Shown here: positions 1-19,760 of the stretch, piece after piece | How the letters are laid out: every line of letters starts with the position of its first letter | How positions within the stretch are numbered: the first letter of the stretch is position 1 | DNA from: a virus | Lineage: Duplodnaviria > Heunggongvirae > Uroviricota > Caudoviricetes | Strand: one strand, 5' to 3' | Length of the DNA stretch: 19,760 nt | Virus record (IMG/VR): IMGVR_UViG_2698536651_000010 | Span: 1-19,760 of that record | Position numbers and translations under genes: made by a program | The notes under the pieces: generated by a model | Told to the model about the DNA's origin: nothing | What the model saw: only the letters and a program-made list of their open reading frames with translations | Database searches by the model: none

Positions 1-603
1 CTACGCCTCCGGCAGTTCAGGCCAGATGACATCCGGCGCGGTGCTGGTATCTGTTGCCGTCACCGCGTCAATGTAATCCAGCGCAGCGTTAAGTCGGGCG
101 GTTTCTGCCTGCGTCAGATTCCGTCCGGCCTGCAATTTCAGCTGAATCAGACTAATGGAAGCCATTGCATTATCAATCAGTGACTGACGCTGTGCTTCTG
201 CCGCGCCTACTGCGGCGCTATGCTGTGCCACAGTATCTGTTACCCATTTCTCACCATCCCATTCATCTTATGGCGTTAACGGGGCGATAGTGGTTGTATT
301 TTCAGGATAATCACCCGGAGCGGTGATTTCTTTCGATTCTCCTGTTTCGGTGCTATAGATGATTTCACCGCGATGGTCTGGCACATATTCCCATGAGTTA
401 AAATCTGCAGAACGGCAGATTGCATAACCAGCTTTATGTGTAACTGGCGCATCTAAACAAGAACATGCCGGGATACCGACGCCAACCGCAAGATATTCAG
501 TTGACGTGGAAATATATTCCCGTGTTTCACCATCGTAGTTATAAACGGTAACATCCCCTGCCTTTGTTGCAATAAGCTCACTATTTAATATTGCTTTATG
601 CAT
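1..603 (-). pseudogene. Tail fiber assembly protein (Tfa/gpG family), split by an in-frame TAA at 268-270
   Basis: ORFs 268..603 and 1..231 are in the same frame on the minus strand, separated only by TAA at 268-270. Translation continues ...APLTP*DEWDGEKWVTDTV... and ends with the Tfa-typical C-terminus ...TDTSTAPDVIWPELPEA. The start codon overlaps the gpH stop (ATGA at 601-605). Confidence 0.7.
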
Positions 604-2150
604 CAGGCTGACCTCACGATATAGTTAAATGCAATATTACGCGGACGCGTTTCTGAGGCTGCGGCACCTAAACCAGCCACTGATTGTTTATATGTTTTAA
701 AGGTTCCATAATCCGGTGCTGGTAATCCGGCATCGTTTGTGTTTCCTCTTTTGATAATGTCAGTGCCACTATTTACCCAGCTTTCATCAAAATAGAAATT
801 AATCGTTGCATCAGTCACAATCGTGGATCTTGACGGTAATCCATGAGCATGATCCTCCGTTGCATACCCCTGAATACTTAAAATAGAGCGACCTGTATCA
901 ATCCCCCGTCCGTCATCCCAGCCACGAATAAACTCACCACGTAAATCAGGCAATTTATTTGCCGGATAAGCCTTTGCTAGTTCCGGGTATTCTTCAGCAG
1001 AAAAAGCTGCACCATTGCATTTCAGCCAGCCTGTTGGCGGTGTGGCTGAAGGCCACGGAACAGGGACGCCAACAGGTAATGCAGAGCCTTCTCCCAAACC
1101 AAGGTATGTGAGAAGACCAGCTACATCCTTTCCACTCAAATTGGTAAGCGTATTGTCCAGCGGTTGTTTACCTGACAGCGCATTAAGCATTGTCGTGGCA
1201 AAGTTCGGATCATTCCCCAGCGCCGCTGCCAGTTCGTTCAGCGTATCCAGTGCCGCAGGTGCAGAACCCACCATTGCTGCAATTGCCGATTTCACAAAAG
1301 CGGTAGTGGCAATCTGTGTATTGTTGACCGACTGCGCCGCCGTGGGAGCTGTTGGCGTTCCGGTGAGTGCCGGACTCGACAGCGGCGCTTTTTGTGCCAG
1401 TGCATTGTTAATGGTGGTACTGAATTTCGGATCATTGTTAATGGCTGCGGCTATTTCTTTCAGCGTGTCCAGCGTGGCTGGCGCACCATTAATAAGAGCC
1501 GTCAGAGCCGCCTGAACAAACGCGGCGGTCGCAATCTGCGTGGTGTTATTCCCTGCTGCTGGCGTTGGCGCTTTGGGTGTCCCGGTAAACGTCGGACTTT
1601 CTTTGGGTGCATACTGTGAATGCGGGTCCGGTGCGGCAAGATGTTTTGCCATCTGATCATCCGCGTACACCTTCAGCTCCAGTACCTTATCATCCACATA
1701 CTTGCGGGTTGCCAGCACTACGGCAGGGTCGATTTTCAGGGTGATATTGTCCGTGCTGCTGGTAATCAGCACCATGCGCACGGTCTGGGTACGCCCGCTG
1801 CCTTCAGCCAGTTTCGGCTTATAGCTTTCCGGGCAGTTTCCCACGGCAATCAATGCCCCGGACTCATCAAACAGGCCCACTTCACGTATCCACCAACCGC
1901 CCTCGTTTTCAGGGATCACCTGTTCAGCAATAATCTGGCTACTGTTCTGCGGGTCGATATAAAGCATATTCAACGCAGCCCGGCGTTTCTCATTTACCAG
2001 TGCCGTCTGCTTTGCGTCCGGCGTCGGTAATACTCCGCCGCCATCGCCGACCGCCATATGGGTAATTTTTAGCGGCACACCGAGCGCGGCGGCGCTGGCA
2101 AGTTTCGCCGCGCCAATATCCGTCAGCAGGGTATAAAATTTTGTGCTCAT
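603..2150 (-). CDS. H: Tail fiber protein (P2 gpH-like N-terminus, tandem fibre repeats, tail-collar-type C-terminal domain)
   Basis: 515 aa. N-terminus MSTKFYTLLTDIGAAKLA...MAVGDGGG...AESYKPKLAEGSG resembles the conserved P2 gpH N-terminal domain. Two ~70-aa tandem repeats (TGTPxAPTxA...NNTxIATxAFV...DPxFxTT). C-terminus has a tail-collar-like motif (GWLKCNGAAFSAEEYPELAKAY...LPDLRGEFIRGW). ATGA overlap with gpI upstream. Confidence 0.9.
   Translation of the reverse strand: MSTKFYTLLTDIGAAKLASAAALGVPLKITHMAVGDGGGVLPTPDAKQTALVNEKRRAALNMLYIDPQNSSQIIAEQVIPENEGGWWIREVGLFDESGALIAVGNCPESYKPKLAEGSGRTQTVRMVLITSSTDNITLKIDPAVVLATRKYVDDKVLELKVYADDQMAKHLAAPDPHSQYAPKESPTFTGTPKAPTPAAGNNTTQIATAAFVQAALTALINGAPATLDTLKEIAAAINNDPKFSTTINNALAQKAPLSSPALTGTPTAPTAAQSVNNTQIATTAFVKSAIAAMVGSAPAALDTLNELAAALGNDPNFATTMLNALSGKQPLDNTLTNLSGKDVAGLLTYLGLGEGSALPVGVPVPWPSATPPTGWLKCNGAAFSAEEYPELAKAYPANKLPDLRGEFIRGWDDGRGIDTGRSILSIQGYATEDHAHGLPSRSTIVTDATINFYFDESWVNSGTDIIKRGNTNDAGLPAPDYGTFKTYKQSVAGLGAAASETRPRNIAFNYIVRSA
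1160..1600 (-). repeat. Tandem intragenic direct repeat (~220 bp unit) encoding the tail fibre repeat modules
   Basis: Near-duplicate DNA blocks, e.g. aagttcggatcatt at 1201-1214 and aatttcggatcatt at 1423-1436, followed by similar ...ttcagcgt(a/g)tccag... stretches. They correspond to the two protein repeats in gpH. Confidence 0.7.
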
Positions 2151-2752
2151 GGATTCACTCTCATTGTGTCAATAACATGGACCGCCCCGCCTTCATGCGC
2201 GGTGCCACCGGAAATAATCGTTTCGTTGATATACGGATAGATCGTGATTTCTTCGCCAAGATAGCTGGCGGCTCCCACCCAATGCGGGCCGCTGGTCTGC
2301 AGATTGATGGACATGCCGATCATGTGGCGGCTACATGGTTTGGCATCGCTTATCAGTCGCTCAAGTTCCAGATAGGTATCTTCAGTGATGCCATGGTCCT
2401 GCACTCCGATATCCAGGCGAAACGTGCCCGGTGCCTCTCCGGTCTGCCACCACTCAATAATGCGGATCAGAAAGCCGAACGGCTCCACCACCCGCCGCAC
2501 GGCACTGGTGGTCCCTTTATGCTGATGAATATAAAAAGCATCCTTCACCACCTGGCGCTTGACGCTTTCTGTCCAGCCCTCGTCCCAGCGATCCACAGAG
2601 AACGCCCAGGCGAGATAAGGCAGGAAACTGACCGGACAGGTTGCCGGATTCCACAAGTCACGAAGCGGCACCTGCAGATCAGAAATCCCGCTGCAGGTTT
2701 GCGCCAGTCGGCGCTCCAGTGGTGTTGAACCCGGTGGCAGCAGACTATTCAT
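2147..2752 (-). CDS. I: Baseplate assembly protein gpI
   Basis: 201 aa. MNSLLPPGSTPLE...RDLWNPATCP...LPYLAWAFSVDRWDEGW...GTFRLDIGV...ERLISDAKPCSRH matches the P2 gpI family as I recall it. ATG 2750-2752 preceded by AGGA; stop overlaps the gpH start. Confidence 0.85.
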   Translation of the reverse strand: MNSLLPPGSTPLERRLAQTCSGISDLQVPLRDLWNPATCPVSFLPYLAWAFSVDRWDEGWTESVKRQVVKDAFYIHQHKGTTSAVRRVVEPFGFLIRIIEWWQTGEAPGTFRLDIGVQDHGITEDTYLELERLISDAKPCSRHMIGMSINLQTSGPHWVGAASYLGEEITIYPYINETIISGGTAHEGGAVHVIDTMRVNP

Positions 2753-3422
2753 CCGTTCCTCCGTTGGTTACGCTCCACTGCGTACATGATGCCGCCTGTG
2801 TTTTGTTCAGGACCACATCCGCCAGAGGAGAAGCCAGCTCATCGGACTGCTCTTTTTTGGTAAACAGCGCCGTGACGCGGGCAAACAGGGACGGTTTGTC
2901 GTCCTGGATTTCTTCCAGTTCGATCACCGTTTCCTCTGCAGCGGTAAAGAGATTGGCAGGATTCTGCTTGCGGTTTGCCAGCGGGTTATGGGCTGCACTG
3001 GCGCTGAATGTCAGCATTTCCGTACCCAGACTGGCAGGGTCATCAGTGGCAGCCAGGCCGACCAGGTAGGCTTTGCCCGTATCAGCGAACTTCGGGCTGA
3101 CTTCCATAGAGGTGAATAATTTCTGGCCTTTTTTCACCAGTTCCACCAGGGACTCCGTTGGCTCAACGTCGGCATACAGCGCCATCTTGCCTGCCAGCGG
3201 ACCTGCCGTGATTTCTTCAGCAAACAGCGCCGTCACCTTGCCGTAGCGGTTAAAGGTGCTGTCCGGCAGATAAGACTTGATGTGCTCAAGGTTAATCAGC
3301 GCGGTATACACCGCCGGGTTGTAGCTGGCTGCCATCTGTTCCAGCCATTCACGCTGGATTTCGCGTCCGTCGGTGGTGGCACCTTCCACCCCGATGCGAA
3401 AACGCTTTGCTTTCACTGTCAT
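2745..3422 (-). CDS. O: Capsid scaffolding protein gpO-like, C-terminally truncated and running directly into gpI (likely deletion junction)
   Basis: 225 aa. MTVKAKRFRIGVEGATTDGR...INLEHIKSYLPD...YGKVTALFAEEI...SMEVSPKFADTGKAYLVGLAATDDPASLGTE... resembles P2 gpO (about 284 aa) over roughly the first 190-200 residues. The tail ...SCTQWSVTNGGTDE* has no O-like character, and the stop overlaps the gpI start. Confidence 0.7.
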   Translation of the reverse strand: MTVKAKRFRIGVEGATTDGREIQREWLEQMAASYNPAVYTALINLEHIKSYLPDSTFNRYGKVTALFAEEITAGPLAGKMALYADVEPTESLVELVKKGQKLFTSMEVSPKFADTGKAYLVGLAATDDPASLGTEMLTFSASAAHNPLANRKQNPANLFTAAEETVIELEEIQDDKPSLFARVTALFTKKEQSDELASPLADVVLNKTQAASCTQWSVTNGGTDE

Positions 3423-3500
3423 GAGCCGTGCTCCGTTAGAAAAAACTTACTGGAGCCTTATGGTTGCGGTGATGGGGGCAGTGAAACAATGCGCGGTATT

Positions 3501-3518
3501 TGTACCGACAACCACACA
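3501..3518. promoter_or_regulatory. Candidate Ogr/Delta-type late-promoter activator site (TGT-N12-ACA dyad) in the O-P divergent region
   Basis: TGTACCGACAACCACACA at 3501-3518 fits the TGT-N12-ACA element of P2-family late promoters. Its centre is about 55 bp from a plausible leftward start for gpO. Confidence 0.4.
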
Positions 3519-3564
3519 AACCGCAGGCGGGGAAAGCCTTCATTCAAGGCTGTAGGTTTGTGCC

Positions 3565-5331
3565 ATGAACACCACACTGACACCCGCAGATCTCGATCCC
3601 CGTCGGCAGGCCATGCTGCTGTACTTTCAGGGATACCGCGTAGCCCGCATTGCTGAAATGCTGGGCGAGAAAGTTGCAACCGTTCACAGCTGGAAAAAAC
3701 GCGACAAGTGGGGTGACTATGGGCCGCTGGATCAGATGCAGCTCACCACCGCCGCACGCTACTGCCAGCTCATCATGAAGGAGCACAAAGAAGGGAAAGA
3801 TTTCAAAGAGATTGACCTGCTGGCGCGCCAGTCTGAGCGCCACGCGCGGATCGGCAAGTTTAACAATGGCGGCAACGAATCCGACTTAAACCCTAACGTC
3901 GCCAACCGCAACAAAGGCCCACGCCGTCAGCCGGAAAAGAATGTTTTCACCGATGAGCAGATTGAGAAGCTGGAAGAAATCTTCCATTCCTCCATGTTCA
4001 ACTACCAGCGCCACTGGTGGGAAGCCGGAAAAACCAACCGCATCCGCAACCTGCTGAAGTCACGCCAGATCGGCGCGACCTTTTACTTTGCCCGTGAAGC
4101 CCTGATTGACGCCCTGCTGACCGGACGTAACCAGATTTTCCTTTCCGCCAGCAAGGCACAGGCCCACGTCTTTAAGCAGTACATCATCGACTTCGCCAAA
4201 GAAGTGGAGGTGGAGTTGAAAGGCGATCCGATGGTGCTTCCTAACGGGGCCACGCTTTACTTCCTCGGCACCAATGCCCGCACGGCCCAGAGTTATCACG
4301 GCAACCTGTATCTGGATGAATATTTCTGGATACCGAAATTCCAGGAACTGCGCAAAGTGGCTTCCGGTATGGCTATTCACAAGAAATGGCGACAAACCTA
4401 TTTTTCCACGCCATCCAGCCTGACACACAGTGCTTATCCGTTCTGGTCCGGTGCGCTATTCAACCGTGGGCGCAACAAAGCCGATAAGGTGGACATCGAC
4501 CTGTCCCACAGCAATCTGGCCCCCGGCCTGCTGTGCGCAGACGGGCAATACCGCCAGATTGTCACCGTGGAAGATGCAGTGCGCGGCGGATGTAACCTGT
4601 TCGACCTCGATCAGTTACGCATGGAGTACAGCCCGGACGAATACCAGAACCTGCTGATGTGCGAGTTTGTGGACGATCTCGCGTCTGTGTTCCCACTCAG
4701 CGAGCTGCAGGCGTGCATGGTGGACAGCTGGGAAGTCTGGACCGACTTTCATGCACTGGCACTGCGCCCATTTGGCTGGCGCGAAGTGTGGATCGGTTAT
4801 GACCCGGCGAAAGGTACGCAGAACGGCGACAGTGCCGGATGTGTGGTGGTGGCACCGCCAGCCGTGCCGGGCGGCAAGTTCCGCATTCTTGAGCGTCACC
4901 AGTGGCGCGGGATGGACTTTCGCGCCCAGGCTGACGCCATCAAAAAACTGACCGAACAGTACAACGTGACCTATATCGGCATCGACTCAACCGGCGTTGG
5001 TCACGGAGTTTATGAGAACGTGAAAGCGTTCTTTCCTGCCGTCCGGGAGTTTGTCTACAACCCCAACGTTAAAAACGCCCTGGTACTCAAGGCCTACGAC
5101 ATTATCAGCCACCGCCGTCTGGAGTTTGACGCCGGGCACACCGACATTGCGCAGTCATTCATGGCAATCCGTCGCGCCACCACCGCCAGTGGCAACCGCC
5201 CGACCTATGAAGCCAGCCGCAGCGAAGAAGCCAGCCACGCCGATCTGGCCTGGGCAACGATGCACGCACTGTTTAACGAACCGCTGCAGGGCGAATCCGC
5301 CAATACCAGCAATATTGTGGAGATTTTTTGA
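3565..5331 (+). CDS. P: Terminase ATPase (large) subunit gpP
   Basis: 588 aa. N-terminus MNTTLTPADLDPRRQAMLLYFQGYRVARIAEMLGE... is typical of P2 gpP. Length matches. Stop TGA overlaps the Q start (TGATG). Confidence 0.95.
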   Translation: MNTTLTPADLDPRRQAMLLYFQGYRVARIAEMLGEKVATVHSWKKRDKWGDYGPLDQMQLTTAARYCQLIMKEHKEGKDFKEIDLLARQSERHARIGKFNNGGNESDLNPNVANRNKGPRRQPEKNVFTDEQIEKLEEIFHSSMFNYQRHWWEAGKTNRIRNLLKSRQIGATFYFAREALIDALLTGRNQIFLSASKAQAHVFKQYIIDFAKEVEVELKGDPMVLPNGATLYFLGTNARTAQSYHGNLYLDEYFWIPKFQELRKVASGMAIHKKWRQTYFSTPSSLTHSAYPFWSGALFNRGRNKADKVDIDLSHSNLAPGLLCADGQYRQIVTVEDAVRGGCNLFDLDQLRMEYSPDEYQNLLMCEFVDDLASVFPLSELQACMVDSWEVWTDFHALALRPFGWREVWIGYDPAKGTQNGDSAGCVVVAPPAVPGGKFRILERHQWRGMDFRAQADAIKKLTEQYNVTYIGIDSTGVGHGVYENVKAFFPAVREFVYNPNVKNALVLKAYDIISHRRLEFDAGHTDIAQSFMAIRRATTASGNRPTYEASRSEEASHADLAWATMHALFNEPLQGESANTSNIVEIF

Positions 5332-6359
5332 TGGGAAAGAGTAAGAAGAACCGCGCTGCGGCGACGAAACAGATCCAGCTTAAAAGTCAAACTACAGCCG
5401 AAGCATTCAGCTTCGGCGATCCCGTTCCTGTTCTGGACCGCCGAGAATTACTGGACTATGTGGAATGCGTACAGATGGACCGTTGGTATGAGCCACCAGT
5501 GAGTTTCGACGGGCTGGCGCGCACCTTCCGCGCTGCCGTGCATCACAGTTCCCCGATTGCAGTAAAGTGCAACATTCTGACCAGTACCTATATCCCTCAT
5601 CCGCTGCTCAGCCAACAGGCTTTTTCGCGTTTTGTGCAGGACTATCTGGTATTTGGTAACGCCTATCTGGAGAAACGCACGAACCGCTTCGGTGAAGTTA
5701 TCGCCCTTGAACCTGCGCTGGCAAAATACACCCGACGCGGGTTAGACCTGGATACCTACTGGTTTGTGCAATACGGTATGACACCCCAGCCGTATCAGTT
5801 CACGAAAGGCAGCATTTTTCATCTGATGGAACCGGACATCAACCAGGAGATCTACGGCCTGCCCGGTTATCTTTCTGCCATTCCGTCAGCTCTGCTCAAC
5901 GAGTCCGCCACGCTGTTCCGCCGCAAGTATTACATTAACGGCAGTCATGCTGGCTTCATCATGTACATGACCGATGCCGCGCAGAACCAGGAGGACGTGA
6001 ACAACCTCCGCAATGCGATGAAAAGCGCCAAAGGCCCTGGCAACTTCCGCAACTTGTTTATGTACTCGCCTAACGGCAAAAAGGACGGGCTTCAGATCAT
6101 TCCTCTGTCAGAAGTCGCGGCGAAGGATGAGTTTCTGAATATCAAGAACGTGAGCCGGGATGACATGATGGCGGCGCATCGTGTGCCACCGCAAATGATG
6201 GGGATTATGCCTAATAATGTTGGAGGGTTTGGGGATGTAGAGAAAGCTGCTAATGTTTTTGTGAGGAATGAACTCATCCCTTTACAAAAAAGACTAGAAG
6301 AGCTGAACGAATGGATAAATGAAGAAGTTATTAATTTCGTGAGTTATTCAATTACCTAA
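5331..6359 (+). CDS. Q: Portal protein gpQ
   Basis: About 342 aa from ATG 5331 (the ORF track starts at TTG 5328). Size and position downstream of gpP match the P2 portal; translationally coupled to P. Confidence 0.9.
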   Translation: MGKSKKNRAAATKQIQLKSQTTAEAFSFGDPVPVLDRRELLDYVECVQMDRWYEPPVSFDGLARTFRAAVHHSSPIAVKCNILTSTYIPHPLLSQQAFSRFVQDYLVFGNAYLEKRTNRFGEVIALEPALAKYTRRGLDLDTYWFVQYGMTPQPYQFTKGSIFHLMEPDINQEIYGLPGYLSAIPSALLNESATLFRRKYYINGSHAGFIMYMTDAAQNQEDVNNLRNAMKSAKGPGNFRNLFMYSPNGKKDGLQIIPLSEVAAKDEFLNIKNVSRDDMMAAHRVPPQMMGIMPNNVGGFGDVEKAANVFVRNELIPLQKRLEELNEWINEEVINFVSYSIT

Positions 6360-6364
6360 TAAAC

Positions 6365-6395
6365 AAAAAGGCCATTAAATGGCCTTTTTGTTTTT
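6365..6395. terminator. Bidirectional rho-independent terminator shared by convergent Q and retron RT
   Basis: AAAAAGGCCATTAAATGGCCTTTTTGTTTTT: a GC stem flanked by an A-run and a T-run. It overlaps the last codons of the RT. Confidence 0.7.
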
Positions 6396-7349
6396 AGGAA
6401 AAAGAACACTTAGATCAACCCCATATGTTTCAGACATTTTATTTGAGAAAGTCATCAATTTTCTATAGTTTTTCTTGTCTACACTTTTAACAAACGCAAT
6501 AAGTCCTTTAACATGTTCGAAATCAGAATTTCTTTTTACCGCCAGATAATGGATCTTACTTCTAATTTCGCGATAACGTATTCTGCCAACTCCAACATTA
6601 TCAATAGATAAAACGAGCCCAGTAACCTCCTTCCTTGCTTTGGGGCCATGAATCGCAACTTTATTATAATTAACCTTCAAAGATTCACTTGGTATTATAG
6701 AGCATACAAATGACTTAGCTTTAAGTATTTTTTTTAAAGATTGAGCAGATAAAGTCAAATCATCGGCATATCGAGTAAATACGATCCCCTTACTACCTGC
6801 ATATCCATGTATTCTATAATCTAATTTAGTTAAAACAAGATTCGCAATCTTTGGAGAAGATGGTGCACCTTGAGGTAGCGAACCATTAAATGAACACAAT
6901 CTTGCTAAAGCATTAGAAATAGTAGAGTTATACCCCAGAGAATGAAAAACAGTATAGATTTTCTCTATCAGAATAGTATTAAAACAATCTTCTAAATCAA
7001 TATTTAATACATAGTTAGCTCCTACATGTGGGCTGGCATTATTTAATATTGATTGCCCTTTTTCAAAGCCTTTGGAAAATGGGGATGAATGTAACTTATC
7101 AAGGATGTTTCTTAACACCCAAGCTTGCAATGCCTTCAGCTCACGTGATGGCTGTGAAATGATGCGGGATCTCTTGCCATCTCTTTTTGGCAACGAATAA
7201 ACCTTATAGTATTTGTCAGCACGATAAATGTACAACCGGAGTATGTCTACTGATAAACGCATTTCTCTAGACATATCCTCTAAAGAGGACATAACAGGCA
7301 ATCCAAGATTGCGTAAGCGAAAAACCTGAGATGGTGTTGCGGAAGTCAT
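6375..7349 (-). CDS. Retron-type reverse transcriptase
   Basis: 324 aa. RT motifs: NIDLEDCF (motif A), LPQGAPSSPKIANL (motif B), RYADDLTLS (YADD catalytic motif C). Also the retron-associated NAxxH (NASPH) and VTG (EVTGLVL) motifs. ATG sits 2 nt after the a2 repeat, whose AAGGG acts as the SD. Region is AT-rich. Confidence 0.9.
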   Translation of the reverse strand: MTSATPSQVFRLRNLGLPVMSSLEDMSREMRLSVDILRLYIYRADKYYKVYSLPKRDGKRSRIISQPSRELKALQAWVLRNILDKLHSSPFSKGFEKGQSILNNASPHVGANYVLNIDLEDCFNTILIEKIYTVFHSLGYNSTISNALARLCSFNGSLPQGAPSSPKIANLVLTKLDYRIHGYAGSKGIVFTRYADDLTLSAQSLKKILKAKSFVCSIIPSESLKVNYNKVAIHGPKARKEVTGLVLSIDNVGVGRIRYREIRSKIHYLAVKRNSDFEHVKGLIAFVKSVDKKNYRKLMTFSNKMSETYGVDLSVLFPKNKKAI

Positions 7350-7351
7350 GA

Positions 7352-7510
7352 GCGCACCCTTACGTCATAAAAATCAGATTCCGAAGTGAAAGGAGAACAT
7401 CGGGAGATGTTCTCCTTTCAATGAGGGAACTGGTAAAACTTCAGATTGTATGTAGGACAGCGAAACACTGTCCAGTGAACTTCCGGAGAAGCCACTCGCT
7501 AAGGGTGCGC
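7352..7510 (-). ncRNA. Retron msr-msd non-coding RNA flanked by a1/a2 inverted repeats
   Basis: 11-bp inverted repeats GCGCACCCTTA (7352-7362) and TAAGGGTGCGC (7500-7510). Perfect 15-bp stem with 4-nt loop at 7387-7420 (msd-like hairpin). Short hairpin GGACAG/CTGTCC at 7455-7473 (msr-like). A G follows a1 in the transcript. Confidence 0.8.
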
Positions 7511-8404
7511 AAAACGCATCCTATCATAGTGGAGTATTGTTTTACCACGATTTTCGAAGTTCATCATATCCAGTCGTAGATTGTCCAAAGCCTTTCGATC
7601 AAAATGCTCAAGAACGTATTGCATACCAATTTCTGTAATATGGTATCCTTGAACTGAACGTCTAATTATTGACTCTTTAATCAAGCTTGAAATAACAGAC
7701 TTAACGATAATTTCACAAAGAATAGCATCTTTCTTAGTCACCAAATGTAATAGCTCATATAGAAGTATATTATCTATACCATCCATCAAATATATACACG
7801 GCAGTATAAAACGCCGAGCGTGAAGAATATTATCTATTGAGTGATTAACTGGGTTATTTTTTTTGATGTCATTAATACTTTTTATAATTCTATTATAAAA
7901 AGCTTTACCTGTACTCAAGCTTTCAAGAGTCGACAAATCTCCTCGCAATACTGCACCGCTATTAGCACGCCGAAGCAGTTTTATAGGCCCATAATTAAGA
8001 AAGCTTTTTTTAAGTTTGAATTTGTCATCCTGAAGACATATCATTTTTTTGCACAGTTTTTCATTATTTGAAAATGCGCCCAATTCAGCGAAAGAACCTG
8101 GGCTTTCAGGAATAATAATAATAACATCGACTGAATCAGCTAAAATATTCTCCAAACTTAAAAGACTATGCTGACCTTGTCCATACAAAAGCTCATCAAA
8201 CAACTCCTCAGGATAGAATATTTCTATTTTGGGATGTGTTTCCAACACTCTTTTAACTTTATTTCTACAAAAAAACGGATCATTCAAATCGCCCCCGCAA
8301 AGGAAAACAGTAACTTTATTTTTATTTTTCTGTTGAAAAAGCCGACTTTTAATTAAATTTGCCAGATTTTGCTTCTGCAACTCCGGAATAGTTTTCTTTT
8401 TCAT
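7499..8404 (-). CDS. Putative retron effector: N-terminal NDT-like (nucleoside deoxyribosyltransferase/LOG-like) domain plus C-terminal probable winged-helix DNA-binding domain
   Basis: About 301 aa from ATG 8402-8404 (track ORF starts at GTG 8410). Glycine-rich strand VTVFLCGG and IIIPESPGSFAELGAF resemble the NDT/LOG-type active-site region. Stop TAG (7499-7501) lies inside the a1 repeat. Very AT-rich. Confidence 0.7.
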   Translation of the reverse strand: MKKKTIPELQKQNLANLIKSRLFQQKNKNKVTVFLCGGDLNDPFFCRNKVKRVLETHPKIEIFYPEELFDELLYGQGQHSLLSLENILADSVDVIIIIPESPGSFAELGAFSNNEKLCKKMICLQDDKFKLKKSFLNYGPIKLLRRANSGAVLRGDLSTLESLSTGKAFYNRIIKSINDIKKNNPVNHSIDNILHARRFILPCIYLMDGIDNILLYELLHLVTKKDAILCEIIVKSVISSLIKESIIRRSVQGYHITEIGMQYVLEHFDRKALDNLRLDMMNFENRGKTILHYDRMRFAHP

Positions 8405-8918
8405 ATCCACTTTTCCTCAGAATGATCCCATCTTTTATACAACATTCAAATCTGAGTTTCCACCCGCTGCGCGCGCTCGTATCCCCGCCACGCCTGCCCG
8501 CTTTATGTAGTGGTTTTCATGCACCTGCATGACATAAGCAAAAGCACGCCAGTTCTGGCTGACTTCAGCAAAAACGATCCTCAAACGATCATGCGATCTC
8601 ATGCGTCATAGTCATGCGCTGCCAAGGGAAGCGTAAATCCGTATCTGAATGACTGCTGAAAAGCGAATCATACGGGTTTACAAAGATGAAAGTTCGCTGT
8701 GAGCGAGAAGCGAACCTTGCAACTTTGTTGGCACAGTTTTAACACCAATTTTTTGAGGATAGCTAGAAAACTTGTGGCATAAAGGATCAGTTTCCCGATC
8801 GAACTTTTTATCAAGAAGGGCTCATAGCAATCGCCAGAAGAAGTGATGTTAAAGTATTGAGCTCGGCGTTAAGATTAAATAAATTACAGACTAATCCAAT
8901 GTTTTGTGGAAGGATAAG

Positions 8919-9962
8919 ATGGCAGTCAAGCGCGCATACTACGGTAACGATAGTGACCGAGACTACTTAGAGCGGATATTTCAGTCAGCTAACATTAACT
9001 TTCTCATCGGATCAGGTGCATCCCTCCCAGCGATTAAAGTACTGGGGACAATCGAAACGGATCTTCAGCAGCTTATTAATGATGAACAGGAAGATGAATA
9101 CTTAAGGATGGCAGCTGACTTTTTGTCAGATGTTTGGCTACCTCATGAATGCATGTTGAAGCGCGGCTACGGCACCCCCTTCGCACCTCAGGTGATCACC
9201 GATTTGGAATGTACCCGTGCAAATTATGATGCATTTATGTCTTCACTGGAAAAGATACTGACCCGCCGCCGAACTGGCCTACTTCCGAGGCGTATTAACG
9301 TTTTTACAACTAATTATGATTTATTCATCGAAGAAGCTGCCACACGTAATAACAATATTCTTTTTAATGATGGATTCAATAGAAGAGCAAGTATTTTGGG
9401 AGATGCGGAATTTGATGCGGGTAGCTTTAATCATTCTGTAAGTGCAACCGGAAATCTGTATAATTATAAAGTTGAGCTTCCTACTGTTAACCTTATAAAA
9501 CTTCATGGTTCGCTCTCTTGGCAGCATTCTAAAGGGAAAATCATTTATCGTATTGCAGATATTAAGCCGCTTGACTTTCCCACCCTAGCCGAAATGAAAG
9601 GATGGGTACTTGCTCATGCACTTATTCTTCCACGTAAGGAGAAGTTTAAAGAGACTCTACTACAGAACGTTTATTATGATTTACTGAGAACCTATTCCAA
9701 CGAGCTTGATAAAGAAGCAACTTTACTAATTGTCTTTGGGTTCTCATTTGCTGATGAGCACATTGAAACGATAACTAAAAAAGCCCTGCGCAACGCCACC
9801 CTGAAGCTACTGATCTTTGCTTTCGATGAGGCCAGTGTTAACGGCTTTATGGAGAAATTTCGGGATTACTCAAACGTAGAGATTATTTATCGGCCGGGAA
9901 GAAATGTTGATTTTCCGGTAATGAATAACATTATCACGTGCTATCTGGGAGGCTCGAGATGA
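8919..9962 (+). CDS. SIR2-family (sirtuin-like) NADase of a SIR2-HerA defence pair
   Basis: ATG 8919 with AAGGA SD (track ORF starts at TTG 8904). Motifs FLIGSGAS (NAD-binding glycine loop), VFTTNYD, KLHGS (catalytic His), LIVFGFSFAD. Stop overlaps the HerA start (ATGA). Confidence 0.85.
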   Translation: MAVKRAYYGNDSDRDYLERIFQSANINFLIGSGASLPAIKVLGTIETDLQQLINDEQEDEYLRMAADFLSDVWLPHECMLKRGYGTPFAPQVITDLECTRANYDAFMSSLEKILTRRRTGLLPRRINVFTTNYDLFIEEAATRNNNILFNDGFNRRASILGDAEFDAGSFNHSVSATGNLYNYKVELPTVNLIKLHGSLSWQHSKGKIIYRIADIKPLDFPTLAEMKGWVLAHALILPRKEKFKETLLQNVYYDLLRTYSNELDKEATLLIVFGFSFADEHIETITKKALRNATLKLLIFAFDEASVNGFMEKFRDYSNVEIIYRPGRNVDFPVMNNIITCYLGGSR

Positions 9963-11818
9963 GCAGGCATTTTACTGAAGAGGAAGCGGTGCTCCGTATA
10001 GGCGAAGTCTGTGAGGTTTCTGGACGCGCTGTGACAATTTTGGTCGATAAAAACAAAAATCTCAGTGACTTGTTTTATCAGGGAAAAGTTCTAAGAAATG
10101 TATCAGTGGGTAGCTTCATTGAGATCAAAAAAGGTTTCATGAGCCTGATCGGCAAGGTTGAAGCGGAACGAATCATTGAGGAAAAACATCTCGCTGGGAG
10201 CGGCAGTGATGCCTGGCGATATCGGCGATACCTGACCTCTACTCTTACGGGTTACATTGATCGTACTGGTTGCTTCATTGGTGGTTCGCGTGAACTACCT
10301 CTCATCGGCAATGAAGTCTTCGTGGTAACTGAAGAGATGATACAGACGGTTCATCAGATAGCTGATGCAGACGAAACTGTAATGAGGTTTACTCGTACAG
10401 ATCTTGAAGATATTGAAATTGCACTACCAATCAATGGTCTTATTAATTCCCACATTGCCATTTTCGGTAATACAGGCAGCGGAAAGTCAAATACCCTAGC
10501 CGCGCTATACAAAGCAGGTATTGCCCAAGTTAAACATATTCTCGGCAACCACTTTAGTGAAAGATGCAAATTTATTCTATTCGACTTTAATGGAGAATAT
10601 ACTGCCCCACGCTGTATTACTGACGAGAAGACGGTTTATAATCTCAACACGCACCATGCAAATGGTGACAAACTTCCTCTACCCAGAGAGGTTCTACTTG
10701 AGCATGATATGCTCTCAGTTCTAACCGATGCAACAGACAAAACACAGAAACCTTTCCTGAAGAGAGTTCTTGAGTTTCGCAAGAAAGTGATGACCGCTGA
10801 CAATCCTCTTGAGTTTATGCGCAATATCCTGAAGAAAAAAGTCAGACAAAATCTCTTTAGTAGCGACAAACCCAAATGCGATACTATAAATCAGTTTCTT
10901 AGCCCAATTTTCAAAGATGACCCAGAACTTATATCTGATCTTGAGTATCATTCAACTGCATATAAATGGAAATTGAGGGGTGGTAGTATTTTCAATACAG
11001 AAGCTGATACTGAGCGCTCCTATCTATTCAGTCTTGCAAGCAATTTTTCATTTAAAACTGATATGATTGAAGAACTGTTGGACTTTATGTACTTACAGTT
11101 AATACAGGAATATTTATCTAACAAGTCTAACCCTGAACATATTTCACCAGTTATAAATAGAATGAGTGCTAACCGTAAAGATATAGCCAAAATATTTGAT
11201 ACTTCCGGACAGTCTGATTTTTGGGGTGAACATAATTTCACGGTTGTGAATCTAAATATGGTTAATATAACCATGAAAAAAACGCTTCCTCTTTTGATAG
11301 CCAAGTGGGCTTACAATATGAAGAAAATGTCTACAGAGAAATCTACACTGCACATCATTATAGATGAAGCCCACAATATTTTGTCTAATACTTCTTTTCG
11401 GGAAACGGAAAGTTGGAGAGATTATCGTCTGGAAACTTTTGAGGAAATCATAAAGGAGGGGAGAAAATTTGGAGTTTTTATCACAATTTCCAGTCAACGC
11501 CCTAATGATATATCGTCGACAATCATATCCCAAGCACACAATTATTTTATTCATCGCCTTATTAATCAGAATGATCTGTACGCAATTGAAAAATCAGTAT
11601 CATATATAGATCGACTGACTGAAGAGTCGATTCCAACGCTATCTACAGGAACCTGTATTTTTAGTGGTATCGTCTGCCCCATGCCGCTCAAATTAAGGGT
11701 AGCTGAACTTCCAATTGAAGAAAAACCTAAGAGTAATACTATTTCCTTCAACGATTTAATACCTGAGAGGCTGGGAGAGGATGACCAGAGCGACTACGTA
11801 ATAACCAGCCCTCACTAA
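9959..11818 (+). CDS. HerA-like (FtsK/HerA superfamily) ATPase, partner of SIR2
   Basis: ATG 9959 with GGGAGG SD (track starts at GTG 9938). Walker A GNTGSGKS and Walker B/DEAH-like HIIIDEAH. About 620 aa, typical of HerA partners in SIR2-HerA systems. Confidence 0.85.
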   Translation: MSRHFTEEEAVLRIGEVCEVSGRAVTILVDKNKNLSDLFYQGKVLRNVSVGSFIEIKKGFMSLIGKVEAERIIEEKHLAGSGSDAWRYRRYLTSTLTGYIDRTGCFIGGSRELPLIGNEVFVVTEEMIQTVHQIADADETVMRFTRTDLEDIEIALPINGLINSHIAIFGNTGSGKSNTLAALYKAGIAQVKHILGNHFSERCKFILFDFNGEYTAPRCITDEKTVYNLNTHHANGDKLPLPREVLLEHDMLSVLTDATDKTQKPFLKRVLEFRKKVMTADNPLEFMRNILKKKVRQNLFSSDKPKCDTINQFLSPIFKDDPELISDLEYHSTAYKWKLRGGSIFNTEADTERSYLFSLASNFSFKTDMIEELLDFMYLQLIQEYLSNKSNPEHISPVINRMSANRKDIAKIFDTSGQSDFWGEHNFTVVNLNMVNITMKKTLPLLIAKWAYNMKKMSTEKSTLHIIIDEAHNILSNTSFRETESWRDYRLETFEEIIKEGRKFGVFITISSQRPNDISSTIISQAHNYFIHRLINQNDLYAIEKSVSYIDRLTEESIPTLSTGTCIFSGIVCPMPLKLRVAELPIEEKPKSNTISFNDLIPERLGEDDQSDYVITSPH

Positions 11819-11831
11819 TTAACAAAGTGCT

Positions 11832-11851
11832 GAAGCGGTAACGACCGCTTC
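11832..11851. terminator. Candidate hairpin between convergent HerA and DinI-like genes
   Basis: GAAGCGGT-AACG-ACCGCTTC, an 8-bp perfect stem. No strong U-tract on either side, so terminator function is uncertain. Confidence 0.3.
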
Positions 11852-11962
11852 TAGCACAAAGCGGACGATCACTTATCAAAATGCCCGCCCACCTTACGCC
11901 TCGTTTCACTCGTTGCCCAAACTAGCCCCCATCAGAATGAATCCTCCTGGAGGCAACGTTTC

Positions 11963-12196
11963 TTAATGCAGCCAGCTGTCGTCTTCCCACACTTTCTGCA
12001 TAATTTTCATCACTTGTTTTCTTTCTTCATCCAGTTGCAGTCCGGTCAGTTCCACACCGTTAGAGCTACCTTTGCGGATACGAATTACCGTTTTGGGATA
12101 CAGGGGGCGCAGATTGCGGTAAAGCTCGGATTCAAGGGCGTCCATGGTAGACTGGCTAATCTTCTGCTCTTTATCGATCATTATTTCAATGCGCAT
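11963..12196 (-). CDS. DinI-family protein
   Basis: 77 aa from the internal ATG (MRIEIMIDK...), with GAGGTG SD. Aligns in pattern with E. coli DinI (MRIE..., ...DAL..EL..., ...EERKQ...W...D.W). The track ORF carries an unlikely 24-aa N-terminal extension. Confidence 0.7.
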   Translation of the reverse strand: MRIEIMIDKEQKISQSTMDALESELYRNLRPLYPKTVIRIRKGSSNGVELTGLQLDEERKQVMKIMQKVWEDDSWLH

Positions 12197-12206
12197 AAAA
12201 GTCACC

Positions 12207-12395
12207 TCAGCTGATGATATCCATTGAGCGGTTGTATTCGTGGCTTCTGATTTTTGCCATGAGTTCATCTGTCAGTTCAGAAACCCACTGCAAAGCCAGC
12301 CCCTTCTCTTCATCACTACACTCACTAGCCGCTACAAGCTTAAGAAAAAAATCAATGCGCTGGAGCTTCAAAGACTCCAAAAAATAGTCCTGCAT
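12207..12395 (-). CDS. Small hypothetical protein, first gene of the LexA-controlled operon (possible Tum-like antirepressor module)
   Basis: 62 aa. ATG 12393-12395 preceded by a strong SD (AGGAGG). Lies about 43 bp downstream of a perfect LexA box. The Tum-like role is inferred from position and SOS control only. Confidence 0.5.
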   Translation of the reverse strand: MQDYFLESLKLQRIDFFLKLVAASECSDEEKGLALQWVSELTDELMAKIRSHEYNRSMDIIS

Positions 12396-12437
12396 CTTTC
12401 CTCCTATAACACCAAATCAATACTGTATACATAACCA

Positions 12438-12453
12438 CTGTTTATATTCACAG
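12438..12453. promoter_or_regulatory. LexA (SOS) box
   Basis: CTGTTTATATTCACAG is a perfect CTGT-N8-ACAG palindrome with an AT-rich spacer, just upstream of the small ORF/DinI-like operon on the minus strand. Confidence 0.7.
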
Positions 12454-12468
12454 TATATAATAATCTTA

Positions 12469-12499
12469 CTGATGTAAAACGTTTTTTTACGTTCATCAG
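12469..12499 (-). terminator. Candidate terminator hairpin downstream of repA
   Basis: CTGATG...CATCAG outer stem with inner AACGT/ACGTT pairing and a T/A-rich loop, followed by AT-rich sequence. Imperfect stem. Confidence 0.35.
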
Positions 12500-12547
12500 C
12501 CTGATATGCCTGGTATTATTAAGAGCACGAATTGTTAAACCGCGTAA

Positions 12548-14962
12548 TTAATACAGATCCCGCCACTTATCATCTTCCTGCAAACGCTGGTTCCGATAGA
12601 AGATACGCAGGCCTGCTCCTGACGGAATACTGCCGCCGCGAAGGAGTAAATCGACCTCTTTCTCGCTACTATCAAATCCTCTGGACTTCAGCTCATAGAC
12701 GAGCTGCTGTCGCTGATGGTCTGTAATTCGCTGTTTGTAGTCTTTACGCCGTTTCGGTTTAACCAAGCATAACCTTGCTGCCAGTTCCCGGCGCTCTTTT
12801 TTGCTCATACTGTGCAGGTAATCGTGCAACTCCTTGTCATCCATGCGGGTGATATCCGTTCTGGTATCCCCATCAGCTGATTTGTCTTTCCCTTGTTGAT
12901 TCAAATTTTCAGCAAGGGGACAGTTATTGCCACGAGTCCAAGGGGCGCAAGCGCCCTGGTCGGCTGCCGCCTCCTGAACGTCAACGGCCTTACGAACTAT
13001 TTTCCACTTCACTGCATGAGTGCAGATCTTGCCCTCTGCAATGGGTGACCAGATGCCATAAATACGAATACCGTGATCACCATAGGCGGTCGGCTCTTCG
13101 TTGATTTCATAAGCGGTTCTGATCAAGTGATATTTGCGGGGAACCAGTACGCCGCCCTGCTTCATGATGTAGGTGGCAAAACAACCAGCATCAGCAGCAG
13201 CCAGGATGGCATCAAGGCGCGGGTTATCCAGTACCGGCGCACCTGCTTTTTTGTCACCCTGTTGCCTTGCCGCCTGACCAGCCAGCAATCGCAGTTCACG
13301 GTAAGCCTGACGCCCCGGAATGCCAAAGAAGCGGAATTGCTGAACACGATGCAGAGACGCCCAGGCATTAACGTATTCAGCGTTATCACGCAGGGATTTA
13401 CCCGTTTCCTTACTGATCTCGCCAGCCAGACCACGCCCGTCAATATTCTTACTGATATATTTCGCAATGTAGCTTGTCGGCGTTCCTTTGCGCGGGTTTA
13501 TCAGCTCAGACTTAAAGCGTGGCCCCGTGTTATTGCCCAGCTCCTCGCGGTCTTCACGGATGGCAAACTTACGCAACAATGCAGTAATGGCGCGGCGGTC
13601 TTTTTTGCGCATGAAACACAACAGGTGCCAGTGAACTGTGCCGTCATGATGCGGCTCAGCCACCCGCACGCCATACCAGCGCAACCCGGCTTTGTGCATA
13701 GCCTTACGAAATGCAGCAAACATGCCGACCAGATAATCGCTGCTTTGTCTTACTGTCGCGTTGGTCCAGGTCGGGTTTGGCCTACCGTTATTTAGCGTGG
13801 AATGGAAACGTGACGGACAGGTGATGGTGTAGAAAACGGCGCAGTCACCACGCATTTCCGCGATAAGCTCCAGGCCTTTAACACAGGTCATCATCTCGTT
13901 GCGGCGATGCGCCGGGTTGCTGCTGCTGGCGTTTACCACATCCTCCATGTTCAGCGTGTCGCCGTCTTCGTTCACCAGTTCATGAGAACGGAAAAACTCC
14001 AGCGACTTACGGCGCTGCTCACGTTTATGCATCACGGCTTCATAGCTGACATAGGGAGATGCTTTTTTGCTGACCAGGCAGACAGCACGCAACTGCTCTT
14101 CCCGCCATTCGCAACGCATCTTCCATAATTTCCGATACCACCAGTCGGCGCACAGCATACGCGCCAGCGACCCCGGAATGAGTTCATAGGGCACGGGTTT
14201 ACGGCGGTTTCTTTTCCGGCGGAGTTGCTCAAACGCAGGCGGTATGACATCCAGTCGCAGGGTTTCTGCTGCCACCTTTTCCCATGTCTTGCGGATTTCT
14301 TCTGGCTTAACGTCATCGGTGGCATACAAATCACCACAAGCGGCATCAAGGCACATGCTCATATGCGCAGCGACAAGGGTAGACAGGCGCTTCACCTGAT
14401 CCTGACTCATTTCAGGCAGGATAAGCAGGCCATCCAGCCCTTCATGGCTTGCCATAAAGCGAAAAGAAGTGGATAGCTGACAGTCGCGGACATGCTCCAG
14501 TCGTTCCAGACATGGCTTAATCGTCTCACGCAAATAGCGGGAATAAGCCTTTGGCCTGCCCAGGCTGCTGAAATATTCAATACGTTGCATCAGCGGCTTG
14601 CTGATATGGGAAGGCTGGGCATTGACGTCAGCCAGAATGACCATGTCTGGATTAAAACGCTGCTGCTCATGCGCCAGCTTTGCCCGGCTAATGAGCTTAT
14701 CCTGCTCCATTTCGCGCTGGACAGGATCACGGGATTCATTAAAGAAATAACGCTCCCAGACCTGATCACTCAGTGCCTCGCGGCGCAGTTGTTCCTGCTC
14801 GTTATCGGCAGCGTACAGAGTGATCAGGTTTGAAAGTGCAGAAACCGGCGCAACTTCCGCCGGGTCCTGATAAGGGTTAATAGCCTTTTTCGGGCTGTTC
14901 CATGAGAATGCTGCGGCGACCTCGTTAAAGCCGCTGCAGTTGTTCATATCATCATGGCTCAT
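12548..14962 (-). CDS. A: Replication initiation endonuclease (P2 gpA / 186 RepA family, HUH rolling-circle type)
   Basis: 804 aa. HUH-type motif ...[11 protein letters not shown].... Large size and position at the end of the early operon fit the family. ATGA overlap with dam upstream. Confidence 0.9.
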
Positions 14963-15816
14963 GCACGCACTCCGTATACGGCTGAACTATCCACGCCACG
15001 CGAAGGATCAAATCCCACCCAGCAGCGCGGCCCGGAAACAGCGATGATTTCAGTTGCAGATTTACTCTCACCAGCTGCTACGCCGATGCTGCGTTTTGCC
15101 TTGATGTAGTGGTGAGTAAAATTGCGATACAGCGAACGGATCAGGGATGTGTCACTGTTAGAAACAATGACCGGATGTCCTTCTGATGACCGATGTTCAA
15201 GCACAGATGCCAGGCGATACTGGTCATCTTCAGTGAAGCCATCAGTGTGATAGCCGGAAAACGTACCGTCATAAGGCGGATCGCAATACACAACATCCCC
15301 CGCGTGCAACATCGCCAGCGTTTCATCGAAGCTGGCGCAGATAAACGTTGCCCGCTGGGCTTTCTCTGCAAATGCGCGAATTTCTTTTTCAGGGAAATAC
15401 GGATTTTTATAATTACCGTAGGGAATGTTGAAATGCCCGCTCTTGTTATAGCGACATAACCCACGGTAACCATGTCGATTGAGATACAGGAAATATACCG
15501 CTTTCATGAAATTAGTAATTTCAGTTGAGTAGTTAAACTCCTGCCTTATGTTGTAATAAGCCACCTCCCTGTTTGCTTCCTCAAATAAAACTCTGGCGCG
15601 AGATATAAATAATTCACAATCAGCGGCAACCTTTTTATAGAGGTTGATTAAATCAGGATTAATATCCGCAACCAGATAGCTGGGGTAATCCGTTTCCATC
15701 ATCACTGCACAGGAACCCGCGAAAGGTTCAACCAGTCGCAGGCCAGCAGGAAGGTGTTTTTTCAGTTCTGGCATAATGGCGGTTTTATTTCCCGCCCATT
15801 TCAGGATGGTGCTCAT
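14959..15816 (-). CDS. dam: DNA adenine methyltransferase (Dam-like, N6-adenine)
   Basis: 285 aa. N-terminal SAM-binding motif LKWAGNK and catalytic DPPY. Translationally coupled to both neighbours. Confidence 0.9.
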
Positions 15817-16040
15817 ACAGCACCTCCGTTGTAATGTTTACCTTTCAGCTCTGCGATTTCCTGACAGGTAATGCAAAGCTGCACTCCCGGAATGGCGCGG
15901 CGGCGTGCTGGCGGAATTGGCGCTTCACACTCTATGCAAAGCACGCGAGACACGCCCGGTGTTTTGGCACGGGCAGCACGGATGTGGCGCTGGCGTTCTT
16001 CTTCAACGCGCTGCTGTACGAGATCCATTGCATCAGCCAT
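15813..16040 (-). CDS. DksA/TraR-family C4 zinc-finger protein
   Basis: 75 aa. Cys pairs CIECEAPI...CITCQ with a basic region between them. Stop overlaps the dam start. Confidence 0.75.
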   Translation of the reverse strand: MADAMDLVQQRVEEERQRHIRAARAKTPGVSRVLCIECEAPIPPARRRAIPGVQLCITCQEIAELKGKHYNGGAV

Positions 16041-16273
16041 CAGTGGATCTCCTGCGCTTCGTTCTGGATTGCTTCAGCAGTCACACGCAGCAGTTCTGCC
16101 GCTTCGACGTGGTTTAGTTGGCGGGATGTGATATGACACGCCAGGCTATCAAGGCGAGCTGCCATTGCTTCAGCCCTTGCCCGGCGTTCTTCCAGACGAG
16201 CCTCTGTCAGTAAAATATTAAGCCCTGCATCATCCGGTCCGGTTTTAGTCGTGAGGGTTTCAATATTACGCAT
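16040..16273 (-). CDS. Hypothetical early-operon protein
   Basis: 77 aa from ATG 16271-16273 with AGGAGA SD (track starts at TTG 16279). Stop overlaps the TraR start. No recognisable motif. Confidence 0.55.
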   Translation of the reverse strand: MRNIETLTTKTGPDDAGLNILLTEARLEERRARAEAMAARLDSLACHITSRQLNHVEAAELLRVTAEAIQNEAQEIH

Positions 16274-16340
16274 AATCAATTCTCCTGAATTTAGATAAAG
16301 GGATGCCCGGCGGGTTTACGCCATTAATTTCATTAGTTGG

Positions 16341-16682
16341 TTAATTCGGCATGGTTAGCCGTCTGGGAAATAAGCTCACCACTACACGAAAATGATTCAT
16401 TGCTTTAATCAACTCCCGCTTTTCGTCAGTGGTCAGCTCATTAATGCTGATGCTATGACGTTCAGCTGGAATTTTTGCCATAAAGAATATGGCAGCCAGT
16501 GCCCTTTTATTTTGTTCATTATTGATATCCCATGGATCACGCATATCTTTAATAAACCGCTCAAGCTCTGACTCAATATTTAGGCCAAAAACTTTCGCCC
16601 TTAACTCCGCAATGTGATTAAGTCCATTCAGGCGTTCACCGGGGCTTAATGGAACAGTCGCCGCAGTGCCTTCAATAGCCAT
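16341..16682 (-). CDS. Hypothetical early-operon protein
   Basis: 113-aa ORF in the operon orientation. Overlaps the upstream small ORF by about 36 nt in another frame. No recognisable motif. Confidence 0.5.
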   Translation of the reverse strand: MAIEGTAATVPLSPGERLNGLNHIAELRAKVFGLNIESELERFIKDMRDPWDINNEQNKRALAAIFFMAKIPAERHSISINELTTDEKRELIKAMNHFRVVVSLFPRRLTMPN

Positions 16683-16846
16683 TTGTTCCCCCGTTTTTTC
16701 GTAGATAGTTCTGCCAGCAATTCATCTTGTGAACGGCACGGATGCCAGCGTTTACCATCCTCCCCCATGATCCAGCCGTGACCGTAATGCATTGCCGGGC
16801 TTTGTTTAACCAGCAGCGATGCAAATGATGGTTCTTTCGTCAGCAT
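16646..16846 (-). CDS. Hypothetical small protein at the position of 186 fil
   Basis: About 66 aa from ATG 16844-16846 (MLTKEPSFAS...), with GAGGTG SD overlapping the cII stop. The track ORF start at 16876 would overlap cII. Confidence 0.5.
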   Translation of the reverse strand: MLTKEPSFASLLVKQSPAMHYGHGWIMGEDGKRWHPCRSQDELLAELSTKKRGNKWLLKALRRLFH

Positions 16847-16853
16847 AAGCACC

Positions 16854-17363
16854 TCACAGCAAACCAAATGAAGCACCGAGGCCAGTCACGGTATCAACTG
16901 CACTCGCCATCGCAGGATTAGCCTGTAAACGGGCCTGCAATGAAACAGCCGCCAGCGCCATCAGTCGTGTTACAGAGTTAATGCTGCTGATAGCATCACG
17001 ACGACCGGCACAGGTTTTTACATCGCCAGACACCGCACCTGCAGCAACACGCCCGATCTCTGCGGTTGCACTCATGACGTAATGTGGCAGTTTCTCTTTT
17101 GCCACCTCATTAATCGGTACACATGGCAGACAATAAATCTGTGCCAGAAAACCATCTACCAGCGTTGAATCTTCAGTCAGATCGGTAAGCAGCCAGATTT
17201 CTGGTGCGGTTAATAAATGAGGCTGAGCTGGGTTCAGCTTGTTCCGCAGAATCTGCACATTCATGCCTGCACGTTCTGCCAGTTGCACCAGATTGTGGCG
17301 CAGTGCAAATGCACGACAGGCTTCATCAAAATGTGGATGTTTGGAAACTTGGTAATCAAACAT
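16854..17363 (-). CDS. cII: CII-like lysogeny-establishment activator (phage 186 CII family)
   Basis: 169 aa from ATG 17361-17363. [20 protein letters not shown]...[13 protein letters not shown]...AGAVSG matches 186 CII closely as recalled, and the length agrees. Confidence 0.85.
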
Positions 17364-17395
17364 GGTCAATGCCTCTGATGTATTTCAGAATCGAA

Positions 17396-17617
17396 CTAAT
17401 TAAGGTTTAGATTGCATTCTGAAAGCGCATCAACGGTCATTGCTGCTATGTTGATCATCACTTTTTCGCGTTTTTTATCTTTGCGCAGACGGTGACGGAT
17501 AAGGCGTCCATCAGCCAACATGTCATTGATGGTATCGATGGATAGCCCTGTCAGCTCGCTATAGCGTTCAATAGTCACATGAGGCGTGGTAAGAGTGATT
17601 GAAATGTTAGGTCTCAT
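17396..17617 (-). CDS. Apl/Cox-like excisionase and transcriptional regulator
   Basis: 73 aa. First gene of the operon diverging from the repressor gene. HTH-like segment [21 protein letters not shown]. Assignment is mainly positional. Confidence 0.6.
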
Positions 17618-17742
17618 GATGCAACATTCCTCGTTTAATGATGATTAATCAGGACGAATACGGATCGTTTGTATTTTGTGAACACCATAAACATACGATC
17701 GCACAGTGAAATCGTCAAGATAAAAGTTCACTTGGAGTGACC
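17618..17742. promoter_or_regulatory. Lysis-lysogeny switch region (early promoter pR candidate and operator-like inverted repeat)
   Basis: On the minus strand, TTGACG (plus 17713-17718), a 17-nt spacer, then TATGTT (plus 17690-17695) form a sigma70-like promoter facing apl. Imperfect inverted repeat GATCGTTTGT (17663-17672) / ACATACGATC (17691-17700) overlaps the -10, and each arm contains a GATC site. Confidence 0.5.
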
Positions 17743-18312
17743 ATGAATTTGGAGAAAGGCGGACGAGGCGCCATAGAGCGCATGGTAGAAGCTTATGGAT
17801 TCAAGACTCGACAGGCGTTGTGCGATCATTTAGGAATCTCTAAAAGTACACTCGCCACACGCTACATGCGTGACTCATTCCCAGCAGAATGGGTAATCCA
17901 GTGCGCCCTTGAAACAGGCACCTCGCTTAATTGGCTCACAACCGGGCATGGTTCAAAGCAAACTTCAGGTAATACAAATACTATGGAAGTTGCTAAATAT
18001 GTATTATCTGATGGGGCCTTGTGTGAAGACGGTTTTTATATTTTCGATAGAGAATTTCTACCGTCGGCATTCAAGAATCTTTTTGTAATCACAGATAATA
18101 ATTCTGAATTTATTTGTGATAAGGAATTTGATGATATACGTGATGGTAAATGGGTAATAAGTATTGATGGCGAAATAACGATCCGTGACATTACTCGTTT
18201 ACCCGGTGGAAGAATCTTCGTCGAGGGTGGAAACAGAGCCTTCGAATGTAAGATAGAAGACATTGAAATAATTGGTAAAATTATAAGCTTAACAGTCAAG
18301 TATGTTAAATAG
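17743..18312 (+). CDS. cI: CI-type immunity repressor (phage 186 CI family)
   Basis: 189 aa from ATG 17743 with GGAG SD (track starts at GTG 17737). N-terminal HTH-like segment ...TRQALCDHLGISKSTLATRY.... Sits between the switch region and int, transcribed toward int as in 186. Confidence 0.8.
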   Translation: MNLEKGGRGAIERMVEAYGFKTRQALCDHLGISKSTLATRYMRDSFPAEWVIQCALETGTSLNWLTTGHGSKQTSGNTNTMEVAKYVLSDGALCEDGFYIFDREFLPSAFKNLFVITDNNSEFICDKEFDDIRDGKWVISIDGEITIRDITRLPGGRIFVEGGNRAFECKIEDIEIIGKIISLTVKYVK

Positions 18313-18327
18313 TACCGGGAGGAAATT

Positions 18328-18519
18328 ATGCTTGGTAAGGTATTTTTTGTGGTTTTGTCATGTTCTTTGTTATTAAACCCACTAGCTACCTATGCTAGAA
18401 ATTATCCCTGCTCAGGGAAAAAGGGAGGTGTTTCTCACTGTACCTCTGATGGCAAATTCGTTTGCAATGATGGAACTATTAGTAAATCCAAAAAAATCTG
18501 TACTAAAAACTCACGATAA
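18328..18519 (+). CDS. Small secreted cysteine-rich protein (moron-like)
   Basis: 63 aa with strong SD (GGGAGG, 6-nt spacing). N-terminal signal-peptide-like segment [23 protein letters not shown], then a roughly 40-aa lysine-rich mature part with four Cys. AT-rich relative to flanks. Confidence 0.6.
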
Positions 18520-18707
18520 CTTTTGCTTTTATATCTGCGCCTAAAATAAAAATGAGCCACAGGTTAACCGCAAAAGTTACATGATCACATAGCAAAAAGA
18601 ATAGCCTACTTCATTATGGCTTCAGTGAGATGTATGGTCGCAGGATTTCATACATTGACACTGGTTATACATACAGTAAAAATGCTCTCTATTGGAGGGC
18701 ATTTTTT

Positions 18708-19760
18708 ATGGCTGTACGAAAACTCACCACAGGAAAATGGCTTTGCGAATGTTACCCCGCCGGACGTAGTGGGCGTCGTGTGCGTAAACAATTCGCCACC
18801 AAAGGCGAAGCACTGGCTTTTGAGCGTCACACGATGGAAGAAACCGAAGCAAAGCCCTGGCTAGGTGAATCAGTGGATCGTCGAACACTGAAAGACGTGG
18901 TTGAGCTATGGTTCAAACTACATGGTAAATCACTGACTGCTGGGCAGCATGTCTATGACAAATTGCTGCTGATGGTTGACGCTCTGGGCAATCCCCTTGC
19001 AACTGATCTAACCTCTAAAATGTTTGCCCACTATCGAGATAAACGCCTGACAGGTGAGATCTACTTCAGCGAGAAATGGAAGAAAGGAGCAAGCCCGGTC
19101 ACCATTAACCTGGAGCAAAGCTATCTAAGTAGTGTTTTTAGCGAACTATCCCGCCTGGGCGAATGGTCGTATCCGAACCCACTGGAGAACATGCGAAAAT
19201 TCACCATCGCAGAAAAAGAGATGGCATGGCTTACCCATGAGCAGATTGTTGAATTACTGGCTGATTGCAAACGTCAGGACCCAATTCTGGCACTGGTAGT
19301 TAAGATATGCTTAAGCACAGGCGCACGCTGGCGAGAAGCCGTAAATCTTACTCGTTCACAGGTGACCAAATACCGAATTACCTTTGTAAGAACGAAGGGG
19401 AAGAAAAACAGAAGCATCCCTATCAGTAAAGAGCTTTACGAAGAGATCATGGCGCTTGATGGGTTCAATTTCTTCACAGACTGCTATTTTCAATTTTTAT
19501 CCGTGATGGAAAAAACGTCTATCGTGCTCCCTCGCGGTCAACTCACACACGTTCTGCGCCATACGTTTGCGGCGCACTTCATGATGTCGGGTGGAAACAT
19601 TCTGGCCTTACAAAAAATTCTCGGACACCACGATATAAAAATGACTATGCGTTACGCACATCTGGCACCGGATCATCTGGAAACGGCGCTCCGTTTCAAT
19701 CCTCTGGCAACGCTGCCAAGTGGCGACAAAGTGGCGGCAGCGGTTGGCATTACCCCGTAA
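18708..19760 (+). CDS. int: Tyrosine integrase (P2 Int family)
   Basis: 350 aa from ATG 18708 with GGAGGG SD. N-terminus MAVRKLTTGKW... and C-terminal catalytic region ...LRHTFAAHFMMSGGNILALQKILGHHDIKMTMRYAHL with the R...HxxR...Y pattern. Stop TAA at the window end; the att site is presumably beyond it. Confidence 0.95.
   Translation: MAVRKLTTGKWLCECYPAGRSGRRVRKQFATKGEALAFERHTMEETEAKPWLGESVDRRTLKDVVELWFKLHGKSLTAGQHVYDKLLLMVDALGNPLATDLTSKMFAHYRDKRLTGEIYFSEKWKKGASPVTINLEQSYLSSVFSELSRLGEWSYPNPLENMRKFTIAEKEMAWLTHEQIVELLADCKRQDPILALVVKICLSTGARWREAVNLTRSQVTKYRITFVRTKGKKNRSIPISKELYEEIMALDGFNFFTDCYFQFLSVMEKTSIVLPRGQLTHVLRHTFAAHFMMSGGNILALQKILGHHDIKMTMRYAHLAPDHLETALRFNPLATLPSGDKVAAAVGITP

Follow-up and report, generated by a model that had tools for sequence, protein, structure and literature searches.

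The window, i.e., the whole 19,760-nt stretch of DNA analyzed here, holds most of a P2-like prophage that is reversed relative to the usual P2 map (Table 1). Tail-fiber and baseplate genes are followed by an ORF composed of parts of two late genes, by the large terminase subunit and portal genes on the other strand, and by a cos region that is flanked by two defense systems; beyond these lie gpA, Dam, a set of small early genes between Dam and CI, CI itself and the integrase. The tyrosine integrase, an extremely common protein also present in other genomes, is accompanied by direct repeats of the 14-nt att core AACAAAAAACCCAT, found at 5115 of locus L011 and at 13942 of locus L002, both on one contig and 20,367 bp apart. 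Within the divergent P/O region, a TGT-N12-ACA dyad at 3501-3518 matches what we take to be the consensus of the Ogr/Delta activator box in the P2 literature; the region is too diverged from P2 to be aligned with the activator site annotated there.

Table 1. Features of the window, in window positions (aa, amino acids; parent, the intact prophage of E. coli VG888-46E9).
Feature	Position	Strand	Remarks
Tail-fiber assembly gene, 200 codons	1..603	-	TAC>TAA nonsense codon at 268-270
gpH-type tail fiber	603..2150	-	515 aa, same length as in parent
gpI baseplate protein	2147..2752	-	201 aa, same length as in parent
Chimeric ORF	2745..3422	-	gpO residues 1-194 + gpJ residues 272-302, in frame
J-derived 3' end of the chimera	2745..2838	-	third base of codon 195, 30 more codons, stop; native J/I overlap inside
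Deletion junction	2839..2840	.	2-bp microhomology TC common to both parental flanks
O-derived part of the chimera	2841..3422	-	protease domain with D18/H47/S105 + middle region
P/O divergent late-promoter region	3423..3564	.	identical to parent, no SNP; putative function
gpP large terminase subunit	3565..5331	+	588 aa, same length as in parent
gpQ portal	5328..6359	+	342-343 aa, same length as in parent
Retron, RT type II-A + NDT-like effector	6375-7349 and 7499-8410	-	
cos region	8469..8617	.	cohesive-end junction 8526/8527 by homology to the Cartapus genome ends
SIR2 + HerA	8904-11818	+	
gpA	12548-14962	-	
Dam	14959-15816	-	
CI	17737-18312	+	
Integrase	18708-19760	+	Pfam Int_N + Phage_integrase

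Searching 5,426 complete E. coli genomes turned up an intact counterpart of this element. The prophage of E. coli VG888-46E9 (NZ_CP128581.1, 3,069,1xx-3,104,4xx), which lies between rcdA and ybjL, covers 100% of the window at 99.7% identity and is referred to as the parent below. It has the site, the 14-nt att core, the gene order and the cargo (a St85-family retron plus SIR2+HerA) of the window's element, but it carries a full late gene set in 35.3 kb; stretches of 6,652 bp and 8,267 bp of this are missing from the window's element, which has one nonsense codon in addition. The correspondence between the two falls into two blocks, with window 1-2840 equivalent to 11501-14340 of the VG888-46E9 locus L005 (4 SNPs, 99.86%) and window 2839-19760 equivalent to L005 20991-37912 (47 SNPs, 99.72%); over 19.8 kb there are thus 51 SNPs, and the 6,652-bp gap is the sole indel. 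In the parent the att cores are 35,286 bp apart, a difference of 14,919 bp (6,652 + 8,267). The SNPs themselves are clustered, with 16 in ~400 nt of the portal gene (window 5387-5784), 11 in ~130 nt of the Dam gene (window 15202-15328) and near zero elsewhere, and the two clusters look like short recombination patches from other P2-like phages.

More distant relatives are phage Cartapus (NC_070909, Peduoviridae, Elveevirus), the Klebsiella phages Kp48xx and KP12, and the E. coli W prophage at rcdA/ybjL. Their late and replication genes are collinear with those of the window at ~95-96% nucleotide identity, and they share its cos and the same 8-nt overlap between J and I; in contrast to the window's element, they are complete genomes and carry other hotspot cargo, and the integrase and immunity region of Cartapus have diverged from those of the window. 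Nucleotide collinearity with P2-like (Peduoviridae) genomes, at 96% for Cartapus and 99.7% for the parent, extends across head, tail, replication and immunity genes of the window's element, which lacks the complete P2-like late gene set that a viable phage requires (O, N, M, L, X, lysis genes, R, S, V, W, J, FI, FII, E, T, U, D, ogr).

The ORF next to gpI encodes 225 aa, against 284 aa for P2 gpO (L006 3167-4021) and 277 aa for the nearest intact homologues. A protein alignment that includes P2 gpO identifies residues 1-194 as gpO, and the last 31 residues, ELASPLADVVLNKTQAASCTQWSVTNGGTDE, are not O-like but match, residue for residue, the C-terminus of gpJ, the Cartapus baseplate protein. In agreement with this division, residues 6-204 of the chimera match positions 2-199 of the 268 positions in the Pfam profile Phage_GPO (PF05929; E = 9e-94), and profile positions 200-268 find no match in it; over the whole 225-aa ORF, identity to P2 gpO is 47%. 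The last 31 codons are all that is present of the full Baseplate_J fold (~302 aa), and a Pfam J-family match to the chimera was not obtained. The stop codon (2745-2747) and the gpI ATG (2750-2752) sit in the 8-nt overlap ATGAATAG by which J and I are also joined in intact phages. This being the native overlap of J, the fusion partner is J and not I, and the overlap has been preserved because the fusion is in frame with J.

The break in the chimera corresponds to about residue 197 of P2 gpO and nearly coincides with the boundary of the scaffolding domain. Upstream of it, the N-terminal GPO protease domain is present with an Asp/His/Ser triad: D18, H47 and S105 of the chimera align with D19, H48 and S107 of P2 gpO, the first two of which we take to belong to the catalytic triad. 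P2 gpO consists of a protease domain (1-141), a middle region (142-194) and a scaffolding domain (195-284), the last of which is needed for procapsid assembly of gpN, and S107 is its protease-active residue (PMC7552001). Compared with P2 gpO, the chimera aligns over its N-terminal 194 residues and keeps the triad positions, but the C-terminal scaffolding domain (P2 195-284) is absent, swapped for the 31 residues of J that follow directly on residue 194. Since the capsid gene N is gone, the chimera would also be without partner or substrate. We read the 225-aa chimera as a by-product of deletion, i.e., as the product of a pseudogene and not of a working gene, and the 225-aa "GPO family" ORF is better annotated as an O'::'J fusion pseudogene. 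In principle, an Ogr-type activator acting in trans could still allow transcription of the O'::'J-I-H operon.

The position of the junction is fixed by comparison with intact phages. Megablast against 50,697 phage records returns two separate blocks that lie 7 kb apart in intact Peduoviridae: window 2839/2842-6337 matches the O-P-Q region of Cartapus and of the Klebsiella phages Kp48xx and KP12 (~96% identity), and window 1-2840 matches the J-I-H-tail-fiber-assembly region of intact Peduoviridae (94-96% identity). On the O side homology stops at 2839-2842, on the J/I side at 2840; a three-way alignment places the switch at 2839/2840, with which the base-by-base comparison with the parent agrees. 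On the coding strand, the TC of the junction reads GA and supplies the first two bases of codon 195, the third base being J-derived. The loss amounts to exactly 6,652 bp relative to the parent and to 7.2 kb relative to Cartapus. This pattern across the junction is not due to chance, as flanks that are 99.7-99.9% identical to one intact prophage have 6,652 bp missing between them. Within +/-300 bp of the breakpoints, the flanks have no common word longer than 10 nt, the length expected for shuffled sequence. This 10-nt word, CCAGCTCCAC, was considered as a recombination substrate and rejected, being no longer than in shuffled sequence and out of register with the junction.

An earlier note on this DNA, made from the sequence alone, had described a gpO-like ORF about 60 residues shorter than P2 gpO, without O-like character in its last 20-30 residues and with a stop that overlaps the gpI start, and had put a junction within 2755-2850. 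All of this is confirmed by the alignments above. The scaffold-baseplate fusion that it proposed holds in that the scaffold gene is fused to the baseplate region, and needs correction as to the partner, since what is joined in frame is a 31-codon 3' piece of J and not I. Its figure of ~10 kb lost between O and I proved too high.

The 6,652-bp deletion, which runs from O codon 195 to J codon 271, removes 12 whole genes (N, M, L, X, holin, endolysin/lysozyme, lysB, lysC, R, S, V and W) and cuts into two more, taking 83 codons from the end of O and 271 from the start of J, or 90% of J. By P2 annotation, it also takes the terminator of the O operon and the promoter of the V operon.

A second deletion lies outside the window. 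The exact 225-aa protein is found on one contig only, the 62-kb Logan contig ERR2203427_248, from which the window probably comes and which leads from window position 1 leftward through an inverted fragment of a second tail-fiber assembly gene into the 3' part of ogr; beyond ogr follow attR and then ybjL, ybjM, grxA, nfsA, rimK and potF. Alignment to references places this second junction at 13702-13704 of L002, the ERR2203427_248 locus, ~280 nt to the left of window position 1, at a 3-bp ATC microhomology within imperfect GGTA(A)TC surroundings (L002 13698-13704). The matched blocks beside it are ~8.26 kb apart in the VG888-46E9 parent, and subtracting the first deletion from the difference in att-core spacing gives the exact size of the second, 8,267 bp. 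This second loss joins the inverted tail-fiber assembly gene to ogr codon 19 and takes the alternative fiber tip, the invertase, FI, FII, E, E', T, U, D and ogr codons 1-18, a tally of nine whole genes plus parts of ogr and of the second tail-fiber assembly gene. Sheath, tube and tape measure are among the genes removed, and the lost ogr codons include the CPLC cysteine pair and take away the zinc-finger start of this late activator. A further lesion lies within the window, where position 268 is T and both references (E2348/69 and VG888-46E9) have G, which turns a TAC codon of the tail-fiber assembly gene into TAA; the ORFs at 268-603 (111 aa) and 1-231 (76 aa, with a spurious GTG start) are the two pieces of this gene.

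Comparison of gene content with the parent upholds the claim of the earlier note that capsid, lysis and most tail genes are deleted, except that J has not been wholly deleted. Likewise, the terminase that was thought to be kept is represented by its large subunit P, and the small (endonuclease) subunit M is deleted. The same account of a defective prophage that keeps portal, immunity, replication and defense cargo is well founded: int, CI, CII, Fil, Dam, gpA, P, Q, I and H have parental lengths, cos is kept as well, and the att cores, int, CI, the replication genes, cos, P, Q, the retron and SIR2-HerA show no indels relative to the parent. The damage nevertheless exceeds what had been described, by the 8.27-kb deletion outside the window and the nonsense codon at 268-270.

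Collectively, this evidence makes it very probable that the locus is a P2-like prophage in which an internal deletion left a cryptic remnant with an accidental O::J chimera. A P2-like (Peduoviridae) prophage would have inserted itself between rcdA and ybjL in an E. coli chromosome and would then have lost 6,652 bp, probably by illegitimate end joining or replication slippage at the 2-bp microhomology. The frames of O and J matched by chance to give a 225-aa O(1-194)::J(272-302) product, in which the gpO protease domain is kept and the capsid-binding scaffolding domain lost; the second, 8.27-kb deletion and the nonsense codon are added damage. Of a prophage of 35.3 kb, a cryptic remnant of 20.4 kb is left, which represents the ordinary decay of a known prophage type and not a new system. 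The element is unable to build tails or particles or to lyse the cell: no capsids can be made because N, L and the scaffolding domain are absent, cos cannot be cut because M is absent, and the late genes cannot be activated because ogr is truncated. The chimera is probably not expressed, and the remnant would still confer immunity and defense.

The junction was not found a second time. BLAST with a 401-nt probe gave no place spanning it in the 5,426 complete E. coli genomes. In this search, pieces up to ~700 nt apart were joined into one place. Of the genomes, 1,071 carry this O/J sequence, and in none of them are the O and J-3' halves of the probe united at a coverage of at least 80%; therefore, neither the same nor a comparable junction occurs in these 1,071 genomes. 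In line with these results, exact scans found the junction 31-mer and 24-mer to be absent from GTDB species-representative genomes and the 24-mer to be absent from IMG/VR and JGI metagenomes. Given this absence from genome and contig collections, the deletion is private to one sample.

A junction that is present in a single short-read assembly (Logan contig ERR2203427_248), and nowhere else among the collections searched, could also be an assembly artifact, the strain having an intact prophage whose O was joined to J by the assembler or by a chimeric read. De Bruijn graph assemblers, however, need real k-mers across the join to produce such a contig, and flanks that share 2 bp at the junction, with no word longer than 10 nt within +/-300 bp, leave a repeat-collapse misjoin without a substrate. 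Additionally, a second deletion junction, independent of the first, and a nonsense mutation lie on the same unbroken 62-kb contig, as in a decaying element, whereas a coexisting intact copy should have branched the graph or broken the contig at both junctions. An artifact is thus improbable. A natural lineage in which a short gpO directly precedes I, so that the ORF would be full length, accounts for the uninterrupted reading frame and for that alone. In the nearest relatives, at 99.7% and 96% nucleotide identity, O is 277 aa long and N, M, L and the remaining genes come after it, which means that, for its lineage, the ORF falls short of full length; moreover, its last 31 residues are exactly the C-terminus of J, and the exact protein is confined to one contig. 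On the identity of the J C-terminus and the comparison with the intact parent, this reading was rejected as hardly conceivable.

The remnant might alternatively have been selected for a function, as a domesticated and helper-dependent defense island that can be mobilized (cos+, int+, rep+). Ogr supplied by an incoming P2-like phage would activate P, Q and a protease-only O::J in trans, with I and H now behind the O promoter, and either the island could be mobilized or the chimera could interfere with capsid assembly of the incoming phage. The retained parts are compatible with such a role, since none of cos, int, the replication genes and the two att cores is disrupted when compared with the parent, the P/O late-promoter region is unchanged, the two defense systems are kept without indels and the fusion is in frame with the catalytic triad kept; an in-frame fusion that preserves the I overlap and breaks near the boundary of the scaffolding domain is readable as non-random. 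However, frames match in one case out of three and the fusion occurs only once, which gives selection no support; nor does the architecture recur (the probe halves remain unjoined in 1,071 complete E. coli genomes), and a nonsense codon in the tail-fiber assembly gene speaks for neutral decay. Compared with the intact prophage, nothing has been inserted in the window, and it has no satellite-type genes; genes of the kind that P4-type satellites have of their own in place of the helper's structural genes, e.g., for capsid-size redirection or a primase-type replication gene, are absent, the tested ORFs being all P2-type or hotspot cargo. Size is a further obstacle: at 20.4 kb, or ~58% of the parent genome, the element would, by what is known of P2/P4 packaging, fit poorly into a P2-size head as a monomer, and its dimer would be too long. 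Selection for such a role is, in our judgment, very improbable.

As a decayed prophage, the locus offers a base-resolved case of early prophage decay by two microhomology deletions and one nonsense codon. Every lytic function and most virion functions have been lost, and integration, immunity, replication, cos and two anti-phage systems are untouched; the locus should be scored as a cryptic prophage and not as an inducible one. Cryptic or defective P2-type remnants are known from E. coli, examples being the ogrK/D' remnant of K-12 and the defective P2-related prophage of E. coli B. They resemble the window's element in belonging to the P2 family, in having been inactivated by internal deletions and in persisting in the chromosome, but they have other break points and other retained genes, and the window's element is young, at 51 SNPs from the parent over 19.8 kb, with both att sites kept.

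The two defense systems of the remnant lie in a region, gpA-cos-gpQ, that is a known defense hotspot of P2-like phages (PMC9122126), described there without mention of degraded P2 prophages. In the retron, located between Q and cos, PADLOC identifies the RT as RT_II-A (E = 5e-123) and the effector as NDT_II-A (E = 3e-97), a pair to which RefSeq gives the name "retron St85 family". A scan of the window at Rfam gathering thresholds gave no match at all, and hence none to a retron msr/msd RNA; the retron non-coding RNA presumably lies in 8411-8468. On the opposite side of cos, PADLOC identifies the SIR2 and HerA pair (E = 6e-211 and 6e-267). Surveys of defense genes in P2 hotspots should therefore expect cargo to persist in remnants that are no longer viable as phages.

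Another position of variable content lies between CI and int. In the window it holds only a 63-aa YdcA-like ORF (18328-18519, +). The corresponding position in relatives is occupied by a KAP NTPase (E. coli W), by a SNIPE/T5orf172 protein of 426-558 aa (L007-L010) or, next to int, by a RES-domain protein (Cartapus), and thus looks like a third variable cargo slot.

Follow-up and report, generated by a model that had tools for sequence, protein, structure and literature searches.

A retron and a SIR2-HerA pair on either side of cos in the gpQ-gpA accessory locus of a 186-like Escherichia coli prophage

The AT-rich tract between the portal and replication genes of this prophage raises the question of whether it is one defence island, core phage DNA of unusual composition, or a set of cargos acquired separately. 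The window (the whole stretch of DNA analysed, 19,760 nucleotides) is read in reverse orientation relative to the phage, as gene order against the P2 and 186 maps confirms. The cargo is AT-richer than its flanks, as a sequence-only reading had claimed: GC is 0.393 across 6360-12460 and 0.507 in the remainder of the window, and the sliding profile falls from 0.52-0.60 to 0.32-0.45 between ~6250 and ~12500. For 6360-11845 the GC content is 35-40%, compared to 51% outside 6360-12460. The four cargo genes have GC3 of 0.27-0.39, whereas P, Q, A, the DinI-like gene and orf62 have 0.52-0.70, so that the cargo is atypical for the backbone by both measures. The end of Q (6359), the cohesive end of cos (8476-8494) and gene A succeed one another as in the gpQ-gpA hotspot (Table 1). 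With a probability of about 0.88, the interval 6360-12460 carries two separately acquired, independently exchangeable cassettes flanking cos and represents the cos-proximal accessory locus (gpQ-gpA hotspot) of an E. coli prophage of the P2 family that is 186-like and SOS-inducible.

Table 1. Features of the gpQ-gpA interval and its flanks (positions in the window).
Feature	Position	Strand	Basis or extent
Portal gene Q, backbone	5331..6359	+	Pfam Phage_portal; RefSeq annotation of identical locus
Left slot	~6245/6360-8468		From Q terminator to 8 bp short of cohesive end
Bidirectional intrinsic terminator	6361-6393	both	Common to Q (+) and retron RT (-)
Retron RT, Ec86/St85 family (type II-A)	6375-7349	-	PADLOC RT_II-A 4.6e-123
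msr-msd ncRNA	7350..7511	-	Between effector and RT
Retron effector, NDT-like	7499-8404	-	PADLOC NDT_II-A 2.6e-97
cos packaging site, backbone	8469-8707	-	Aligned to annotated P2 and 186 cos ends, both flanks included
Right slot	~8622/8708-11845		End of cos arm to ~115 bp past DinI-like stop
SIR2-HerA cassette as transferable unit	8688..11841	+	Own upstream region and 3' hairpin
SIR2-family NADase component	8919-9962	+	PADLOC SIR2 PDLC04080 6.3e-211; Pfam SIR2_2
HerA-family ATPase	9959-11818	+	PADLOC HerA PDLC04097 6.1e-267; Pfam DUF87
DinI-like gene, backbone	11963..12196	-	Pfam DinI 8.6e-23
orf62, first gene of LexA-box operon, backbone	12207..12395	-	PHROG 698, 1.3e-37, annotated unknown function
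gpA replication initiator, backbone flank	12548-14962	-	Pfam Phage_GPA 5.6e-128; RefSeq 'replication endonuclease'

Comparison with six relatives places breakpoints at 6244-6351, 8468/8469, 8621/8707 and 11845-11953. Where relatives carry other cargo, similarity stops at the first of these, inside the 3' end of Q, and the last ~115 bp of that gene (6245-6359, GC 0.32) are variable and swapped together with the left cassette. The extent originally proposed, 6360-12460, requires correction at both ends: it includes 600 bp of conserved backbone, and the left boundary lies inside the Q 3' end (6245-6351). The bidirectional terminator proposed between Q and the retron RT is present as a perfect 16-nt inverted repeat with an A-run and a T-run (dG -24.9 and -24.5 kcal/mol on the two strands, z = -7.7 and -6.5), with the RT stop codon within its loop. 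It occupies the position of tQ in P2 and tW in 186. No transposon-like direct or inverted repeats were found flanking either cassette, and transposition was ruled out on that ground as the mechanism of insertion.

At the far end, the LexA-controlled operon had been taken as the boundary of the island; its LexA box is real, but the operon belongs to the backbone. The box (CTGTTTATATTCACAG, 12438-12453) lies 42 bp upstream of orf62, is the only CTGT-N8-ACAG sequence in the window (0.25 expected by chance), and lines up with the LexA site annotated at the p95 promoter of 186. Orf62 is conserved in relatives and the DinI-like gene (GC3 0.55) is present in essentially all of them; the operon of these two genes, LexA box included, belongs to the conserved backbone, and the cargo ends at ~11845. 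The SOS operon of 186 (p95-tum-orf97) has its LexA box at the homologous position and is directed toward cos, as here. Whereas Tum of 186 is a single 146-aa protein, this prophage has two genes, orf62 and one encoding a 77-aa DinI-like protein. The DinI-like protein resembles the C-terminal half of Tum (residues 71-145, 41% identity, 4e-24), and orf62 has no detectable similarity to Tum, the N-terminal half included. The orf97 gene of 186 is absent, and SIR2-HerA takes its place on the opposite strand.

The claim of one island of ~6 kb does not hold, because the cos core (8469-8707) splits the tract into two independently exchanged cassettes. The 19-nt cohesive end GGCGTGGCGGGGATACGAG is predicted from 8494 to 8476 on the minus strand. 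Its first 13 nt are like those of 186 cos and its last 6 differ, the flanks of 186 cos align with the flanks here, and the P2 cos 19-mer gave no match with up to 3 mismatches. The segment 8469-8621 is kept in all relatives and 8622-8707 in a subset, giving a core of 153-239 bp. At 0.506 its GC is backbone-like (backbone 0.53-0.55) and interrupts the low-GC tract formed by the left slot (0.353) and the right slot (0.401). In 13 of 14 related loci cos is conserved regardless of cargo and lies between two cargo positions; the portal-side gap is 1.2-3.4 kb and the A-side gap ranges from 203 bp (empty) to 3.5 kb.

Matches in PADLOC, Pfam and PDB bear out the identification of the cargo as a retron and SIR2-HerA. 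By homology, the left slot holds an intact retron of the Ec86 family (type II-A), whose effector, msr-msd and RT all lie on the minus strand. The RT scores 272 bits against NCBIfam retron_St85_RT (cutoff 235), matches PDB 7V9U (5.6e-124), and shows the motifs NAxxH (NASPH), YADD and VTG in alignment to the BL21 Ec86 RT. The effector combines an N-terminal nucleoside-deoxyribosyltransferase-like domain with a C-terminal DNA-binding region, scores 186 bits against NCBIfam STM3845_fam (cutoff 100), and matches PDB 7V9X chain C (5e-92). The ncRNA was recognised by eye and then confirmed against Ec86; Rfam matched no retron RNA family at gathering or permissive thresholds. Its a1 segment (7510-7500) overlaps the effector stop codon and a2 spans 7362-7352; the branching G is predicted at 7499, the msd hairpin occupies ~7375-7432, and the whole folds at -73.7 kcal/mol (z -8.6). 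Aligned jointly with Ec86 and a homologue from Serratia proteamaculans, the ncRNA shows compensatory changes in 12 of 45 pairs and invariant a1/a2; the Serratia retron was the sole usable match in a contig scan with a 16-nt a1 motif, which returned 110 stretches, mostly chance. An msr-msd upstream of the effector was ruled out, because the effector start is only 71 bp away from the cohesive end. The idea that cos splits a promoter was also set aside, as these 71 bp hold a candidate promoter of their own picked out by eye (TGGAAA-17-TATAAA); in a promoter consensus scan, promoter-like sites were no more numerous than in shuffled sequence.

In the right slot, the start of the HerA gene overlaps the stop of the co-oriented SIR2 gene by 4 bp. 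The SIR2 motifs GSGAS, TTNYD and KLHGS align with the SIR2 chains of solved SIR2-HerA complexes (8YHX, 8J4U), and the HerA protein has intact Walker A (GNTGSGKS) and Walker B (IIIDEAH) motifs and matches HerA chains in PDB at 1e-27 to 1e-18. The PADLOC subfamily models were matched (SIR2 698 bits, HerA 885 bits), whereas the NCBIfam equivalog cutoffs were missed (SIR2_antiphage 99.8 vs 500 bits, HerA_antiphage 138.7 vs 800 bits), so that this SIR2-HerA subfamily differs from the NCBIfam equivalogs. A hairpin at 11827-11857 (dG -21 to -23 kcal/mol) stands at the 3' end of the cassette. The transferable unit recurs with 91% identity in a non-P2 chromosomal island adjoining ypjA.

The flanks of the locus (portal/cos/DinI-A) are common to 1286 of 5426 complete E. 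coli genomes at ~90-96% identity, but the same combination of retron and SIR2-HerA occurs in just one of the 5426, at 100% identity. The exchange of cargo between conserved flanks that had been anticipated is thus found. A spread sample of related loci contains dozens of unrelated cargos, including KAP NTPase, DprA, AIPR, DarT with a macro domain, GmrSD, TIR, PIN, HNH, Ec67, Ec86 and more. DNA searches with each cargo of this locus against 50,697 phage records gave no match. In 13 genomes the same SIR2-HerA (at least 99% identity) occurs with at least six, probably seven, different left cargos: this retron, Ec67, HipA+HIRAN, ParA+RelA/SpoT, a GTP pyrophosphokinase, AIPR and hypotheticals, the lower count allowing that the GTP pyrophosphokinase is possibly of the same family as the RelA/SpoT cargo. 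The same retron (4 of the 5426 genomes, vs 48 with Ec86) is paired with three different right-slot contents, and the right slot is empty in three relatives.

It is very unlikely that the 6 kb is a single island from one event in which retron and SIR2-HerA are functionally linked. The two systems are adjacent and AT-rich, the exact pair occurs together in one other genome, and both families are thought to work via NAD+- or nucleotide-directed effectors; however, backbone-like cos DNA lies between cassettes of unequal GC, SIR2-HerA occurs alone in the ypjA island, and the independent assortment of left and right cargos largely refutes a common origin. The same variation leaves virtually no probability that the interval is core phage DNA, AT-rich from regulatory or structural constraints near cos and not foreign. 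The DinI-like operon with its promoter region (11846-12547) has a GC of only 0.436 and yet is conserved, but this cargo is present in just 1 of 1286 related loci, the GC3 of its genes lies apart from that of the backbone genes, and P2 and 186 have only 167-177 bp between cohesive end and portal stop, where the retron sits here. This reading is refuted because the cargo varies among relatives and the right slot can be empty; as the sequence-only reading held, the cargo is variable, and relatives do not share the same genes with backbone-like composition at this position.

A different alternative concerns function: the cassettes may be mainly toxin-antitoxin-like addiction or stabilisation modules that keep the prophage in the chromosome, with anti-phage activity secondary. 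Several slot occupants in relatives are of this kind (HipA, PIN, DarT+macro, RelA/SpoT), the cargo is kept in a prophage no longer able to form particles, and titles cited in PMC9122126 describe retrons of the Ec86 family as tripartite toxin/antitoxin systems. This account is nonetheless unlikely, since a role in abortive-infection defence is established for homologues of both systems, and systems from the hotspot, once cloned, protected against phages according to passages of Rousset et al. 2022 (PMC9122126). Addiction and defence roles are not mutually exclusive.

Under the preferred reading of two separate cassettes, turnover would occur by recombination in the conserved flanks: within the 3' part of Q, in the cos core or downstream of DinI. 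It is possible, though doubtful, that the hotspot consists of two mechanistically distinct recombination slots that assort independently on either side of cos. On the portal side, ~38 codons at the end of the portal gene are replaced along with the terminator, and the exchanged DNA comes within 8 bp of the site where the cohesive end is cleaved; this would implicate ends cut by terminase as the substrate for recombination. On the A side, the slot lies between short conserved sequences able to form hairpins (~8686-8712 and ~11846-11865), which travel with SIR2-HerA into the non-phage chromosomal island and would suggest cassette-like mobility.

Both cassettes may function in defence, to judge from their homologues. 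In Retron-Eco1, the RT uses the msd part of the ncRNA as the template for msDNA, and a complex of RT, msDNA and NDT-like effector holds the effector inactive until disturbed by phage. The retron described here would likewise make msDNA and defend against phage, in that disturbance of the complex would free the effector to kill or arrest the cell (abortive infection). In SIR2-HerA systems, a HerA-SIR2 complex depletes NAD+ on infection, and by homology the present pair may assemble such a complex, deplete NAD+ and protect against phage. A lysogen would express both cassettes as lysogenic-conversion cargo, so that host and prophage would be protected from other phages. A large deletion has removed morphogenesis genes from the prophage in this window (those for capsid, lysis and baseplate are gone), and any benefit of the cargo to the phage would therefore be historical.

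The locus adds little new biology, as catalogues of the hotspot already cover thousands of genomes and the families of both systems have been characterised. It does supply an Ec86 paralogue whose different msd may be useful in retron editing tools, a divergent SIR2-HerA subfamily in the right slot, and a map that resolves the hotspot to the base (cos core, two slots and portal-gene breakpoints) and could sharpen large-scale analyses in which both sides of cos are lumped.

Among known systems, the closest parallel is Ec86 (Retron-Eco1) of BL21, whose RT is 59% and whose effector is 50% identical, over its full length, to those found here. In BL21(DE3) it occupies the same position, in the order portal/RT/ncRNA/effector/cos/small ORF/DinI/orf62/A, and the Ec86 prophage of E. 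coli B/BL21 also has a bidirectional terminator between portal and RT. The a1 and a2 segments are the same across the paired core (GCGCACCCTTA/TAAGGGTGCGC) and so is the fold, whereas identity over the ncRNA region is 69% and the msr and msd stems carry small indels; the msDNA should differ in sequence and is probably a few nucleotides shorter. The right slot of BL21 holds only a 111-aa hypothetical gene in place of SIR2-HerA. Ec86 and Ec67 have been placed between cos and the portal terminator, and the Ec86 prophage of E. coli B/BL21 is 186-related and cryptic (Dodd & Egan 1996, Virology 219:115).

The right cassette has the two overlapping, co-oriented genes, retained SIR2 and Walker A/B motifs and full-length PADLOC matches of SIR2-HerA systems, although its similarity to the solved complexes (8J4U/8SU9, 8YHX, 8WLD) is distant (E 1e-21 to 1e-27). 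The P2 map confirms that the equivalent interval holds cos and old/tin, and the old/tin locus and the gpA-gpQ hotspot share the same replication gene-portal interval, with cos adjacent and variable, defence-rich cargo. In P2, however, orf91, tin and old, its entire cargo, lie on the A side, and the distance from the cohesive end to the Q stop is only 167 bp, whereas here, as in 13 of the 14 related E. coli loci, the portal side is occupied, and the A side is so only in some cases. Passages of Rousset et al. 2022 (PMC9122126) and Moura de Sousa et al. 2026 (PMC13586616) describe the cos-proximal hotspot as home to retrons, systems with SIR2 domains and others, frequently two or more in one locus, and treat the interval as one hotspot. 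The present locus is a clean but ordinary example of this hotspot, in which the pairing of retron with SIR2-HerA is rare but not new in kind.

The DNA between the portal gene Q and the replication initiator gene A is foreign in composition to the phage genes on either side of it. In a 500-bp sliding profile, G+C content is 0.52-0.60 at about 1000-6250 and about 12750-15000, and 0.32-0.45 between about 6250 and 12500; the interval 6360-12460, which the sequence-only reading had described as an AT-rich defence island, indeed averages 0.393 versus 0.507 for the remainder of the window. The contrast is sharper in GC3 than in overall G+C: cargo genes have values of 0.27 (retron RT), 0.29 (effector), 0.39 (SIR2) and 0.37 (HerA), and backbone genes 0.70 (P), 0.59 (Q), 0.57 (A), 0.55 (DinI-like gene) and 0.52 (orf62). 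Because the other genes of the window include a Dam-like methylase, CII, Fil, CI and an integrase, the prophage can be placed among the 186-like, SOS-inducible phages of the P2 family. It is read in reverse, as had been proposed from its gene order: P2 and 186 maps place cos, the packaging site with its cohesive end, at the left end, with Q and W on the complement strand.

Features of the window and of its two cargo slots
Feature	Position	Strand	Remarks
Tail-fibre assembly gene	1-231
Tail gene H	603-2150
Tail gene I	2147-2752
Truncated scaffold gene O	2745-3422		GPO profile 2-199 of 268
Terminase large subunit	3565-5331	+	flank
Portal gene Q	to 6359	+	flank
Slot L (left cassette)	end of Q to 8 bp from cohesive end
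Retron RT	6375-7349	-	PADLOC RT_II-A 4.6e-123; NCBIfam retron_St85_RT above cutoff
Inverted repeat a2	7362-7352	-	TAAGGGTGCGC; directly ahead of RT start
Inverted repeat a1	7510-7500	-	GCGCACCCTTA; overlaps effector stop codon, then G
NDT-like retron effector	7499-8404	-	NDT_II-A 2.6e-97; motif PESPGSFAELGAF, with glutamate
Slot R (right cassette)	end of cos arm to about 115 bp past DinI-like stop
SIR2 protein	8919-9962	+	6e-211
HerA ATPase	9959-11818	+	6e-267
DinI-like gene	11963-12196	-
orf62 (62 codons)	12207-12395	-	PHROG 698
Replication initiator A	12548-14962	-	flank

The minus strand from 8494 to 8476 reads GGCGTGGCGGGGATACGAG, a predicted cohesive end; the alignment with the cohesive ends annotated in 186 (GGCGTGGCGGGGAAAGCAT) and P2 extends into the sequence on either side of it. 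The segment around it (8469-8707) has a backbone-like G+C content of 0.506 and is kept in 13 of 14 related E. coli loci irrespective of their cargo, and BLAST breakpoints against six relatives fall at 6244-6351, at 8468/8469, at 8621 or 8707, and at 11845-11953. With cos in the middle and breakpoints so placed, the variable cargo of the interval stands, but the proposed single island of about 6 kb becomes two cassettes, a retron on the portal side of cos (slot L) and SIR2-HerA on the A side (slot R). Among the sampled loci of the E. coli lineage, all 13 have a gap of 1.2-3.4 kb on the portal side of cos; on the A side the gap varies between 203 bp, in three loci with an empty slot, and 3.5 kb. 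Next to the cohesive end, conservation reaches at least 127 bp toward A but no more than 8 bp toward the portal. The A-side arm of cos (8500-8625) contains repeated CATGC(A/G) motifs, presumably terminase recognition elements, and three GATC sites; P2 and 186 have TGCAT/CATGC repeats of a similar kind at their right ends.

Comparison with 5426 complete E. coli genomes showed conserved flanks and exchanged cargo. Parts of 6000-12800 were matched by 1286 genomes, and at least 80% of it was covered in only one, strain VG888-46E9, which is 100% identical and carries RefSeq annotation at this locus. Across a spread sample of relatives, three pieces (portal end, cos core and DinI-A) are conserved at about 90-96% identity, and what lies between these pieces differs from locus to locus without being related, with KAP NTPase, DprA, AIPR, DarT with a macro protein, GmrSD, TIR, PIN, HNH, DUF262, DUF4145, an AAA ATPase with a nuclease, CdiI/RNase-A-like proteins, Ec67, Ec86 and others. 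The same SIR2-HerA (at least 99% identity) is present in 13 genomes, where its left partners are the retron of the window, Ec67, HipA with HIRAN, ParA with RelA/SpoT, a GTP pyrophosphokinase, AIPR or hypothetical proteins, and the same retron (four genomes) is partnered with SIR2-HerA, with DUF2971 (with or without a group II intron) or with hypothetical proteins. The two slots assort independently. Core genes, the same everywhere and of backbone composition, are not what the relatives carry at this position.

The RT and the effector of the retron are 59% and 50% identical over their full lengths to those of Ec86 (Retron-Eco1), the BL21 retron, and their top PDB matches are Ec86 structures (5.6e-124 and 5e-92). 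The NAxxH, YADD and VTG motifs of the RT are all found. An Rfam search gave no retron RNA match; the 149-bp gap from effector to RT is filled by an msr-msd (retron RNA) of classical form, with a predicted fold of -73.7 kcal/mol (z = -8.6), that can be aligned with the Ec86 RNA; when a Serratia proteamaculans homologue is added, 12 of 45 predicted pairs have compensatory changes and a1/a2 are invariant. By every feature testable in sequence, the retron thus belongs to the Ec86/St85 type II-A family, and by analogy it would be expected to synthesize msDNA and act in defence. The effector start codon is just 71 bp from the cohesive end, and this gap (8405-8475, minus strand) contains a candidate promoter, TGGAAA (8462-8457) and TATAAA (8439-8434) separated by 17 nt, and a Shine-Dalgarno-like GAGGAAAAG, so that in virion DNA the retron operon would begin almost at the left end of the linear genome. 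In the locus of E. coli LR-48 (L006), an IS1 lies inside the hotspot (1860-3525), the cos 12-mer is absent, and about 225 bp directly past Q match the 3' end of the RT gene of the window, apparently what is left of the same retron cassette after decay.

The SIR2 and HerA genes of slot R overlap by 4 bp, and together their products match one PADLOC subfamily over their full lengths. The SIR2 motifs GSGAS, TTNYD and KLHGS are intact in alignment with solved SIR2-HerA complexes, as are the Walker A (GNTGSGKS) and Walker B (IIIDEAH) motifs of HerA. The pair is a distant relative of the complexes of known structure and falls below NCBIfam equivalog cutoffs; its sequence places it among systems of the SIR2-HerA kind, in a divergent subfamily. 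A cassette 91% identical, with the same ends (8688-11841), is found in a non-P2 island beside ypjA, and a further relative (75%) sits among metabolic genes.

Between Q and the RT gene, a terminator at 6361-6393, formed by an inverted repeat of 16 nt without mismatch and accompanied by an A-run and a T-run, is stable on either strand and contains the RT stop codon in its loop. The 3' end of Q (6245-6359; about 115 bp or 38 codons) has a G+C content of 0.32 and diverges among relatives in step with the left cargo: it is identical in the two loci that carry the retron of the window or its remnant (L005 and L006) and divergent in loci with other cargo. Each left cassette therefore supplies its own portal C-terminus and terminator, and the recombination breakpoint lies inside an essential structural gene. 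Slot R is bounded by short hairpin-forming sequences, GAAAGTTCGCTGTGAGCGAGAAGCGAA (about 8686-8712) and CCGCTTCTAGCACAAAGCGG (about 11846-11865), which recur in several phages with different cargo and also end the 91%-identical cassette of the non-P2 chromosomal island (about 6990-7020 and 10150-10200 of locus L013); they may be a signal for recombination or simply flanking phage DNA taken along. The stability of the left hairpin by itself is not significant (z -1.6), and transposon-like repeats flank neither cassette.

The sequence-only reading had ended the island, at 12460, with a LexA-controlled operon. The operon, consisting of orf62 and the DinI-like gene, is kept in essentially every relative and has backbone-like GC3, so it is a boundary and not cargo, and that end overshoots the cargo by about 600 bp. 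LexA control is a reasonable inference from the only CTGT-N8-ACAG of the window (12438-12453; chance expectation 0.25), which aligns with the annotated LexA site of the 186 p95 promoter, and from the DinI-like protein, which shares 41% identity with the C-terminal half of Tum, the antirepressor under p95. Whereas 186 has a single Tum of 146 amino acids, the phage of the window has two genes instead, a stand-alone DinI-like protein of 77 amino acids that is the counterpart of the C-terminal half, and orf62, which has no similarity to Tum. Upstream of the start of orf62, the perfect box is followed by a weaker LexA-like half-site (…GGTTATGTATACAGTA, about 12418-12436).

The prophage in the window is defective, because at 2838/2839 the truncated gene O is joined to tail gene I, with loss of N, M, L, the lysis genes, R, S, V, W and J, a segment of roughly 9 kb as estimated from P2 gene order. 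The window does not come from strain VG888-46E9, to which it is 99.7% identical over 2839-19760, and the O/I junction was found at 0 places with at least 80% coverage across the complete E. coli genomes searched. The related locus of E. coli E423 (L125, 1-657) has another large deletion in the morphogenesis region, one that brings a partial tail gene I next to a partial portal gene; losses of this kind may happen repeatedly in the prophage lineage, with the defence cargo retained.

In the family to which the retron belongs, the RT makes msDNA, and the two together restrain an NDT-like effector as long as no phage upsets their complex; the retron of the window would hold its effector in check and release it in the same way. 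SIR2-HerA assembles into a complex that depletes NAD+ upon infection, as the complex encoded here may also do. Both systems would then act by abortive infection from the lysogen. A DNA adenine methylase gene is present in the early operon of the prophage (14959-15816, as annotated by RefSeq in the near-identical locus); methylases of the Dam type from phages reportedly trigger Sen2, a related type II-A retron, and by-eye inspection of the predicted msd spotted no GATC. Recombination within the conserved flanks would probably account for the turnover of cassettes. Rousset et al. speculated that cos ends are a recombination substrate (PMC9122126); the boundary of slot L, just 8 bp away from where cos is cut, fits with cos-end recombination without proving that substrate.

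The finding as a whole is already known, the position of the retron having reportedly been described in a 1996 paper, and the additions made here are refinements. The cos-proximal gpA-gpQ hotspot with retrons and other defence systems has been described from 18,150 E. coli loci (PMC9122126) and from 1511 delimited P2-like prophages out of 8165 detected (PMC13586616), and more than one system per locus is frequent (PMC9122126, PMC13586616). The accessible text of these papers contains no statement of the two-slot structure around cos, the portal-tail swap with the left cassette or the boundary hairpins shared with a chromosomal island. In P2 and 186, just 167-177 bp, portal terminator included, separate the cohesive end from the portal stop, and P2 old, tin and orf91 and 186 orf97 lie on the opposite side of cos from the portal; Ec86 of BL21(DE3) occupies exactly the same position as the retron of the window.

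What the first reader, a model, noticed from the sequence alone, without database searches (positions are those of the whole stretch)
6375..8404. Retron with effector-ncRNA-RT gene order in the portal-side variable region
The sequence shows an RT with retron-specific NAxxH and VTG motifs plus YADD, an msr-msd ncRNA immediately upstream flanked by 11-bp a1/a2 repeats, and an upstream gene whose stop lies inside a1. That upstream protein has an NDT/LOG-like catalytic signature (ESPGSFAELG) and a C-terminal segment that looks like a winged helix, which matches the effector class of Eco1/Sen2-type (type II) retrons. The effector-first gene order and the very AT-rich composition mark it as acquired cargo. 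I cannot tell from memory whether this is an already named retron.
Basis: partly seen in the sequence, partly recalled or inferred. Interest (0 to 1): 0.7.

Follow-up and report, generated by a model that had tools for sequence, protein, structure and literature searches.

The report
Eco1-like retron in P2 prophage
This is a genuine but ordinary anti-phage retron, a diverged sister of the well-studied E. coli retron Eco1 (Ec86), and it sits at the same spot in a P2-like prophage where Eco1 sits in strain BL21.

Summary
Window 6375-8404 (minus strand) holds a complete three-part retron: a 301-aa NDT-like effector (7499-8404), a 159-nt msr-msd ncRNA (7352-7510) closed by a perfect 11-bp a1/a2 repeat, and a 324-aa reverse transcriptase (6375-7349).

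Both proteins pass the curated retron models. Their best solved-structure matches are the Retron-Eco1 (Ec86) RT (58% identity) and its effector (50% identity; predicted fold TM 0.86). The ncRNA structure is kept by compensatory changes across 11 related loci.

The effector-first order is not unusual. It is the standard order of type II-A3 retrons. BL21's Ec86 lies in the same orientation, right next to the portal gene of a P2-like prophage at the same chromosomal site.

RefSeq already annotates both genes, and four of 5,426 complete E. coli genomes carry this allele. I found no name or experiment for it.

The predicted msDNA hairpin (about 82 nt) has a different sequence from Ec86's. It lacks the CCWGG site through which phage Dcm is reported to trigger Ec86, and four effector residues that contact msDNA also differ. 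The mechanism is probably Eco1-like with a different trigger.

Verdict: new member of a known kind, low interest.

The parts
7499..8404 (-). Effector gene, 301 aa: N-terminal NDT-like N-glycosidase lobe and C-terminal winged-helix-like lobe. An alternative GTG start lies at 8410.
   Evidence: PADLOC NDT_II-A 2.6e-97. NCBIfam STM3845_fam 186 bits, cut-off 100. Ec86 effector 5e-92 over the full length, 50% identity. AlphaFold pLDDT 80.5; Foldseek TM 0.86 to 8qbl_E. The residues matching Ec86 E65, D69, E84, S100, E106, N112, N113, F128, K131, S133 and N136 are all conserved.
7352..7510 (-). msr-msd non-coding RNA, 159 nt from a1 to a2
   Evidence: Fold -72.5 kcal/mol, z = -9.5. Aligns with the Ec86 ncRNA and 9 others; 23 of 43 pairs are compensatory and 96% of cells are paired. 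No Rfam family matches.
7500..7510 (-). a1 repeat (GCGCACCCTTA). It also encodes the effector's C-terminal Ala-His-Pro and the first two bases of its stop codon.
   Evidence: Perfect 11-bp inverted repeat with 7352-7362. Same sequence as a1 of Ec86.
7499..7499 (-). Predicted branching guanosine (priming 2'-OH). It is also the third base of the effector's TAG stop codon.
   Evidence: The G of TTAGCGAG is invariant in all 11 aligned ncRNAs. The assignment as branch point rests on analogy with G14 of the Ec86 msr, which I recall from memory and did not test here.
7364..7445 (-). Predicted msd template. It would give an msDNA of about 82 nt (81 if Eco1's is counted as 85) with a 15-bp perfect upper stem.
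   Evidence: Boundaries were set by aligning the conserved flanks AATCTGA and TGACGTAAGGG with the 86-nt msd of Ec86. The DNA folds at -19.1 kcal/mol, z = -7.0. It contains no CCWGG and no GATC.
7352..7362 (-). a2 repeat (TAAGGGTGCGC). Its AAGGG run lies 7 nt before the RT start codon.
   Evidence: plus direct reading of the sequence.
6375..7349 (-). Retron reverse transcriptase, 324 aa
   Evidence: Pfam RVT_1 1e-24. PADLOC RT_II-A 4.6e-123. NCBIfam retron_St85_RT 272 bits, cut-off 235. Ec86 RT 5.6e-124, 58% identity. NAxxH, YADD and VTG are present and invariant among relatives.
6358..6398 (.). Palindromic hairpin flanked by an A-run and a T-run, between the portal stop (6359) and the RT stop (6375). 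Likely a bidirectional terminator that ends the retron operon.
   Evidence: -23.9 kcal/mol, z = -6.4. The consensus terminator scan did not list it.
8476..8494 (-). cos-like site that bounds the retron's cargo slot on the side away from the portal gene
   Evidence: 15 of 19 bases match the annotated cos of phage 186, and the first 13 are identical. It lies in a 160-bp block shared with 85 P2-like phage records.

Best explanation
This is an intact type II-A3 retron, a diverged sister of Retron-Eco1 (Ec86). It is carried as anti-phage cargo between cos and the portal gene of a P2-like prophage.

What the sequence and homology show: an NDT-like/winged-helix effector, an msr-msd ncRNA and a retron RT lie in one minus-strand unit.

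What I infer from the published Eco1 work:
1. The RT primes from the 2'-OH of the G just after a1 (7499) and copies 7445..7364 into an msDNA hairpin of about 82 nt that stays linked to the msr RNA.
2. The RT-msDNA complex binds the effector and holds it inactive, probably in filaments.
3. A phage product that modifies or disturbs the msDNA hairpin releases the effector.
4. The effector then hydrolyses NAD(P)+ or depletes adenine nucleosides, and the infection aborts.

The hairpin here has a different sequence and no CCWGG site. The effector residues that touch the hairpin in Eco1 also differ. The trigger is therefore probably not the Dcm methylation reported for Eco1.
For: Family assignment:
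- RT: PADLOC RT_II-A 4.6e-123 and NCBIfam retron_St85_RT above its cut-off. Ec86 RT is the best solved match at 5.6e-124.
- Effector: PADLOC NDT_II-A 2.6e-97 and NCBIfam STM3845_fam above its cut-off. It matches the Ec86 effector over its full length at 5e-92. The predicted fold matches the Eco1 effector at TM 0.86.
- All catalytic, ligand-binding and dimer-interface residues named in 10.1101/2023.08.16.553469 (E65, D69, E84, S100, E106, N112, N113, F128, K131, S133, N136) are conserved.

ncRNA:
- a1/a2 have the same sequence as in Ec86.
- Fold z = -9.5.
- 23 of 43 pairs are compensatory, with 0 of 500 shuffles reaching this; 96% of cells are paired against about 40% when slid.

Context:
- Same gene order and same position next to the portal gene as Ec86 in BL21.
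- Same order in 9 of 9 related loci.
- The gpA-gpQ region next to cos is a known defence hotspot that holds retrons (PMC9122126).

Eco1 mechanism: PMC12673091 and 10.1101/2023.08.16.553469.

Different trigger:
- The msd has no CCWGG, while Ec86 has one.
- The msDNA contacts K149, K177, K185 and R219 of the Ec86 effector are G, N, D and I here.
Against: - Nothing here shows that msDNA is made or that phages are blocked. All mechanistic steps are carried over from Eco1, at only 50-58% protein identity.
- The carrying prophage is defective, with a 6.65-kb deletion. Selection on its cargo cannot be assumed, although the retron ORFs are intact.
- No promoter could be located. The promoter scan found no more sites than in shuffled sequence.
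- The msd boundaries and the branch point are set by analogy only.
- The absence of a Dcm site argues against one trigger but does not identify another.
Confidence: 0.9

Rival explanations
1. The retron is an inactive relic riding in a decaying prophage. The genes look intact, but the system no longer makes msDNA or defends the cell.
For: The prophage in the window lacks 6.65 kb of tail, lysis and head genes. Only 4 of 5,426 complete E. coli genomes carry the allele. Several cluster members are truncated RT or effector fragments.
Against: Both ORFs are full length and all catalytic residues are kept. The ncRNA helices are perfect. The locus is 99.7-100% identical in four unrelated strains, at least one of which (NZ_CP128581) has an intact prophage. 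The exact effector sequence is found on 498 contigs.
Confidence: 0.06
2. It works exactly like Eco1, including the trigger: a phage Dcm-type cytosine methylase modifies the msDNA hairpin and activates the effector.
For: It is the closest relative of Eco1 among solved systems. Dcm is the reported Eco1 trigger (10.1101/2023.08.16.553469; PMC12673091).
Against: The predicted msd contains no CCWGG, whereas Ec86 has one in the hairpin stem. Mutating that site abolished Ec86 defence according to the preprint. Only 4 of 11 related ncRNAs carry CCWGG. Four residues that contact the hairpin are not conserved.
Confidence: 0.1
3. The RT belongs to another reverse-transcriptase class (group II intron, DGR, or Abi/UG), and the flanking repeat is a coincidence.
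For: Pfam gives only the generic RVT_1 domain.
Against: Retron-specific models score 272-408 bits, against 60 bits for the group II intron model and about 30 bits for the Drt models. Solved group II intron RTs reach only about 1e-5. The RNA structure covaries.
Confidence: 0.01

Closest known systems
Retron-Eco1 (Ec86), type II-A3, E. coli B/BL21
   Same: - Three parts in the order effector, ncRNA, RT.
- The 11-nt a1/a2 repeat and the TTAGCGAG branch context have the same sequence.
- Two msr hairpins and one long msd hairpin.
- The effector stop codon overlaps a1.
- The N-terminal RT segment FRLRNLGLPVM is identical.
- All catalytic and dimer-interface residues of the effector are kept.
- Same slot, directly beside the portal gene of a P2-like prophage inserted next to rcdA/ybjJ.
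   Different: - RT is 58% identical and the effector 50% identical; DNA identity is about 68%.
- The ncRNA is 159 nt against about 169 nt, and the predicted msDNA about 82 nt against 86 (or 85) nt.
- The msd hairpin has a different sequence, with a 15-bp perfect upper stem and no CCWGG.
- Effector K149, K177, K185 and R219 are G, N, D and I here; R141 is K.
- The effector has a 7-residue deletion between its two lobes.
Retron-Sen2 (St85), type II-A1
   Same: An NDT-like effector with a DNA-binding C-terminus. NCBI names both groups 'retron St85 family'.
   Different: The RT clade and ncRNA type differ: clade 1 against clade 9 in PMC7736814. From memory, the gene order in Sen2 is ncRNA, effector, RT. 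The other two PADLOC RT_II-A models score 197-223 bits, against 408 bits for the best one.
Defence hotspot of P2-like phages between gpA and gpQ (Rousset et al. 2022, PMC9122126)
   Same: AT-rich cargo between the replication gene A and the portal gene Q, next to cos. It holds a retron and SIR2+HerA, both listed by that paper as known hotspot contents.
   Different: Here the cos-like site (8476-8494) splits the cargo in two. The retron is on the portal side and SIR2-HerA on the gpA side. I did not check whether the paper makes this distinction.

Membership tests
Retron (general) | RT of the retron clade with the NAxxH, YADD and VTG motifs | tested here: met
   The motifs are at residues 104-108, 194-197 and 242-244 and are invariant in 18 relatives. 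Retron models score far above group II intron and Drt models.
Retron (general) | Adjacent ncRNA closed by the a1/a2 inverted repeat, with a priming G after a1, msr hairpins and an msd hairpin | tested here: met
   perfect 11-bp repeat, z = -9.5, 23 compensatory pairs, 0 of 500 shuffles. Helix 1 (a1/a2) was used to set the sequence boundaries, so only helices 2-5 are independent tests.
Retron (general) | Production of branched RNA-linked msDNA | not testable with these tools
   This needs expression of the locus and a urea gel or sequencing. An msDNA of about 82 nt is predicted.
Type II-A3 retron (Retron-Eco1 family) | RT closest to Eco1 / the RT_II-A model | tested here: met
   PADLOC PDLC02941 scores 408 bits over model positions 2-301 of 309. 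Ec86 RT is the best solved match at 5.6e-124. I did not build a tree against the Mestre clade 9 set.
Type II-A3 retron (Retron-Eco1 family) | Effector with an N-terminal NDT-like domain, a catalytic Glu and a C-terminal DNA-binding domain | tested here: met
   E107 aligns with the catalytic E106 of Ec86. Direct fold matches to true NDTs and to winged-helix domains are weak (Foldseek E about 0.1, probability 0.9-0.98), so the fold call rests mainly on the Eco1 effector structure.
Type II-A3 retron (Retron-Eco1 family) | Gene order effector, ncRNA, RT ('Nuc_deoxy+Retron') | tested here: met
   (9 of 9 related loci); PMC7736814.
Type II-A3 retron (Retron-Eco1 family) | Filament of RT-msDNA-effector; NAD(P)+ hydrolysis on activation; abortive infection | not testable with these tools
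   Only indirect evidence: the interface residues E84, N112 and N113 and the RT N-terminal segment are conserved.
Type II-A3 retron (Retron-Eco1 family) | Activation by Dcm methylation of a CCWGG site in the msDNA hairpin. This is reported for Eco1 and is not a defining feature of the family. | tested here: not met
   There is no CCWGG in the ncRNA. Only 4 of 11 relatives have one.
P2-like phage defence hotspot | Variable cargo between gpA and the portal gene gpQ, next to cos | tested here: met
   Portal at 5328-6359 and replication endonuclease at 12548-14962. cos-like site at 8476-8494. GC falls to 33-42%.

The most novel reading that the evidence does not exclude
The swapped msd hairpin, together with the changed msDNA-contact residues of the effector, retargets an Eco1-type filament to a different phage cue, such as another DNA-modifying enzyme, a nuclease or a DNA-binding protein. 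If so, the alleles at this prophage slot form a natural series of sensors with the same enzyme but different triggers.
Probability: 0.45. Interest if true: 0.4.

Novelty: new member of a known kind. Interest (0 to 1): 0.2.

Why it matters
It adds little to what is already known. Type II-A3 retrons have been classified, solved by cryo-EM and shown to defend against phages. P2-like prophages are known to carry retrons in this hotspot, and RefSeq already labels both genes.

Its practical value is as a natural comparison for Eco1. It has the same architecture and the same genomic slot, and every catalytic residue reported for the Eco1 effector is conserved. Its msDNA hairpin differs, it lacks the Dcm site, and the effector contacts to the hairpin differ. 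Swapping hairpins between the two retrons would be a direct test of how the msDNA sets trigger specificity. The RT-ncRNA pair could also serve as one more scaffold for retron-based genome editing.

Tried and rejected
- Rfam: no match at gathering threshold over the whole window. The permissive search of 7250-7600 gave only chance hits to microRNA and snoRNA families. No Rfam family matched this ncRNA.
- Pfam (the local copy): nothing for the effector, although records elsewhere carry PF28093 STM3845.
These loci were not used. I fetched close relatives through exact-protein look-ups instead. One of those look-ups, P0002, found nothing.
- Promoter scan: no more sites than in shuffled sequence, so no promoter is claimed.
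- Deposited phage genomes: none carries this retron, even at 65-70% identity.
- Literature: no paper holds the accession WP_032301626. The retron census tables (PMC10849725) list only Eco1 from E. coli among II-A3 entries and contain none of this retron's sequences. PMC12548924 held nothing relevant.
- Considered and rejected: a group II intron, DGR or Abi RT; Sen2-type (II-A1) membership; and effector-first order as a mark of novelty.

Full report
**What is in the sequence**

On the minus strand of 6375-8404 there are two ORFs with a 149-bp gap between them. The upstream ORF (7499..8404 from its ATG) encodes 301 aa and contains ESPGSFAELG. A GTG two codons further up, at 8410, would give 303 aa. 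The downstream ORF (6375..7349) encodes 324 aa and contains NASPH, YADD and VTG.

A perfect 11-bp inverted repeat, GCGCACCCTTA / TAAGGGTGCGC, lies at 7500-7510 and 7352-7362. The effector stop codon TAG occupies 7501..7499. Its first two bases are the end of a1, and its G is the base that follows a1.

GC content is 33-42% from about 6000 to 12500 and 52-60% on both sides.

**The proteins**

- RT, family models: Pfam RVT_1 1e-24; PADLOC RT_II-A 4.6e-123, 408 bits, over nearly the whole model; NCBIfam retron_St85_RT 272 bits against a cut-off of 235. The group II intron model gets 60 bits and the Drt models about 30.
- RT, solved structures: the best match is the Ec86 RT at 5.6e-124. Other retron RTs reach 1e-34 or worse, and group II intron RTs about 1e-5. 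Global identity to the Ec86 RT is 58%.
- Effector, family models: PADLOC NDT_II-A 2.6e-97 and NCBIfam STM3845_fam 186 bits against a cut-off of 100.
- Effector, solved structures: the Ec86 effector end to end at 5e-92, with 50% identity.
- Effector fold: an AlphaFold model built from 36 homologues (pLDDT 80.5, pTM 0.74) superposes on the Retron-Eco1 effector at TM 0.86 (8qbl_E, E = 1.4e-28). It gives only weak matches to true nucleoside deoxyribosyltransferases and to winged-helix DNA-binding domains. Residues 197-256 of the model form three helices followed by a beta-hairpin, the layout expected of a winged helix.

**The RNA**

The 159-nt transcript from a1 to a2 folds into the classic retron shape: the a1/a2 stem, two msr hairpins and one long msd hairpin. 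The energy is -72.5 kcal/mol, z = -9.5.

The Ec86 ncRNA from BL21 has the same a1/a2 sequence and the same TTAGCGAG context. I fetched nine further loci through exact look-ups of related RTs from Erwinia, Pantoea, Enterobacter, Yersinia, Serratia, Rheinheimera, Shewanella and others. I extracted their intergenic RNAs and aligned all eleven.

The consensus structure has 43 pairs, and 23 of them keep pairing through changes on both sides. 96.2% of cells are paired, against 38-45% when the 3' partner is slid by 1-3 columns. No shuffle out of 500 reaches the observed values. One caveat applies: I set the sequence ends by looking for the a1/a2 repeat, so helix 1 is paired by construction. Helices 2-5 are independent tests.

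Rfam has no matching family.

**Predicted msDNA**

I aligned the conserved flanks (AATCTGA on the 5' side, TGACGTAAGGG on the 3' side) with the 86-nt msd of Ec86. This places the template at 7445..7364, 82 nt. It would be 81 nt if Eco1's msDNA is counted as 85, as the structures suggest (PMC12673091).

The DNA folds into a hairpin with a 15-bp perfect upper stem, -19.1 kcal/mol, z = -7.0. The branch point should be G7499, by analogy with G14 of the Ec86 msr. That position is recalled from memory and was not tested.

**Context**

The window is a P2-like prophage. It has a terminase ATPase at 3565-5331, a portal gene at 5328-6359 and a replication endonuclease at 12548-14962, with integrase at the far end.

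In BL21(DE3), Ec86 lies in the same place and orientation: portal, then RT, ncRNA and effector on the opposite strand. That prophage sits at the same chromosomal site next to rcdA/ybjJ. Another E. coli genome with Ec86 shows the same arrangement. Pantoea and Enterobacter relatives again have the RT directly beside a portal gene.

All nine related loci have the order effector, gap of about 150-175 nt, RT. Mestre et al. place Eco1 in subtype II-A3 and write it as 'Nuc_deoxy+Retron' (PMC7736814). The effector-first order is therefore the norm for this subtype.

Rousset et al. described the cos-proximal region between gpA and gpQ of P2-like phages as a defence hotspot that holds retrons, among other systems (PMC9122126).

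**How common and how well known**

Four of 5,426 complete E. coli genomes carry this allele at 99.7-100% identity. RefSeq annotates both genes, as 'retron St85 family RNA-directed DNA polymerase' and 'retron St85 family effector protein'. About 48 genomes carry Ec86-type loci at roughly 68% DNA identity.

The exact effector sequence occurs on 498 contigs in the large protein collection. The nearest relatives outside E. coli are 74-75% identical; the effector of that pair is from Serratia oryzae. The next nearest are 61-68% identical, from Erwinia.

No deposited phage genome carries the retron. I found no paper that names or tests it. The accession search was empty, and the retron census lists only Eco1 from E. 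coli in II-A3. My literature reach is limited to open-access text.

**Mechanism**

For Eco1, published work reports four things (10.1101/2023.08.16.553469; summary in PMC12673091):
- RT-msDNA binds the N-glycosidase effector and assembles into filaments that keep it inactive or primed.
- A phage Dcm methylase modifies a CCWGG site in the msDNA hairpin.
- The activated effector hydrolyses NAD(P)+ and depletes adenine nucleosides.
- The cell undergoes abortive infection.

Here the Ec86 effector residues E65, D69, E84, S100, E106, N112, N113, F128, K131, S133 and N136 are all conserved. R141 becomes K. The RT N-terminal segment, reported as needed for Eco1 dimerisation, is nearly identical. I therefore expect the same assembly and the same enzymatic output.

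The differences are concentrated in the sensor. The msd hairpin sequence is different and holds no CCWGG or GATC. The effector residues that contact the hairpin in Eco1 (K149, K177, K185, R219) are G, N, D and I here. Only 4 of the 11 related ncRNAs contain CCWGG, so a Dcm site is not a family trait. My inference, which is untested, is that this allele responds to a different phage cue.

**Verdict**

This is a new member (an allele-level sister) of a well-characterised kind, in a known hotspot, and it is already annotated automatically. Interest is low. Its one useful feature is that it forms a natural hairpin-swap partner for Eco1.

Noticed in passing
window 8476-8494 (minus strand), within the conserved block 8457-8620: A cos-like site, GGCGTGGCGGGGATACGAG, matches 15 of 19 bases of the annotated cos of phage 186. 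It lies in a 160-bp block shared at 86-93% identity with 85 P2-like phage records. The retron therefore lies between cos and the portal gene, at the left end of a packaged genome. In phage 186 that interval is only 177 bp. The other cargo lies across cos on the gpA side.
   Followed up: partly
window 8919-9962 (+) and 9959-11818 (+): A SIR2 + HerA defence pair sits next to the retron on the other side of the cos-like site (PADLOC SIR2 6.3e-211, HerA 6.1e-267). The two genes overlap by 4 bases.
   Followed up: partly
window about 2839-2840; fused ORF 2745-3422 (-): The prophage is defective. Compared with the otherwise 99.7% identical prophage of NZ_CP128581, 6.65 kb is missing. The deletion joins the baseplate J gene to the capsid scaffold O gene and removes tail, lysis, head-completion, small terminase and major capsid genes.
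   Followed up: partly
window 7499-7510 (-): This stretch is dual-coded. The a1 repeat GCGCACCCTTA plus the following G spells Ala-His-Pro-stop, the conserved C-terminus of the effector, and the predicted branching G is the last base of that stop codon. The same overlap occurs in Ec86 and in four of the nine other related loci.
   Followed up: partly
window 7347-7362 (-): The a2 repeat contains a Shine-Dalgarno-like AAGGG run 7 nt before the RT start codon. RT translation may therefore compete with a1/a2 pairing. This is an inference from the sequence only.
   Followed up: no
window 6358-6398: An almost perfect palindrome flanked by an A-run and a T-run lies between the convergent portal and RT genes (-23.9 kcal/mol, z = -6.4). 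It is probably a bidirectional terminator, and the last RT codons lie inside it. The consensus terminator scan missed it.
   Followed up: partly
window 11963-12196 (-) and 12207-12395 (-): A DinI-like gene and a small hypothetical gene lie between HerA and the replication gene A. They are conserved in the BL21 prophage and in other P2-like prophages, so they are part of the phage backbone and not cargo.
   Followed up: no
L089 4006-4929; L090 4193-5682; L091 4330-5610: Related Eco1-like retrons in other genera have further defence genes directly after the RT. Serratia has a gene with a faint SIR2_2 Pfam hit, a Logan (SRA-run) assembly contig has a Thoeris-like ThsA-Macro plus ThsB-TIR pair, and Rheinheimera has a second RT gene.
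   Followed up: no

What the first reader, a model, noticed from the sequence alone, without database searches (positions are those of the whole stretch)
7352..7510. Retron ncRNA with a perfect 15-bp msd hairpin and the RT ribosome-binding site inside a2
The a1/a2 pair is separated by about 137 nt. The msd-like hairpin at 7387-7420 has 15 consecutive Watson-Crick pairs and a GGGA loop. The msr side has a short GGACAG/CTGTCC hairpin. The RT ATG lies 2 nt after a2, so the a2 sequence AAGGG doubles as its Shine-Dalgarno, implying that a1/a2 pairing could gate RT translation. The effector stop codon sits inside a1.
Basis: seen in the sequence. Interest (0 to 1): 0.55.

Follow-up and report, generated by a model that had tools for sequence, protein, structure and literature searches.

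The report
Ec86-like retron non-coding RNA gene

Summary
On the minus strand, 7510-7352 encodes an msr-msd ncRNA. It has a perfect 11-bp a1/a2 stem, two msr hairpins and a long msd hairpin with 15 perfect pairs (MFE z = -7.4).

The ncRNA is 69% identical to Ec86 (Retron-Eco1) of E. coli BL21. The gene order is the same: N-glycosidase/NDT-like effector, then ncRNA, then RT. The position is also the same, in the cos-proximal defence hotspot of a P2-like prophage. RT and effector match the solved Ec86 proteins over their full length (E 6e-124 and 5e-92).

In 18 distinct homologues, 28 of 41 base pairs show compensatory changes (94.8% of cells paired, against about 40% in slid controls).

The "special" features are traits of the clade, Ec86 included. 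The effector stop codon holds the predicted branching G in 14 of 19 loci. The RT ATG lies 0-9 nt after a2, and a2 carries the only SD-like motif. That a1/a2 pairing gates RT translation stays a plausible but untested inference.

Two real differences from Ec86: the msd lacks the Dcm site (CCWGG) that triggers Ec86, and three effector lysines that contact the msDNA are replaced. This is a new member of a known kind, of low to moderate interest.

The parts
7500..7510 (-). a1 (5' arm of the ncRNA closing stem), GCGCACCCUUA. It also encodes the last residues (A-H-P) of the effector.
   Evidence: Perfect 11-bp inverted repeat with a2. 7 of the 13 pairs of this helix have compensatory changes.
7499..7499 (-). 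Predicted branching (priming) guanosine. It is also the G of the effector's TAG stop codon (7501-7499).
   Evidence: An invariant UAGC motif aligns with the Ec86 a1-proximal UUAGC. The stop is this TAG in 14 of 19 loci. That this G is the branch point in Ec86 is from my memory of Lim and Maas 1989 and was not verified here.
7474..7496 (-). msr stem-loop 1
   Evidence: MFE fold. The base of this hairpin is helix 2 of the consensus, with 3 of 5 pairs compensatory.
7455..7473 (-). msr stem-loop 2 (GGACAGUG UUU CGCUGUCC)
   Evidence: Helix 3 has 99.3% of cells paired and 4 of 8 pairs compensatory.
7364..7445 (-). Predicted msd (reverse-transcription template). The msDNA would be the plus-strand sequence 7364->7445, about 81-82 nt.
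   Evidence: Alignment to Ec86. The Ec86 msd limits (L002 3085-3170) are from my memory. PMC12673091 says the Ec86 msdDNA is 85 nt rather than 86 nt.
7375..7432 (-). msd long hairpin. Its core, 7387-7401/7406-7420, is 15 perfect pairs.
   Evidence: Helices 4 and 5 have 14 of 15 pairs with compensatory changes.
7352..7362 (-). a2 (3' arm), UAAGGGUGCGC. It contains the only SD-like motif upstream of the RT start (UAAGG/AAGGG, 7362-7357).
   Evidence: Best anti-SD duplex is -5.0 kcal/mol.
6375..7349 (-). Retron reverse transcriptase, 324 aa, YADD motif present. ATG at 7349-7347.
   Evidence: PADLOC RT_II-A 4.6e-123. PDB Ec86 RT 7v9u_A 5.6e-124, aligned from residue 3. 58% identity to the Ec86 RT.
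7499..8404 (-). Effector: NDT-like N-glycosidase plus a C-terminal DNA-binding lobe, 301 aa from ATG 8404.
   Evidence: PADLOC NDT_II-A 2.6e-97. NCBIfam NF038232. PDB 7v9x_C 5.1e-92. 50% identity to the Ec86 effector.
8434..8462 (-). Candidate operon promoter: TGGAAA, 17-nt spacer, TATAAA, upstream of the effector. Inferred.
   Evidence: The positionally conserved TATAAA box in the window, Ec86, L085 and L163 is visible in the alignment. The TTGGAN/TGGAAA -35 hexamer and 17-nt spacer were read by hand from the ungapped sequences. The consensus scan did not list it because it requires T at position 6 of the -10 hexamer.

Best explanation
Window 7510-7352 (minus strand) is the msr-msd non-coding RNA gene of a type II-A3 retron, a paralogue-level relative of Retron-Eco1 (Ec86). 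It sits in a three-part operon: effector (8404-7499), then ncRNA, then RT (7349-6375). The operon lies in the cos-proximal defence hotspot of a P2-like prophage of E. coli.

Shown here:
- the folded architecture (an a1/a2 stem closing two msr hairpins and a long msd hairpin), which is conserved and covaries across homologues;
- full-length homology of both proteins to the solved Ec86 proteins.

Inferred by homology to Ec86:
- The RT binds the msr hairpins and the a1:a2 stem, and primes from the 2'-OH of G7499.
- It copies the msd from 7364 towards 7445, and RNase H1 removes the template. The product is a branched msDNA of about 81-82 nt whose DNA stem-loop has 15 perfect pairs and a GGGA loop.
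- RT-msDNA binds the N-glycosidase effector and holds it inactive, in filaments.
- A phage factor that modifies or removes the msDNA releases the effector. The effector then hydrolyses NAD(P)+ or nucleoside derivatives and aborts the infection.

Secondary, weaker inference:
- The only SD-like motif for the RT lies inside a2, and the effector ORF ends at the 3' edge of a1. So the same stem that licenses reverse transcription would mask RT translation.
- A ribosome finishing the effector ORF would have to melt that stem.
- This would couple RT synthesis to effector synthesis. It would also sort transcripts into two roles, mRNA or template.
For: - Fold: MFE z = -7.36. Perfect 11-bp a1/a2 stem and 15-bp hairpin.
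- Typing: RT_II-A 4.6e-123 and NDT_II-A 2.6e-97. NCBIfam retron St85-family RT and effector.
- Homology to Ec86: 69% ncRNA identity over 94% of the query. Same gene order and same position between the DinI-like gene and the portal gene. Base-level alignment with invariant GCGCACCCTTAGCGAG and GACGTAAGGGTGCGC.
- Comparative set: 18 distinct ncRNAs, with RT identity to the window of about 44-68%.
- Covariation: 41 consensus pairs, 28 with compensatory double changes. 94.8% of cells are paired, against 39-43% when partners are slid. 0 of 500 shuffles reach any measure.
- Covariance model: the window scores 151 bits, though it was itself one of the 18 sequences the model was built from. The same ncRNA type lies directly upstream of RTs in Chloroflexota, Lachnospiraceae and Opitutaceae (Verrucomicrobiota).
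- Solved structures: effector matches 7v9x_C at 5.1e-92, RT matches 7v9u_A at 5.6e-124 from residue 3, YADD is kept. The Ec86 effector's D69 and E106 equivalents are kept (with residues named).
- Mechanism of Eco1 from PMC12673091 and bioRxiv 10.1101/2023.08.16.553469. P2 hotspot between gpA and gpQ from PMC9122126.
- For the translational sub-claim: the effector stop is the branch-G TAG in 14 of 19 loci and within -15 to +7 nt in the other five. The RT ATG is 0-9 nt after the a2 stem in all. No other purine-rich motif lies between a2 and the ATG. Firmicutes-type members carry a strong GAGGTG inside a2. Blocking a1 costs about 19 kcal/mol of fold energy. A candidate promoter is conserved upstream of the effector and none is evident just before a1.
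Against: - No msDNA, branch point or RNA ends were measured. The msd limits and the branching G rest on alignment to Ec86 and on my memory of the Ec86 literature.
- Rfam gave no hit at gathering or permissive thresholds.
- The Ec86 trigger logic cannot be transferred. The msd has no CCWGG, and effector residues equivalent to Ec86 K149, K177 and K185 are G, N and D.
- For the translational sub-claim, UUAG.../...GUAAGG next to the priming site may be conserved for RT recognition rather than as an SD.
- The Aeromonas member has AGAGA instead of AAGGG.
- Predicted SD/start accessibility rises only from 0.24 to 0.33 when a1 is blocked, because a2 refolds locally.
- An internal promoter in the 3' end of the effector gene was not excluded.
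- I found no paper that tests or mentions this arrangement.
Confidence: 0.92

Rival explanations
1. It is a retron ncRNA, but the SD-in-a2 and stop-in-a1 arrangement has no regulatory role. The UUAG/GUAAGG sequences would be conserved only because the RT needs them at the priming site. The tight packing would be simple genome compaction on a phage. The RT would be translated at a low constitutive level regardless of a1/a2.
For: - The a1-proximal CCYUUAG is conserved even in the five loci where the effector stops elsewhere, so a coding constraint is not the cause.
- L169 lacks an SD-like a2 yet keeps the architecture.
- The accessibility change is small.
- Adding an optimised RBS in front of the Eco1 RT raises editing in engineered constructs. 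This shows only that native translation is limiting (bioRxiv 10.1101/2023.07.17.549397).
Against: - The a2-to-ATG distance stays within 0-9 nt in the 19 close loci and 3-15 nt in distant phyla, with no alternative SD.
- Firmicutes-type members have a strong GAGGTG inside a2. This is hard to explain by a priming function alone.
Confidence: 0.55
2. The hairpins are an intergenic transcription terminator or attenuator between two ordinary prophage genes, not a retron RNA.
For: A long perfect G+C-containing hairpin lies between two ORFs, with a U-rich tract (UGAUUUUUAU) about 15 nt downstream.
Against: - The terminator scan did not call it, because the U-run is not adjacent to the stem.
- The flanking genes are a retron RT and its cognate effector.
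- The RNA is homologous to Ec86.
- Covariation supports the long-range a1/a2 stem and the msr hairpins, which a terminator would not need.
Confidence: 0.02
3. It is a decayed or inactive retron remnant that no longer makes msDNA or defends.
For: It is rare, present in 4 of 5,426 complete E. coli genomes. It lacks the Dcm motif that Ec86 needs for defence against phage K42.
Against: - Both ORFs are full length with catalytic motifs intact.
- All ncRNA helices are intact, and the msd stem is more perfect than in Ec86.
- The four genomic copies listed are 98.8-100% identical across the retron, and the IMG/VR viral contigs L083 and L084 encode an identical RT and have an identical ncRNA region.
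- The 99%-identity protein cluster has 71 member sequences.
Confidence: 0.05

Closest known systems
Retron-Eco1 (Ec86) of E. coli B/BL21, type II-A3
   Same: - Operon order effector, ncRNA, RT.
- Same insertion point in a P2-like prophage, between cos/DinI-like gene and the portal gene.
- ncRNA 69% identical, with identical a1/a2 core, UUAGCGAG branch region and GACGUAAGGG priming region.
- RT 58% and effector 50% identical, both full length.
- The effector stop is the branch-G TAG in both.
   Different: - The msd is 4 nt shorter (about 82 versus 86 nt by alignment).
- Its stem has 15 perfect pairs, against 10 perfect pairs plus internal loops in Ec86.
- It has no CCWGG Dcm motif.
- msr stem-loop 1 is shorter and different.
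- The gap from a2 to the ATG is 2 nt rather than 6 nt, so the AAGGG-to-ATG spacing is 7 nt rather than 12 nt.
- The DSL-contacting lysines K149, K177 and K185 are not conserved.
Retron-Sen2 (St85) / Eco3 (Ec73), type II-A1
   Same: NDT-like effector of the same broad family. NCBI names both proteins 'retron St85 family'.
   Different: - Mestre et al. place St85 in RT clade 1 with a different ncRNA class (IA/IIA1). Ec86 is in clade 9 with ncRNA class IIA3 (PMC7736814).
- The best PADLOC models and the PDB matches here are the Ec86-type ones.
- 'St85 family' is therefore an annotation label, not the closest relative.
Type VI retron hybrid RNA (Retron-Vpa2), where RNA structure represses translation of a retron protein
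   Same: This is a precedent that a structured retron transcript can hold a coding sequence translationally silent (bioRxiv 10.1101/2025.10.22.683967). The same logic is proposed here for the RT start inside or next to a2.
   Different: - There, the repressed gene is the toxic effector, and msDNA synthesis derepresses it.
- Here, the masked gene would be the RT. Unmasking would come from ribosomes ending the effector ORF on a1.
- Nothing has been tested for type II-A3.

Membership tests
Retron (msr-msd ncRNA + RT) | A retron-clade reverse transcriptase with a YADD active site encoded immediately downstream of the ncRNA | tested here: met
   PADLOC RT_II-A 4.6e-123. PDB Ec86 RT 5.6e-124, with 'tryaddltl' aligned.
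Retron (msr-msd ncRNA + RT) | a1/a2 inverted repeats closing the ncRNA | tested here: met
   11-bp perfect repeat, 137 nt apart. Compensatory changes in 7 of the 13 pairs of this helix.
Retron (msr-msd ncRNA + RT) | A conserved guanosine at the 3' end of a1 that serves as the 2'-5' branch and priming site | tested here: inconclusive
   An invariant UAGC follows a1 in all 18 sequences and aligns to Ec86. The branch itself cannot be shown by computation.
Retron (msr-msd ncRNA + RT) | msr hairpins plus a long msd hairpin supported by covariation | tested here: met
   28 of 41 pairs are compensatory. 94.8% of cells are paired against about 40% when slid.
Retron (msr-msd ncRNA + RT) | Production of multicopy single-stranded DNA | not testable with these tools
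   Needs msDNA extraction and sequencing.
Type II-A3 retron (Eco1-like) | An NDT-like N-glycosidase effector with a C-terminal DNA-binding lobe, encoded next to the ncRNA-RT cassette | tested here: met
   NDT_II-A 2.6e-97. NF038232. 7v9x_C 5.1e-92 over the full length, with D69 and E106 equivalents kept. PF28093 effector upstream in all 10 genomic homologue loci.
Type II-A3 retron (Eco1-like) | ncRNA of the Ec86 structural class | tested here: met
   Alignment to Ec86. The covariance model built from the clade scores the window at 151 bits, though the window was part of the training alignment. It also finds distant type II-A3 loci.
Ec86-type trigger sensing | A Dcm motif (CCWGG) in the msDNA stem-loop, needed for defence in Ec86 | tested here: not met
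   No CCWGG anywhere in the ncRNA, whereas Ec86, L085, L092, L101 and L162 have it. The requirement in Ec86 is from bioRxiv 10.1101/2023.08.16.553469.
Rfam-curated RNA families | A match to any curated covariance model | tested here: not met
   No hit at gathering thresholds over the whole window. Only chance-level hits at E up to 10 in 7250-7650. This says that Rfam lacks a model that reaches this retron class, not that the RNA is unreal.
Translational control by long-range SD sequestration and ribosome-mediated unmasking | The SD and start of the downstream gene lie inside or next to a helix whose other strand lies under the ribosome that terminates the upstream ORF | tested here: met
   Geometry only. 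AAGGG is in a2, the ATG is 2 nt after a2, and the effector stop is at the 3' edge of a1. This is conserved.
Translational control by long-range SD sequestration and ribosome-mediated unmasking | A measurable effect of the pairing on translation | tested here: inconclusive
   Thermodynamic model: the stem is worth about 19 kcal/mol. SD/start accessibility rises only from 0.24 to 0.33 when a1 is blocked. An experiment is needed.

The most novel reading that the evidence does not exclude
In type II-A3 retrons, Ec86 included, the a1/a2 stem would be a bifunctional toggle on one polycistronic transcript.

- Stem formed: the transcript is a reverse-transcription template, and the RT's own SD and start are masked. 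RT bound to a1:a2 may reinforce the masking, giving autorepression.
- Stem melted: a ribosome reading the effector ORF to its stop codon, whose G is the branching G, melts a1. This exposes a2 and licenses RT translation.

The result would be a fixed stoichiometry between toxin (effector) and antitoxin-maker (RT). Each RNA would be partitioned between the mRNA role and the template role.
Probability: 0.3. Interest if true: 0.5.

Novelty: new member of a known kind. Interest (0 to 1): 0.3.

Why it matters
- **A natural variant of the main retron tool.** Ec86 is the workhorse of retron genome editing and the best-understood retron in phage defence. This locus gives a natural variant with the same scaffold and a cleaner 15-bp msDNA stem.
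- **A natural experiment on triggering.** It has no Dcm site, and the effector's DNA-contact surface differs. It can show which parts of the msDNA set trigger specificity.
- **A testable idea about balance.** The conserved overlap of the effector stop, the branching G, a1/a2 and the RT SD/start suggests how these toxin-antitoxin-like systems keep RT and effector in balance. If that overlap proved functional, it would also matter for engineering retron expression.
- **Otherwise routine.** The locus is an ordinary, correctly recognised retron.

Tried and rejected
- **Rfam.** Gathering thresholds over the whole window and permissive thresholds on 7250-7650 gave nothing relevant.
- **Genome-contig scan with the RT alignment.** Some of those loci later proved useful for the covariance model. 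Close relatives came instead from viral contigs and exact-protein look-ups. One look-up, P0002, was not on record.
- **P2 cohesive end.** A search for the sequence as I recalled it (GGCGAGGCGGGGAAAGCAC) gave no match at up to 3 mismatches. Reading the sequence showed a 186-like GGCGTGGCGGGGA... instead.
- **Sigma-70 scan.** There is no promoter call just upstream of a1. The one strong call (TGGACA-18-TACAAT, 7474-7445) lies inside conserved msr stem-loop 2. Total calls were below the shuffle expectation (7 against 9.1), so I treat it as chance.
- **SD accessibility.** The calculation with and without a1 blocked was inconclusive.
- **Literature.** Searches for any discussion of an SD in a2 or of RT translational control in type II retrons found none. 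Accession searches for the proteins found no paper. The Cell Reports paper on Dcm was not held, so I used its preprint.
- **Terminator reading of the hairpin.** Rejected.

Full report

Yes. The features below are read on the minus strand.

- GCGCACCCUUA (7510-7500) and UAAGGGUGCGC (7362-7352) form a perfect 11-bp inverted repeat with 137 nt between the arms.
- Inside the repeat, 7420-7406 pairs with 7401-7387 in 15 consecutive Watson-Crick pairs. The loop is UCCC in the RNA, which is GGGA on the plus strand, the sense of the predicted msDNA.
- The GGACAG/CUGUCC hairpin exists and extends to 8 bp (7473-7455).
- The 176-nt transcript folds at -73.7 kcal/mol against -42.4 +/- 4.3 for shuffles. 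The z-score is -7.36 and 0 of 200 shuffles fold as well.
- The RT ATG is at 7349, 2 nt after a2. AAGGG lies 7 nt upstream of it.
- The upstream ORF's TAG is 7501-7499, so it straddles the last two bases of a1 and the unpaired G that follows.

**2. What is it?**

The downstream ORF (6375-7349, 324 aa) is a retron RT. It scores 4.6e-123 against PADLOC RT_II-A. The upstream ORF is a type II-A NDT-like effector, scoring 2.6e-97. NCBIfam names them the 'retron St85 family' RT and effector.

The window is 100% identical to E. coli VG888-46E9. Only 4 of 5,426 complete E. coli genomes carry this retron.

The surrounding genes are those of a P2-like prophage: terminase, portal, capsid, gpA replication endonuclease and Dam.

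A sensitive DNA search with the ncRNA alone found 48 further genomes at 69% identity over 94% of the query. All 37 of these shown in the listing, which include the E. coli B/BL21 lineage, were annotated with the retron St85 family effector over the match. In BL21 the match is the Ec86 (Retron-Eco1) locus. The gene order there is the same: effector (307 aa), ncRNA, RT (320 aa). The position is also the same, between a DinI-like gene and the portal gene.

The pairwise alignment shows identical a1 and a2 cores, an identical UUAGCGAG after a1 and an identical GACGUAAGGG before a2.

Both proteins match the solved Ec86 chains over their full length.

| Protein | Best PDB match | E-value | Identity to Ec86 protein |
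|---|---|---|---|
| Effector | 7v9x_C | 5.1e-92 | 50% |
| RT | 7v9u_A | 5.6e-124 | 58% |

The RT alignment starts at residue 3. This confirms that ATG 7349, and not a downstream Met, is the true start.

**3. Comparative test of the RNA**

I collected 18 distinct ncRNAs. They are the window, Ec86, seven IMG/VR prophage variants, and nine genomic loci. The genomic loci come from Erwinia, Yersinia, Serratia, Rheinheimera, Shewanella, Vibrio, Aeromonas, Cellvibrio and Vreelandella. Their RT identity to the window is about 44-68%.

RNAalifold recovers the a1/a2 stem, two msr hairpins and the long msd hairpin. 28 of the 41 pairs show compensatory double changes.

The explicit controls are as follows.

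| Measure | Observed structure | 3' partners slid by 1-3 columns |
|---|---|---|
| Cells paired | 94.8% | 39-43% |
| Pairs with compensatory double changes | 28 | 10-13 |

In the shuffle control, 0 of 500 shuffles reached any of the five measures.

Examples within a1/a2 are UGUGCA/UGCACA (L086), GCACAC/GUGUGC (L099) and CGUCUCUA/UAGAGACG (Aeromonas).

A covariance model built from this alignment scores the window at 151 bits (E 1.7e-37). The window was one of the 18 training sequences, so this score is partly by construction. The model also detects the same RNA type directly upstream of RTs in Chloroflexota, Lachnospiraceae and Opitutaceae (Verrucomicrobiota) contigs. This fits Mestre et al.'s 'IIA3 (Proteobacteria/Firmicutes)' ncRNA class (PMC7736814).

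Rfam has no model that reaches this RNA.

**4. Are the 'special' features special?**

No. They are traits of the clade.

- The effector stop codon is the TAG that contains the putative branching G in 14 of 19 loci, Ec86 included. In the other five it lies within -15 to +7 nt.
- The RT ATG lies 0-9 nt beyond the a2 stem in all 19 loci, and 3-15 nt beyond it in the distant phyla.
- a2 carries the only SD-like motif before the ATG. It is UAAGG(G) or UAAAGG in most members, and a strong GAGGUG in the Firmicutes-type members. It is absent only in the Aeromonas member.
- The window differs from Ec86 only in degree. Its gap is 2 nt instead of 6 nt, so AAGGG is 7 nt rather than 12 nt from the ATG. L098, L162 and L165 are similar.

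**5. How it most likely works**

By homology to Eco1, the mechanism would run in these steps.

1. The RT binds the msr hairpins and the a1:a2 stem. That stem is ordered and contacts the RT in the Eco1 structure (PMC12673091).
2. The RT primes on the 2'-OH of G7499 and copies the msd from 7364 to about 7445. Host RNase H1 removes the template and helps set termination (PMC8989520, title and abstract).
3. The resulting RT-msDNA binds the N-glycosidase effector and holds it inactive in filaments.
4. A phage factor that alters the msDNA activates NAD(P)+ or nucleoside hydrolysis and abortive infection (PMC12673091; PMC12640716; bioRxiv 10.1101/2023.08.16.553469).

The RNA architecture and the protein homology are shown here. 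The branch point, the msDNA ends, filament formation and defence are inferred.

The msd limits come from alignment to the Ec86 msd as I remember it (L002 3085-3170, 86 nt). The structural papers give 85 nt. The prediction here is therefore about 81-82 nt.

**6. Real differences from Ec86**

- Ec86 senses phage Dcm through a CCTGG motif in the msDNA stem-loop. Mutating that motif while keeping the hairpin abolished defence.
- The window's ncRNA has no CCWGG and no GATC. Ec86, L085, L092, L101 and L162 have CCAGG at the homologous place.
- Three of the Ec86 effector lysines whose K-to-A substitution abolished defence (K149, K177, K185) align to G, N and D here. K29 and the catalytic-pocket residues D69 and E106 are kept.
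- The sensor surface and its msDNA partner have therefore co-diverged. I infer that the trigger is probably different.

**7. Translation-gating idea**

The evidence in favour is geometric and comparative, as set out in section 4.

- A positionally conserved TATAAA box sits upstream of the effector ATG in the window, Ec86, L085 and L163. Read by hand from the ungapped sequences, a TTGGAN/TGGAAA hexamer lies 17 nt upstream of it.
- No promoter-like site is evident just before a1.
- The Ec86 work expresses 'effector-ncRNA-rrt' from its native promoter.

If there is one transcript, a ribosome ending the effector ORF must occupy a1. That frees a2 with the RT's SD and start. Conversely, a folded a1/a2, which reverse transcription needs, buries them.

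The evidence against is as follows.

- The conserved UUAG/GUAAGG may exist for priming rather than as an SD.
- The thermodynamic estimate is weak. The stem is worth about 19 kcal/mol, but mean unpaired probability over positions -14 to +3 rises only from 0.24 to 0.33, because a2 refolds locally.
- No experiment exists, and I found no paper that discusses the arrangement.

A precedent that retron RNA structure can silence a coding sequence exists for type VI retrons (bioRxiv 10.1101/2025.10.22.683967). I put this reading at about 0.3.

**8. Context**

The retron lies between the portal gene and a cos-like sequence, GGCGTGGCGGGGATACGAG at 8494-8476 on the minus strand. A SIR2-HerA system at 8904-11818 lies on the other side of cos, before the gpA region. 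The two systems therefore occupy the cos-proximal gpA-gpQ hotspot of P2-like phages described by Rousset et al. (PMC9122126).

**9. Verdict**

The element is a new, uncharacterised member of a well-known kind, the type II-A3 Eco1-like retrons. Its highlighted peculiarities are family-wide.

Interest is low to moderate, for two reasons. The conserved overlap of stop codon, branching G, SD and start is a testable and apparently undiscussed regulatory idea. The loss of the Dcm motif, together with the changed effector contacts, makes the locus a useful comparator for Ec86.

Noticed in passing
window 8904-11818 (+): A complete SIR2 + HerA anti-phage system (PADLOC SIR2 6.3e-211, HerA 6.1e-267) sits about 500 nt from the retron, divergently oriented. 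It lies on the other side of the cos-like site, so two defence systems share the same P2 hotspot.
   Followed up: partly
window 8468-8900, cos-like core 8476-8494 (-): A block at or near 100% identity in the listed records, part of more than 1,200 E. coli genomes with some match to the query. It contains GGCGTGGCGGGGATACGAG, which resembles the 186/P2 cohesive end as I recall it. The retron thus lies in the short cos-portal gap. In three of the four retron-bearing genomes the match ends near 8620.
   Followed up: partly
window 7364-7445 and 14959-15816: The predicted msd has neither a Dcm (CCWGG) nor a Dam (GATC) site. The same prophage encodes its own Dam methylase (TIGR00571, 1.5e-96). Several relatives carry CCAGG or GATC at the homologous stem position. 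This suggests that trigger specificity varies within the clade.
   Followed up: partly
window 7499-8404 (effector residues aligned to Ec86 K149, K177, K185): Three lysines that contact the msDNA stem-loop and are individually needed for defence in Ec86 are G, N and D here. K29, D69 and E106 are conserved.
   Followed up: partly
L002 3190 vs 3265; L169 1801 vs 1846: Annotation inconsistencies. RefSeq starts the BL21 Ec86 RT 25 codons downstream of the start used in the solved structures. The Aeromonas RT (345 aa) is called from a start inside the msd, which hides the ncRNA.
   Followed up: partly
window 7431-7439 / 7539-7547: A perfect 9-bp inverted repeat lies between the 3' end of the effector ORF and the start of the msd (I4). 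It is not conserved in Ec86, and about 0.1 such repeats are expected by chance, so it is probably fortuitous.
   Followed up: partly
window 7445-7474 (-): A good sigma-70-like match (TGGACA-18-TACAAT, 10 of 12) lies inside msr stem-loop 2. The total number of promoter-like hits in the region is below the shuffle expectation, so it is probably chance.
   Followed up: no
L166 3130-4410; L165 2806-3729: In Rheinheimera a second RVT_1 gene (426 aa) lies about 360 nt downstream of the retron RT. In Serratia a 307-aa gene with a faint SIR2_2 hit follows the RT directly. These may be additional linked defence genes.
   Followed up: no

Follow-up and report, generated by a model that had tools for sequence, protein, structure and literature searches.

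A very probable Fels-2-type cos site between two defence loci in a P2-like prophage remnant

Positions 8469–8619 (minus strand) of the window, by which we mean the whole 19,760-nt stretch of DNA analysed here, are very probably the cos site of a Fels-2-type P2-like (Peduoviridae) prophage, intact in sequence and usable by the remnant that carries it only in trans. The initial annotation had suggested that a GC-rich patch at 8455–8720 might be the packaging site. Three results argue for this: an ungapped alignment with the cos regions of P2, 186 and P4, a syntenic position, and a search of the window for the core 13-mer that found no second cos candidate. The site lies between two defence loci, as had been noticed at the outset, and PADLOC identifies these as a type II-A retron and a SIR2–HerA pair. 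The positions of the nicks, the binding of terminase to the repeated boxes described below, and the current function of the site we infer from sequence comparison.

The cos core and its predicted cohesive end

The central part of the site comprises the following features.

8469 to 8523, minus strand: 55-bp P2-family cos core, made up of TGCATGAAAACCACTACATAAAGCGGGCA, the 19-nt overhang and CGCGCGC (from identity to relatives)
8476 to 8494, minus strand: predicted 19-nt cohesive end GGCGTGGCGGGGATACGAG, the equivalent of cosN (aligned position by position with cosL as annotated in P2 and cos of 186)
8495/8494 on the minus strand and 8476/8475 on the plus strand: predicted nicks (by homology)

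The minus strand of 8482–8494 reads GGCGTGGCGGGGA, and that of the longer interval 8476–8494 reads GGCGTGGCGGGGATACGAG. The 186 record begins GGCGTGGCGGGGAAAGCAT and the P2 record GGCGAGGCGGGGAAAGCAC; these two 19-mers differ from each other at two of their 19 positions, one of which is inside the first 13. Both record starts agree with the sequences given in the initial annotation, where the window matches the first 13 nt of the 186 end. The divergence from 186 beyond nucleotide 13 is also real, and falls at positions 14, 16, 17 and 19 (ATACGAG in the window, AAAGCAT in 186). Compared directly as 19-mers, GGCGTGGCGGGGATACGAG agrees with the 186 overhang at 15/19 positions and with that of P2 at 14/19. 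The exact 13-mer occurs only once in the 19,760 nt, where 0.30 chance matches with up to two mismatches are expected.

The sequence GGCGTGGCGGGGATACGAG fits the family consensus for the G-rich 19-nt cohesive end, GGCGWGGCGGGGAnAnnAn. It is found, 19/19, in 11 phage records, SEN8 and Fels-2 among them, and identically in more than 100 IMG/VR contigs. Its carriers include Fels-2, RE-2010, SopEPhi, SEN8, Cartapus, Yersinia phage MLG42, and several phages of Klebsiella and E. coli. In the SEN8 record it forms the first 19 nt and is annotated ‘putative cos site’ (in Cartapus, as in SEN8, the annotation is ‘putative’, by analogy), and the SEN8 genome paper gives exactly this sequence as cos (PMC5427200). 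Stenotrophomonas phage Smp131 has an ending, ...GAGACGAG, similar to that of the window overhang. Since Smp131 ends alike, and since GGCGTGGCGGGGATACGAG recurs in SEN8, Fels-2 and others, a Fels-2-type overhang class can be regarded as established. By the same comparison, the six 3' bases of the overhang, those that depart from 186, are the standard variant of this lineage rather than a sign of decay, for the identical 19-mer is present in Fels-2, SopEPhi, RE-2010, SEN8, MLG42 and the >100 contigs.

Alignment to the cos regions of P2, 186 and relatives had been proposed as the check on this reading. The records of P2, 186 and P4 were closed end to end into circular junctions, and we aligned the minus strand of the window to these, anchored on the nick. 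The reference ends of P2 and 186 are physically determined; the anchor for P4 is its record ends. The window aligns to all three junctions without gaps and is homologous on both sides of the predicted nick, its row reading TCATGCAGGTGCATGAAAACCACTACATAAAGCGGGCA / GGCGTGGCGGGGATACGAG / CGCGCGC and that of 186 reading TCATGCAACTGCATTAAAACCGACCCATAAAGTGGGCA / GGCGTGGCGGGGAAAGCAT / TGCGCGC. The alignment therefore continues well past the G-rich core, and no other candidate for cos turned up in the window. Held in common with P2, 186 and P4, with no insertions or deletions, are GCAT at -123, -110, -100 and -28, AAAGCGGGC just before the nick, and a G-rich 19-nt 5' overhang followed by GCGCGC. Over the 55-bp core (8469–8523), ungapped identity is 55/55 to Fels-2, 54/55 to SEN8 and to MLG42 (both isolated as phage), 46/55 to ENT90, 44/55 to 186, 43/55 to P4 and 42/55 to P2. 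This core is the one attributed to Ziermann & Calendar 1990 in passages of PMC5694545, PMC9594776 and PMC3931495.

The window holds a P2-like prophage that runs in reverse relative to the P2 map. Assignment of its genes places the following around the site.

2745 to 3422, minus strand: truncated scaffold gene O
3565 to 5331, plus strand: large terminase gene P
5328 to 6359, plus strand: portal gene Q
11963 to 12268, minus strand: DinI/tum
12548 to 14962, minus strand: replication protein gpA

The order is gpA, DinI, cargo, cos, cargo, Q and P. Order and polarity are those of P2 and 186, and the G-rich strand of the site reads toward Q as it does in these two phages. In Fels-2, SopEPhi, RE-2010 and SEN8 (genus Felsduovirus and relatives), cos occupies the same position between DinI and Q, with the same 19-mer, a core that is identical or one base off, and the same layout of GCAT boxes, GATC pair and hairpin. 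The window differs from these in two mismatches in the hairpin, in which cargo lies on either side, and in belonging to a remnant prophage. Of 5426 complete E. coli genomes, 1277 contain the block. Some phage records show small ‘hypothetical proteins’ here; since these columns coincide with cos as physically mapped in P2 and 186, we rejected the idea that the block encodes such proteins. A scan of 6200–9100 against Rfam (E<=1) returned sub-threshold noise only, and no match in the cos block.

The conserved module and its repeated boxes

The conserved DNA extends well beyond the core, and contains several kinds of repeats.

8469 to 8619, minus strand: whole conserved cos module, 151 bp, -125 to +26 from the nick (column information, blastn, genomes with variant cargo)
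8517 to 8532, unstranded: perfect palindrome TCATGCA-GG-TGCATGA, consisting of a fourth GCAT box at -28 and an inverted copy at -37 (repeat search)
8541 to 8566, minus strand: GC-rich hairpin followed by a T-run, terminator-like, directed toward cos and weakened here (terminator-like match 8563 to 8548, minus)
8572 to 8598, unstranded (repeat on minus): direct repeat of GATCGTTT, two copies, with three GATC at 8576, 8587 and 8595; specific to the Fels-2-type lineage (repeat search)
8589 to 8618, minus strand: three direct GCAT boxes (CGCATGA on minus, TCATGCG on plus), the proposed cosB-like array for recognition by terminase (conservation)
8620 to 8903, unstranded: non-conserved spacer from cos to the SIR2 gene, outside cos (lies beyond the conserved block)

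Three kinds of evidence define the edges of the module. A scan of IMG/VR for the overhang plus CGCGCGC yielded 116 modules with full flanks, representing 114 distinct 290-mers and 93 distinct upstream halves. Among the 114 distinct sequences, column information is close to zero upstream, jumps at -125, remains high to the nick, and returns to about zero just after +26; positions 0 to +25 are fixed by the search pattern, and both edges and the upstream 125 bp are free of it. The blastn block against phages spans 8457–8620. It comprises ~150 bp at 88–93% identity to many phages, and the 151-bp module has 88–93% identity to Fels-2-type records. Finally, in E. coli genomes whose cargo differs, the sequence shared with the window begins at 8468/8469 if they carry SIR2–HerA, and reaches to ~8621 if they carry the retron. 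The junction on the portal side falls exactly past CGCGCGC.

The patch is richer in GC than the cargo around it, as first remarked: 51.1% over 8455–8720 (53.6% in the 151-bp module), versus 35.3% in the retron cargo and 40.2% in SIR2–HerA. P and Q together have 54.3%, and because the patch equals this backbone its composition is that of the phage backbone rather than an unusual enrichment.

Three CATGCG repeats at spacings of 10–13 bp had also been noted near the core. The TCATGCG copies occupy 8589–8595, 8599–8605 and 8612–8618 on the plus strand, spaced by 10 and 13 bp, and correspond to the first three GCAT boxes, at -123, -110 and -100 from the nick. Among the 93 distinct Fels-2-type modules, GCATG is kept at -123 in 84, at -110 in 89, at -100 in 87 and at -28 in 92, and the inverted CATGC at -37 in 85. 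The first box is GCGCATG in the window, where the majority have GTGCATG. We carried out a second scan for other overhang classes: the P2/P4-type, the 186-type, and three ATAGCA-type classes. In each of these five classes, GCAT reaches 30% of the sequences or more at -123, -110, -100 and -28 and nowhere else, and in the four largest other classes, summed, GCAT occurs at -28 in 81/82 sequences. Upstream of the core in these classes, conservation is found mainly in the GCAT boxes and in a CGCCAG..CTGGCG hairpin. Individually, P2, P4, 186, ENT90 and pro483 carry GCAT at the same positions. Throughout the sequences compared, then, the GCAT boxes are a family-wide, position-fixed feature, present at constant distances from the nick in six overhang classes that include the satellite P4, and the window has all four. 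P4 is packaged by the P2 terminase (PMC9122126). The spacings of 13 and 10 bp, and then of ~72 bp to the box at -28, are roughly whole turns of the helix. The three TCATGCG repeats are the local form of these boxes, which probably make up a terminase recognition array.

Might a G-rich 13-mer and some short repeats have come together by accident in an intergenic region? In favour of this, TCATGCG shows no enrichment across the window (6 copies versus 4.1 expected), but three copies on one strand within 30 bp are expected only ~6e-5 times, the similarity to many phages runs for ~150 bp, and the positions are conserved across hundreds of elements. Chance resemblance has next to no probability, and we consider it already refuted.

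A cos site of this kind would operate as follows in an intact relative. A P2-type terminase (gpM plus gpP), together with proheads, would recognize replicated phage DNA, most likely by docking on the phased GCAT array, that is, on the direct boxes at -123, -110 and -100 and the palindromic pair at -37/-28. It would then nick twice, 19 nt apart, leaving as 5' overhangs GGCGTGGCGGGGATACGAG (minus strand, 8494 to 8476) and its complement. Selection for packaging would act on the 151-bp module only, and DNA could be exchanged freely from 7 nt past the overhang on the portal side and from beyond -125 on the replication side. The presence of a retron on one side and SIR2–HerA on the other would follow, because the DNA directly outside the module is freely exchanged. 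In outline this resembles the cos of lambda (cosQ–cosN–cosB), which likewise combines a nicking site, 5' cohesive ends and a helically phased array of repeats; the GCAT array may be considered analogous to the repeated sites for small terminase in lambda cosB. There is no sequence homology between the two, however, the lambda overhang is 12 nt rather than the predicted 19, and in the window every repeat is on the side destined to be the right end of the genome.

The hairpin lies at about -72 to -45. The window copy has two internal mismatches, and its predicted dG is -12.4 kcal/mol versus -18.5 to -24.3 in Fels-2, SEN8 and MLG42. P4, ENT90 and 186 have hairpins of other sequence in the same place, and P2 has none predicted there, so that the hairpin is helpful at most and not essential across the family. 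At least 12 other E. coli prophages have the window variant, as does one extrachromosomal 29.5-kb P2-like element. In Fels-2-type phages the hairpin resembles an intrinsic terminator that would stop transcripts arriving from the DinI side.

Between the GCAT boxes and the hairpin lies a pair of GATC sites, at -96 in 86 and at -85 in 84 of the 93 distinct Fels-2-type modules, and this pair survives in a variant in which the neighbouring bases have changed. It is absent from P2, 186 and P4, and nearly so from P2-type and 186-type modules in general. Fels-2-type phages usually encode their own Dam methylase beside gpA, whereas P2-type and 186-type phages have neither the sites nor the enzyme (the raw table of Dam against GATC reads 45, 10, 6, 44). 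Inside the ATAGCAT overhang class, no association between Dam and GATC was found. It is conceivable, though we judge it unlikely, that the use of cos is coupled to adenine methylation in the Fels-2-type lineage, as at the pac site of phage P1; the correlation is confounded with lineage.

Beyond the module, the spacer contains the inverted repeat that had been described at about 8692–8715. It is present as described (GTTCGCT at 8692–8698, AGCGAAC at 8709–8715), and extends to 10-nt arms, 8689–8698 and 8709–8718, that are 90% complementary. It is not part of cos, since it falls outside 8469–8619, and we rejected it as a cos element: the sequence from 8469 to 8712 is common (~96%) only to one E. 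coli sub-lineage, and that from 8468 to 9000 is found at 100% only in SIR2–HerA carriers, making the repeat lineage- or cargo-specific. A second inverted repeat occurs in the spacer at 8633–8644/8670–8681. Together the two fold better than shuffled sequences (z -2.7 to -4.5), with no adjacent T-run; the terminator scan scores the 8692–8715 repeat as a weak 5-bp stem lacking a proper T-run. The repeat at 8692–8715 may have a regulatory role in expression of the SIR2 operon.

Cargo on both sides of cos

The two defence loci and their components are these.

6375 to 8404, minus strand: retron type II-A cargo, on the portal side of cos (PADLOC)
6375 to 7349, minus strand: retron RT (PADLOC RT_II-A, 4.6e-123)
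~7350 to 7510, minus strand: candidate msr–msd (fold z = -8.4; a1/a2 arms GCGCACCCTTA/TAAGGGTGCGC)
7499 to 8404, minus strand: retron NDT effector, 301 aa (PADLOC NDT_II-A, 2.5e-97)
8919 to 11818, plus strand: SIR2–HerA defence pair, on the gpA/DinI side, transcribed away from cos (PADLOC, Pfam)
8919 to 9962, plus strand: SIR2 (PADLOC, 6.1e-211)
9959 to 11818, plus strand: HerA (PADLOC, 5.9e-267)

RefSeq labels both retron proteins ‘retron St85 family’. The retron side abuts the module at 8468, and the SIR2–HerA side at ~8620. That cargo had been inserted on both sides of cos, as was suspected, is borne out, and the layout proves to be both common and published. Among Fels-2-type IMG/VR elements, the gap from cos to the Q stop is ‘empty’ (156–182 bp, as in P2 and 186) in 12/86 and contains an insert of at least 551 bp in the other 74, while the gap from DinI to cos is ‘empty’ (~80 bp) in 24/79. 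Both gaps exceed 600 bp in 25/55 of the Fels-2-type relatives. In the window they measure 2109 bp (cos–Q side) and 3343 bp (DinI–cos side). The exact combination of retron II-A and SIR2–HerA around cos is rare, occurring in 1 of 5426 complete E. coli genomes. Other elements combine their cargo differently: E189 has the order Q–AIPR–cos–SIR2/HerA, and the O25b element Q–P-loop NTPase–cos–two small genes. From these combinations it follows that the two cargo slots exchange independently. E189, O25b, SEN8 and Fels-2 all differ in cargo and are alike in cos.

A variable defence hotspot between gpA and gpQ, adjoining cos, has been described by Rousset et al. 2022 (PMC9122126), and a gpA–gpQ hotspot next to cos appears also in a 2026 NAR study (PMC13586616). 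Passages of PMC5694545 and PMC7826664 place the retrons Ec67 and Ec86 between cos and the terminator of the portal gene, citing Dodd & Egan 1996, and the toxin gene of phiCTX in the same cos-to-portal slot. The window has the same kind of defence cargo adjoining cos, with a retron in the cos-to-Q slot, its retron being of type II-A (St85 family) instead of Ec67 or Ec86. The prophage that carries Ec67 has a reported backbone of Dam, TraR, CII and CI, and the window prophage is alike in this respect. Where the window has the retron, on the portal side of cos, P2 and 186 have an ‘empty’ gap (~170–180 bp, with the terminator tQ/tW). On the DinI side, P2 carries its own cargo, old and tin, transcribed away from cos in the manner of SIR2–HerA.

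The flanks bear on a different interpretation of the block, that it acts mainly in transcriptional control, as a terminator with divergent promoters, and that packaging specificity resides elsewhere. Both defence operons run away from the block, the terminator-like hairpin and T-run lie within it and point toward cos, and the old–tin transcript of P2 begins ~150 bp from cosR. Against this, the block is retained irrespective of which cargo flanks it and how that cargo is oriented. It aligns collinearly with the P2 and 186 ends that were determined physically, it is the sole region common to P2 and its satellite P4 (PMC9122126, PMC9594776), and the promoter scan found no sigma-70-like promoter inside 8469–8619. 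We consider a mainly regulatory role very improbable, and a packaging site to be by far the better account.

A remnant that has kept its cos

E. coli VG888-46E9, the nearest complete genome, carries a gene-complete copy of the same prophage between ybjL and rcdA. Comparison of the window with that copy by blastn reveals a large deletion.

2839 to 2840, unstranded: junction of a 6,650-bp deletion, with baseplate gene J' fused to scaffold gene O' (blastn against the intact VG888-46E9 prophage)

The deletion removed W, V, S, R, lysC, lysB, lysozyme, holin, X, L, M (small terminase) and N (capsid), and its junction has 1–2 bp of microhomology. It occurs in none of the 5426 complete E. coli genomes. 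The same J'–O' fusion ORF is present on contig 248 of Logan ERR2203427, an independent assembly in which positions 1–13422 of the window are matched at 100%, and we therefore rejected the idea that the junction is an artificial splice. On contig 248 the host genes ybjL, ybjM, grxA, nfsA and rimK start ~280 bp beyond the start of the window. Because host genes directly follow the tail-fibre assembly genes, the tail region from FI through D is absent as well. The full morphogenesis set (M and P, Q, O, N, L, lysis, V–W–J–I, FI–FII–E–T–U–D and ogr) is accordingly incomplete here. What the remnant keeps are integrase, immunity and replication genes, Dam, both defence systems, cos, Q and P. The window is a natural prophage remnant of roughly 20 kb.

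With gpM, gpN and the lysis, baseplate and tail genes gone, the remnant cannot package itself. It had been suggested that the prophage might be unable to package if its cos were degenerate; the inability holds, and the cause is the loss of genes rather than decay of the site. Two findings argue directly against a degenerate cos, the match of 55/55 to the Fels-2 core, and the overhang, which is of the normal Fels-2 type. In principle the site might nonetheless be a decaying relic, beyond efficient cleavage or packaging by any terminase. It does sit in a deletion remnant that lacks gpM, gpN and many other genes, with a weakened hairpin and a first box that departs from the majority form. Against this, the gene-complete VG888-46E9 prophage matches positions 8300–9000 at 100%, the four direct GCAT boxes are all in place, as is the inverted copy, the same hairpin variant is found in other prophages and in the extrachromosomal element, and P2 manages with no predicted hairpin at all. 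On balance we regard a dead site as quite unlikely. An intact cos in a defective prophage is the reading we prefer, and this cos could be used only in trans, by way of a co-resident helper of the same specificity. As a monomer, the remnant, at ~20 kb, amounts to roughly 60% of a 33-kb P2-type genome, and as a dimer it exceeds one. That it behaves as a ‘proto-satellite’, mobilized by such a helper, is unlikely.

The site, then, is a known kind of element in a known place. A retron and a SIR2–HerA pair around cos conform to the usual layout of the P2 hotspot, and the overhang that had seemed ‘divergent’ is the normal Fels-2-type variant, so that the consequence of the finding is mainly correct annotation. 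As for the locus, it is a remnant without capsid or small terminase genes that has retained both of its defence systems. For the family as a whole, the module delimited here from the data (-125 to +26) exceeds the often-quoted 55-bp core, and could guide the design of cosmids and transducing particles.

Two deletions and the chromosomal site

Compared with the intact prophage of Escherichia coli VG888-46E9, the window lacks 6,650 bp, corresponding to positions 10766–17415 of the extracted locus that holds that prophage. The genes lost are W, V, S and R, the lysis genes, X, L, the small terminase gene M and the capsid gene N, and their removal has joined baseplate J' to scaffold O' in a single fusion ORF:

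2839–2840, minus strand: deletion junction, within ORF 2745–3422

The deletion is natural. The identical J'–O' junction is present on Logan ERR2203427 contig 248, the source contig that also carries the chromosomal flank, and there were no carriers of the junction among complete RefSeq E. coli genomes. Host genes begin on this contig about 280 bp beyond the start of the window:

contig 248, 13422–20678, past window position 1: ybjL, ybjM, grxA, ybjC, nfsA, rimK, ybjN and potF

Because these genes begin so close to the window start, we conclude that a second deletion took out D and ogr together with the genes for tail sheath, tube and tape measure. What is left is a remnant of about 20 kb, sited between ybjL and rcdA.

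Sequences on either side of cos

On one side of cos lies the retron, with a candidate msr–msd between the NDT effector and the reverse transcriptase. Its a1/a2 arms are long (GCGCACCCTTA and TAAGGGTGCGC), its predicted fold has a minimum free energy of −75.7 kcal/mol (z = −8.4), and no Rfam match was found in this region. A promoter-like site lies just within the 5' a1 arm.

about 7350–7510, minus strand: candidate retron msr–msd
7474–7445, minus strand: promoter-like site

Only 64 bp (8405–8468, minus strand) separate the edge of the cos module from the effector start codon, and therefore any promoter of the effector must adjoin cos, around 8445–8417 (TTGAAT..ATCATT); a consensus promoter scan there reported nothing. 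On the other side, the spacer between cos and SIR2 holds two adjacent imperfect hairpins, both outside the conserved cos module:

8633–8644 / 8670–8681: imperfect hairpin 1
8680–8698 / 8709–8728: imperfect hairpin 2

Related cos regions in other elements

Window 8469–8712 is shared, at about 96% identity, with an extrachromosomal P2-like element of an O25b:H4 strain; the cargo of that element differs. NZ_CP015088.1 (29,509 bp) is the genome of a P2-like phage whose cos belongs to this class. It was submitted as an 'extrachromosomal' replicon in its own right, from an E. coli strain of type O25b:H4, and frameshifts interrupt several genes in it, including terminase P and gpA. The VG888-46E9 chromosome (NZ_CP128581.1) contains a second place matching window 8300–9000, which suggests that this cell also holds another P2-like prophage, or a P4-like satellite, with a related cos. 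In the viral contig IMGVR_UViG_3300011853_000021, which was left out of the statistics, the Fels-2-type overhang sequence occurs twice, about 3.2 kb apart:

3440–3465 and 6704–6729 of that record, opposite orientations: Fels-2-type overhang copies

GATC sites and Dam

The cos module contains three GATC sites in a stretch of 23 bp, and the window also encodes Dam:

8576, 8587 and 8595: GATC sites
14959–15816, minus strand: Dam gene

Among 93 distinct Fels-2-type modules, GATC is kept at −96 in 86 and at −85 in 84; P2-type and 186-type modules almost entirely lack these two sites. Dam is encoded beside gpA in the Fels-2-type lineage as well, an association with the GATC pair that is confounded by lineage. 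It is possible that cos of this lineage is methylation-sensitive, by analogy with the pac site of P1.

What the first reader, a model, noticed from the sequence alone, without database searches (positions are those of the whole stretch)
8919..11818. SIR2-HerA anti-phage pair next to the retron
Two translationally coupled genes (ATGA overlap): a SIR2-like protein with the glycine loop, TTNYD and LHGS motifs, and a HerA-like ATPase with Walker A GNTGSGKS and Walker B IIIDEAH. This matches the described SIR2-HerA NAD-depleting defence architecture. It is transcribed divergently from the retron, giving two abortive-infection-type systems in one prophage hotspot.
Basis: partly seen in the sequence, partly recalled or inferred. 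Interest (0 to 1): 0.6.

Follow-up and report, generated by a model that had tools for sequence, protein, structure and literature searches.

The report
SIR2-HerA phage defence in P2 prophage
These two overlapping genes are an ordinary, intact copy of the known SIR2-HerA anti-phage system, carried in the well-known cargo hotspot of a P2-like E. coli prophage. The finding is correct but not new.

Summary
A 347-aa SIR2_2 protein (8919-9962) and a 619-aa HerA ATPase (9959-11818) lie on the + strand and share an ATGA stop/start overlap.

PADLOC's SIR2 and HerA defence models match end to end (E 6e-211 and 6e-267). The best sequence and fold matches in the PDB are the subunits of the three solved SIR2-HerA complexes. 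N132 and H196 align with the experimentally proven catalytic dyad of S. aureus Sir2. HerA lies directly downstream on the same strand in 79 of 80 loci from many phyla.

The window is 100% identical to E. coli VG888-46E9. The pair occupies the old/tin position of a P2-like prophage, between cos and gene A. These exact proteins are already listed as P2-hotspot cargo by Rousset et al. 2022.

It is a divergent lineage: about 16-22% identity to solved systems, and below NCBIfam equivalog cut-offs. I found no direct experiments on it.

The retron pairing is incidental. The cos site separates two independently swapping cargo slots.

Most likely mechanism: abortive infection through HerA-controlled NAD+ hydrolysis by SIR2. 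Interest is low.

The parts
8919..9962 (+). SIR2 gene (347 aa, SIR2_2 family; = WP_028985770). Glycine loop G31-S35, catalytic N132/D134 in TTNYD, H196 in KLHGS.
   Evidence: ORF and motifs. Pfam PF13289 E 1.3e-12. PADLOC SIR2 PDLC04080 E 6e-211, positions 1-347 of 347. phmmer to SaSir2 8yhx_G E 3.5e-21, with N226/H287 aligned to N132/H196. Residues invariant in 36 homologues. AF2 model pLDDT 80; the top 37 Foldseek hits are all SIR2 chains of SIR2-HerA entries.
9959..11818 (+). HerA gene (619 aa; = WP_029364119). N-terminal beta-barrel (about residues 13-122), Walker A G170-S177 (K176), FDFNGEY D209, Walker B D469/E470, SQRP 512-515 (R514).
   Evidence: Pfam DUF87/HerA E 3.7e-19. PADLOC HerA PDLC04097 E 6e-267. 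PDB sequence hits to Paenibacillus, S. aureus and E. coli SIR2-associated HerA. Invariant columns. AF2 model pLDDT 73, with Foldseek hits to HerA of SIR2-HerA, DUF4297-HerA and archaeal HerA.
9959..9962 (+). ATGA stop/start overlap (translational coupling of SIR2 and HerA).
   Evidence: Read directly from the sequence. In close relatives the HerA match starts on the last base of the SIR2 match (L001-L009, L012).
8688..8918 (+). Upstream leader that travels with the cassette. The left limit of DNA shared with a non-prophage copy is 8688. Candidate sigma-70 promoter: -35 ATGTTA 8846-8851, 18-nt spacer, -10 TAAGAT 8870-8875. SD GGAAGGA at about 8906-8912.
   Evidence: The 91%-identical copy beside ypjA shares 8688-11841. 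The block GAAGAAGTGATGTyAA...GCGTTAAGAT...TACAGA is conserved in Enterobacterales loci with unrelated flanks. The consensus scan did not call a promoter here, so promoter function is inference.
11832..11851 (+). Hairpin GAAGCGGT-AACG-ACCGCTTC, 14 nt after the HerA stop. Possible transcript end or cassette edge. There is no T-run, so it is not a canonical intrinsic terminator.
   Evidence: Sequence read. Not reported by the terminator scan. Similarity to the ypjA-island copy ends at 11841.
8476..8494 (-). Context: cos cohesive-end sequence of the P2-like prophage (GGCGTGGCGGGGATACGAG on the minus strand). It separates the retron slot from the SIR2-HerA slot.
   Evidence: Local alignment of 8460-8526 to the reverse-complemented cosR/cosL junction of P2 NC_001895. 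Block 8468-8620 is conserved in P2-like phages of Klebsiella, Salmonella and Yersinia.
6375..8404 (-). Context: neighbouring type II-A (St85-family) retron. NDT-like effector 8404-7499, msr/msd ncRNA about 7510-7352, RT 7349-6375.
   Evidence: PADLOC NDT_II-A E 2.6e-97 and RT_II-A E 4.6e-123. NCBIfam St85 effector and RT above cut-off. 11-nt a1/a2 inverted repeat and 27-nt hairpin; fold z-score -8.0.

Best explanation
This is an intact two-gene SIR2-HerA anti-phage module, carried as lysogenic-conversion cargo in the old/tin position of a P2-like prophage of E. coli.

Shown here:
- The two genes are translationally coupled.
- SIR2 keeps the NAD-binding glycine loop and the N/D...H catalytic residues.
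- HerA keeps the N-terminal barrel, Walker A/B and the SQRP arginine motif.
- The gene pair is conserved as a unit across phyla, and it moves as a cassette between a prophage hotspot and a chromosomal island.

Inferred from characterised relatives (S. aureus, Paenibacillus, E. coli Nezha and type III systems):
- The proteins assemble into a HerA-ring/SIR2-oligomer complex that is quiescent in uninfected lysogens.
- A superinfecting phage activates the complex through phage proteins or DNA ends or intermediates sensed via HerA's ATPase.
- SIR2 then hydrolyses NAD+ to ADP-ribose and nicotinamide, possibly assisted by a DNA-nicking or nuclease activity of the complex.
- The infected cell arrests or dies before progeny are released, which protects the lysogenic population and the resident prophage.
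For: - **Domain and system profiles.** Pfam SIR2_2 and DUF87. PADLOC SIR2 and HerA full-length matches, E 6e-211 and 6e-267. The best NCBIfam families are SIR2_antiphage and HerA_antiphage.
- **Catalytic residues.** N132/H196 align to SaSir2 N226/H287, whose H287A mutant loses NADase activity (PMC11514289). They also correspond to the putative N163/D165/H212 of Paenibacillus SIR2 (PMC11472057). All are invariant in 36 homologues. HerA K176, D209, D469/E470 and R514 are invariant in 31 homologues.
- **Folds.** The top 37 PDB hits for the SIR2 model are SIR2 chains of SIR2-HerA entries; ThsA, FAM118B and canonical sirtuins come only after. The HerA model hits HerA of SIR2-HerA complexes first.
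- **Synteny.** HerA is immediately downstream on the same strand in 79 of 80 species-level loci. The single exception has only 94 bases of contig left after the SIR2 match.
- **Context.** The pair sits in the P2 gpA-gpQ hotspot (PMC9122126). WP_028985770 and WP_029364119 are listed in that paper's hotspot table. The position and orientation match old/tin of P2.
- **Mechanism precedents.**
Against: - There is no experiment on this lineage that I could tie to these sequences. No paper text contains the accessions.
- Identity to every solved or characterised system is low: Foldseek 16-22%.
- Scores are far below NCBIfam equivalog cut-offs: 99.8 against 500 and 138.7 against 800.
- Zhang et al. 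2026 found that only 4 of 8 E. coli Sir2-HerA clusters protected in their assay, and that subtypes differ in which activities they use. I could not assign this pair to one of their clusters.
- At 347 aa this SIR2 is shorter than the solved ones (381-428 aa), so the assembly may differ.
- The consensus scan found no promoter upstream.
Confidence: 0.85

Rival explanations
1. It is a SIR2-HerA defence module, but the decisive effector step is DNA damage, and NAD+ hydrolysis is secondary or merely gated. The DNA damage would come from a HerA nickase or a nuclease activity of the complex, together with ATP consumption.
For: The type III E. coli Sir2-HerA needs a HerA nickase, since D218A abolishes defence (PMC13434337). 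Paenibacillus and E. coli complexes show ATP-inhibited nuclease activity (PMC11472057). The FDFNGEY aspartate D209 is invariant here.
Against: The SIR2 catalytic residues are just as invariant. SIR2-dependent NAD+ depletion is the activity common to all characterised systems. The correspondence of D209 to type III D218 is not established: the Walker A lysine to aspartate spacing is 33 here and 30 there.
Confidence: 0.1
2. The pair is intact but gives no measurable defence: silent or non-functional cargo, like the four E. coli Sir2-HerA clusters that gave no protection in one study.
For: Only 4 of 8 E. coli clusters protected against a 110-phage panel (PMC13434337). No consensus promoter was detected upstream.
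Against: Both ORFs are full length with every catalytic residue intact. The DNA is 99.8-100% identical in 13 complete genomes, and a second allele at 91% is maintained elsewhere. The pair is conserved across phyla. A sequence block that could be a promoter is conserved upstream.
Confidence: 0.04
3. It is not a defence system: a housekeeping or phage-replication function, such as a sirtuin-type protein deacylase working with a HerA DNA-end-resection or translocase motor.
For: HerA homologues work in DSB repair with NurA, and sirtuins deacylate proteins. Weak NCBIfam hits to repair HerA: E 2e-20, 72.6 bits against a cut-off of 800.
Against: - The annotation shows no NurA, Mre11 or Rad50 neighbour.
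- There is no Pfam hit to canonical SIR2 PF02146, only SIR2_2.
- The protein has only three scattered cysteines (78, 98, 341), so there is no Zn-binding Cys4 module.
- Canonical sirtuin structures match only at E >= 0.01, against 1e-13 for defence SIR2.
- The locus is non-essential variable cargo that replaces old/tin.
Confidence: 0.01

Closest known systems
S. aureus Sir2-HerA (PDB 8YHX/8YHO; PMC11514289)
   Same: It is the best PDB sequence match for SIR2 (E 3.5e-21) and a strong one for HerA (E 6e-26). The catalytic N226/H287 align with N132/H196. It is a two-gene operon in which HerA binding allosterically activates the Sir2 NADase.
   Different: About 20-22% identity over the fold alignment. 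SaSir2 is 428 aa against 347 aa here, and its N-terminal third aligns poorly. The host is Gram-positive. The oligomeric state here is unknown.
Paenibacillus sp. 453MF SIR2-HerA (PDB 8W9L/8WIV/8WLD; PMC11472057)
   Same: It is the best PDB match for HerA by sequence (E 1.2e-27) and by fold (E 1.5e-25). It has the same HAS-barrel, Walker A/B and SQRP elements, and an N/D/H triad in SIR2.
   Different: 18-19% identity. Its HerA is 696 aa against 619 aa here. The SIR2 match is weak by sequence (E 8.5e-5).
E. coli Nezha / Gao-2020 SIR2+HerA (PDB 8J4U, 8SU9; NCBIfam NF042942/NF042943)
   Same: Same species, same architecture and the same mobile-element hotspots: SIR2+HerA is listed in both the P4 and P2 hotspots. 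Structural hits have probability 1.0.
   Different: It is not an equivalog: 99.8 bits against a cut-off of 500, and 138.7 against 800. Identity is 16-20%. The curated P2-hotspot 'SIR2 + HerA (Gao)' entry has a different HerA, 26% identical over 227 aligned columns.
E. coli Sir2-HerA types I-III (Zhang et al. 2026, PMC13434337)
   Same: These are divergent E. coli Sir2-HerA lineages, about 13-22% identical to Nezha and to each other, which is the same divergence range as found here. They show an abortive-infection phenotype.
   Different: The type III residue numbers (HerA K188/D218, Sir2 N238) do not fit K176/D209/N132 here. Membership of type I, type II or one of the four non-protective clusters is unresolved.
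P2 old/tin lysogenic-conversion genes
   Same: Identical genomic position (between cos and gene A) and the same orientation relative to cos. Both are non-essential exclusion cargo of a P2-like prophage.
   Different: The proteins are unrelated: Old is an ATPase-TOPRIM nuclease and Tin blocks growth of T-even phages. The mechanism differs.

Membership tests
SIR2-HerA anti-phage system | Adjacent, co-directional SIR2 and HerA genes forming one operon | tested here: met
   ATGA overlap at 9959-9962. HerA lies directly downstream on the same strand in 79 of 80 related loci across phyla.
SIR2-HerA anti-phage system | SIR2_2-type domain with an NAD-binding glycine loop and catalytic Asn/Asp...His | tested here: met
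   PF13289 E 1.3e-12. G31/G33/S35, N132/D134 and H196 are invariant in 36 sequences. N132/H196 align to SaSir2 N226/H287.
SIR2-HerA anti-phage system | HerA/FtsK-type ATPase with an N-terminal barrel, Walker A, Walker B and an arginine motif | tested here: met
   PF01935 E 3.7e-19. K176, D469/E470 and R514 are invariant. The model has a beta-rich region at residues 13-122 and hits HerA structures at E 1e-25.
SIR2-HerA anti-phage system | Match to system-specific profiles (PADLOC SIR2 and HerA models) | tested here: met
   PDLC04080 E 6.1e-211 (positions 1-347 of 347). PDLC04097 E 5.9e-267 (protein residues 9-606, profile positions 3-616 of 618).
SIR2-HerA anti-phage system | Physical SIR2-HerA supramolecular complex with HerA-dependent NADase activation | not testable with these tools
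   Only monomer models were made. This needs co-purification, cryo-EM or NADase assays.
SIR2-HerA anti-phage system | Phage protection with NAD+ depletion, dependent on the SIR2 and HerA active sites | not testable with these tools
   No experiment on these accessions was found in the searchable literature.
Gao-2020/Nezha SIR2+HerA equivalog (NCBIfam NF042942/NF042943/NF042944) | Score above the curated equivalog cut-off | tested here: not met
   99.8 bits against 500, 138.7 against 800 and 117.5 against 850. It is therefore a different lineage of the same kind.
E. coli Sir2-HerA type III (Zhang 2026) | HerA K188 (ATPase), HerA D218 (nickase) and Sir2 N238 (NADase) positions | tested here: not met
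   The equivalent residues here are K176, D209 and N132. This is an indirect test, by residue numbering only.
Canonical sirtuin deacylase (Pfam SIR2 PF02146) | PF02146 match and a Zn-binding Cys4 module | tested here: not met
   No PF02146 hit. There are only three cysteines, at 78, 98 and 341. Human SIRT2 structures match only at E >= 0.01.
HerA-NurA DNA end-resection system | NurA nuclease partner, and a HerA score above the repair-HerA cut-offs | tested here: not met
   The annotated neighbours are a SIR2 family protein and a DinI-like protein, with no NurA. NF040937 scores 72.6 against 800 and NF040819 scores 60 against 970.
P2-like prophage gpA-gpQ defence hotspot cargo | Located between the portal gene Q and the replication gene A, next to cos, and variable between otherwise syntenic prophages | tested here: met
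   Annotation of the identical genome. cos alignment to P2. Alternative cargo in sister prophages. Hotspot definition and the exact accessions in PMC9122126.

The most novel reading that the evidence does not exclude
This compact lineage (347-aa SIR2, 16-22% identical to every solved system, below equivalog cut-offs) may be a functionally distinct, still uncharacterised SIR2-HerA subtype. It could have its own stoichiometry, trigger and phage spectrum.

It is also paired across cos with a type II-A retron. That retron's relative Retron-Eco1 is reported to hydrolyse NAD+, so this prophage may carry two independently triggered NADases. Such a pair could give layered or synergistic abortive infection, but both would share one weakness: phage NAD+-reconstitution pathways.
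Probability: 0.25. Interest if true: 0.35.

Novelty: already known. Interest (0 to 1): 0.15.

Why it matters
It mainly confirms that the scan recognises real defence cargo. The locus illustrates how P2-like prophages carry two swappable defence slots on either side of cos, and how one SIR2-HerA cassette moves between a prophage and a chromosomal island.

For specialists the only open points are these:
- which E. coli Sir2-HerA subtype this compact lineage is;
- what triggers it;
- whether having two putative NAD+-depleting systems (retron II-A and SIR2-HerA) in one prophage is redundant or complementary.

None of this changes current understanding.

Tried and rejected
- **Rfam.** A scan of the whole window at gathering thresholds gave no hits. 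The retron ncRNA had to be located by inverted repeats and folding instead.
- **Promoter and terminator scan, 8300-12100.** It found nothing convincing upstream of SIR2 or downstream of HerA, and counts were no higher than in shuffles. The candidate promoter rests only on cross-locus conservation.
- **Assignment to Zhang 2026 types I-III.** No supplementary files or accessions are held. Residue numbering excludes type III only.
- **Rousset's curated P2 system 14.** I tested whether its 'SIR2 | DUF87 (Gao)' entry is this system. It is not: the HerA differs (26% identity over 227 aligned columns; K183/D207 against K176/D209). The exact accessions do appear in the raw hotspot table.
- **Literature search for the four WP accessions.** No results.
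- **Phage-genome collection.** No deposited phage carries this pair. Only the cos-proximal block matches.
- **Considered and rejected.** Canonical sirtuin, HerA-NurA repair and DUF4297-HerA (see the membership tests).
Full report
**1. What is in the sequence**

The + strand between 8919 and 11818 holds two ORFs.
- The first starts at ATG 8919, after GGAAGGATAAG, and stops at 9960-9962 (347 aa).
- The second starts at ATG 9959 and stops at 11816-11818 (619 aa).
- The two therefore share the four bases ATGA at 9959-9962.

- Protein 1: GSGAS at residues 31-35, TTNYD at 130-134, LHGS at 195-198.
- Protein 2: GNTGSGKS at 170-177 and IIIDEAH at 466-472.

The window is 100% identical to E. coli VG888-46E9 (NZ_CP128581.1). 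RefSeq calls the same two CDSs there: 'SIR2 family protein' WP_028985770 and 'ATP-binding protein' WP_029364119.

**2. Is it more than chance?**

Yes.
- Pfam gives SIR2_2 (E 1.3e-12; 48.4 bits against a cut-off of 24.5) and DUF87/HerA central domain (E 3.7e-19; 70.1 bits against 23.2).
- PADLOC's defence models match end to end. SIR2 PDLC04080 scores E 6.1e-211 over positions 1-347 of 347. HerA PDLC04097 scores E 5.9e-267.
- In an alignment of 36 SIR2 homologues (40-90% identical), the glycine loop (G31, G33, A34, S35), T130-T131-N132-Y133-D134 and K194/H196-G197-S198 are invariant.
- In 31 HerA homologues (51-89% identical), the invariant elements are the whole Walker A (G170-S177), the D209-F-N-G-E-Y214 block, D469-E470-A-H-N (Walker B) and S512-Q-R514-P.

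**3. Relation to characterised systems**

*Sequence matches in the PDB.*
- The best match for the SIR2 is S. aureus Sir2 (8yhx_G, E 3.5e-21). E. coli Nezha Sir2 (8j4u_A, 1.5e-11) and Paenibacillus SIR2 (8w9l_A, 8.5e-5) follow.
- In the printed alignment, SaSir2 N226 and H287 fall on N132 and H196.
- PMC11514289 reports N226/H287 as the conserved dyad and shows that mutating H287 abolishes NADase activity.
- HerA matches Paenibacillus HerA (8wiv, 1.2e-27), S. aureus HerA (8yho, 6.2e-26), DUF4297-associated HerAs, Nezha HerA and Sulfolobus HerA.

*Fold matches.*
- The AlphaFold models have pLDDT 80.3 (SIR2) and 72.8 (HerA).
- The top 37 PDB matches for the SIR2 model are all SIR2 chains from the three solved SIR2-HerA systems (E 1e-13 to 2e-8). 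ThsA, FAM118B, Avs5 and human SIRT2 follow, from E 1e-4 upward.
- The HerA model hits HerA of SIR2-HerA complexes first (E 1.5e-25). HerA from DUF4297-HerA complexes and archaeal HerA follow.

*Divergence.*
- Identities in these fold alignments are only 16-22%.
- NCBIfam's best families are SIR2_antiphage and HerA_antiphage, but scores are far below the equivalog cut-offs (99.8 against 500; 138.7 against 800).
- The pair is therefore a divergent lineage of the known kind, not the Gao/Nezha equivalog. This also explains the generic RefSeq names.

**4. The gene pair is a conserved unit**

- A scan of one genome per species found 382 relatives of the SIR2, and 80 loci were kept.
- tblastn with the window's HerA finds it immediately downstream on the same strand in 79 of the 80 loci. 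The exception (L038) has only 94 bases of contig left after the SIR2 match.
- The hosts span Enterobacterales, Alpha- and Gammaproteobacteria, Acidobacteriota, Bacteroidota, Bdellovibrionota, Elusimicrobia, Spirochaetes and Firmicutes.

**5. Genomic context**

The window is a P2-like prophage inserted next to rcdA/ybjJ. The gene order is:
1. terminase P (3565-5331) and portal Q (5328-6359);
2. the retron;
3. cos;
4. SIR2-HerA;
5. the DinI-like gene, a small hypothetical gene, replication gene A (12548-14962), and the rest.

*The cos site.* Aligning 8460-8526 to the reverse-complemented cosR/cosL junction of P2 (NC_001895) places the 19-nt cohesive end at 8476-8494. The block 8468-8620 is the only part of the region shared with deposited P2-like phages.

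*Same place as old/tin.* In P2 itself, old and tin lie between cos and gene A, in the same orientation relative to cos as SIR2-HerA here. SIR2-HerA therefore replaces old/tin.

*A published hotspot.* Rousset et al. 2022 (PMC9122126) defined this gpA-gpQ region as a defence hotspot. Their hotspot table lists WP_028985770 together with WP_029364119 in several arrangements.

**6. The retron adjacency is incidental**

- Among 5,426 complete E. coli genomes, 18 carry at least 80% of the queried region (8411-11900), 13 of them at 99% identity or more.
- Only the source genome matches left of window 8468. The other twelve matches at 99% or more begin at 8468-8470, just left of the cos cohesive end, where the block shared with P2-like phages starts.
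- In sister prophages the portal-side slot holds other cargo, while the gpA-side slot keeps SIR2-HerA: a HIRAN protein plus a hypothetical, an AIPR protein, hypotheticals or a retron Ec67 RT-endonuclease.
- The 'hotspot' is thus two independently exchanging slots separated by cos.
- A 91%-identical copy of the cassette (window 8688-11841) lies outside any prophage. It sits beside ypjA, next to a restriction endonuclease, in E. coli 873.10. This marks the cassette limits and shows that it moves with about 230 bp of its own upstream DNA.
- That upstream DNA contains a block conserved among Enterobacterales loci with unrelated flanks: GAAGAAGTGATGTyAA ... GCGTTAAGAT ... TACAGA. I read it as a candidate promoter (-35 8846-8851, -10 8870-8875). 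The consensus scan did not call it, so this is inference.

**7. The neighbouring retron is complete**

- PADLOC types it II-A (NDT_II-A E 2.6e-97; RT_II-A E 4.6e-123).
- NCBIfam places both proteins in the St85 family, above cut-off.
- The ncRNA lies between the effector and RT genes. An exact 11-nt inverted repeat (7510-7500 and 7362-7352) encloses small hairpins and a 27-nt-arm hairpin. The MFE is -73.7 kcal/mol, with z = -8.0 against shuffles.
- Rfam has no match at gathering threshold.

**8. Mechanism**

*Shown here.* The architecture is intact, the active sites are invariant, and the pair is conserved and mobile as a unit.

*Inferred from characterised relatives.*
- HerA forms a ring that docks SIR2 oligomers.
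- Complex formation, phage cues, or both switch on the SIR2 NADase (PMC11514289 and PMC11472057).
- In the E. coli type III system, phage SSB (Gp2.5) and Gp5.9 trigger a HerA nickase and the NADase. ATP holds the NADase in check until DNA ends stimulate ATP consumption (PMC13434337).
- Sir2-HerA systems deplete NAD+ 7- to 17-fold, and phage NAD+-rebuilding pathways counter this (PMC13464706).

I therefore expect abortive infection by NAD+ depletion (confidence about 0.85 for the class-level mechanism). Unknown for this lineage are the trigger, the stoichiometry (its SIR2 is 347 aa against 381-428 aa in solved systems) and the contribution of DNA nicking.

**9. Rivals**

- A DNA-damage-first variant of the same system is possible (about 0.1).
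- Silent or non-protective cargo is unlikely given the conservation (about 0.04), although 4 of 8 E. coli clusters gave no protection in one study.
- A housekeeping sirtuin or repair-HerA role is effectively excluded. There is no PF02146 hit, no Cys4 zinc module, no annotated NurA neighbour, and the locus is variable, non-essential cargo.

**10. Verdict**

The system belongs to a known kind. It is detected by standard defence-finder profiles, sits in a published hotspot, and its exact proteins appear in a published hotspot table. Hence 'already known' and low interest.

What remains open:
- the subtype assignment (it is not type III by residue numbering);
- whether carrying two putative NADase systems on either side of cos matters. 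The retron side rests on the title of Carabias et al. 2024, as cited in PMC13464706, and on my own recollection that Retron-Eco1 is type II-A.

Noticed in passing
window 8460-8526 (cos core 8476-8494): The prophage cos site lies between the retron and SIR2-HerA. The published gpA-gpQ hotspot is therefore really two cargo slots: portal-side 6360-8467 and gpA-side about 8621-11960. In P2 itself only about 167 bp separate Q from cos, and all cargo (old, tin) is on the gpA side.
   Followed up: yes
window 6360-8467 compared with L002, L086, L087, L088: Sister prophages with the same SIR2-HerA carry different portal-side cargo: HIRAN protein plus hypothetical, an AIPR family protein, hypotheticals, or a retron Ec67 RT-endonuclease. 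The retron St85 plus SIR2-HerA combination occurs in only 1 of 5,426 complete E. coli genomes.
   Followed up: partly
window 7352-7510 (minus strand): The retron msr/msd ncRNA sits between the effector and RT genes. An exact 11-nt a1/a2 inverted repeat (GCGCACCCTTA / TAAGGGTGCGC) encloses a long 27-nt-arm hairpin. The fold z-score is -8.0. It is not recognised by any Rfam 15 family at gathering threshold.
   Followed up: partly
L083 (E. coli 873.10, NZ_CP061754.1) 5001-8153, equivalent to window 8688-11841: The same SIR2-HerA cassette, at 91% nucleotide identity, lies outside any prophage. It is in a chromosomal island beside ypjA, next to a restriction endonuclease, a TPR protein and an IS3 transposase. 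The cassette therefore moves between prophage and island contexts with its own 230-bp leader.
   Followed up: partly
window 8840-8895: An upstream block (GAAGAAGTGATGTyAA ... GCGTTAAGAT ... TACAGAyTAATCC) is conserved in Enterobacterales SIR2-HerA loci whose further flanks are unrelated. It may be a promoter or operator. The simple sigma-70 scan does not call it.
   Followed up: partly
window 8688-8722: A short inverted repeat (GTTCGCT ... AGCGAAC) lies exactly where similarity to the non-prophage copy of the cassette begins. It could be a terminator that insulates the cassette from cos-side transcription, or a recombination edge.
   Followed up: no
window 6375-8404 and 8919-11818: Both cos-flanking systems may target NAD+. 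The type II-A retron's relative Retron-Eco1 is reported to form NAD+-hydrolysing filaments (title cited in PMC13464706). If so, a single phage NAD+-reconstitution pathway could defeat both.
   Followed up: no
window 6361-6393: A perfect 16-bp palindrome (AAACAAAAAGGCCATT / AATGGCCTTTTTGTTT) lies between the portal stop and the convergent RT stop. It is probably a bidirectional terminator.
   Followed up: no
window 11963-12196 and 14959-15816: The prophage backbone also carries a DinI-like gene next to the cargo slot and a DNA adenine methylase downstream of gene A. These accessory genes are absent from the P2 reference segment examined (A, orf91, tin, old).
   Followed up: no

What the first reader, a model, noticed from the sequence alone, without database searches (positions are those of the whole stretch)
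11963..12453. SOS-controlled two-gene operon: perfect LexA box, 62-aa ORF and DinI-like gene
A perfect CTGT-N8-ACAG box sits about 43 bp upstream of a strongly ribosome-bound 62-aa ORF, followed 10 nt later, in another frame, by a DinI-family gene. In phage 186 the LexA-controlled tum antirepressor occupies this position and has a DinI-like C-terminal part. Here the function appears split into two ORFs, which may be a natural two-gene form or a frameshifted tum.
Basis: partly seen in the sequence, partly recalled or inferred. Interest (0 to 1): 0.5.

Follow-up and report, generated by a model that had tools for sequence, protein, structure and literature searches.

The report
Split Tum antirepressor SOS operon
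This is the DNA-damage switch of a Fels-2-like (P2-family) prophage: a LexA-repressed promoter driving a small antirepressor gene and a DinI-like gene. It is the two-gene form of phage 186 tum, already described for phages PSP3 and Fels-2, so it is real but ordinary.

Summary
On the minus strand, just after the gpA replicase gene, lie a TTTACA-N17-TACTGT promoter and a perfect LexA box (12438-12453) over its -10. A 62-aa ORF with a strong Shine-Dalgarno follows (12395-12207). Ten nt later, in another frame, comes a 77-aa DinI-family gene (12196-11963).

The 62-aa ORF is a distant homologue of the N-terminal part of 186 Tum (profile comparison E 2e-11). The DinI gene is 41% identical to the Tum C-terminal part.

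The split is natural, not a frameshift:
- Both ORFs show dN/dS of about 0.09.
- Each has its own ribosome-binding site.
- The pair is conserved in Escherichia, Klebsiella, Salmonella and Yersinia phages and in 1127 of 5426 complete E. coli genomes.

PSP3 annotates the same pair as tumA/tumB. Published work describes the split in Fels-2 and PSP3, DNA-damage induction of the Fels-2 operon, and loss of SopEPhi transfer when tum is deleted.

Small additions from this work:
- A second, imperfect LexA box overlaps the first by one base, as in colicin promoters.
- TumA conservation tracks the CI N-terminal domain.
- A separate LexA-like box sits in the integrase promoter.

Novelty: already known. Interest: low.

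The parts
12473..12478 (-). -35 hexamer TTTACA of the SOS promoter, the equivalent of 186 p95
   Evidence: One search gives the coordinates. It is invariant in six relatives. 186 p95 has TTCACA at the same relative position.
12450..12455 (-). -10 hexamer TACTGT, 17 nt after the -35 and overlapping LexA box 1
   Evidence: It is the same hexamer as the annotated p95 -10 of phage 186. The generic promoter scan misses it because it matches TATAAT at only 3 of 6 positions.
12438..12453 (.). LexA box 1, a perfect CTGT-N8-ACAG. The 20-mer TACTGTGAATATAAACAGTG matches the consensus at 16 of 20 positions.
   Evidence: It is conserved in Fels-2, Cartapus, SopEPhi, SEN8 and MLG42. Single boxes occupy the equivalent position in 186, PSP3, ESSI-2 and ev015.
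12423..12438 (.). LexA box 2, imperfect (coding strand GTGGTTATGTATACAG). It overlaps box 1 by one base, the colicin-type dual operator layout.
   Evidence: It is conserved in the Fels-2 group. The region is 83% identical over 48 nt to the colicin N promoter, ACTGTATATAAAACCAGTGGTTATGTGTACAGTA.
12400..12405 (-). Shine-Dalgarno AGGAGG of tumA
   Evidence: Invariant in relatives.
12207..12395 (-). tumA-like gene, 62 aa. It is the presumed CI antirepressor and is predicted to fold as a two-helix hairpin.
   Evidence: ORF. It is 95% identical to Fels-2 STM2728 and 89% to SopEPhi orf10. Homology to 186 Tum N-terminus is shown. dN/dS is 0.09. The AlphaFold2 model has helices 2-23 and 28-61 with pLDDT 85. 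It belongs to PHROG 698, 'unknown function'.
12203..12208 (-). Shine-Dalgarno GAGGTG of the DinI-like gene, overlapping the tumA stop codon
   Evidence: Junction sequence ATCAGCTGAGGTGACTTTTATGCGC.
11963..12196 (-). tumB / dinI-like gene, 77 aa
   Evidence: Pfam DinI E 4.2e-23. It is 41% identical to 186 Tum residues 71-145 and matches E. coli DinI structure 1GHH at E 3.6e-6. PSP3 TumB is its annotated counterpart. dN/dS is 0.08.
11832..11851 (-). GC-rich hairpin (GAAGCGGU-CGUU-ACCGCUUC) in a strongly structured 3' region. It is the likely end of the operon, between the convergent dinI and HerA genes.
   Evidence: The fold of 11810-11965 (-) has z-score -4.66. It has no canonical T-run, so the terminator scan does not call it. 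Its role as a terminator is inferred.
17737..18312 (+). 186-type CI immunity repressor, the presumed target of TumA
   Evidence: Pfam Phage_CI_repr E 2.8e-33 and Phage_CI_C E 2.7e-27. It is 33% identical to 186 CI.

Best explanation
The region is the SOS induction module of a Fels-2-like, P2/186-family prophage.

In an undamaged cell, host LexA binds the operator that overlaps the -10 of a promoter placed just after the replicase gene A. It probably binds as two dimers on two overlapping boxes. This keeps a two-gene transcript silent.

DNA damage activates RecA and LexA cleaves itself, so the operon is transcribed. The first product, the 62-aa helical-hairpin protein TumA, binds the prophage's non-cleavable 186-type CI repressor and stops it holding the lytic promoter. 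The prophage then enters lytic development.

The second product, a DinI homologue (TumB), binds RecA filaments and modulates the SOS signal.

It is the natural split form of the fused 186 tum gene. Phage 186 itself also makes the DinI part separately from an internal start.

What is shown here: the anatomy, homology of both halves to Tum, purifying selection on both ORFs, conservation of the operator, and the presence of a 186-type CI. What is inferred from orthologues and the literature: LexA binding, TumA-CI binding and the RecA effect.
For: Anatomy and position:
- The gene order matches 186 and PSP3: gpA (Pfam Phage_GPA E 5.6e-128), then promoter with LexA box, then tum.
- The window has TTTACA-N17-TACTGT with the box over the -10. 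186 p95 has TTCACA-N18-TACTGT.

Operator:
- The operator is a conserved footprint among diverged flanks.
- It is present in all ten phage sequences compared.

Homology:
- TumA family profile against Tum N-terminal profile: 97.3% probability, E 2e-11.
- Against full-length 186 Tum, residues 3-48: 95%, E 3.6e-8.
- The Yersinia phage YenM_324 ORF bridges the two: E 7e-10 to the window ORF and 2e-14 to 186 Tum.
- The DinI gene matches Tum residues 71-145 at 41% identity, E 3e-24.

Both ORFs are real genes:
- dN/dS is 0.08-0.10 at dS 0.7-1.1.
- 66 phage records carry the 62-aa ORF.
- The operon matches in 1127 of 5426 complete E. coli genomes.

Target:
- The window encodes a 186-type CI.

Literature:
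- Fels-2 and PSP3 have tum split by a stop codon, and the upstream PSP3 gene carries the antirepressor activity (PMC3121763).
- The PSP3 record annotates tumA as 'UV induction of prophage'.
- The predicted Fels-2 operon STM2726-STM2727-STM2728 was called differentially expressed after the mutagen MX. STM2727 was induced 5.5- to 14.8-fold (PMC2225428).
- Two reviews report that deleting SopEPhi tum blocked phage transfer.
Against: - No experiment was done on this sequence.
- Direct BLASTP of the 62-aa ORF against 186 Tum finds nothing. Homology rests on profiles and intermediates.
- PSP3 TumA, the one split-form protein said to have antirepressor activity, matches the window family only weakly (E 0.004, probability 8.6%).
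- The PSP3 activity is a personal communication cited second-hand.
- I could not read Bunny et al. 2002 or Diard et al. 2017. I therefore cannot say which ORF was mutated in Fels-2 or SopEPhi.
- The -10 is weak and the generic promoter scan does not call it.
- Databases list the ORF as of unknown function (Pfam none; PHROG 698).
Confidence: 0.9

Rival explanations
1. The two ORFs are the remains of a fused, 186-type tum gene broken by a frameshift or stop mutation. The module would then be a decaying pseudogene and the prophage would no longer be SOS-inducible.
For: 186 Tum is a single 146-aa protein carrying both parts. The two window ORFs are in different frames, 10 nt apart.
Against: - The same two-ORF layout, with intact ORFs of the same lengths, occurs in Fels-2, SopEPhi, SEN8, MLG42, Cartapus and dozens of Klebsiella phages, and in PSP3 as tumA/tumB.
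- Both ORFs show strong purifying selection: dN/dS about 0.09 at near-saturated synonymous divergence.
- The second gene has its own Shine-Dalgarno.
- Of 67 representative clusters of the TumA family, nearly all are stand-alone proteins of about 35-100 aa and none looks like a fusion with DinI.
- Several phages carry tumA with no dinI at all.
Confidence: 0.02
2. The operon is SOS-controlled, but the 62-aa protein is not the antirepressor. It would have another role, for example modulating the DinI homologue, RecA or host physiology, and induction of this prophage would run through another route.
For: - There is no direct biochemical evidence for this family.
- It is annotated 'hypothetical' or 'unknown function'.
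- Similarity to PSP3 TumA is weak.
- TumA is 95-98% identical in phages whose whole CI proteins are only 40-56% identical.
Against: - It is homologous to the N-terminal part of Tum, the part that lacks DinI similarity. The literature assigns the antirepressor function to that part.
- The CI N-terminal domain stays 70-77% identical among phages sharing this TumA, against 39% to 186. The C-terminal domain is only 27-42% identical. That pattern fits a TumA contact on the N-terminal domain.
- The ORF persists after gpA behind a LexA box in phages that lack dinI.
- 186-type CI has no known self-cleavage route (established knowledge for 186).
Confidence: 0.07
3. The CTGT-N8-ACAG match is a chance palindrome in AT-rich intergenic DNA, and the operon is not under LexA control.
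For: One such match somewhere in a 19.8-kb window is not rare: 43 of 200 shuffles had at least one.
Against: - It lies over the -10 of the only plausible promoter, in a 152-nt gap.
- It is conserved in every relative examined, including distant ones with otherwise different intergenic sequence.
- It matches the annotated LexA site of 186 p95 in position.
- It forms a colicin-like double operator.
- STM2727 of the orthologous Fels-2 operon is strongly induced by a DNA-damaging mutagen.
Confidence: 0.01

Closest known systems
Phage PSP3 tumA/tumB (NC_005340; TumA 60 aa, TumB 77 aa)
   Same: - It has the same two-gene layout directly after gene A, behind a LexA box over a TACTGT -10.
- TumB is a close DinI-type counterpart of the window gene.
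- tumA is annotated 'similar to 5' end 186 tum; UV induction of prophage'.
   Different: - PSP3 TumA is only marginally similar to the window ORF (E 0.004).
- PSP3 has a single, near-consensus LexA box (19 of 20), not two overlapping boxes.
- The spacer between the genes is 3 nt rather than 10 nt.
Fels-2 STM2728 / STM2726.1 (STM2727), and SopEPhi orf10/orf11
   Same: - These are true orthologues. TumA is 95% identical in Fels-2 and 89% in SopEPhi, and the DinI gene is near-identical in Fels-2.
- They share the same dual LexA operator and spacing.
- Published work covers the split, damage induction and the tum requirement for SopEPhi transfer.
   Different: - The CI repressor differs: 40-44% identity overall, mostly in the C-terminal domain.
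- Fels-2 carries an orf97-like gene after dinI. The window instead has convergent SIR2-HerA defence cargo.
Phage 186 tum (146 aa) under the LexA-repressed promoter p95
   Same: - Same position and same promoter/operator logic.
- Both halves are homologous.
- 186 also translates the DinI part separately from an internal GTG with its own Shine-Dalgarno.
   Different: - The halves are fused in 186 and separate here.
- The N-terminal halves are too diverged for BLASTP.
- 186 has one LexA box.
- 186 has orf97 downstream in the same operon.
Gifsy prophage dinI-antirepressor operons (GfoA, GftA)
   Same: They are LexA-controlled operons that pair a DinI homologue with a small antirepressor of a non-cleavable repressor (PMC3121763).
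   Different: The gene order is reversed (dinI first). They belong to lambdoid phages. No sequence relation of GfoA or GftA to this ORF was tested here.
Colicin promoters with two overlapping SOS boxes (e.g. colicin N, cna)
   Same: The operator sequences are nearly the same and share the one-base overlap. The window has ACTGTGAATATAAACAGTGGTTATGTATACAGTA and cna has ACTGTATATAAAACCAGTGGTTATGTGTACAGTA.
   Different: The downstream genes are different. In colicin N the boxes lie downstream of the TTGACA -35; the transcription start was not mapped. That double boxes give tight, delayed induction is my own knowledge of colicins and was not tested here.

Membership tests
186 Tum-type SOS antirepressor module (split tumA/tumB form) | Located immediately downstream of the P2/186-type replicase gene A, on the same strand | tested here: met
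   gpA lies at 14962..12548 (-) with Pfam Phage_GPA E 5.6e-128. The operon starts 70 nt after its stop. The order matches 186, PSP3 and Fels-2.
186 Tum-type SOS antirepressor module (split tumA/tumB form) | Promoter with a LexA box overlapping the -10 | tested here: met
   The promoter is TTTACA-N17-TACTGT with box 12438-12453. It is conserved. 186 p95 is annotated the same way.
186 Tum-type SOS antirepressor module (split tumA/tumB form) | First product homologous to the N-terminal (non-DinI) part of Tum | tested here: met
   hhalign gives 97.3% probability, E 2e-11 and 95%, E 3.6e-8 against 186 Tum residues 3-48. There is a bridging homologue. Direct BLASTP is negative.
186 Tum-type SOS antirepressor module (split tumA/tumB form) | Second product homologous to the DinI-like C-terminal part of Tum | tested here: met
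   41% identity, E 3e-24 to Tum residues 71-145. Pfam DinI E 4.2e-23.
186 Tum-type SOS antirepressor module (split tumA/tumB form) | Cognate 186-type CI repressor in the same element | tested here: met
   17737-18312 (+) matches Phage_CI_repr and Phage_CI_C and is 33% identical to 186 CI.
186 Tum-type SOS antirepressor module (split tumA/tumB form) | Transcription repressed by LexA and induced by DNA damage | not testable with these tools
   Evidence exists for orthologues only. Fels-2 STM2727 was induced 5.5- to 14.8-fold by the mutagen MX.
186 Tum-type SOS antirepressor module (split tumA/tumB form) | Product binds CI and prevents operator binding | not testable with these tools
   This is known for 186 Tum (Shearwin et al. 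1998, as cited). For split forms it is only reported for PSP3 as a personal communication.
DinI family (PF06183) | Sequence match above the curated threshold over the whole domain | tested here: met
   81.9 bits against a cut-off of 24.2, covering profile positions 1-63 of 63. It matches E. coli DinI structure 1GHH at E 3.6e-6.
DinI family (PF06183) | Binds RecA filaments and modulates co-protease activity | not testable with these tools
   Inferred from the family.
Colicin-type double LexA operator | Two 16-bp SOS boxes overlapping by one base | tested here: met
   The boxes lie at 12438-12453 and 12423-12438. The region is 83% identical over 48 nt to the colicin N promoter.
Colicin-type double LexA operator | Occupancy by two LexA dimers giving tight, delayed induction | not testable with these tools
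   Box 2 has GTGG in place of CTGT in one half. Whether LexA binds it was not tested.
Frameshifted pseudogene of a fused tum | Relaxed selection or sporadic occurrence of the break | tested here: not met
   dN/dS is about 0.09 for both ORFs. The layout is conserved across genera.

The most novel reading that the evidence does not exclude
This prophage lineage may have a small SOS regulon of its own rather than a single LexA-controlled gene.

- A colicin-type double LexA operator on tumA-dinI would set a high damage threshold.
- A second LexA-like box sits exactly in the spacer of a strong-looking integrase promoter: TTGACA, then CTGGTTATACATACAG at 18661-18676, then a single T, then AAAAAT. 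The box is conserved in relatives and is perfect in the 70%-identical phage ESSI2_ev129.
- A nearly invariant TumA may contact the conserved CI N-terminal domain. One damaged cell's TumA could then cross-induce P2-family prophages whose CI proteins differ.

I found no report of the integrase box or the cross-induction idea for P2-like phages.
Probability: 0.3. Interest if true: 0.4.

Novelty: already known. Interest (0 to 1): 0.15.

Why it matters
It explains how this prophage senses DNA damage. The prophage also carries SIR2-HerA and retron defence cargo. The module is present in about one fifth of complete E. coli genomes. Its SopEPhi orthologue is reported to be required for inflammation-boosted phage transfer in the gut.

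The practical value is an annotation fix. Pfam has no family for the 62-aa protein, and PHROGs and RefSeq label it 'unknown function' or 'hypothetical'. It can be labelled TumA-like antirepressor. No open question is changed by this finding.

Tried and rejected
- Direct BLASTP of the 62-aa ORF against 186 Tum gave no alignment. Profiles and an intermediate sequence resolved it.
- Pfam gave no credible family for the 62-aa ORF. PHROGs gave only 'unknown function' families.
- A PDB sequence search with the family profile gave nothing.
- Foldseek of the AlphaFold2 model against the PDB gave only generic helical hairpins, all with E above 0.5. This was uninformative.
- The word-index protein search returned only relatives of about 80% identity or more in its listed top 120. 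The exhaustive representative search was needed for diversity.
- The generic promoter/terminator scan found nothing in 11700-12700. The -10 is weak, as in 186 p95, so this does not count against the promoter.
- The 20-mer LexA consensus with up to 3 mismatches gave no hit. Box 1 has 4 mismatches, all outside CTGT/ACAG.
- Rfam at gathering thresholds found nothing in the window.
- A literature search for 'tumA/tumB' returned only noise. Bunny et al. 2002 is not held.
- The 101-aa ORF starting at 12268 is rejected as the DinI start. The DinI domain and all homologues begin at the ATG at 12196, and the longer ORF overlaps tumA.
- A hairpin upstream of the integrase ATG showed no compensatory covariation.

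Full report
**1. What is in the sequence**

The feature lies on the minus strand. An 804-aa ORF (14962..12548) is a P2/186-type replicase (Pfam Phage_GPA, E 5.6e-128). After its stop comes a 152-nt gap, then a 62-aa ORF (12395..12207), and then a DinI-type ORF.

Read on the coding strand, the gap contains these elements:
- TTTACA (12478-12473).
- A 17-nt spacer.
- TACTGT (12455-12450).
- The 16-mer CTGTGAATATAAACAG (12453-12438).
- AGGAGG (12405-12400), 4 nt before the ATG.

The 62-aa ORF ends with TGA at 12209-12207. GAGGTG overlaps this stop. After a 10-nt spacer, an ATG at 12196 opens a 77-aa ORF in another frame, which stops at 11963. That ORF is a full-length DinI domain (PF06183, E 4.2e-23, 81.9 bits against a cut-off of 24.2). 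Every coordinate and spacing in the finding is therefore correct.

**2. Is the LexA box more than chance?**

CTGT-N8-ACAG occurs once in the window. About 0.25 matches are expected, and 43 of 200 shuffles had at least one. The match alone is therefore weak evidence.

Position and conservation carry the case:
- All nine related phages examined have a CTG-N10-CAG box at the equivalent place upstream of the equivalent ORF. They are Fels-2, Cartapus, SopEPhi, SEN8, MLG42, ESSI2_ev015, ESSI-2, 186 and PSP3.
- In an alignment of the six Fels-2-type upstream regions, the -35 and the stretch TATACTGT..TATAAACAGT.G.TAT.T.TACAG stand out as a footprint. The promoter spacer and the 5' leader diverge.
- The phage 186 record annotates p95 as TTCACA-N18-TACTGT with a LexA site over the -10. 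That is the same design.
- The generic promoter scan calls nothing here because TACTGT matches the -10 consensus poorly. The same is true of the experimentally defined p95.

**3. A second box**

GTGGTTATGTATACAG (12438-12423) follows box 1 on the coding strand and shares one base with it. One half is a perfect ACAG and the other is GTGG instead of CTGT.
- It is conserved in the Fels-2 group and absent from 186, PSP3 and ESSI-2.
- A search of plasmids with this 71-nt stretch hit small mobilizable plasmids at 83% identity over 48 nt.
- In one of them the match lies just upstream of the colicin N gene. The sequence there is ACTGTATATAAAACCAGTGGTTATGTGTACAGTA. The window has ACTGTGAATATAAACAGTGGTTATGTATACAGTA.
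- The operator is therefore of the colicin double-box type.

That such operators bind two LexA dimers and give tight, late induction is my own knowledge of colicin regulation. It was not tested here.

**4. What the two genes are**

*DinI-like gene.* It is 41% identical (E 3e-24) to residues 71-145 of 186 Tum. It matches E. coli DinI (1GHH).

*62-aa ORF.* It gives no BLASTP alignment to Tum and has no Pfam family. The link to Tum comes from intermediates and profiles:
- tblastn with the ORF and with the Tum N-terminus recovered ORFs in the same genomic slot of other P2-family phages.
- The Yersinia phage YenM_324 ORF matches the window ORF (E 7e-10) and 186 Tum (E 2e-14).
- A 7-sequence family alignment against a 4-sequence Tum N-terminal alignment gives 95.2% probability, E 2.5e-8.
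- A 29-sequence alignment, built from an exhaustive search of 1.84 billion representatives, gives 97.3%, E 2e-11.
- The same alignment against full-length 186 Tum alone gives 95%, E 3.6e-8 over Tum residues 3-48.
- The shared core is E-x-[ILV]-x-[LI]-[QE]-R-[IV]-[DE]-x-[IF]-x-[RK]-L-x-A-x3-C-x3-[DE]-[KR]-x-[LI]-A-L-x-[WL]-[IV]-[AS]-E-[LI].
- AlphaFold2 predicts a two-helix hairpin (helices 2-23 and 28-61, mean pLDDT 85). Fold search was uninformative.

**5. Natural split or frameshift?**

It is a natural split.
- The same two intact ORFs occur in 66 phage records from Klebsiella, Escherichia, Salmonella, Yersinia and Cronobacter.
- The region matches in 1127 of 5426 complete E. coli genomes.
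- Against SopEPhi, SEN8 and MLG42, synonymous divergence is near saturation (dS 0.73-0.98). dN/dS is 0.09-0.10 for the 62-aa ORF and 0.08-0.09 for dinI.
- The family comprises 67 representative clusters. Nearly all are stand-alone proteins of about 35-100 aa, and none looks like a fusion with DinI.
- ESSI-2, ESSI2_ev015, YenM_324 and ENT90 carry the first gene behind a LexA box with no dinI gene at all.
- Phage 186 translates the DinI part separately from an internal GTG preceded by AAGGAGG. Fused and split forms therefore deliver similar products.

**6. It is already described**

- The PSP3 record annotates the pair as tumA ('similar to 5' end 186 tum; UV induction of prophage') and tumB ('similar to dinI and 3' end of 186 tum').
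- The Fels-2 record links its DinI gene to PSP3 TumB.
- Lemire et al. [quoted passage not shown] They cite Bunny, Liu and Roth 2002 and a personal communication.
- In a Fels-2-carrying Salmonella strain, the predicted operon STM2726-STM2727-STM2728 was called differentially expressed after the mutagen MX. STM2727 rose 5.5-, 11.1- and 14.8-fold, one of the most significantly induced genes listed in the LexA-regulon table (PMC2225428).
- Two reviews report that Diard et al. 2017 blocked SopEPhi transfer by deleting tum. SopEPhi orf10 is 89% identical to the window ORF.
- I could not read the two primary papers. I therefore do not know exactly which ORF was mutated in Fels-2 or SopEPhi.

**7. How it most likely works**

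*Shown here:*
- The anatomy.
- Homology of both halves to Tum.
- Purifying selection on both ORFs.
- Conservation of the operator.
- A 186-type CI in the same element: Phage_CI_repr plus Phage_CI_C, 33% identical to 186 CI.

*Inferred:*
- LexA holds the promoter shut.
- Damage-induced LexA cleavage releases tumA-dinI.
- TumA binds CI and removes it from the lytic operator.
- The DinI homologue tunes RecA filament activity.

*One further observation.* Whole CI proteins of phages that share a 95-98% identical TumA are only 40-56% identical to the window CI. Split by domain, the picture changes:

| Comparison with window CI | N-terminal DNA-binding domain | C-terminal domain |
|---|---|---|
| Phages sharing this TumA | 70-77% | 27-42% |
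| Phage 186 | 39% | 31% |

This fits a TumA contact on the N-terminal domain. It is a correlation from six genomes, not a test.

**8. Boundaries and context**

- Similarity to most Fels-2-type phages stops at the dinI stop codon.
- Downstream lies a strongly structured segment (z -4.66) with a GC hairpin at 11832-11851.
- Beyond it are convergent cargo genes: SIR2 plus HerA (8904-11818, +), and a type II-A retron pair of NDT effector plus reverse transcriptase (8410-6375, -).
- In Fels-2 and 186 an orf97-type gene follows instead.

**9. Side lead**

A relaxed scan found CTGGTTATACATACAG at 18661-18676.
- It fills 16 of the 17 nt between a perfect TTGACA (18655-18660) and AAAAAT (18678-18683). 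This lies upstream of the likely integrase start at 18709.
- Homology with other phages carrying this integrase begins just before the -35.
- The box is conserved in those phages. In the 70%-identical ESSI2_ev129 it is a perfect CTGTATAAATAAACAG.
- A hairpin plus T-run between box and ATG shows no compensatory changes.
- I found no paper on a LexA-controlled integrase in P2-like phages.
- This is outside the finding and untested.

**10. Verdict**

The element is a member of a known and experimentally studied kind. Interest is low. The useful outputs are an annotation for a 'hypothetical' protein family, the double-operator detail, and the integrase-promoter lead.

Noticed in passing
window 18655-18709 (+): A second LexA-like box, CTGGTTATACATACAG (18661-18676), fills 16 of the 17 nt between a perfect -35 TTGACA and AAAAAT. 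It lies upstream of the likely integrase start (ATG 18709). It is conserved in phages sharing this integrase and is a perfect box in the 70%-identical ESSI2_ev129. It may mark an SOS-controlled integrase promoter. A hairpin plus T6 just before the ATG contains the Shine-Dalgarno but shows no covariation.
   Followed up: partly
window 8904-11818 (+): A SIR2 (352 aa) plus HerA (626 aa) anti-phage defence pair lies convergent with the SOS operon (PADLOC E 6e-211 and 6e-267; Pfam SIR2_2 and DUF87). The junction with this HerA gene is shared by only 13 of the 1127 E. coli genomes that match the operon region.
   Followed up: partly
window 6375-8410 (-): A type II-A retron-like pair is present: an NDT effector (303 aa, PADLOC E 2.6e-97) and a reverse transcriptase (324 aa, E 4.6e-123; Pfam RVT_1). 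Rfam at gathering thresholds found no RNA family, so the msr/msd RNA was not located.
   Followed up: partly
window 18328-18519 (+): A 63-aa ORF with a signal-peptide-like N-terminus and several cysteines sits between cI and the integrase gene. In phage 186, cI is followed directly by int. It may be a moron.
   Followed up: no
window 11810-11965 (-): The 150 nt after the dinI stop fold far better than shuffles (-59.1 kcal/mol, z -4.66, 0 of 200 shuffles as good). This is more structure than a simple terminator needs.
   Followed up: no
window 12474-12503 (-): An AT-rich hairpin (CUGAUGAACG...CGUUUUACAUCAG) lies between the gpA stop and the SOS promoter. Its 3' arm contains the -35 hexamer. The fold is only marginally better than shuffles (z -1.61).
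   Followed up: no
L018 (Klebsiella phage Kp4860-7, OK490413 2636-3739): The open frame holding CI continues upstream through a second, diverged copy of the CI N-terminal helix-turn-helix domain. tblastn also reported two places in that record.
   Followed up: no
L007, L008, L010, L011 (ESSI2_ev015, ESSI-2, ENT90, YenM_324): These phages carry a TumA-like ORF after gpA without any dinI gene. A LexA box was confirmed upstream in ESSI2_ev015 and ESSI-2; it was not examined for ENT90 or YenM_324. In ESSI-2 and YenM_324 the ORF is not annotated.
   Followed up: partly
proteins P0147, P0149, P0153, P0156, P0162, P0169, P0173, P0178, P0181: A subset of TumA homologues has a C-terminal extension rich in glycine that ends in LQ or FQ (for example ...GGISGGGSRFQ). 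The window protein lacks it. Its meaning is unknown.
   Followed up: no

Follow-up and report, generated by a model that had tools for sequence, protein, structure and literature searches.

Organisation of the lysogeny module

The window, by which we mean the whole 19,760-nt stretch of DNA analysed, closes with the lysogeny module of a 186-type prophage, read on the + strand. The first gene of the lysogenic operon encodes a CI repressor of the 186 type (cI, 17743-18312, +; PF07022, E 2.8e-33; PF16452, E 2.7e-27) and the last gene of the module a tyrosine integrase (int, 18708-19760, +; Pfam PF24624 and PF00589), and between them lies a YdcA-like ORF of 63 aa with an ATG start (18328-18519, +). 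PGAP assigns the names 'phage repressor protein CI', at the matching position of NZ_CM132251, and 'phage integrase', with rcdA downstream of the latter; the end of the prophage and rcdA itself fall outside the window. A Cox/Apl-like gene and a CII (CP76) gene flank cI on its other side on the opposite strand, so that the module corresponds to a classic 186-type switch.

The ORF starts 15 nt past the cI stop (18312) and ends 188 nt short of the int ATG (18708). As read from the sequence, it is preceded by a Shine-Dalgarno motif, GGGAGG (18317-18322, +), placed 5 nt 5' of the ATG and also kept in REL606 and ETEC1748. The GC content of the ORF is 0.359 versus 0.472 for the entire window, and the low-GC tract is broader than the ORF, running from the C-terminal half of cI (0.339) to about 18650. 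An earlier note on this DNA had described the ORF as AT-rich and equipped with a strong Shine-Dalgarno sequence, and both descriptions hold. As a separate observation, the - strand carries a promoter-like match at 18308-18280 (TTAACA, 17 nt, TATAAT; 11/12), directed antisense into cI from its 3' end; promoter-like sites are no commoner in this region than in shuffles, and the match may be due to chance in AT-rich DNA.

A member of the YdcA family

The identification of the ORF product as a YdcA-family mini-protein (Pfam PF27300, NCBIfam NF007463) is well supported. The NCBIfam model NF007463 gives it 114.6 bits, above the cutoff of 93, with residues 5-63 aligning to profile positions 1-58 of 58, and in PHROGs it matches phrog_6000 (E 3e-34). 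PF27300, named YdcA, is precomputed on the identical protein P0001; a local Pfam scan of the ORF product returned no real match, the Pfam copy used being older than PF27300. YdcA of E. coli K-12 shares 57% identity with the window protein over 53 aa (BLASTP, E 1e-19), and with NF007462, the K-12-type model, the window protein scores 68.5, under the cutoff of 118, which places it in a paralogous subfamily. The gene is therefore one that is already annotated and not a new one: the 2.1-kb block of cI, ORF and int is 100% identical in E. coli 21AR0133, where the identical ORF copy is named 'YdcA family protein' by PGAP in RefSeq. This family membership was missed by the earlier note.

Among 5,426 complete E. 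coli genomes, 669 carry the 395-bp insert, and coverage reaches 80% or more in 590; E. coli B REL606 is one of the carriers, and the REL606/BL21 copy of the protein is 97% identical to that of the window. The 90% cluster comprises 355 members, which lie on no fewer than 1,000 contigs of E. coli, Salmonella and Klebsiella, and an exhaustive, library-wide profile search recovered 445 clusters at 50% identity (E <= 1e-3), some of which contain two or three tandem units. As an annotated family member present in hundreds of E. coli genomes the feature is thus ordinary, and the YdcA family is of no assigned function despite having a copy in E. coli K-12.

A literature search by the accession numbers of the prophage copy found no paper, and papers on 'YdcA' are mostly name collisions, among them the rhomboid-related YdcA of B. 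subtilis and a plasmid-borne 'ydcA' with the annotation of a putative adenine-specific DNA methylase. The UniRef label 'Conjugal transfer protein' is a legacy name that lacks support, and we set it aside as evidence.

Several family members depart from the single 40-aa unit. Among the longer ones, P0056-P0062 (Herbaspirillum and metagenomes), P0066, P0069 and P0070, one group of about 101-105 aa has an extra cysteine-rich module, C-x-C...C-[TA]-G-P-R-G-G-x-Y-C, and others consist of two or three tandem YdcA units, an arrangement that recalls the two-lobe architecture of the Legionella protein Dis2. Decayed copies occur occasionally, and P0008 (65 aa) is one with an altered N-terminal mature segment (KKIILVLGKKGG...) and a different C-terminus, in which the first and last cysteines are absent. 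In strain E47 an ISKox3 insertion lies inside the cI-YdcA-int block.

A predicted exported domain with four invariant cysteines

The N-terminal part of the protein has the properties of a signal peptide. Residues 1-16 are strongly hydrophobic (Kyte-Doolittle 9-mer means of 1.9-2.7), the AF2 model places a helix at residues 3-15, and the 23-aa leader ends in T-Y-A, followed by R. Among 26 aligned homologs the leader varies freely while keeping a basic N-terminus and a hydrophobic core; the alanine at -1 is invariant or nearly so, and -3 is always A, S, T or V. By a rule-based check on hydropathy and these conserved -3/-1 positions, residues 1-23 (18328-18396, +) are predicted to be a Sec signal peptide with an AxA-type site, cut by signal peptidase I after A23. 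What would remain is a mature YdcA domain of 40 aa (18397-18519 with the stop codon, +), with four invariant cysteines that presumably form two disulfides.

From Pro27 onward the 26 homologs are almost invariant, with C28, C38, C46, C58, P27, K32, G33, G34, F44, D48, G49, S52, S54 and K55 unchanged in all of them, and the window protein has both the four cysteines and the YdcA core motif. Its mature part contains 7 K, 2 R, 2 D and 4 C and has a pI of 9.7. The mean pLDDT of the AlphaFold model is 79.5, rising to 85-92 over residues 31-60. Free divergence of the leader beside a constrained mature part is the pattern expected when a Sec signal peptide is cleaved off a periplasmic domain, and this topology is well supported; K-12 YdcA (57 aa) has been described as carrying a signal sequence and as predicted to be periplasmic (PMC11340327). 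The earlier note had proposed a small exported cysteine-rich protein, with a possible AxA-type cleavage after ATYA followed by about 40 lysine-rich residues with four cysteines. The composition agrees with the residues counted here, and the predicted export and cleavage gain from the alignment, in which all 26 homologs keep the -3/-1 rule.

Purifying selection on the mature part

Between the window and REL606 the 96-nt mature core differs by 8 synonymous and 0 non-synonymous changes, and for pairs with estimable dS the dN/dS of the mature core is 0.013-0.025, about 0.02. Compared with P0013 and P0019, synonymous sites are saturated (pS 0.87-0.97) and only 1.5-2 non-synonymous changes are seen. 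The mature YdcA domain is 94% identical between prophages whose CI and Int proteins are 43% and 54% identical, and in Haemophilus HP2 the corresponding values are 79% for mature YdcA, 38% for CI and 51% for Int. Since synonymous sites are saturated, the high identity of YdcA reflects constraint and not recent transfer, and the ORF is a real coding gene, strongly conserved under extreme selection. Near-invariance across genera is unusual for proteins engaged in an arms race and fits a housekeeping-type interaction at least equally well.

A cargo slot between repressor and integrase

In phage 186 and SopEPhi cI abuts or overlaps int with no gene between them, so that the tract from 18313 to about 18647 (+; low GC, about 0.36), which is absent from both phages, represents added cargo; the 186 record annotates cI and int in the pL lysogenic operon. 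Megablast matches to KP12, 4LV2017 and 813R9 begin at about 18648 of the window. The same integrase is found in 1,119 E. coli genomes, and the prophages sampled all occupy the rcdA-adjacent site. Within this set the slot holds the YdcA gene in the window, REL606 and ETEC1748, a DUF4041 protein corresponding to the defence system PD-Lambda-1 in AR_0085, KP12 and 813R9 (E 2e-120), and in E2348/69 a KAP P-loop NTPase (matching PDC-S20 and PifA) together with a second CI-like gene. The view that the gene had been inserted between repressor and integrase is thus borne out, and the suggested comparison with related prophages shows that some (186 and SopEPhi) lack it and that same-integrase siblings carry other cargo in its place.

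Divergent YdcA genes likewise lie directly after cI in 186-type prophages of E. coli (P0013, 67% identical), Klebsiella (P0006), Enterobacter (P0019) and Yersinia (P0036), and in the Haemophilus phages HP2 and S2. The order CI, YdcA, an optional KAP NTPase and int recurs among the E. coli, Klebsiella, Enterobacter and Yersinia prophages and is seen in Haemophilus HP2 too. For P2-related Vibrio phages of the K139 type, published work names the interval between cI and int a defence hotspot (PMC9122126), and a minor hotspot of P2, located between integrase and primase, appears in a later survey (PMC13586616). Other contexts of YdcA include the tail and structural genes of Moraxella and Acinetobacter phages, where it does not lie by a repressor, plasmids of Acinetobacter and Rhizobium, and the chromosome of Moraxella bovoculi. 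The consistent place of the gene after cI, in a slot used for anti-phage functions, provides a concrete and testable hypothesis about its role.

Some of these neighbourhoods have features of their own. In HP2 (NC_003315; L001 2944-3126) the 60-aa YdcA ORF overlaps the cI stop by one base, is unannotated there as in S2, and is followed by orf1(S), a 254-aa gene product with a signal-like leader. In Moraxella (L024-L026 4186-4884; L005 3126-3764) YdcA is followed by a gene whose product, of about 212-232 aa, has a hydrophobic segment at its N-terminus; the gene is present both in the M. bovoculi chromosome and in phage Mcat15, suggesting that the pair forms a mobile cassette. A conserved partner gene for YdcA was considered; it occurs in Moraxella only and is absent from the window, and HP2 orf1(S) is an unconvincing relative, with 14% identity to the Mcat15 gene and 25% to the Moraxella chromosomal gene.

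Transcription and the hairpin before int

The interval from cI to the ORF yielded no terminator on the + strand. Given this absence and the 15-nt spacing, expression of the ORF in the lysogen is a sound inference, and the earlier proposal that it is carried on the transcript from repressor to int, and so made in the lysogen, is to that extent upheld. Directly 5' of the int ATG lies a hairpin, AAAAATGCTCTCT-ATT-GGAGGGCATTTTT, with a U-run (18678-18706, +), which holds the int Shine-Dalgarno sequence; the RNA fold of 18510-18710 has z = -5.6 versus shuffled sequence. The hairpin is kept across L015, L012, L011 and L002 with changed stems: the stems next to int are GCTCTCT/GGAGGGC, GTCCTCA/TGAGGAC and GCCCTC/GAGGGC, and in the other lineages T5-6 and then the ATG follow. 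It looks like a conserved terminator- or attenuator-like element past the cargo, one that appears to keep int less expressed than cI and the cargo. A long hairpin just past the ORF stop (about 18517-18580) was considered as a terminator or boundary and rejected: it has no U-run, and by our reading of the alignment the REL606 allele contains two changes that break its stem and are not compensated. An Rfam scan of 17600-18800 gave only a sub-threshold miRNA match attributable to chance.

Remainder of the prophage

Elsewhere in the window the classic P2 hotspot, flanked by the portal gene and replication gene A (6375-8410, -; 8904-11818, +), contains two defence systems, a type II-A retron (reverse transcriptase RT_II-A, E 4.5e-123; NDT effector, E 2.5e-97) and SIR2-HerA (E 6e-211 and 6e-267). 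At 2147-3422 (-) a homolog of tail gene I (2147-2752) overlaps the end of a shortened homolog of scaffold gene O, which has 225 aa and covers profile positions 2-199 of 268. What P2 normally has between O and I, namely capsid, lysis and tail genes, appears to be missing, and the prophage is probably defective. The ETEC1748 copy is also degraded, yet it keeps cI, YdcA and int.

A proposed role and its alternatives

Our preferred reading, which we favour with some reservation, is that the YdcA mini-protein is cargo of the lysogenic operon of a 186-type P2-like prophage and is exported to act at the cell envelope. The ORF would be transcribed with cI from the lysogenic promoter, as the 15-nt spacing, the lack of an intervening terminator and a hairpin that comes only afterwards suggest, and would be translated from its own strong Shine-Dalgarno sequence. 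Judging by the conserved features of the leader, the product may then leave the cytoplasm through Sec and lose its leader to signal peptidase I after T-Y-A, and its oxidation in the periplasm would yield a basic 40-aa domain with two disulfides, as the four invariant cysteines and the relation to a Dis2 lobe lead one to expect. The conservation of the mature part and the location of Dis2 point to binding of a conserved envelope component near the outer membrane. The pay-off that we judge likeliest is that the lysogen is protected at the envelope stage; superinfection exclusion at that stage, or another form of lysogenic conversion, is nonetheless put forward tentatively, as a possibility favoured by the position in a defence slot and by the precedent of Glo of Vibrio phage K139. 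Glo is no sequence relative, so that the analogy with exclusion derives from position only.

Two alternatives concern the nature of the ORF itself. One would make it non-functional or untranslated, an accident of AT-rich spacer DNA, in which short ORFs easily arise; we regard this as extremely improbable, since the differences between alleles are almost all synonymous, with a dN/dS so low that it effectively refutes the idea, and the existence of 445 family clusters in the library, a score above the curated NCBIfam cutoff for NF007463 and a strong Shine-Dalgarno sequence all speak against it as well. The other would have the product processed as a lipoprotein at V-L-S-C (Cys12) and anchored in the membrane. 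This tetrapeptide, which the earlier note had pointed out as lipobox-like, resembles a lipobox only loosely, and its cysteine is not conserved but missing from most homologs; those that do have a cysteine there carry F, I or V at -1, a misfit to the lipobox, and the 11 residues before Cys12 leave no room for a leader's charged and hydrophobic parts, whereas the AxA-type site at residues 21-23 is the conserved feature. Membership of the bacterial lipoprotein class (lipobox [LVI][ASTVI][GAS]C, signal peptidase II) was accordingly rejected because Cys12 is not conserved, and we consider membrane anchoring by this route highly improbable.

Two further alternatives accept an exported peptide and differ on what it does. 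The prophage copy might act as the chromosomal ydcA does, as a periplasmic factor in envelope, acid or organic-acid stress that makes for a fitter lysogen. The 57% identity to K-12 YdcA is in keeping with this, as are the reports that deletion of ydcA renders E. coli W sensitive to 300 mM 3-hydroxypropionate and that ydcA is YdcI-controlled and induced at pH 5 (PMC7642389); purifying selection together with 94% identity despite divergent CI and Int suggests a conserved host target, and homologs reside in a non-phage chromosome (M. bovoculi) and on plasmids. The ydcA phenotypes, however, come from a single study and lack a mechanism, and host fitness would leave the steady position after cI in a slot that holds defence genes unexplained; we rate this account as rather unlikely, though only slightly less probable than exclusion. 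A secreted cationic toxin or antimicrobial peptide, bacteriocin-like and directed against competitors, is suggested by a mature peptide that is small, basic (pI 9.7) and rich in presumed disulfides, and by a comparative genomics study in which a YdcA-family gene was among those exclusive to antimicrobial-positive Pseudomonas protegens (PMC13541209). Against it, the neighbours are cI and int, with no adjacent gene for immunity, processing or outer-membrane export, a Sec leader would deliver the peptide to the periplasm only, the chromosomal paralog of K-12 has no partner annotated as immunity, and the nearest relative with a solved structure is itself a structural protein of the periplasm, so that a toxin is in our estimate very unlikely.

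Returning to the preferred reading of an exported, envelope-acting lysogenic cargo, a broader form of it may be imagined, in which YdcA peptides constitute an unrecognised class of prophage lysogeny-module factors, soluble 40-aa domains of the periplasm with two disulfides each, co-expressed with the repressor and docking on a conserved envelope machine close to the outer membrane as Dis2 lobes do in the Dot/Icm complex, where they would block phage entry or remodel the envelope, and in which the chromosomal ydcA would be a domesticated copy. We offer this generalisation as speculation and think it unlikely.

Comparison with known systems

The nearest named relative is YdcA of E. coli K-12 (b1419), which is alike in length class, in its Sec-type leader and in the same four cysteines, and shares with the window protein the motif CSGxKGG(V/I)SHC.... 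The two differ in setting: K-12 ydcA lies in the chromosome beside rydC and hokB, whereas the window copy is borne by a prophage in the slot between cI and int. The K-12 locus (L009 3443-4176; 1491442-1492175) places ydcA between the sRNA rydC and the hokB/mokB/sokB toxin-antitoxin system, with the tiny ORF yncP directly after it, an islet-like neighbourhood that is consistent with horizontal acquisition.

In placement, the closest parallel is Glo of Vibrio phage K139, a P2-related phage whose corresponding region has the order PL, cI, orf2, glo, int. Glo is described as soluble in the periplasm and made with a Sec leader (PMC3952083), and the K139 record annotates it as 'periplasmic protein; involved in phage exclusion'. 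The window protein has the same two attributes, a position between cI and int and predicted periplasmic export. In contrast, Glo has 137 aa and the window protein 63 aa, and an exclusion phenotype is on record for Glo, while for the window protein it is putative. Homology between the two was rejected (hhalign probability 2%), the leaders alone being aligned.

The defence cargo of prophages with the same integrase and the same site, PD-Lambda-1 and the KAP NTPase, has the slot in common with the YdcA-like protein. These are large cytoplasmic proteins of ATPase or nuclease type with PADLOC models, whereas the YdcA-like protein is a predicted periplasmic peptide of 40 aa, which can sit beside a KAP NTPase in one slot; no family in PADLOC-DB 2.0 matched the ORF product at E <= 0.01.

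Among solved structures the best match, in sequence and by Foldseek, is Dis2 (Lpg0823) of the Legionella Dot/Icm system, a dispensable protein without an assigned function (PMC12716638) that is periplasmic, lies near the outer membrane, has a Sec leader and is held by disulfides (PMC8486379). The family profile matches PDB chain 7muc_AN, which is Dis2, with E 3.2e-4, and the same chain is the top Foldseek match, with a probability of 0.99 and 39% identity over 38 columns but an E of 0.07 and a TM of 0.42. An HMM restricted to the core scores 21.5 and 19.9 bits against Dis2-like proteins, a level reached by 0 of 5,000 shuffles, and PF27300 is recorded on a Dis2-like protein. Each Dis2 lobe contains the YdcA motif GG-V/I-x-x-C...G-x-x-V-C-N-D/N-G-x-x-S. 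Dis2 differs in belonging to a secretion machine and in its two lobes and five disulfides, compared with one lobe and four cysteines in the window protein, whose likeness to a Dis2 lobe in sequence and fold comes without the two-lobe architecture or the type IVB association. No secretion-system genes were found near the ORF, the window holding only P2/186-type phage genes and defence cargo. We regard the YdcA unit as a homolog of a single Dis2 lobe, the sequence evidence being moderate and the structural evidence weak. This link contradicts both the published report that Dis2 has no structural relatives in the PDB and the view of Dis proteins as specific to the order of Legionella, with no obvious homologs elsewhere, and a function found for either YdcA or Dis2 could inform the other.
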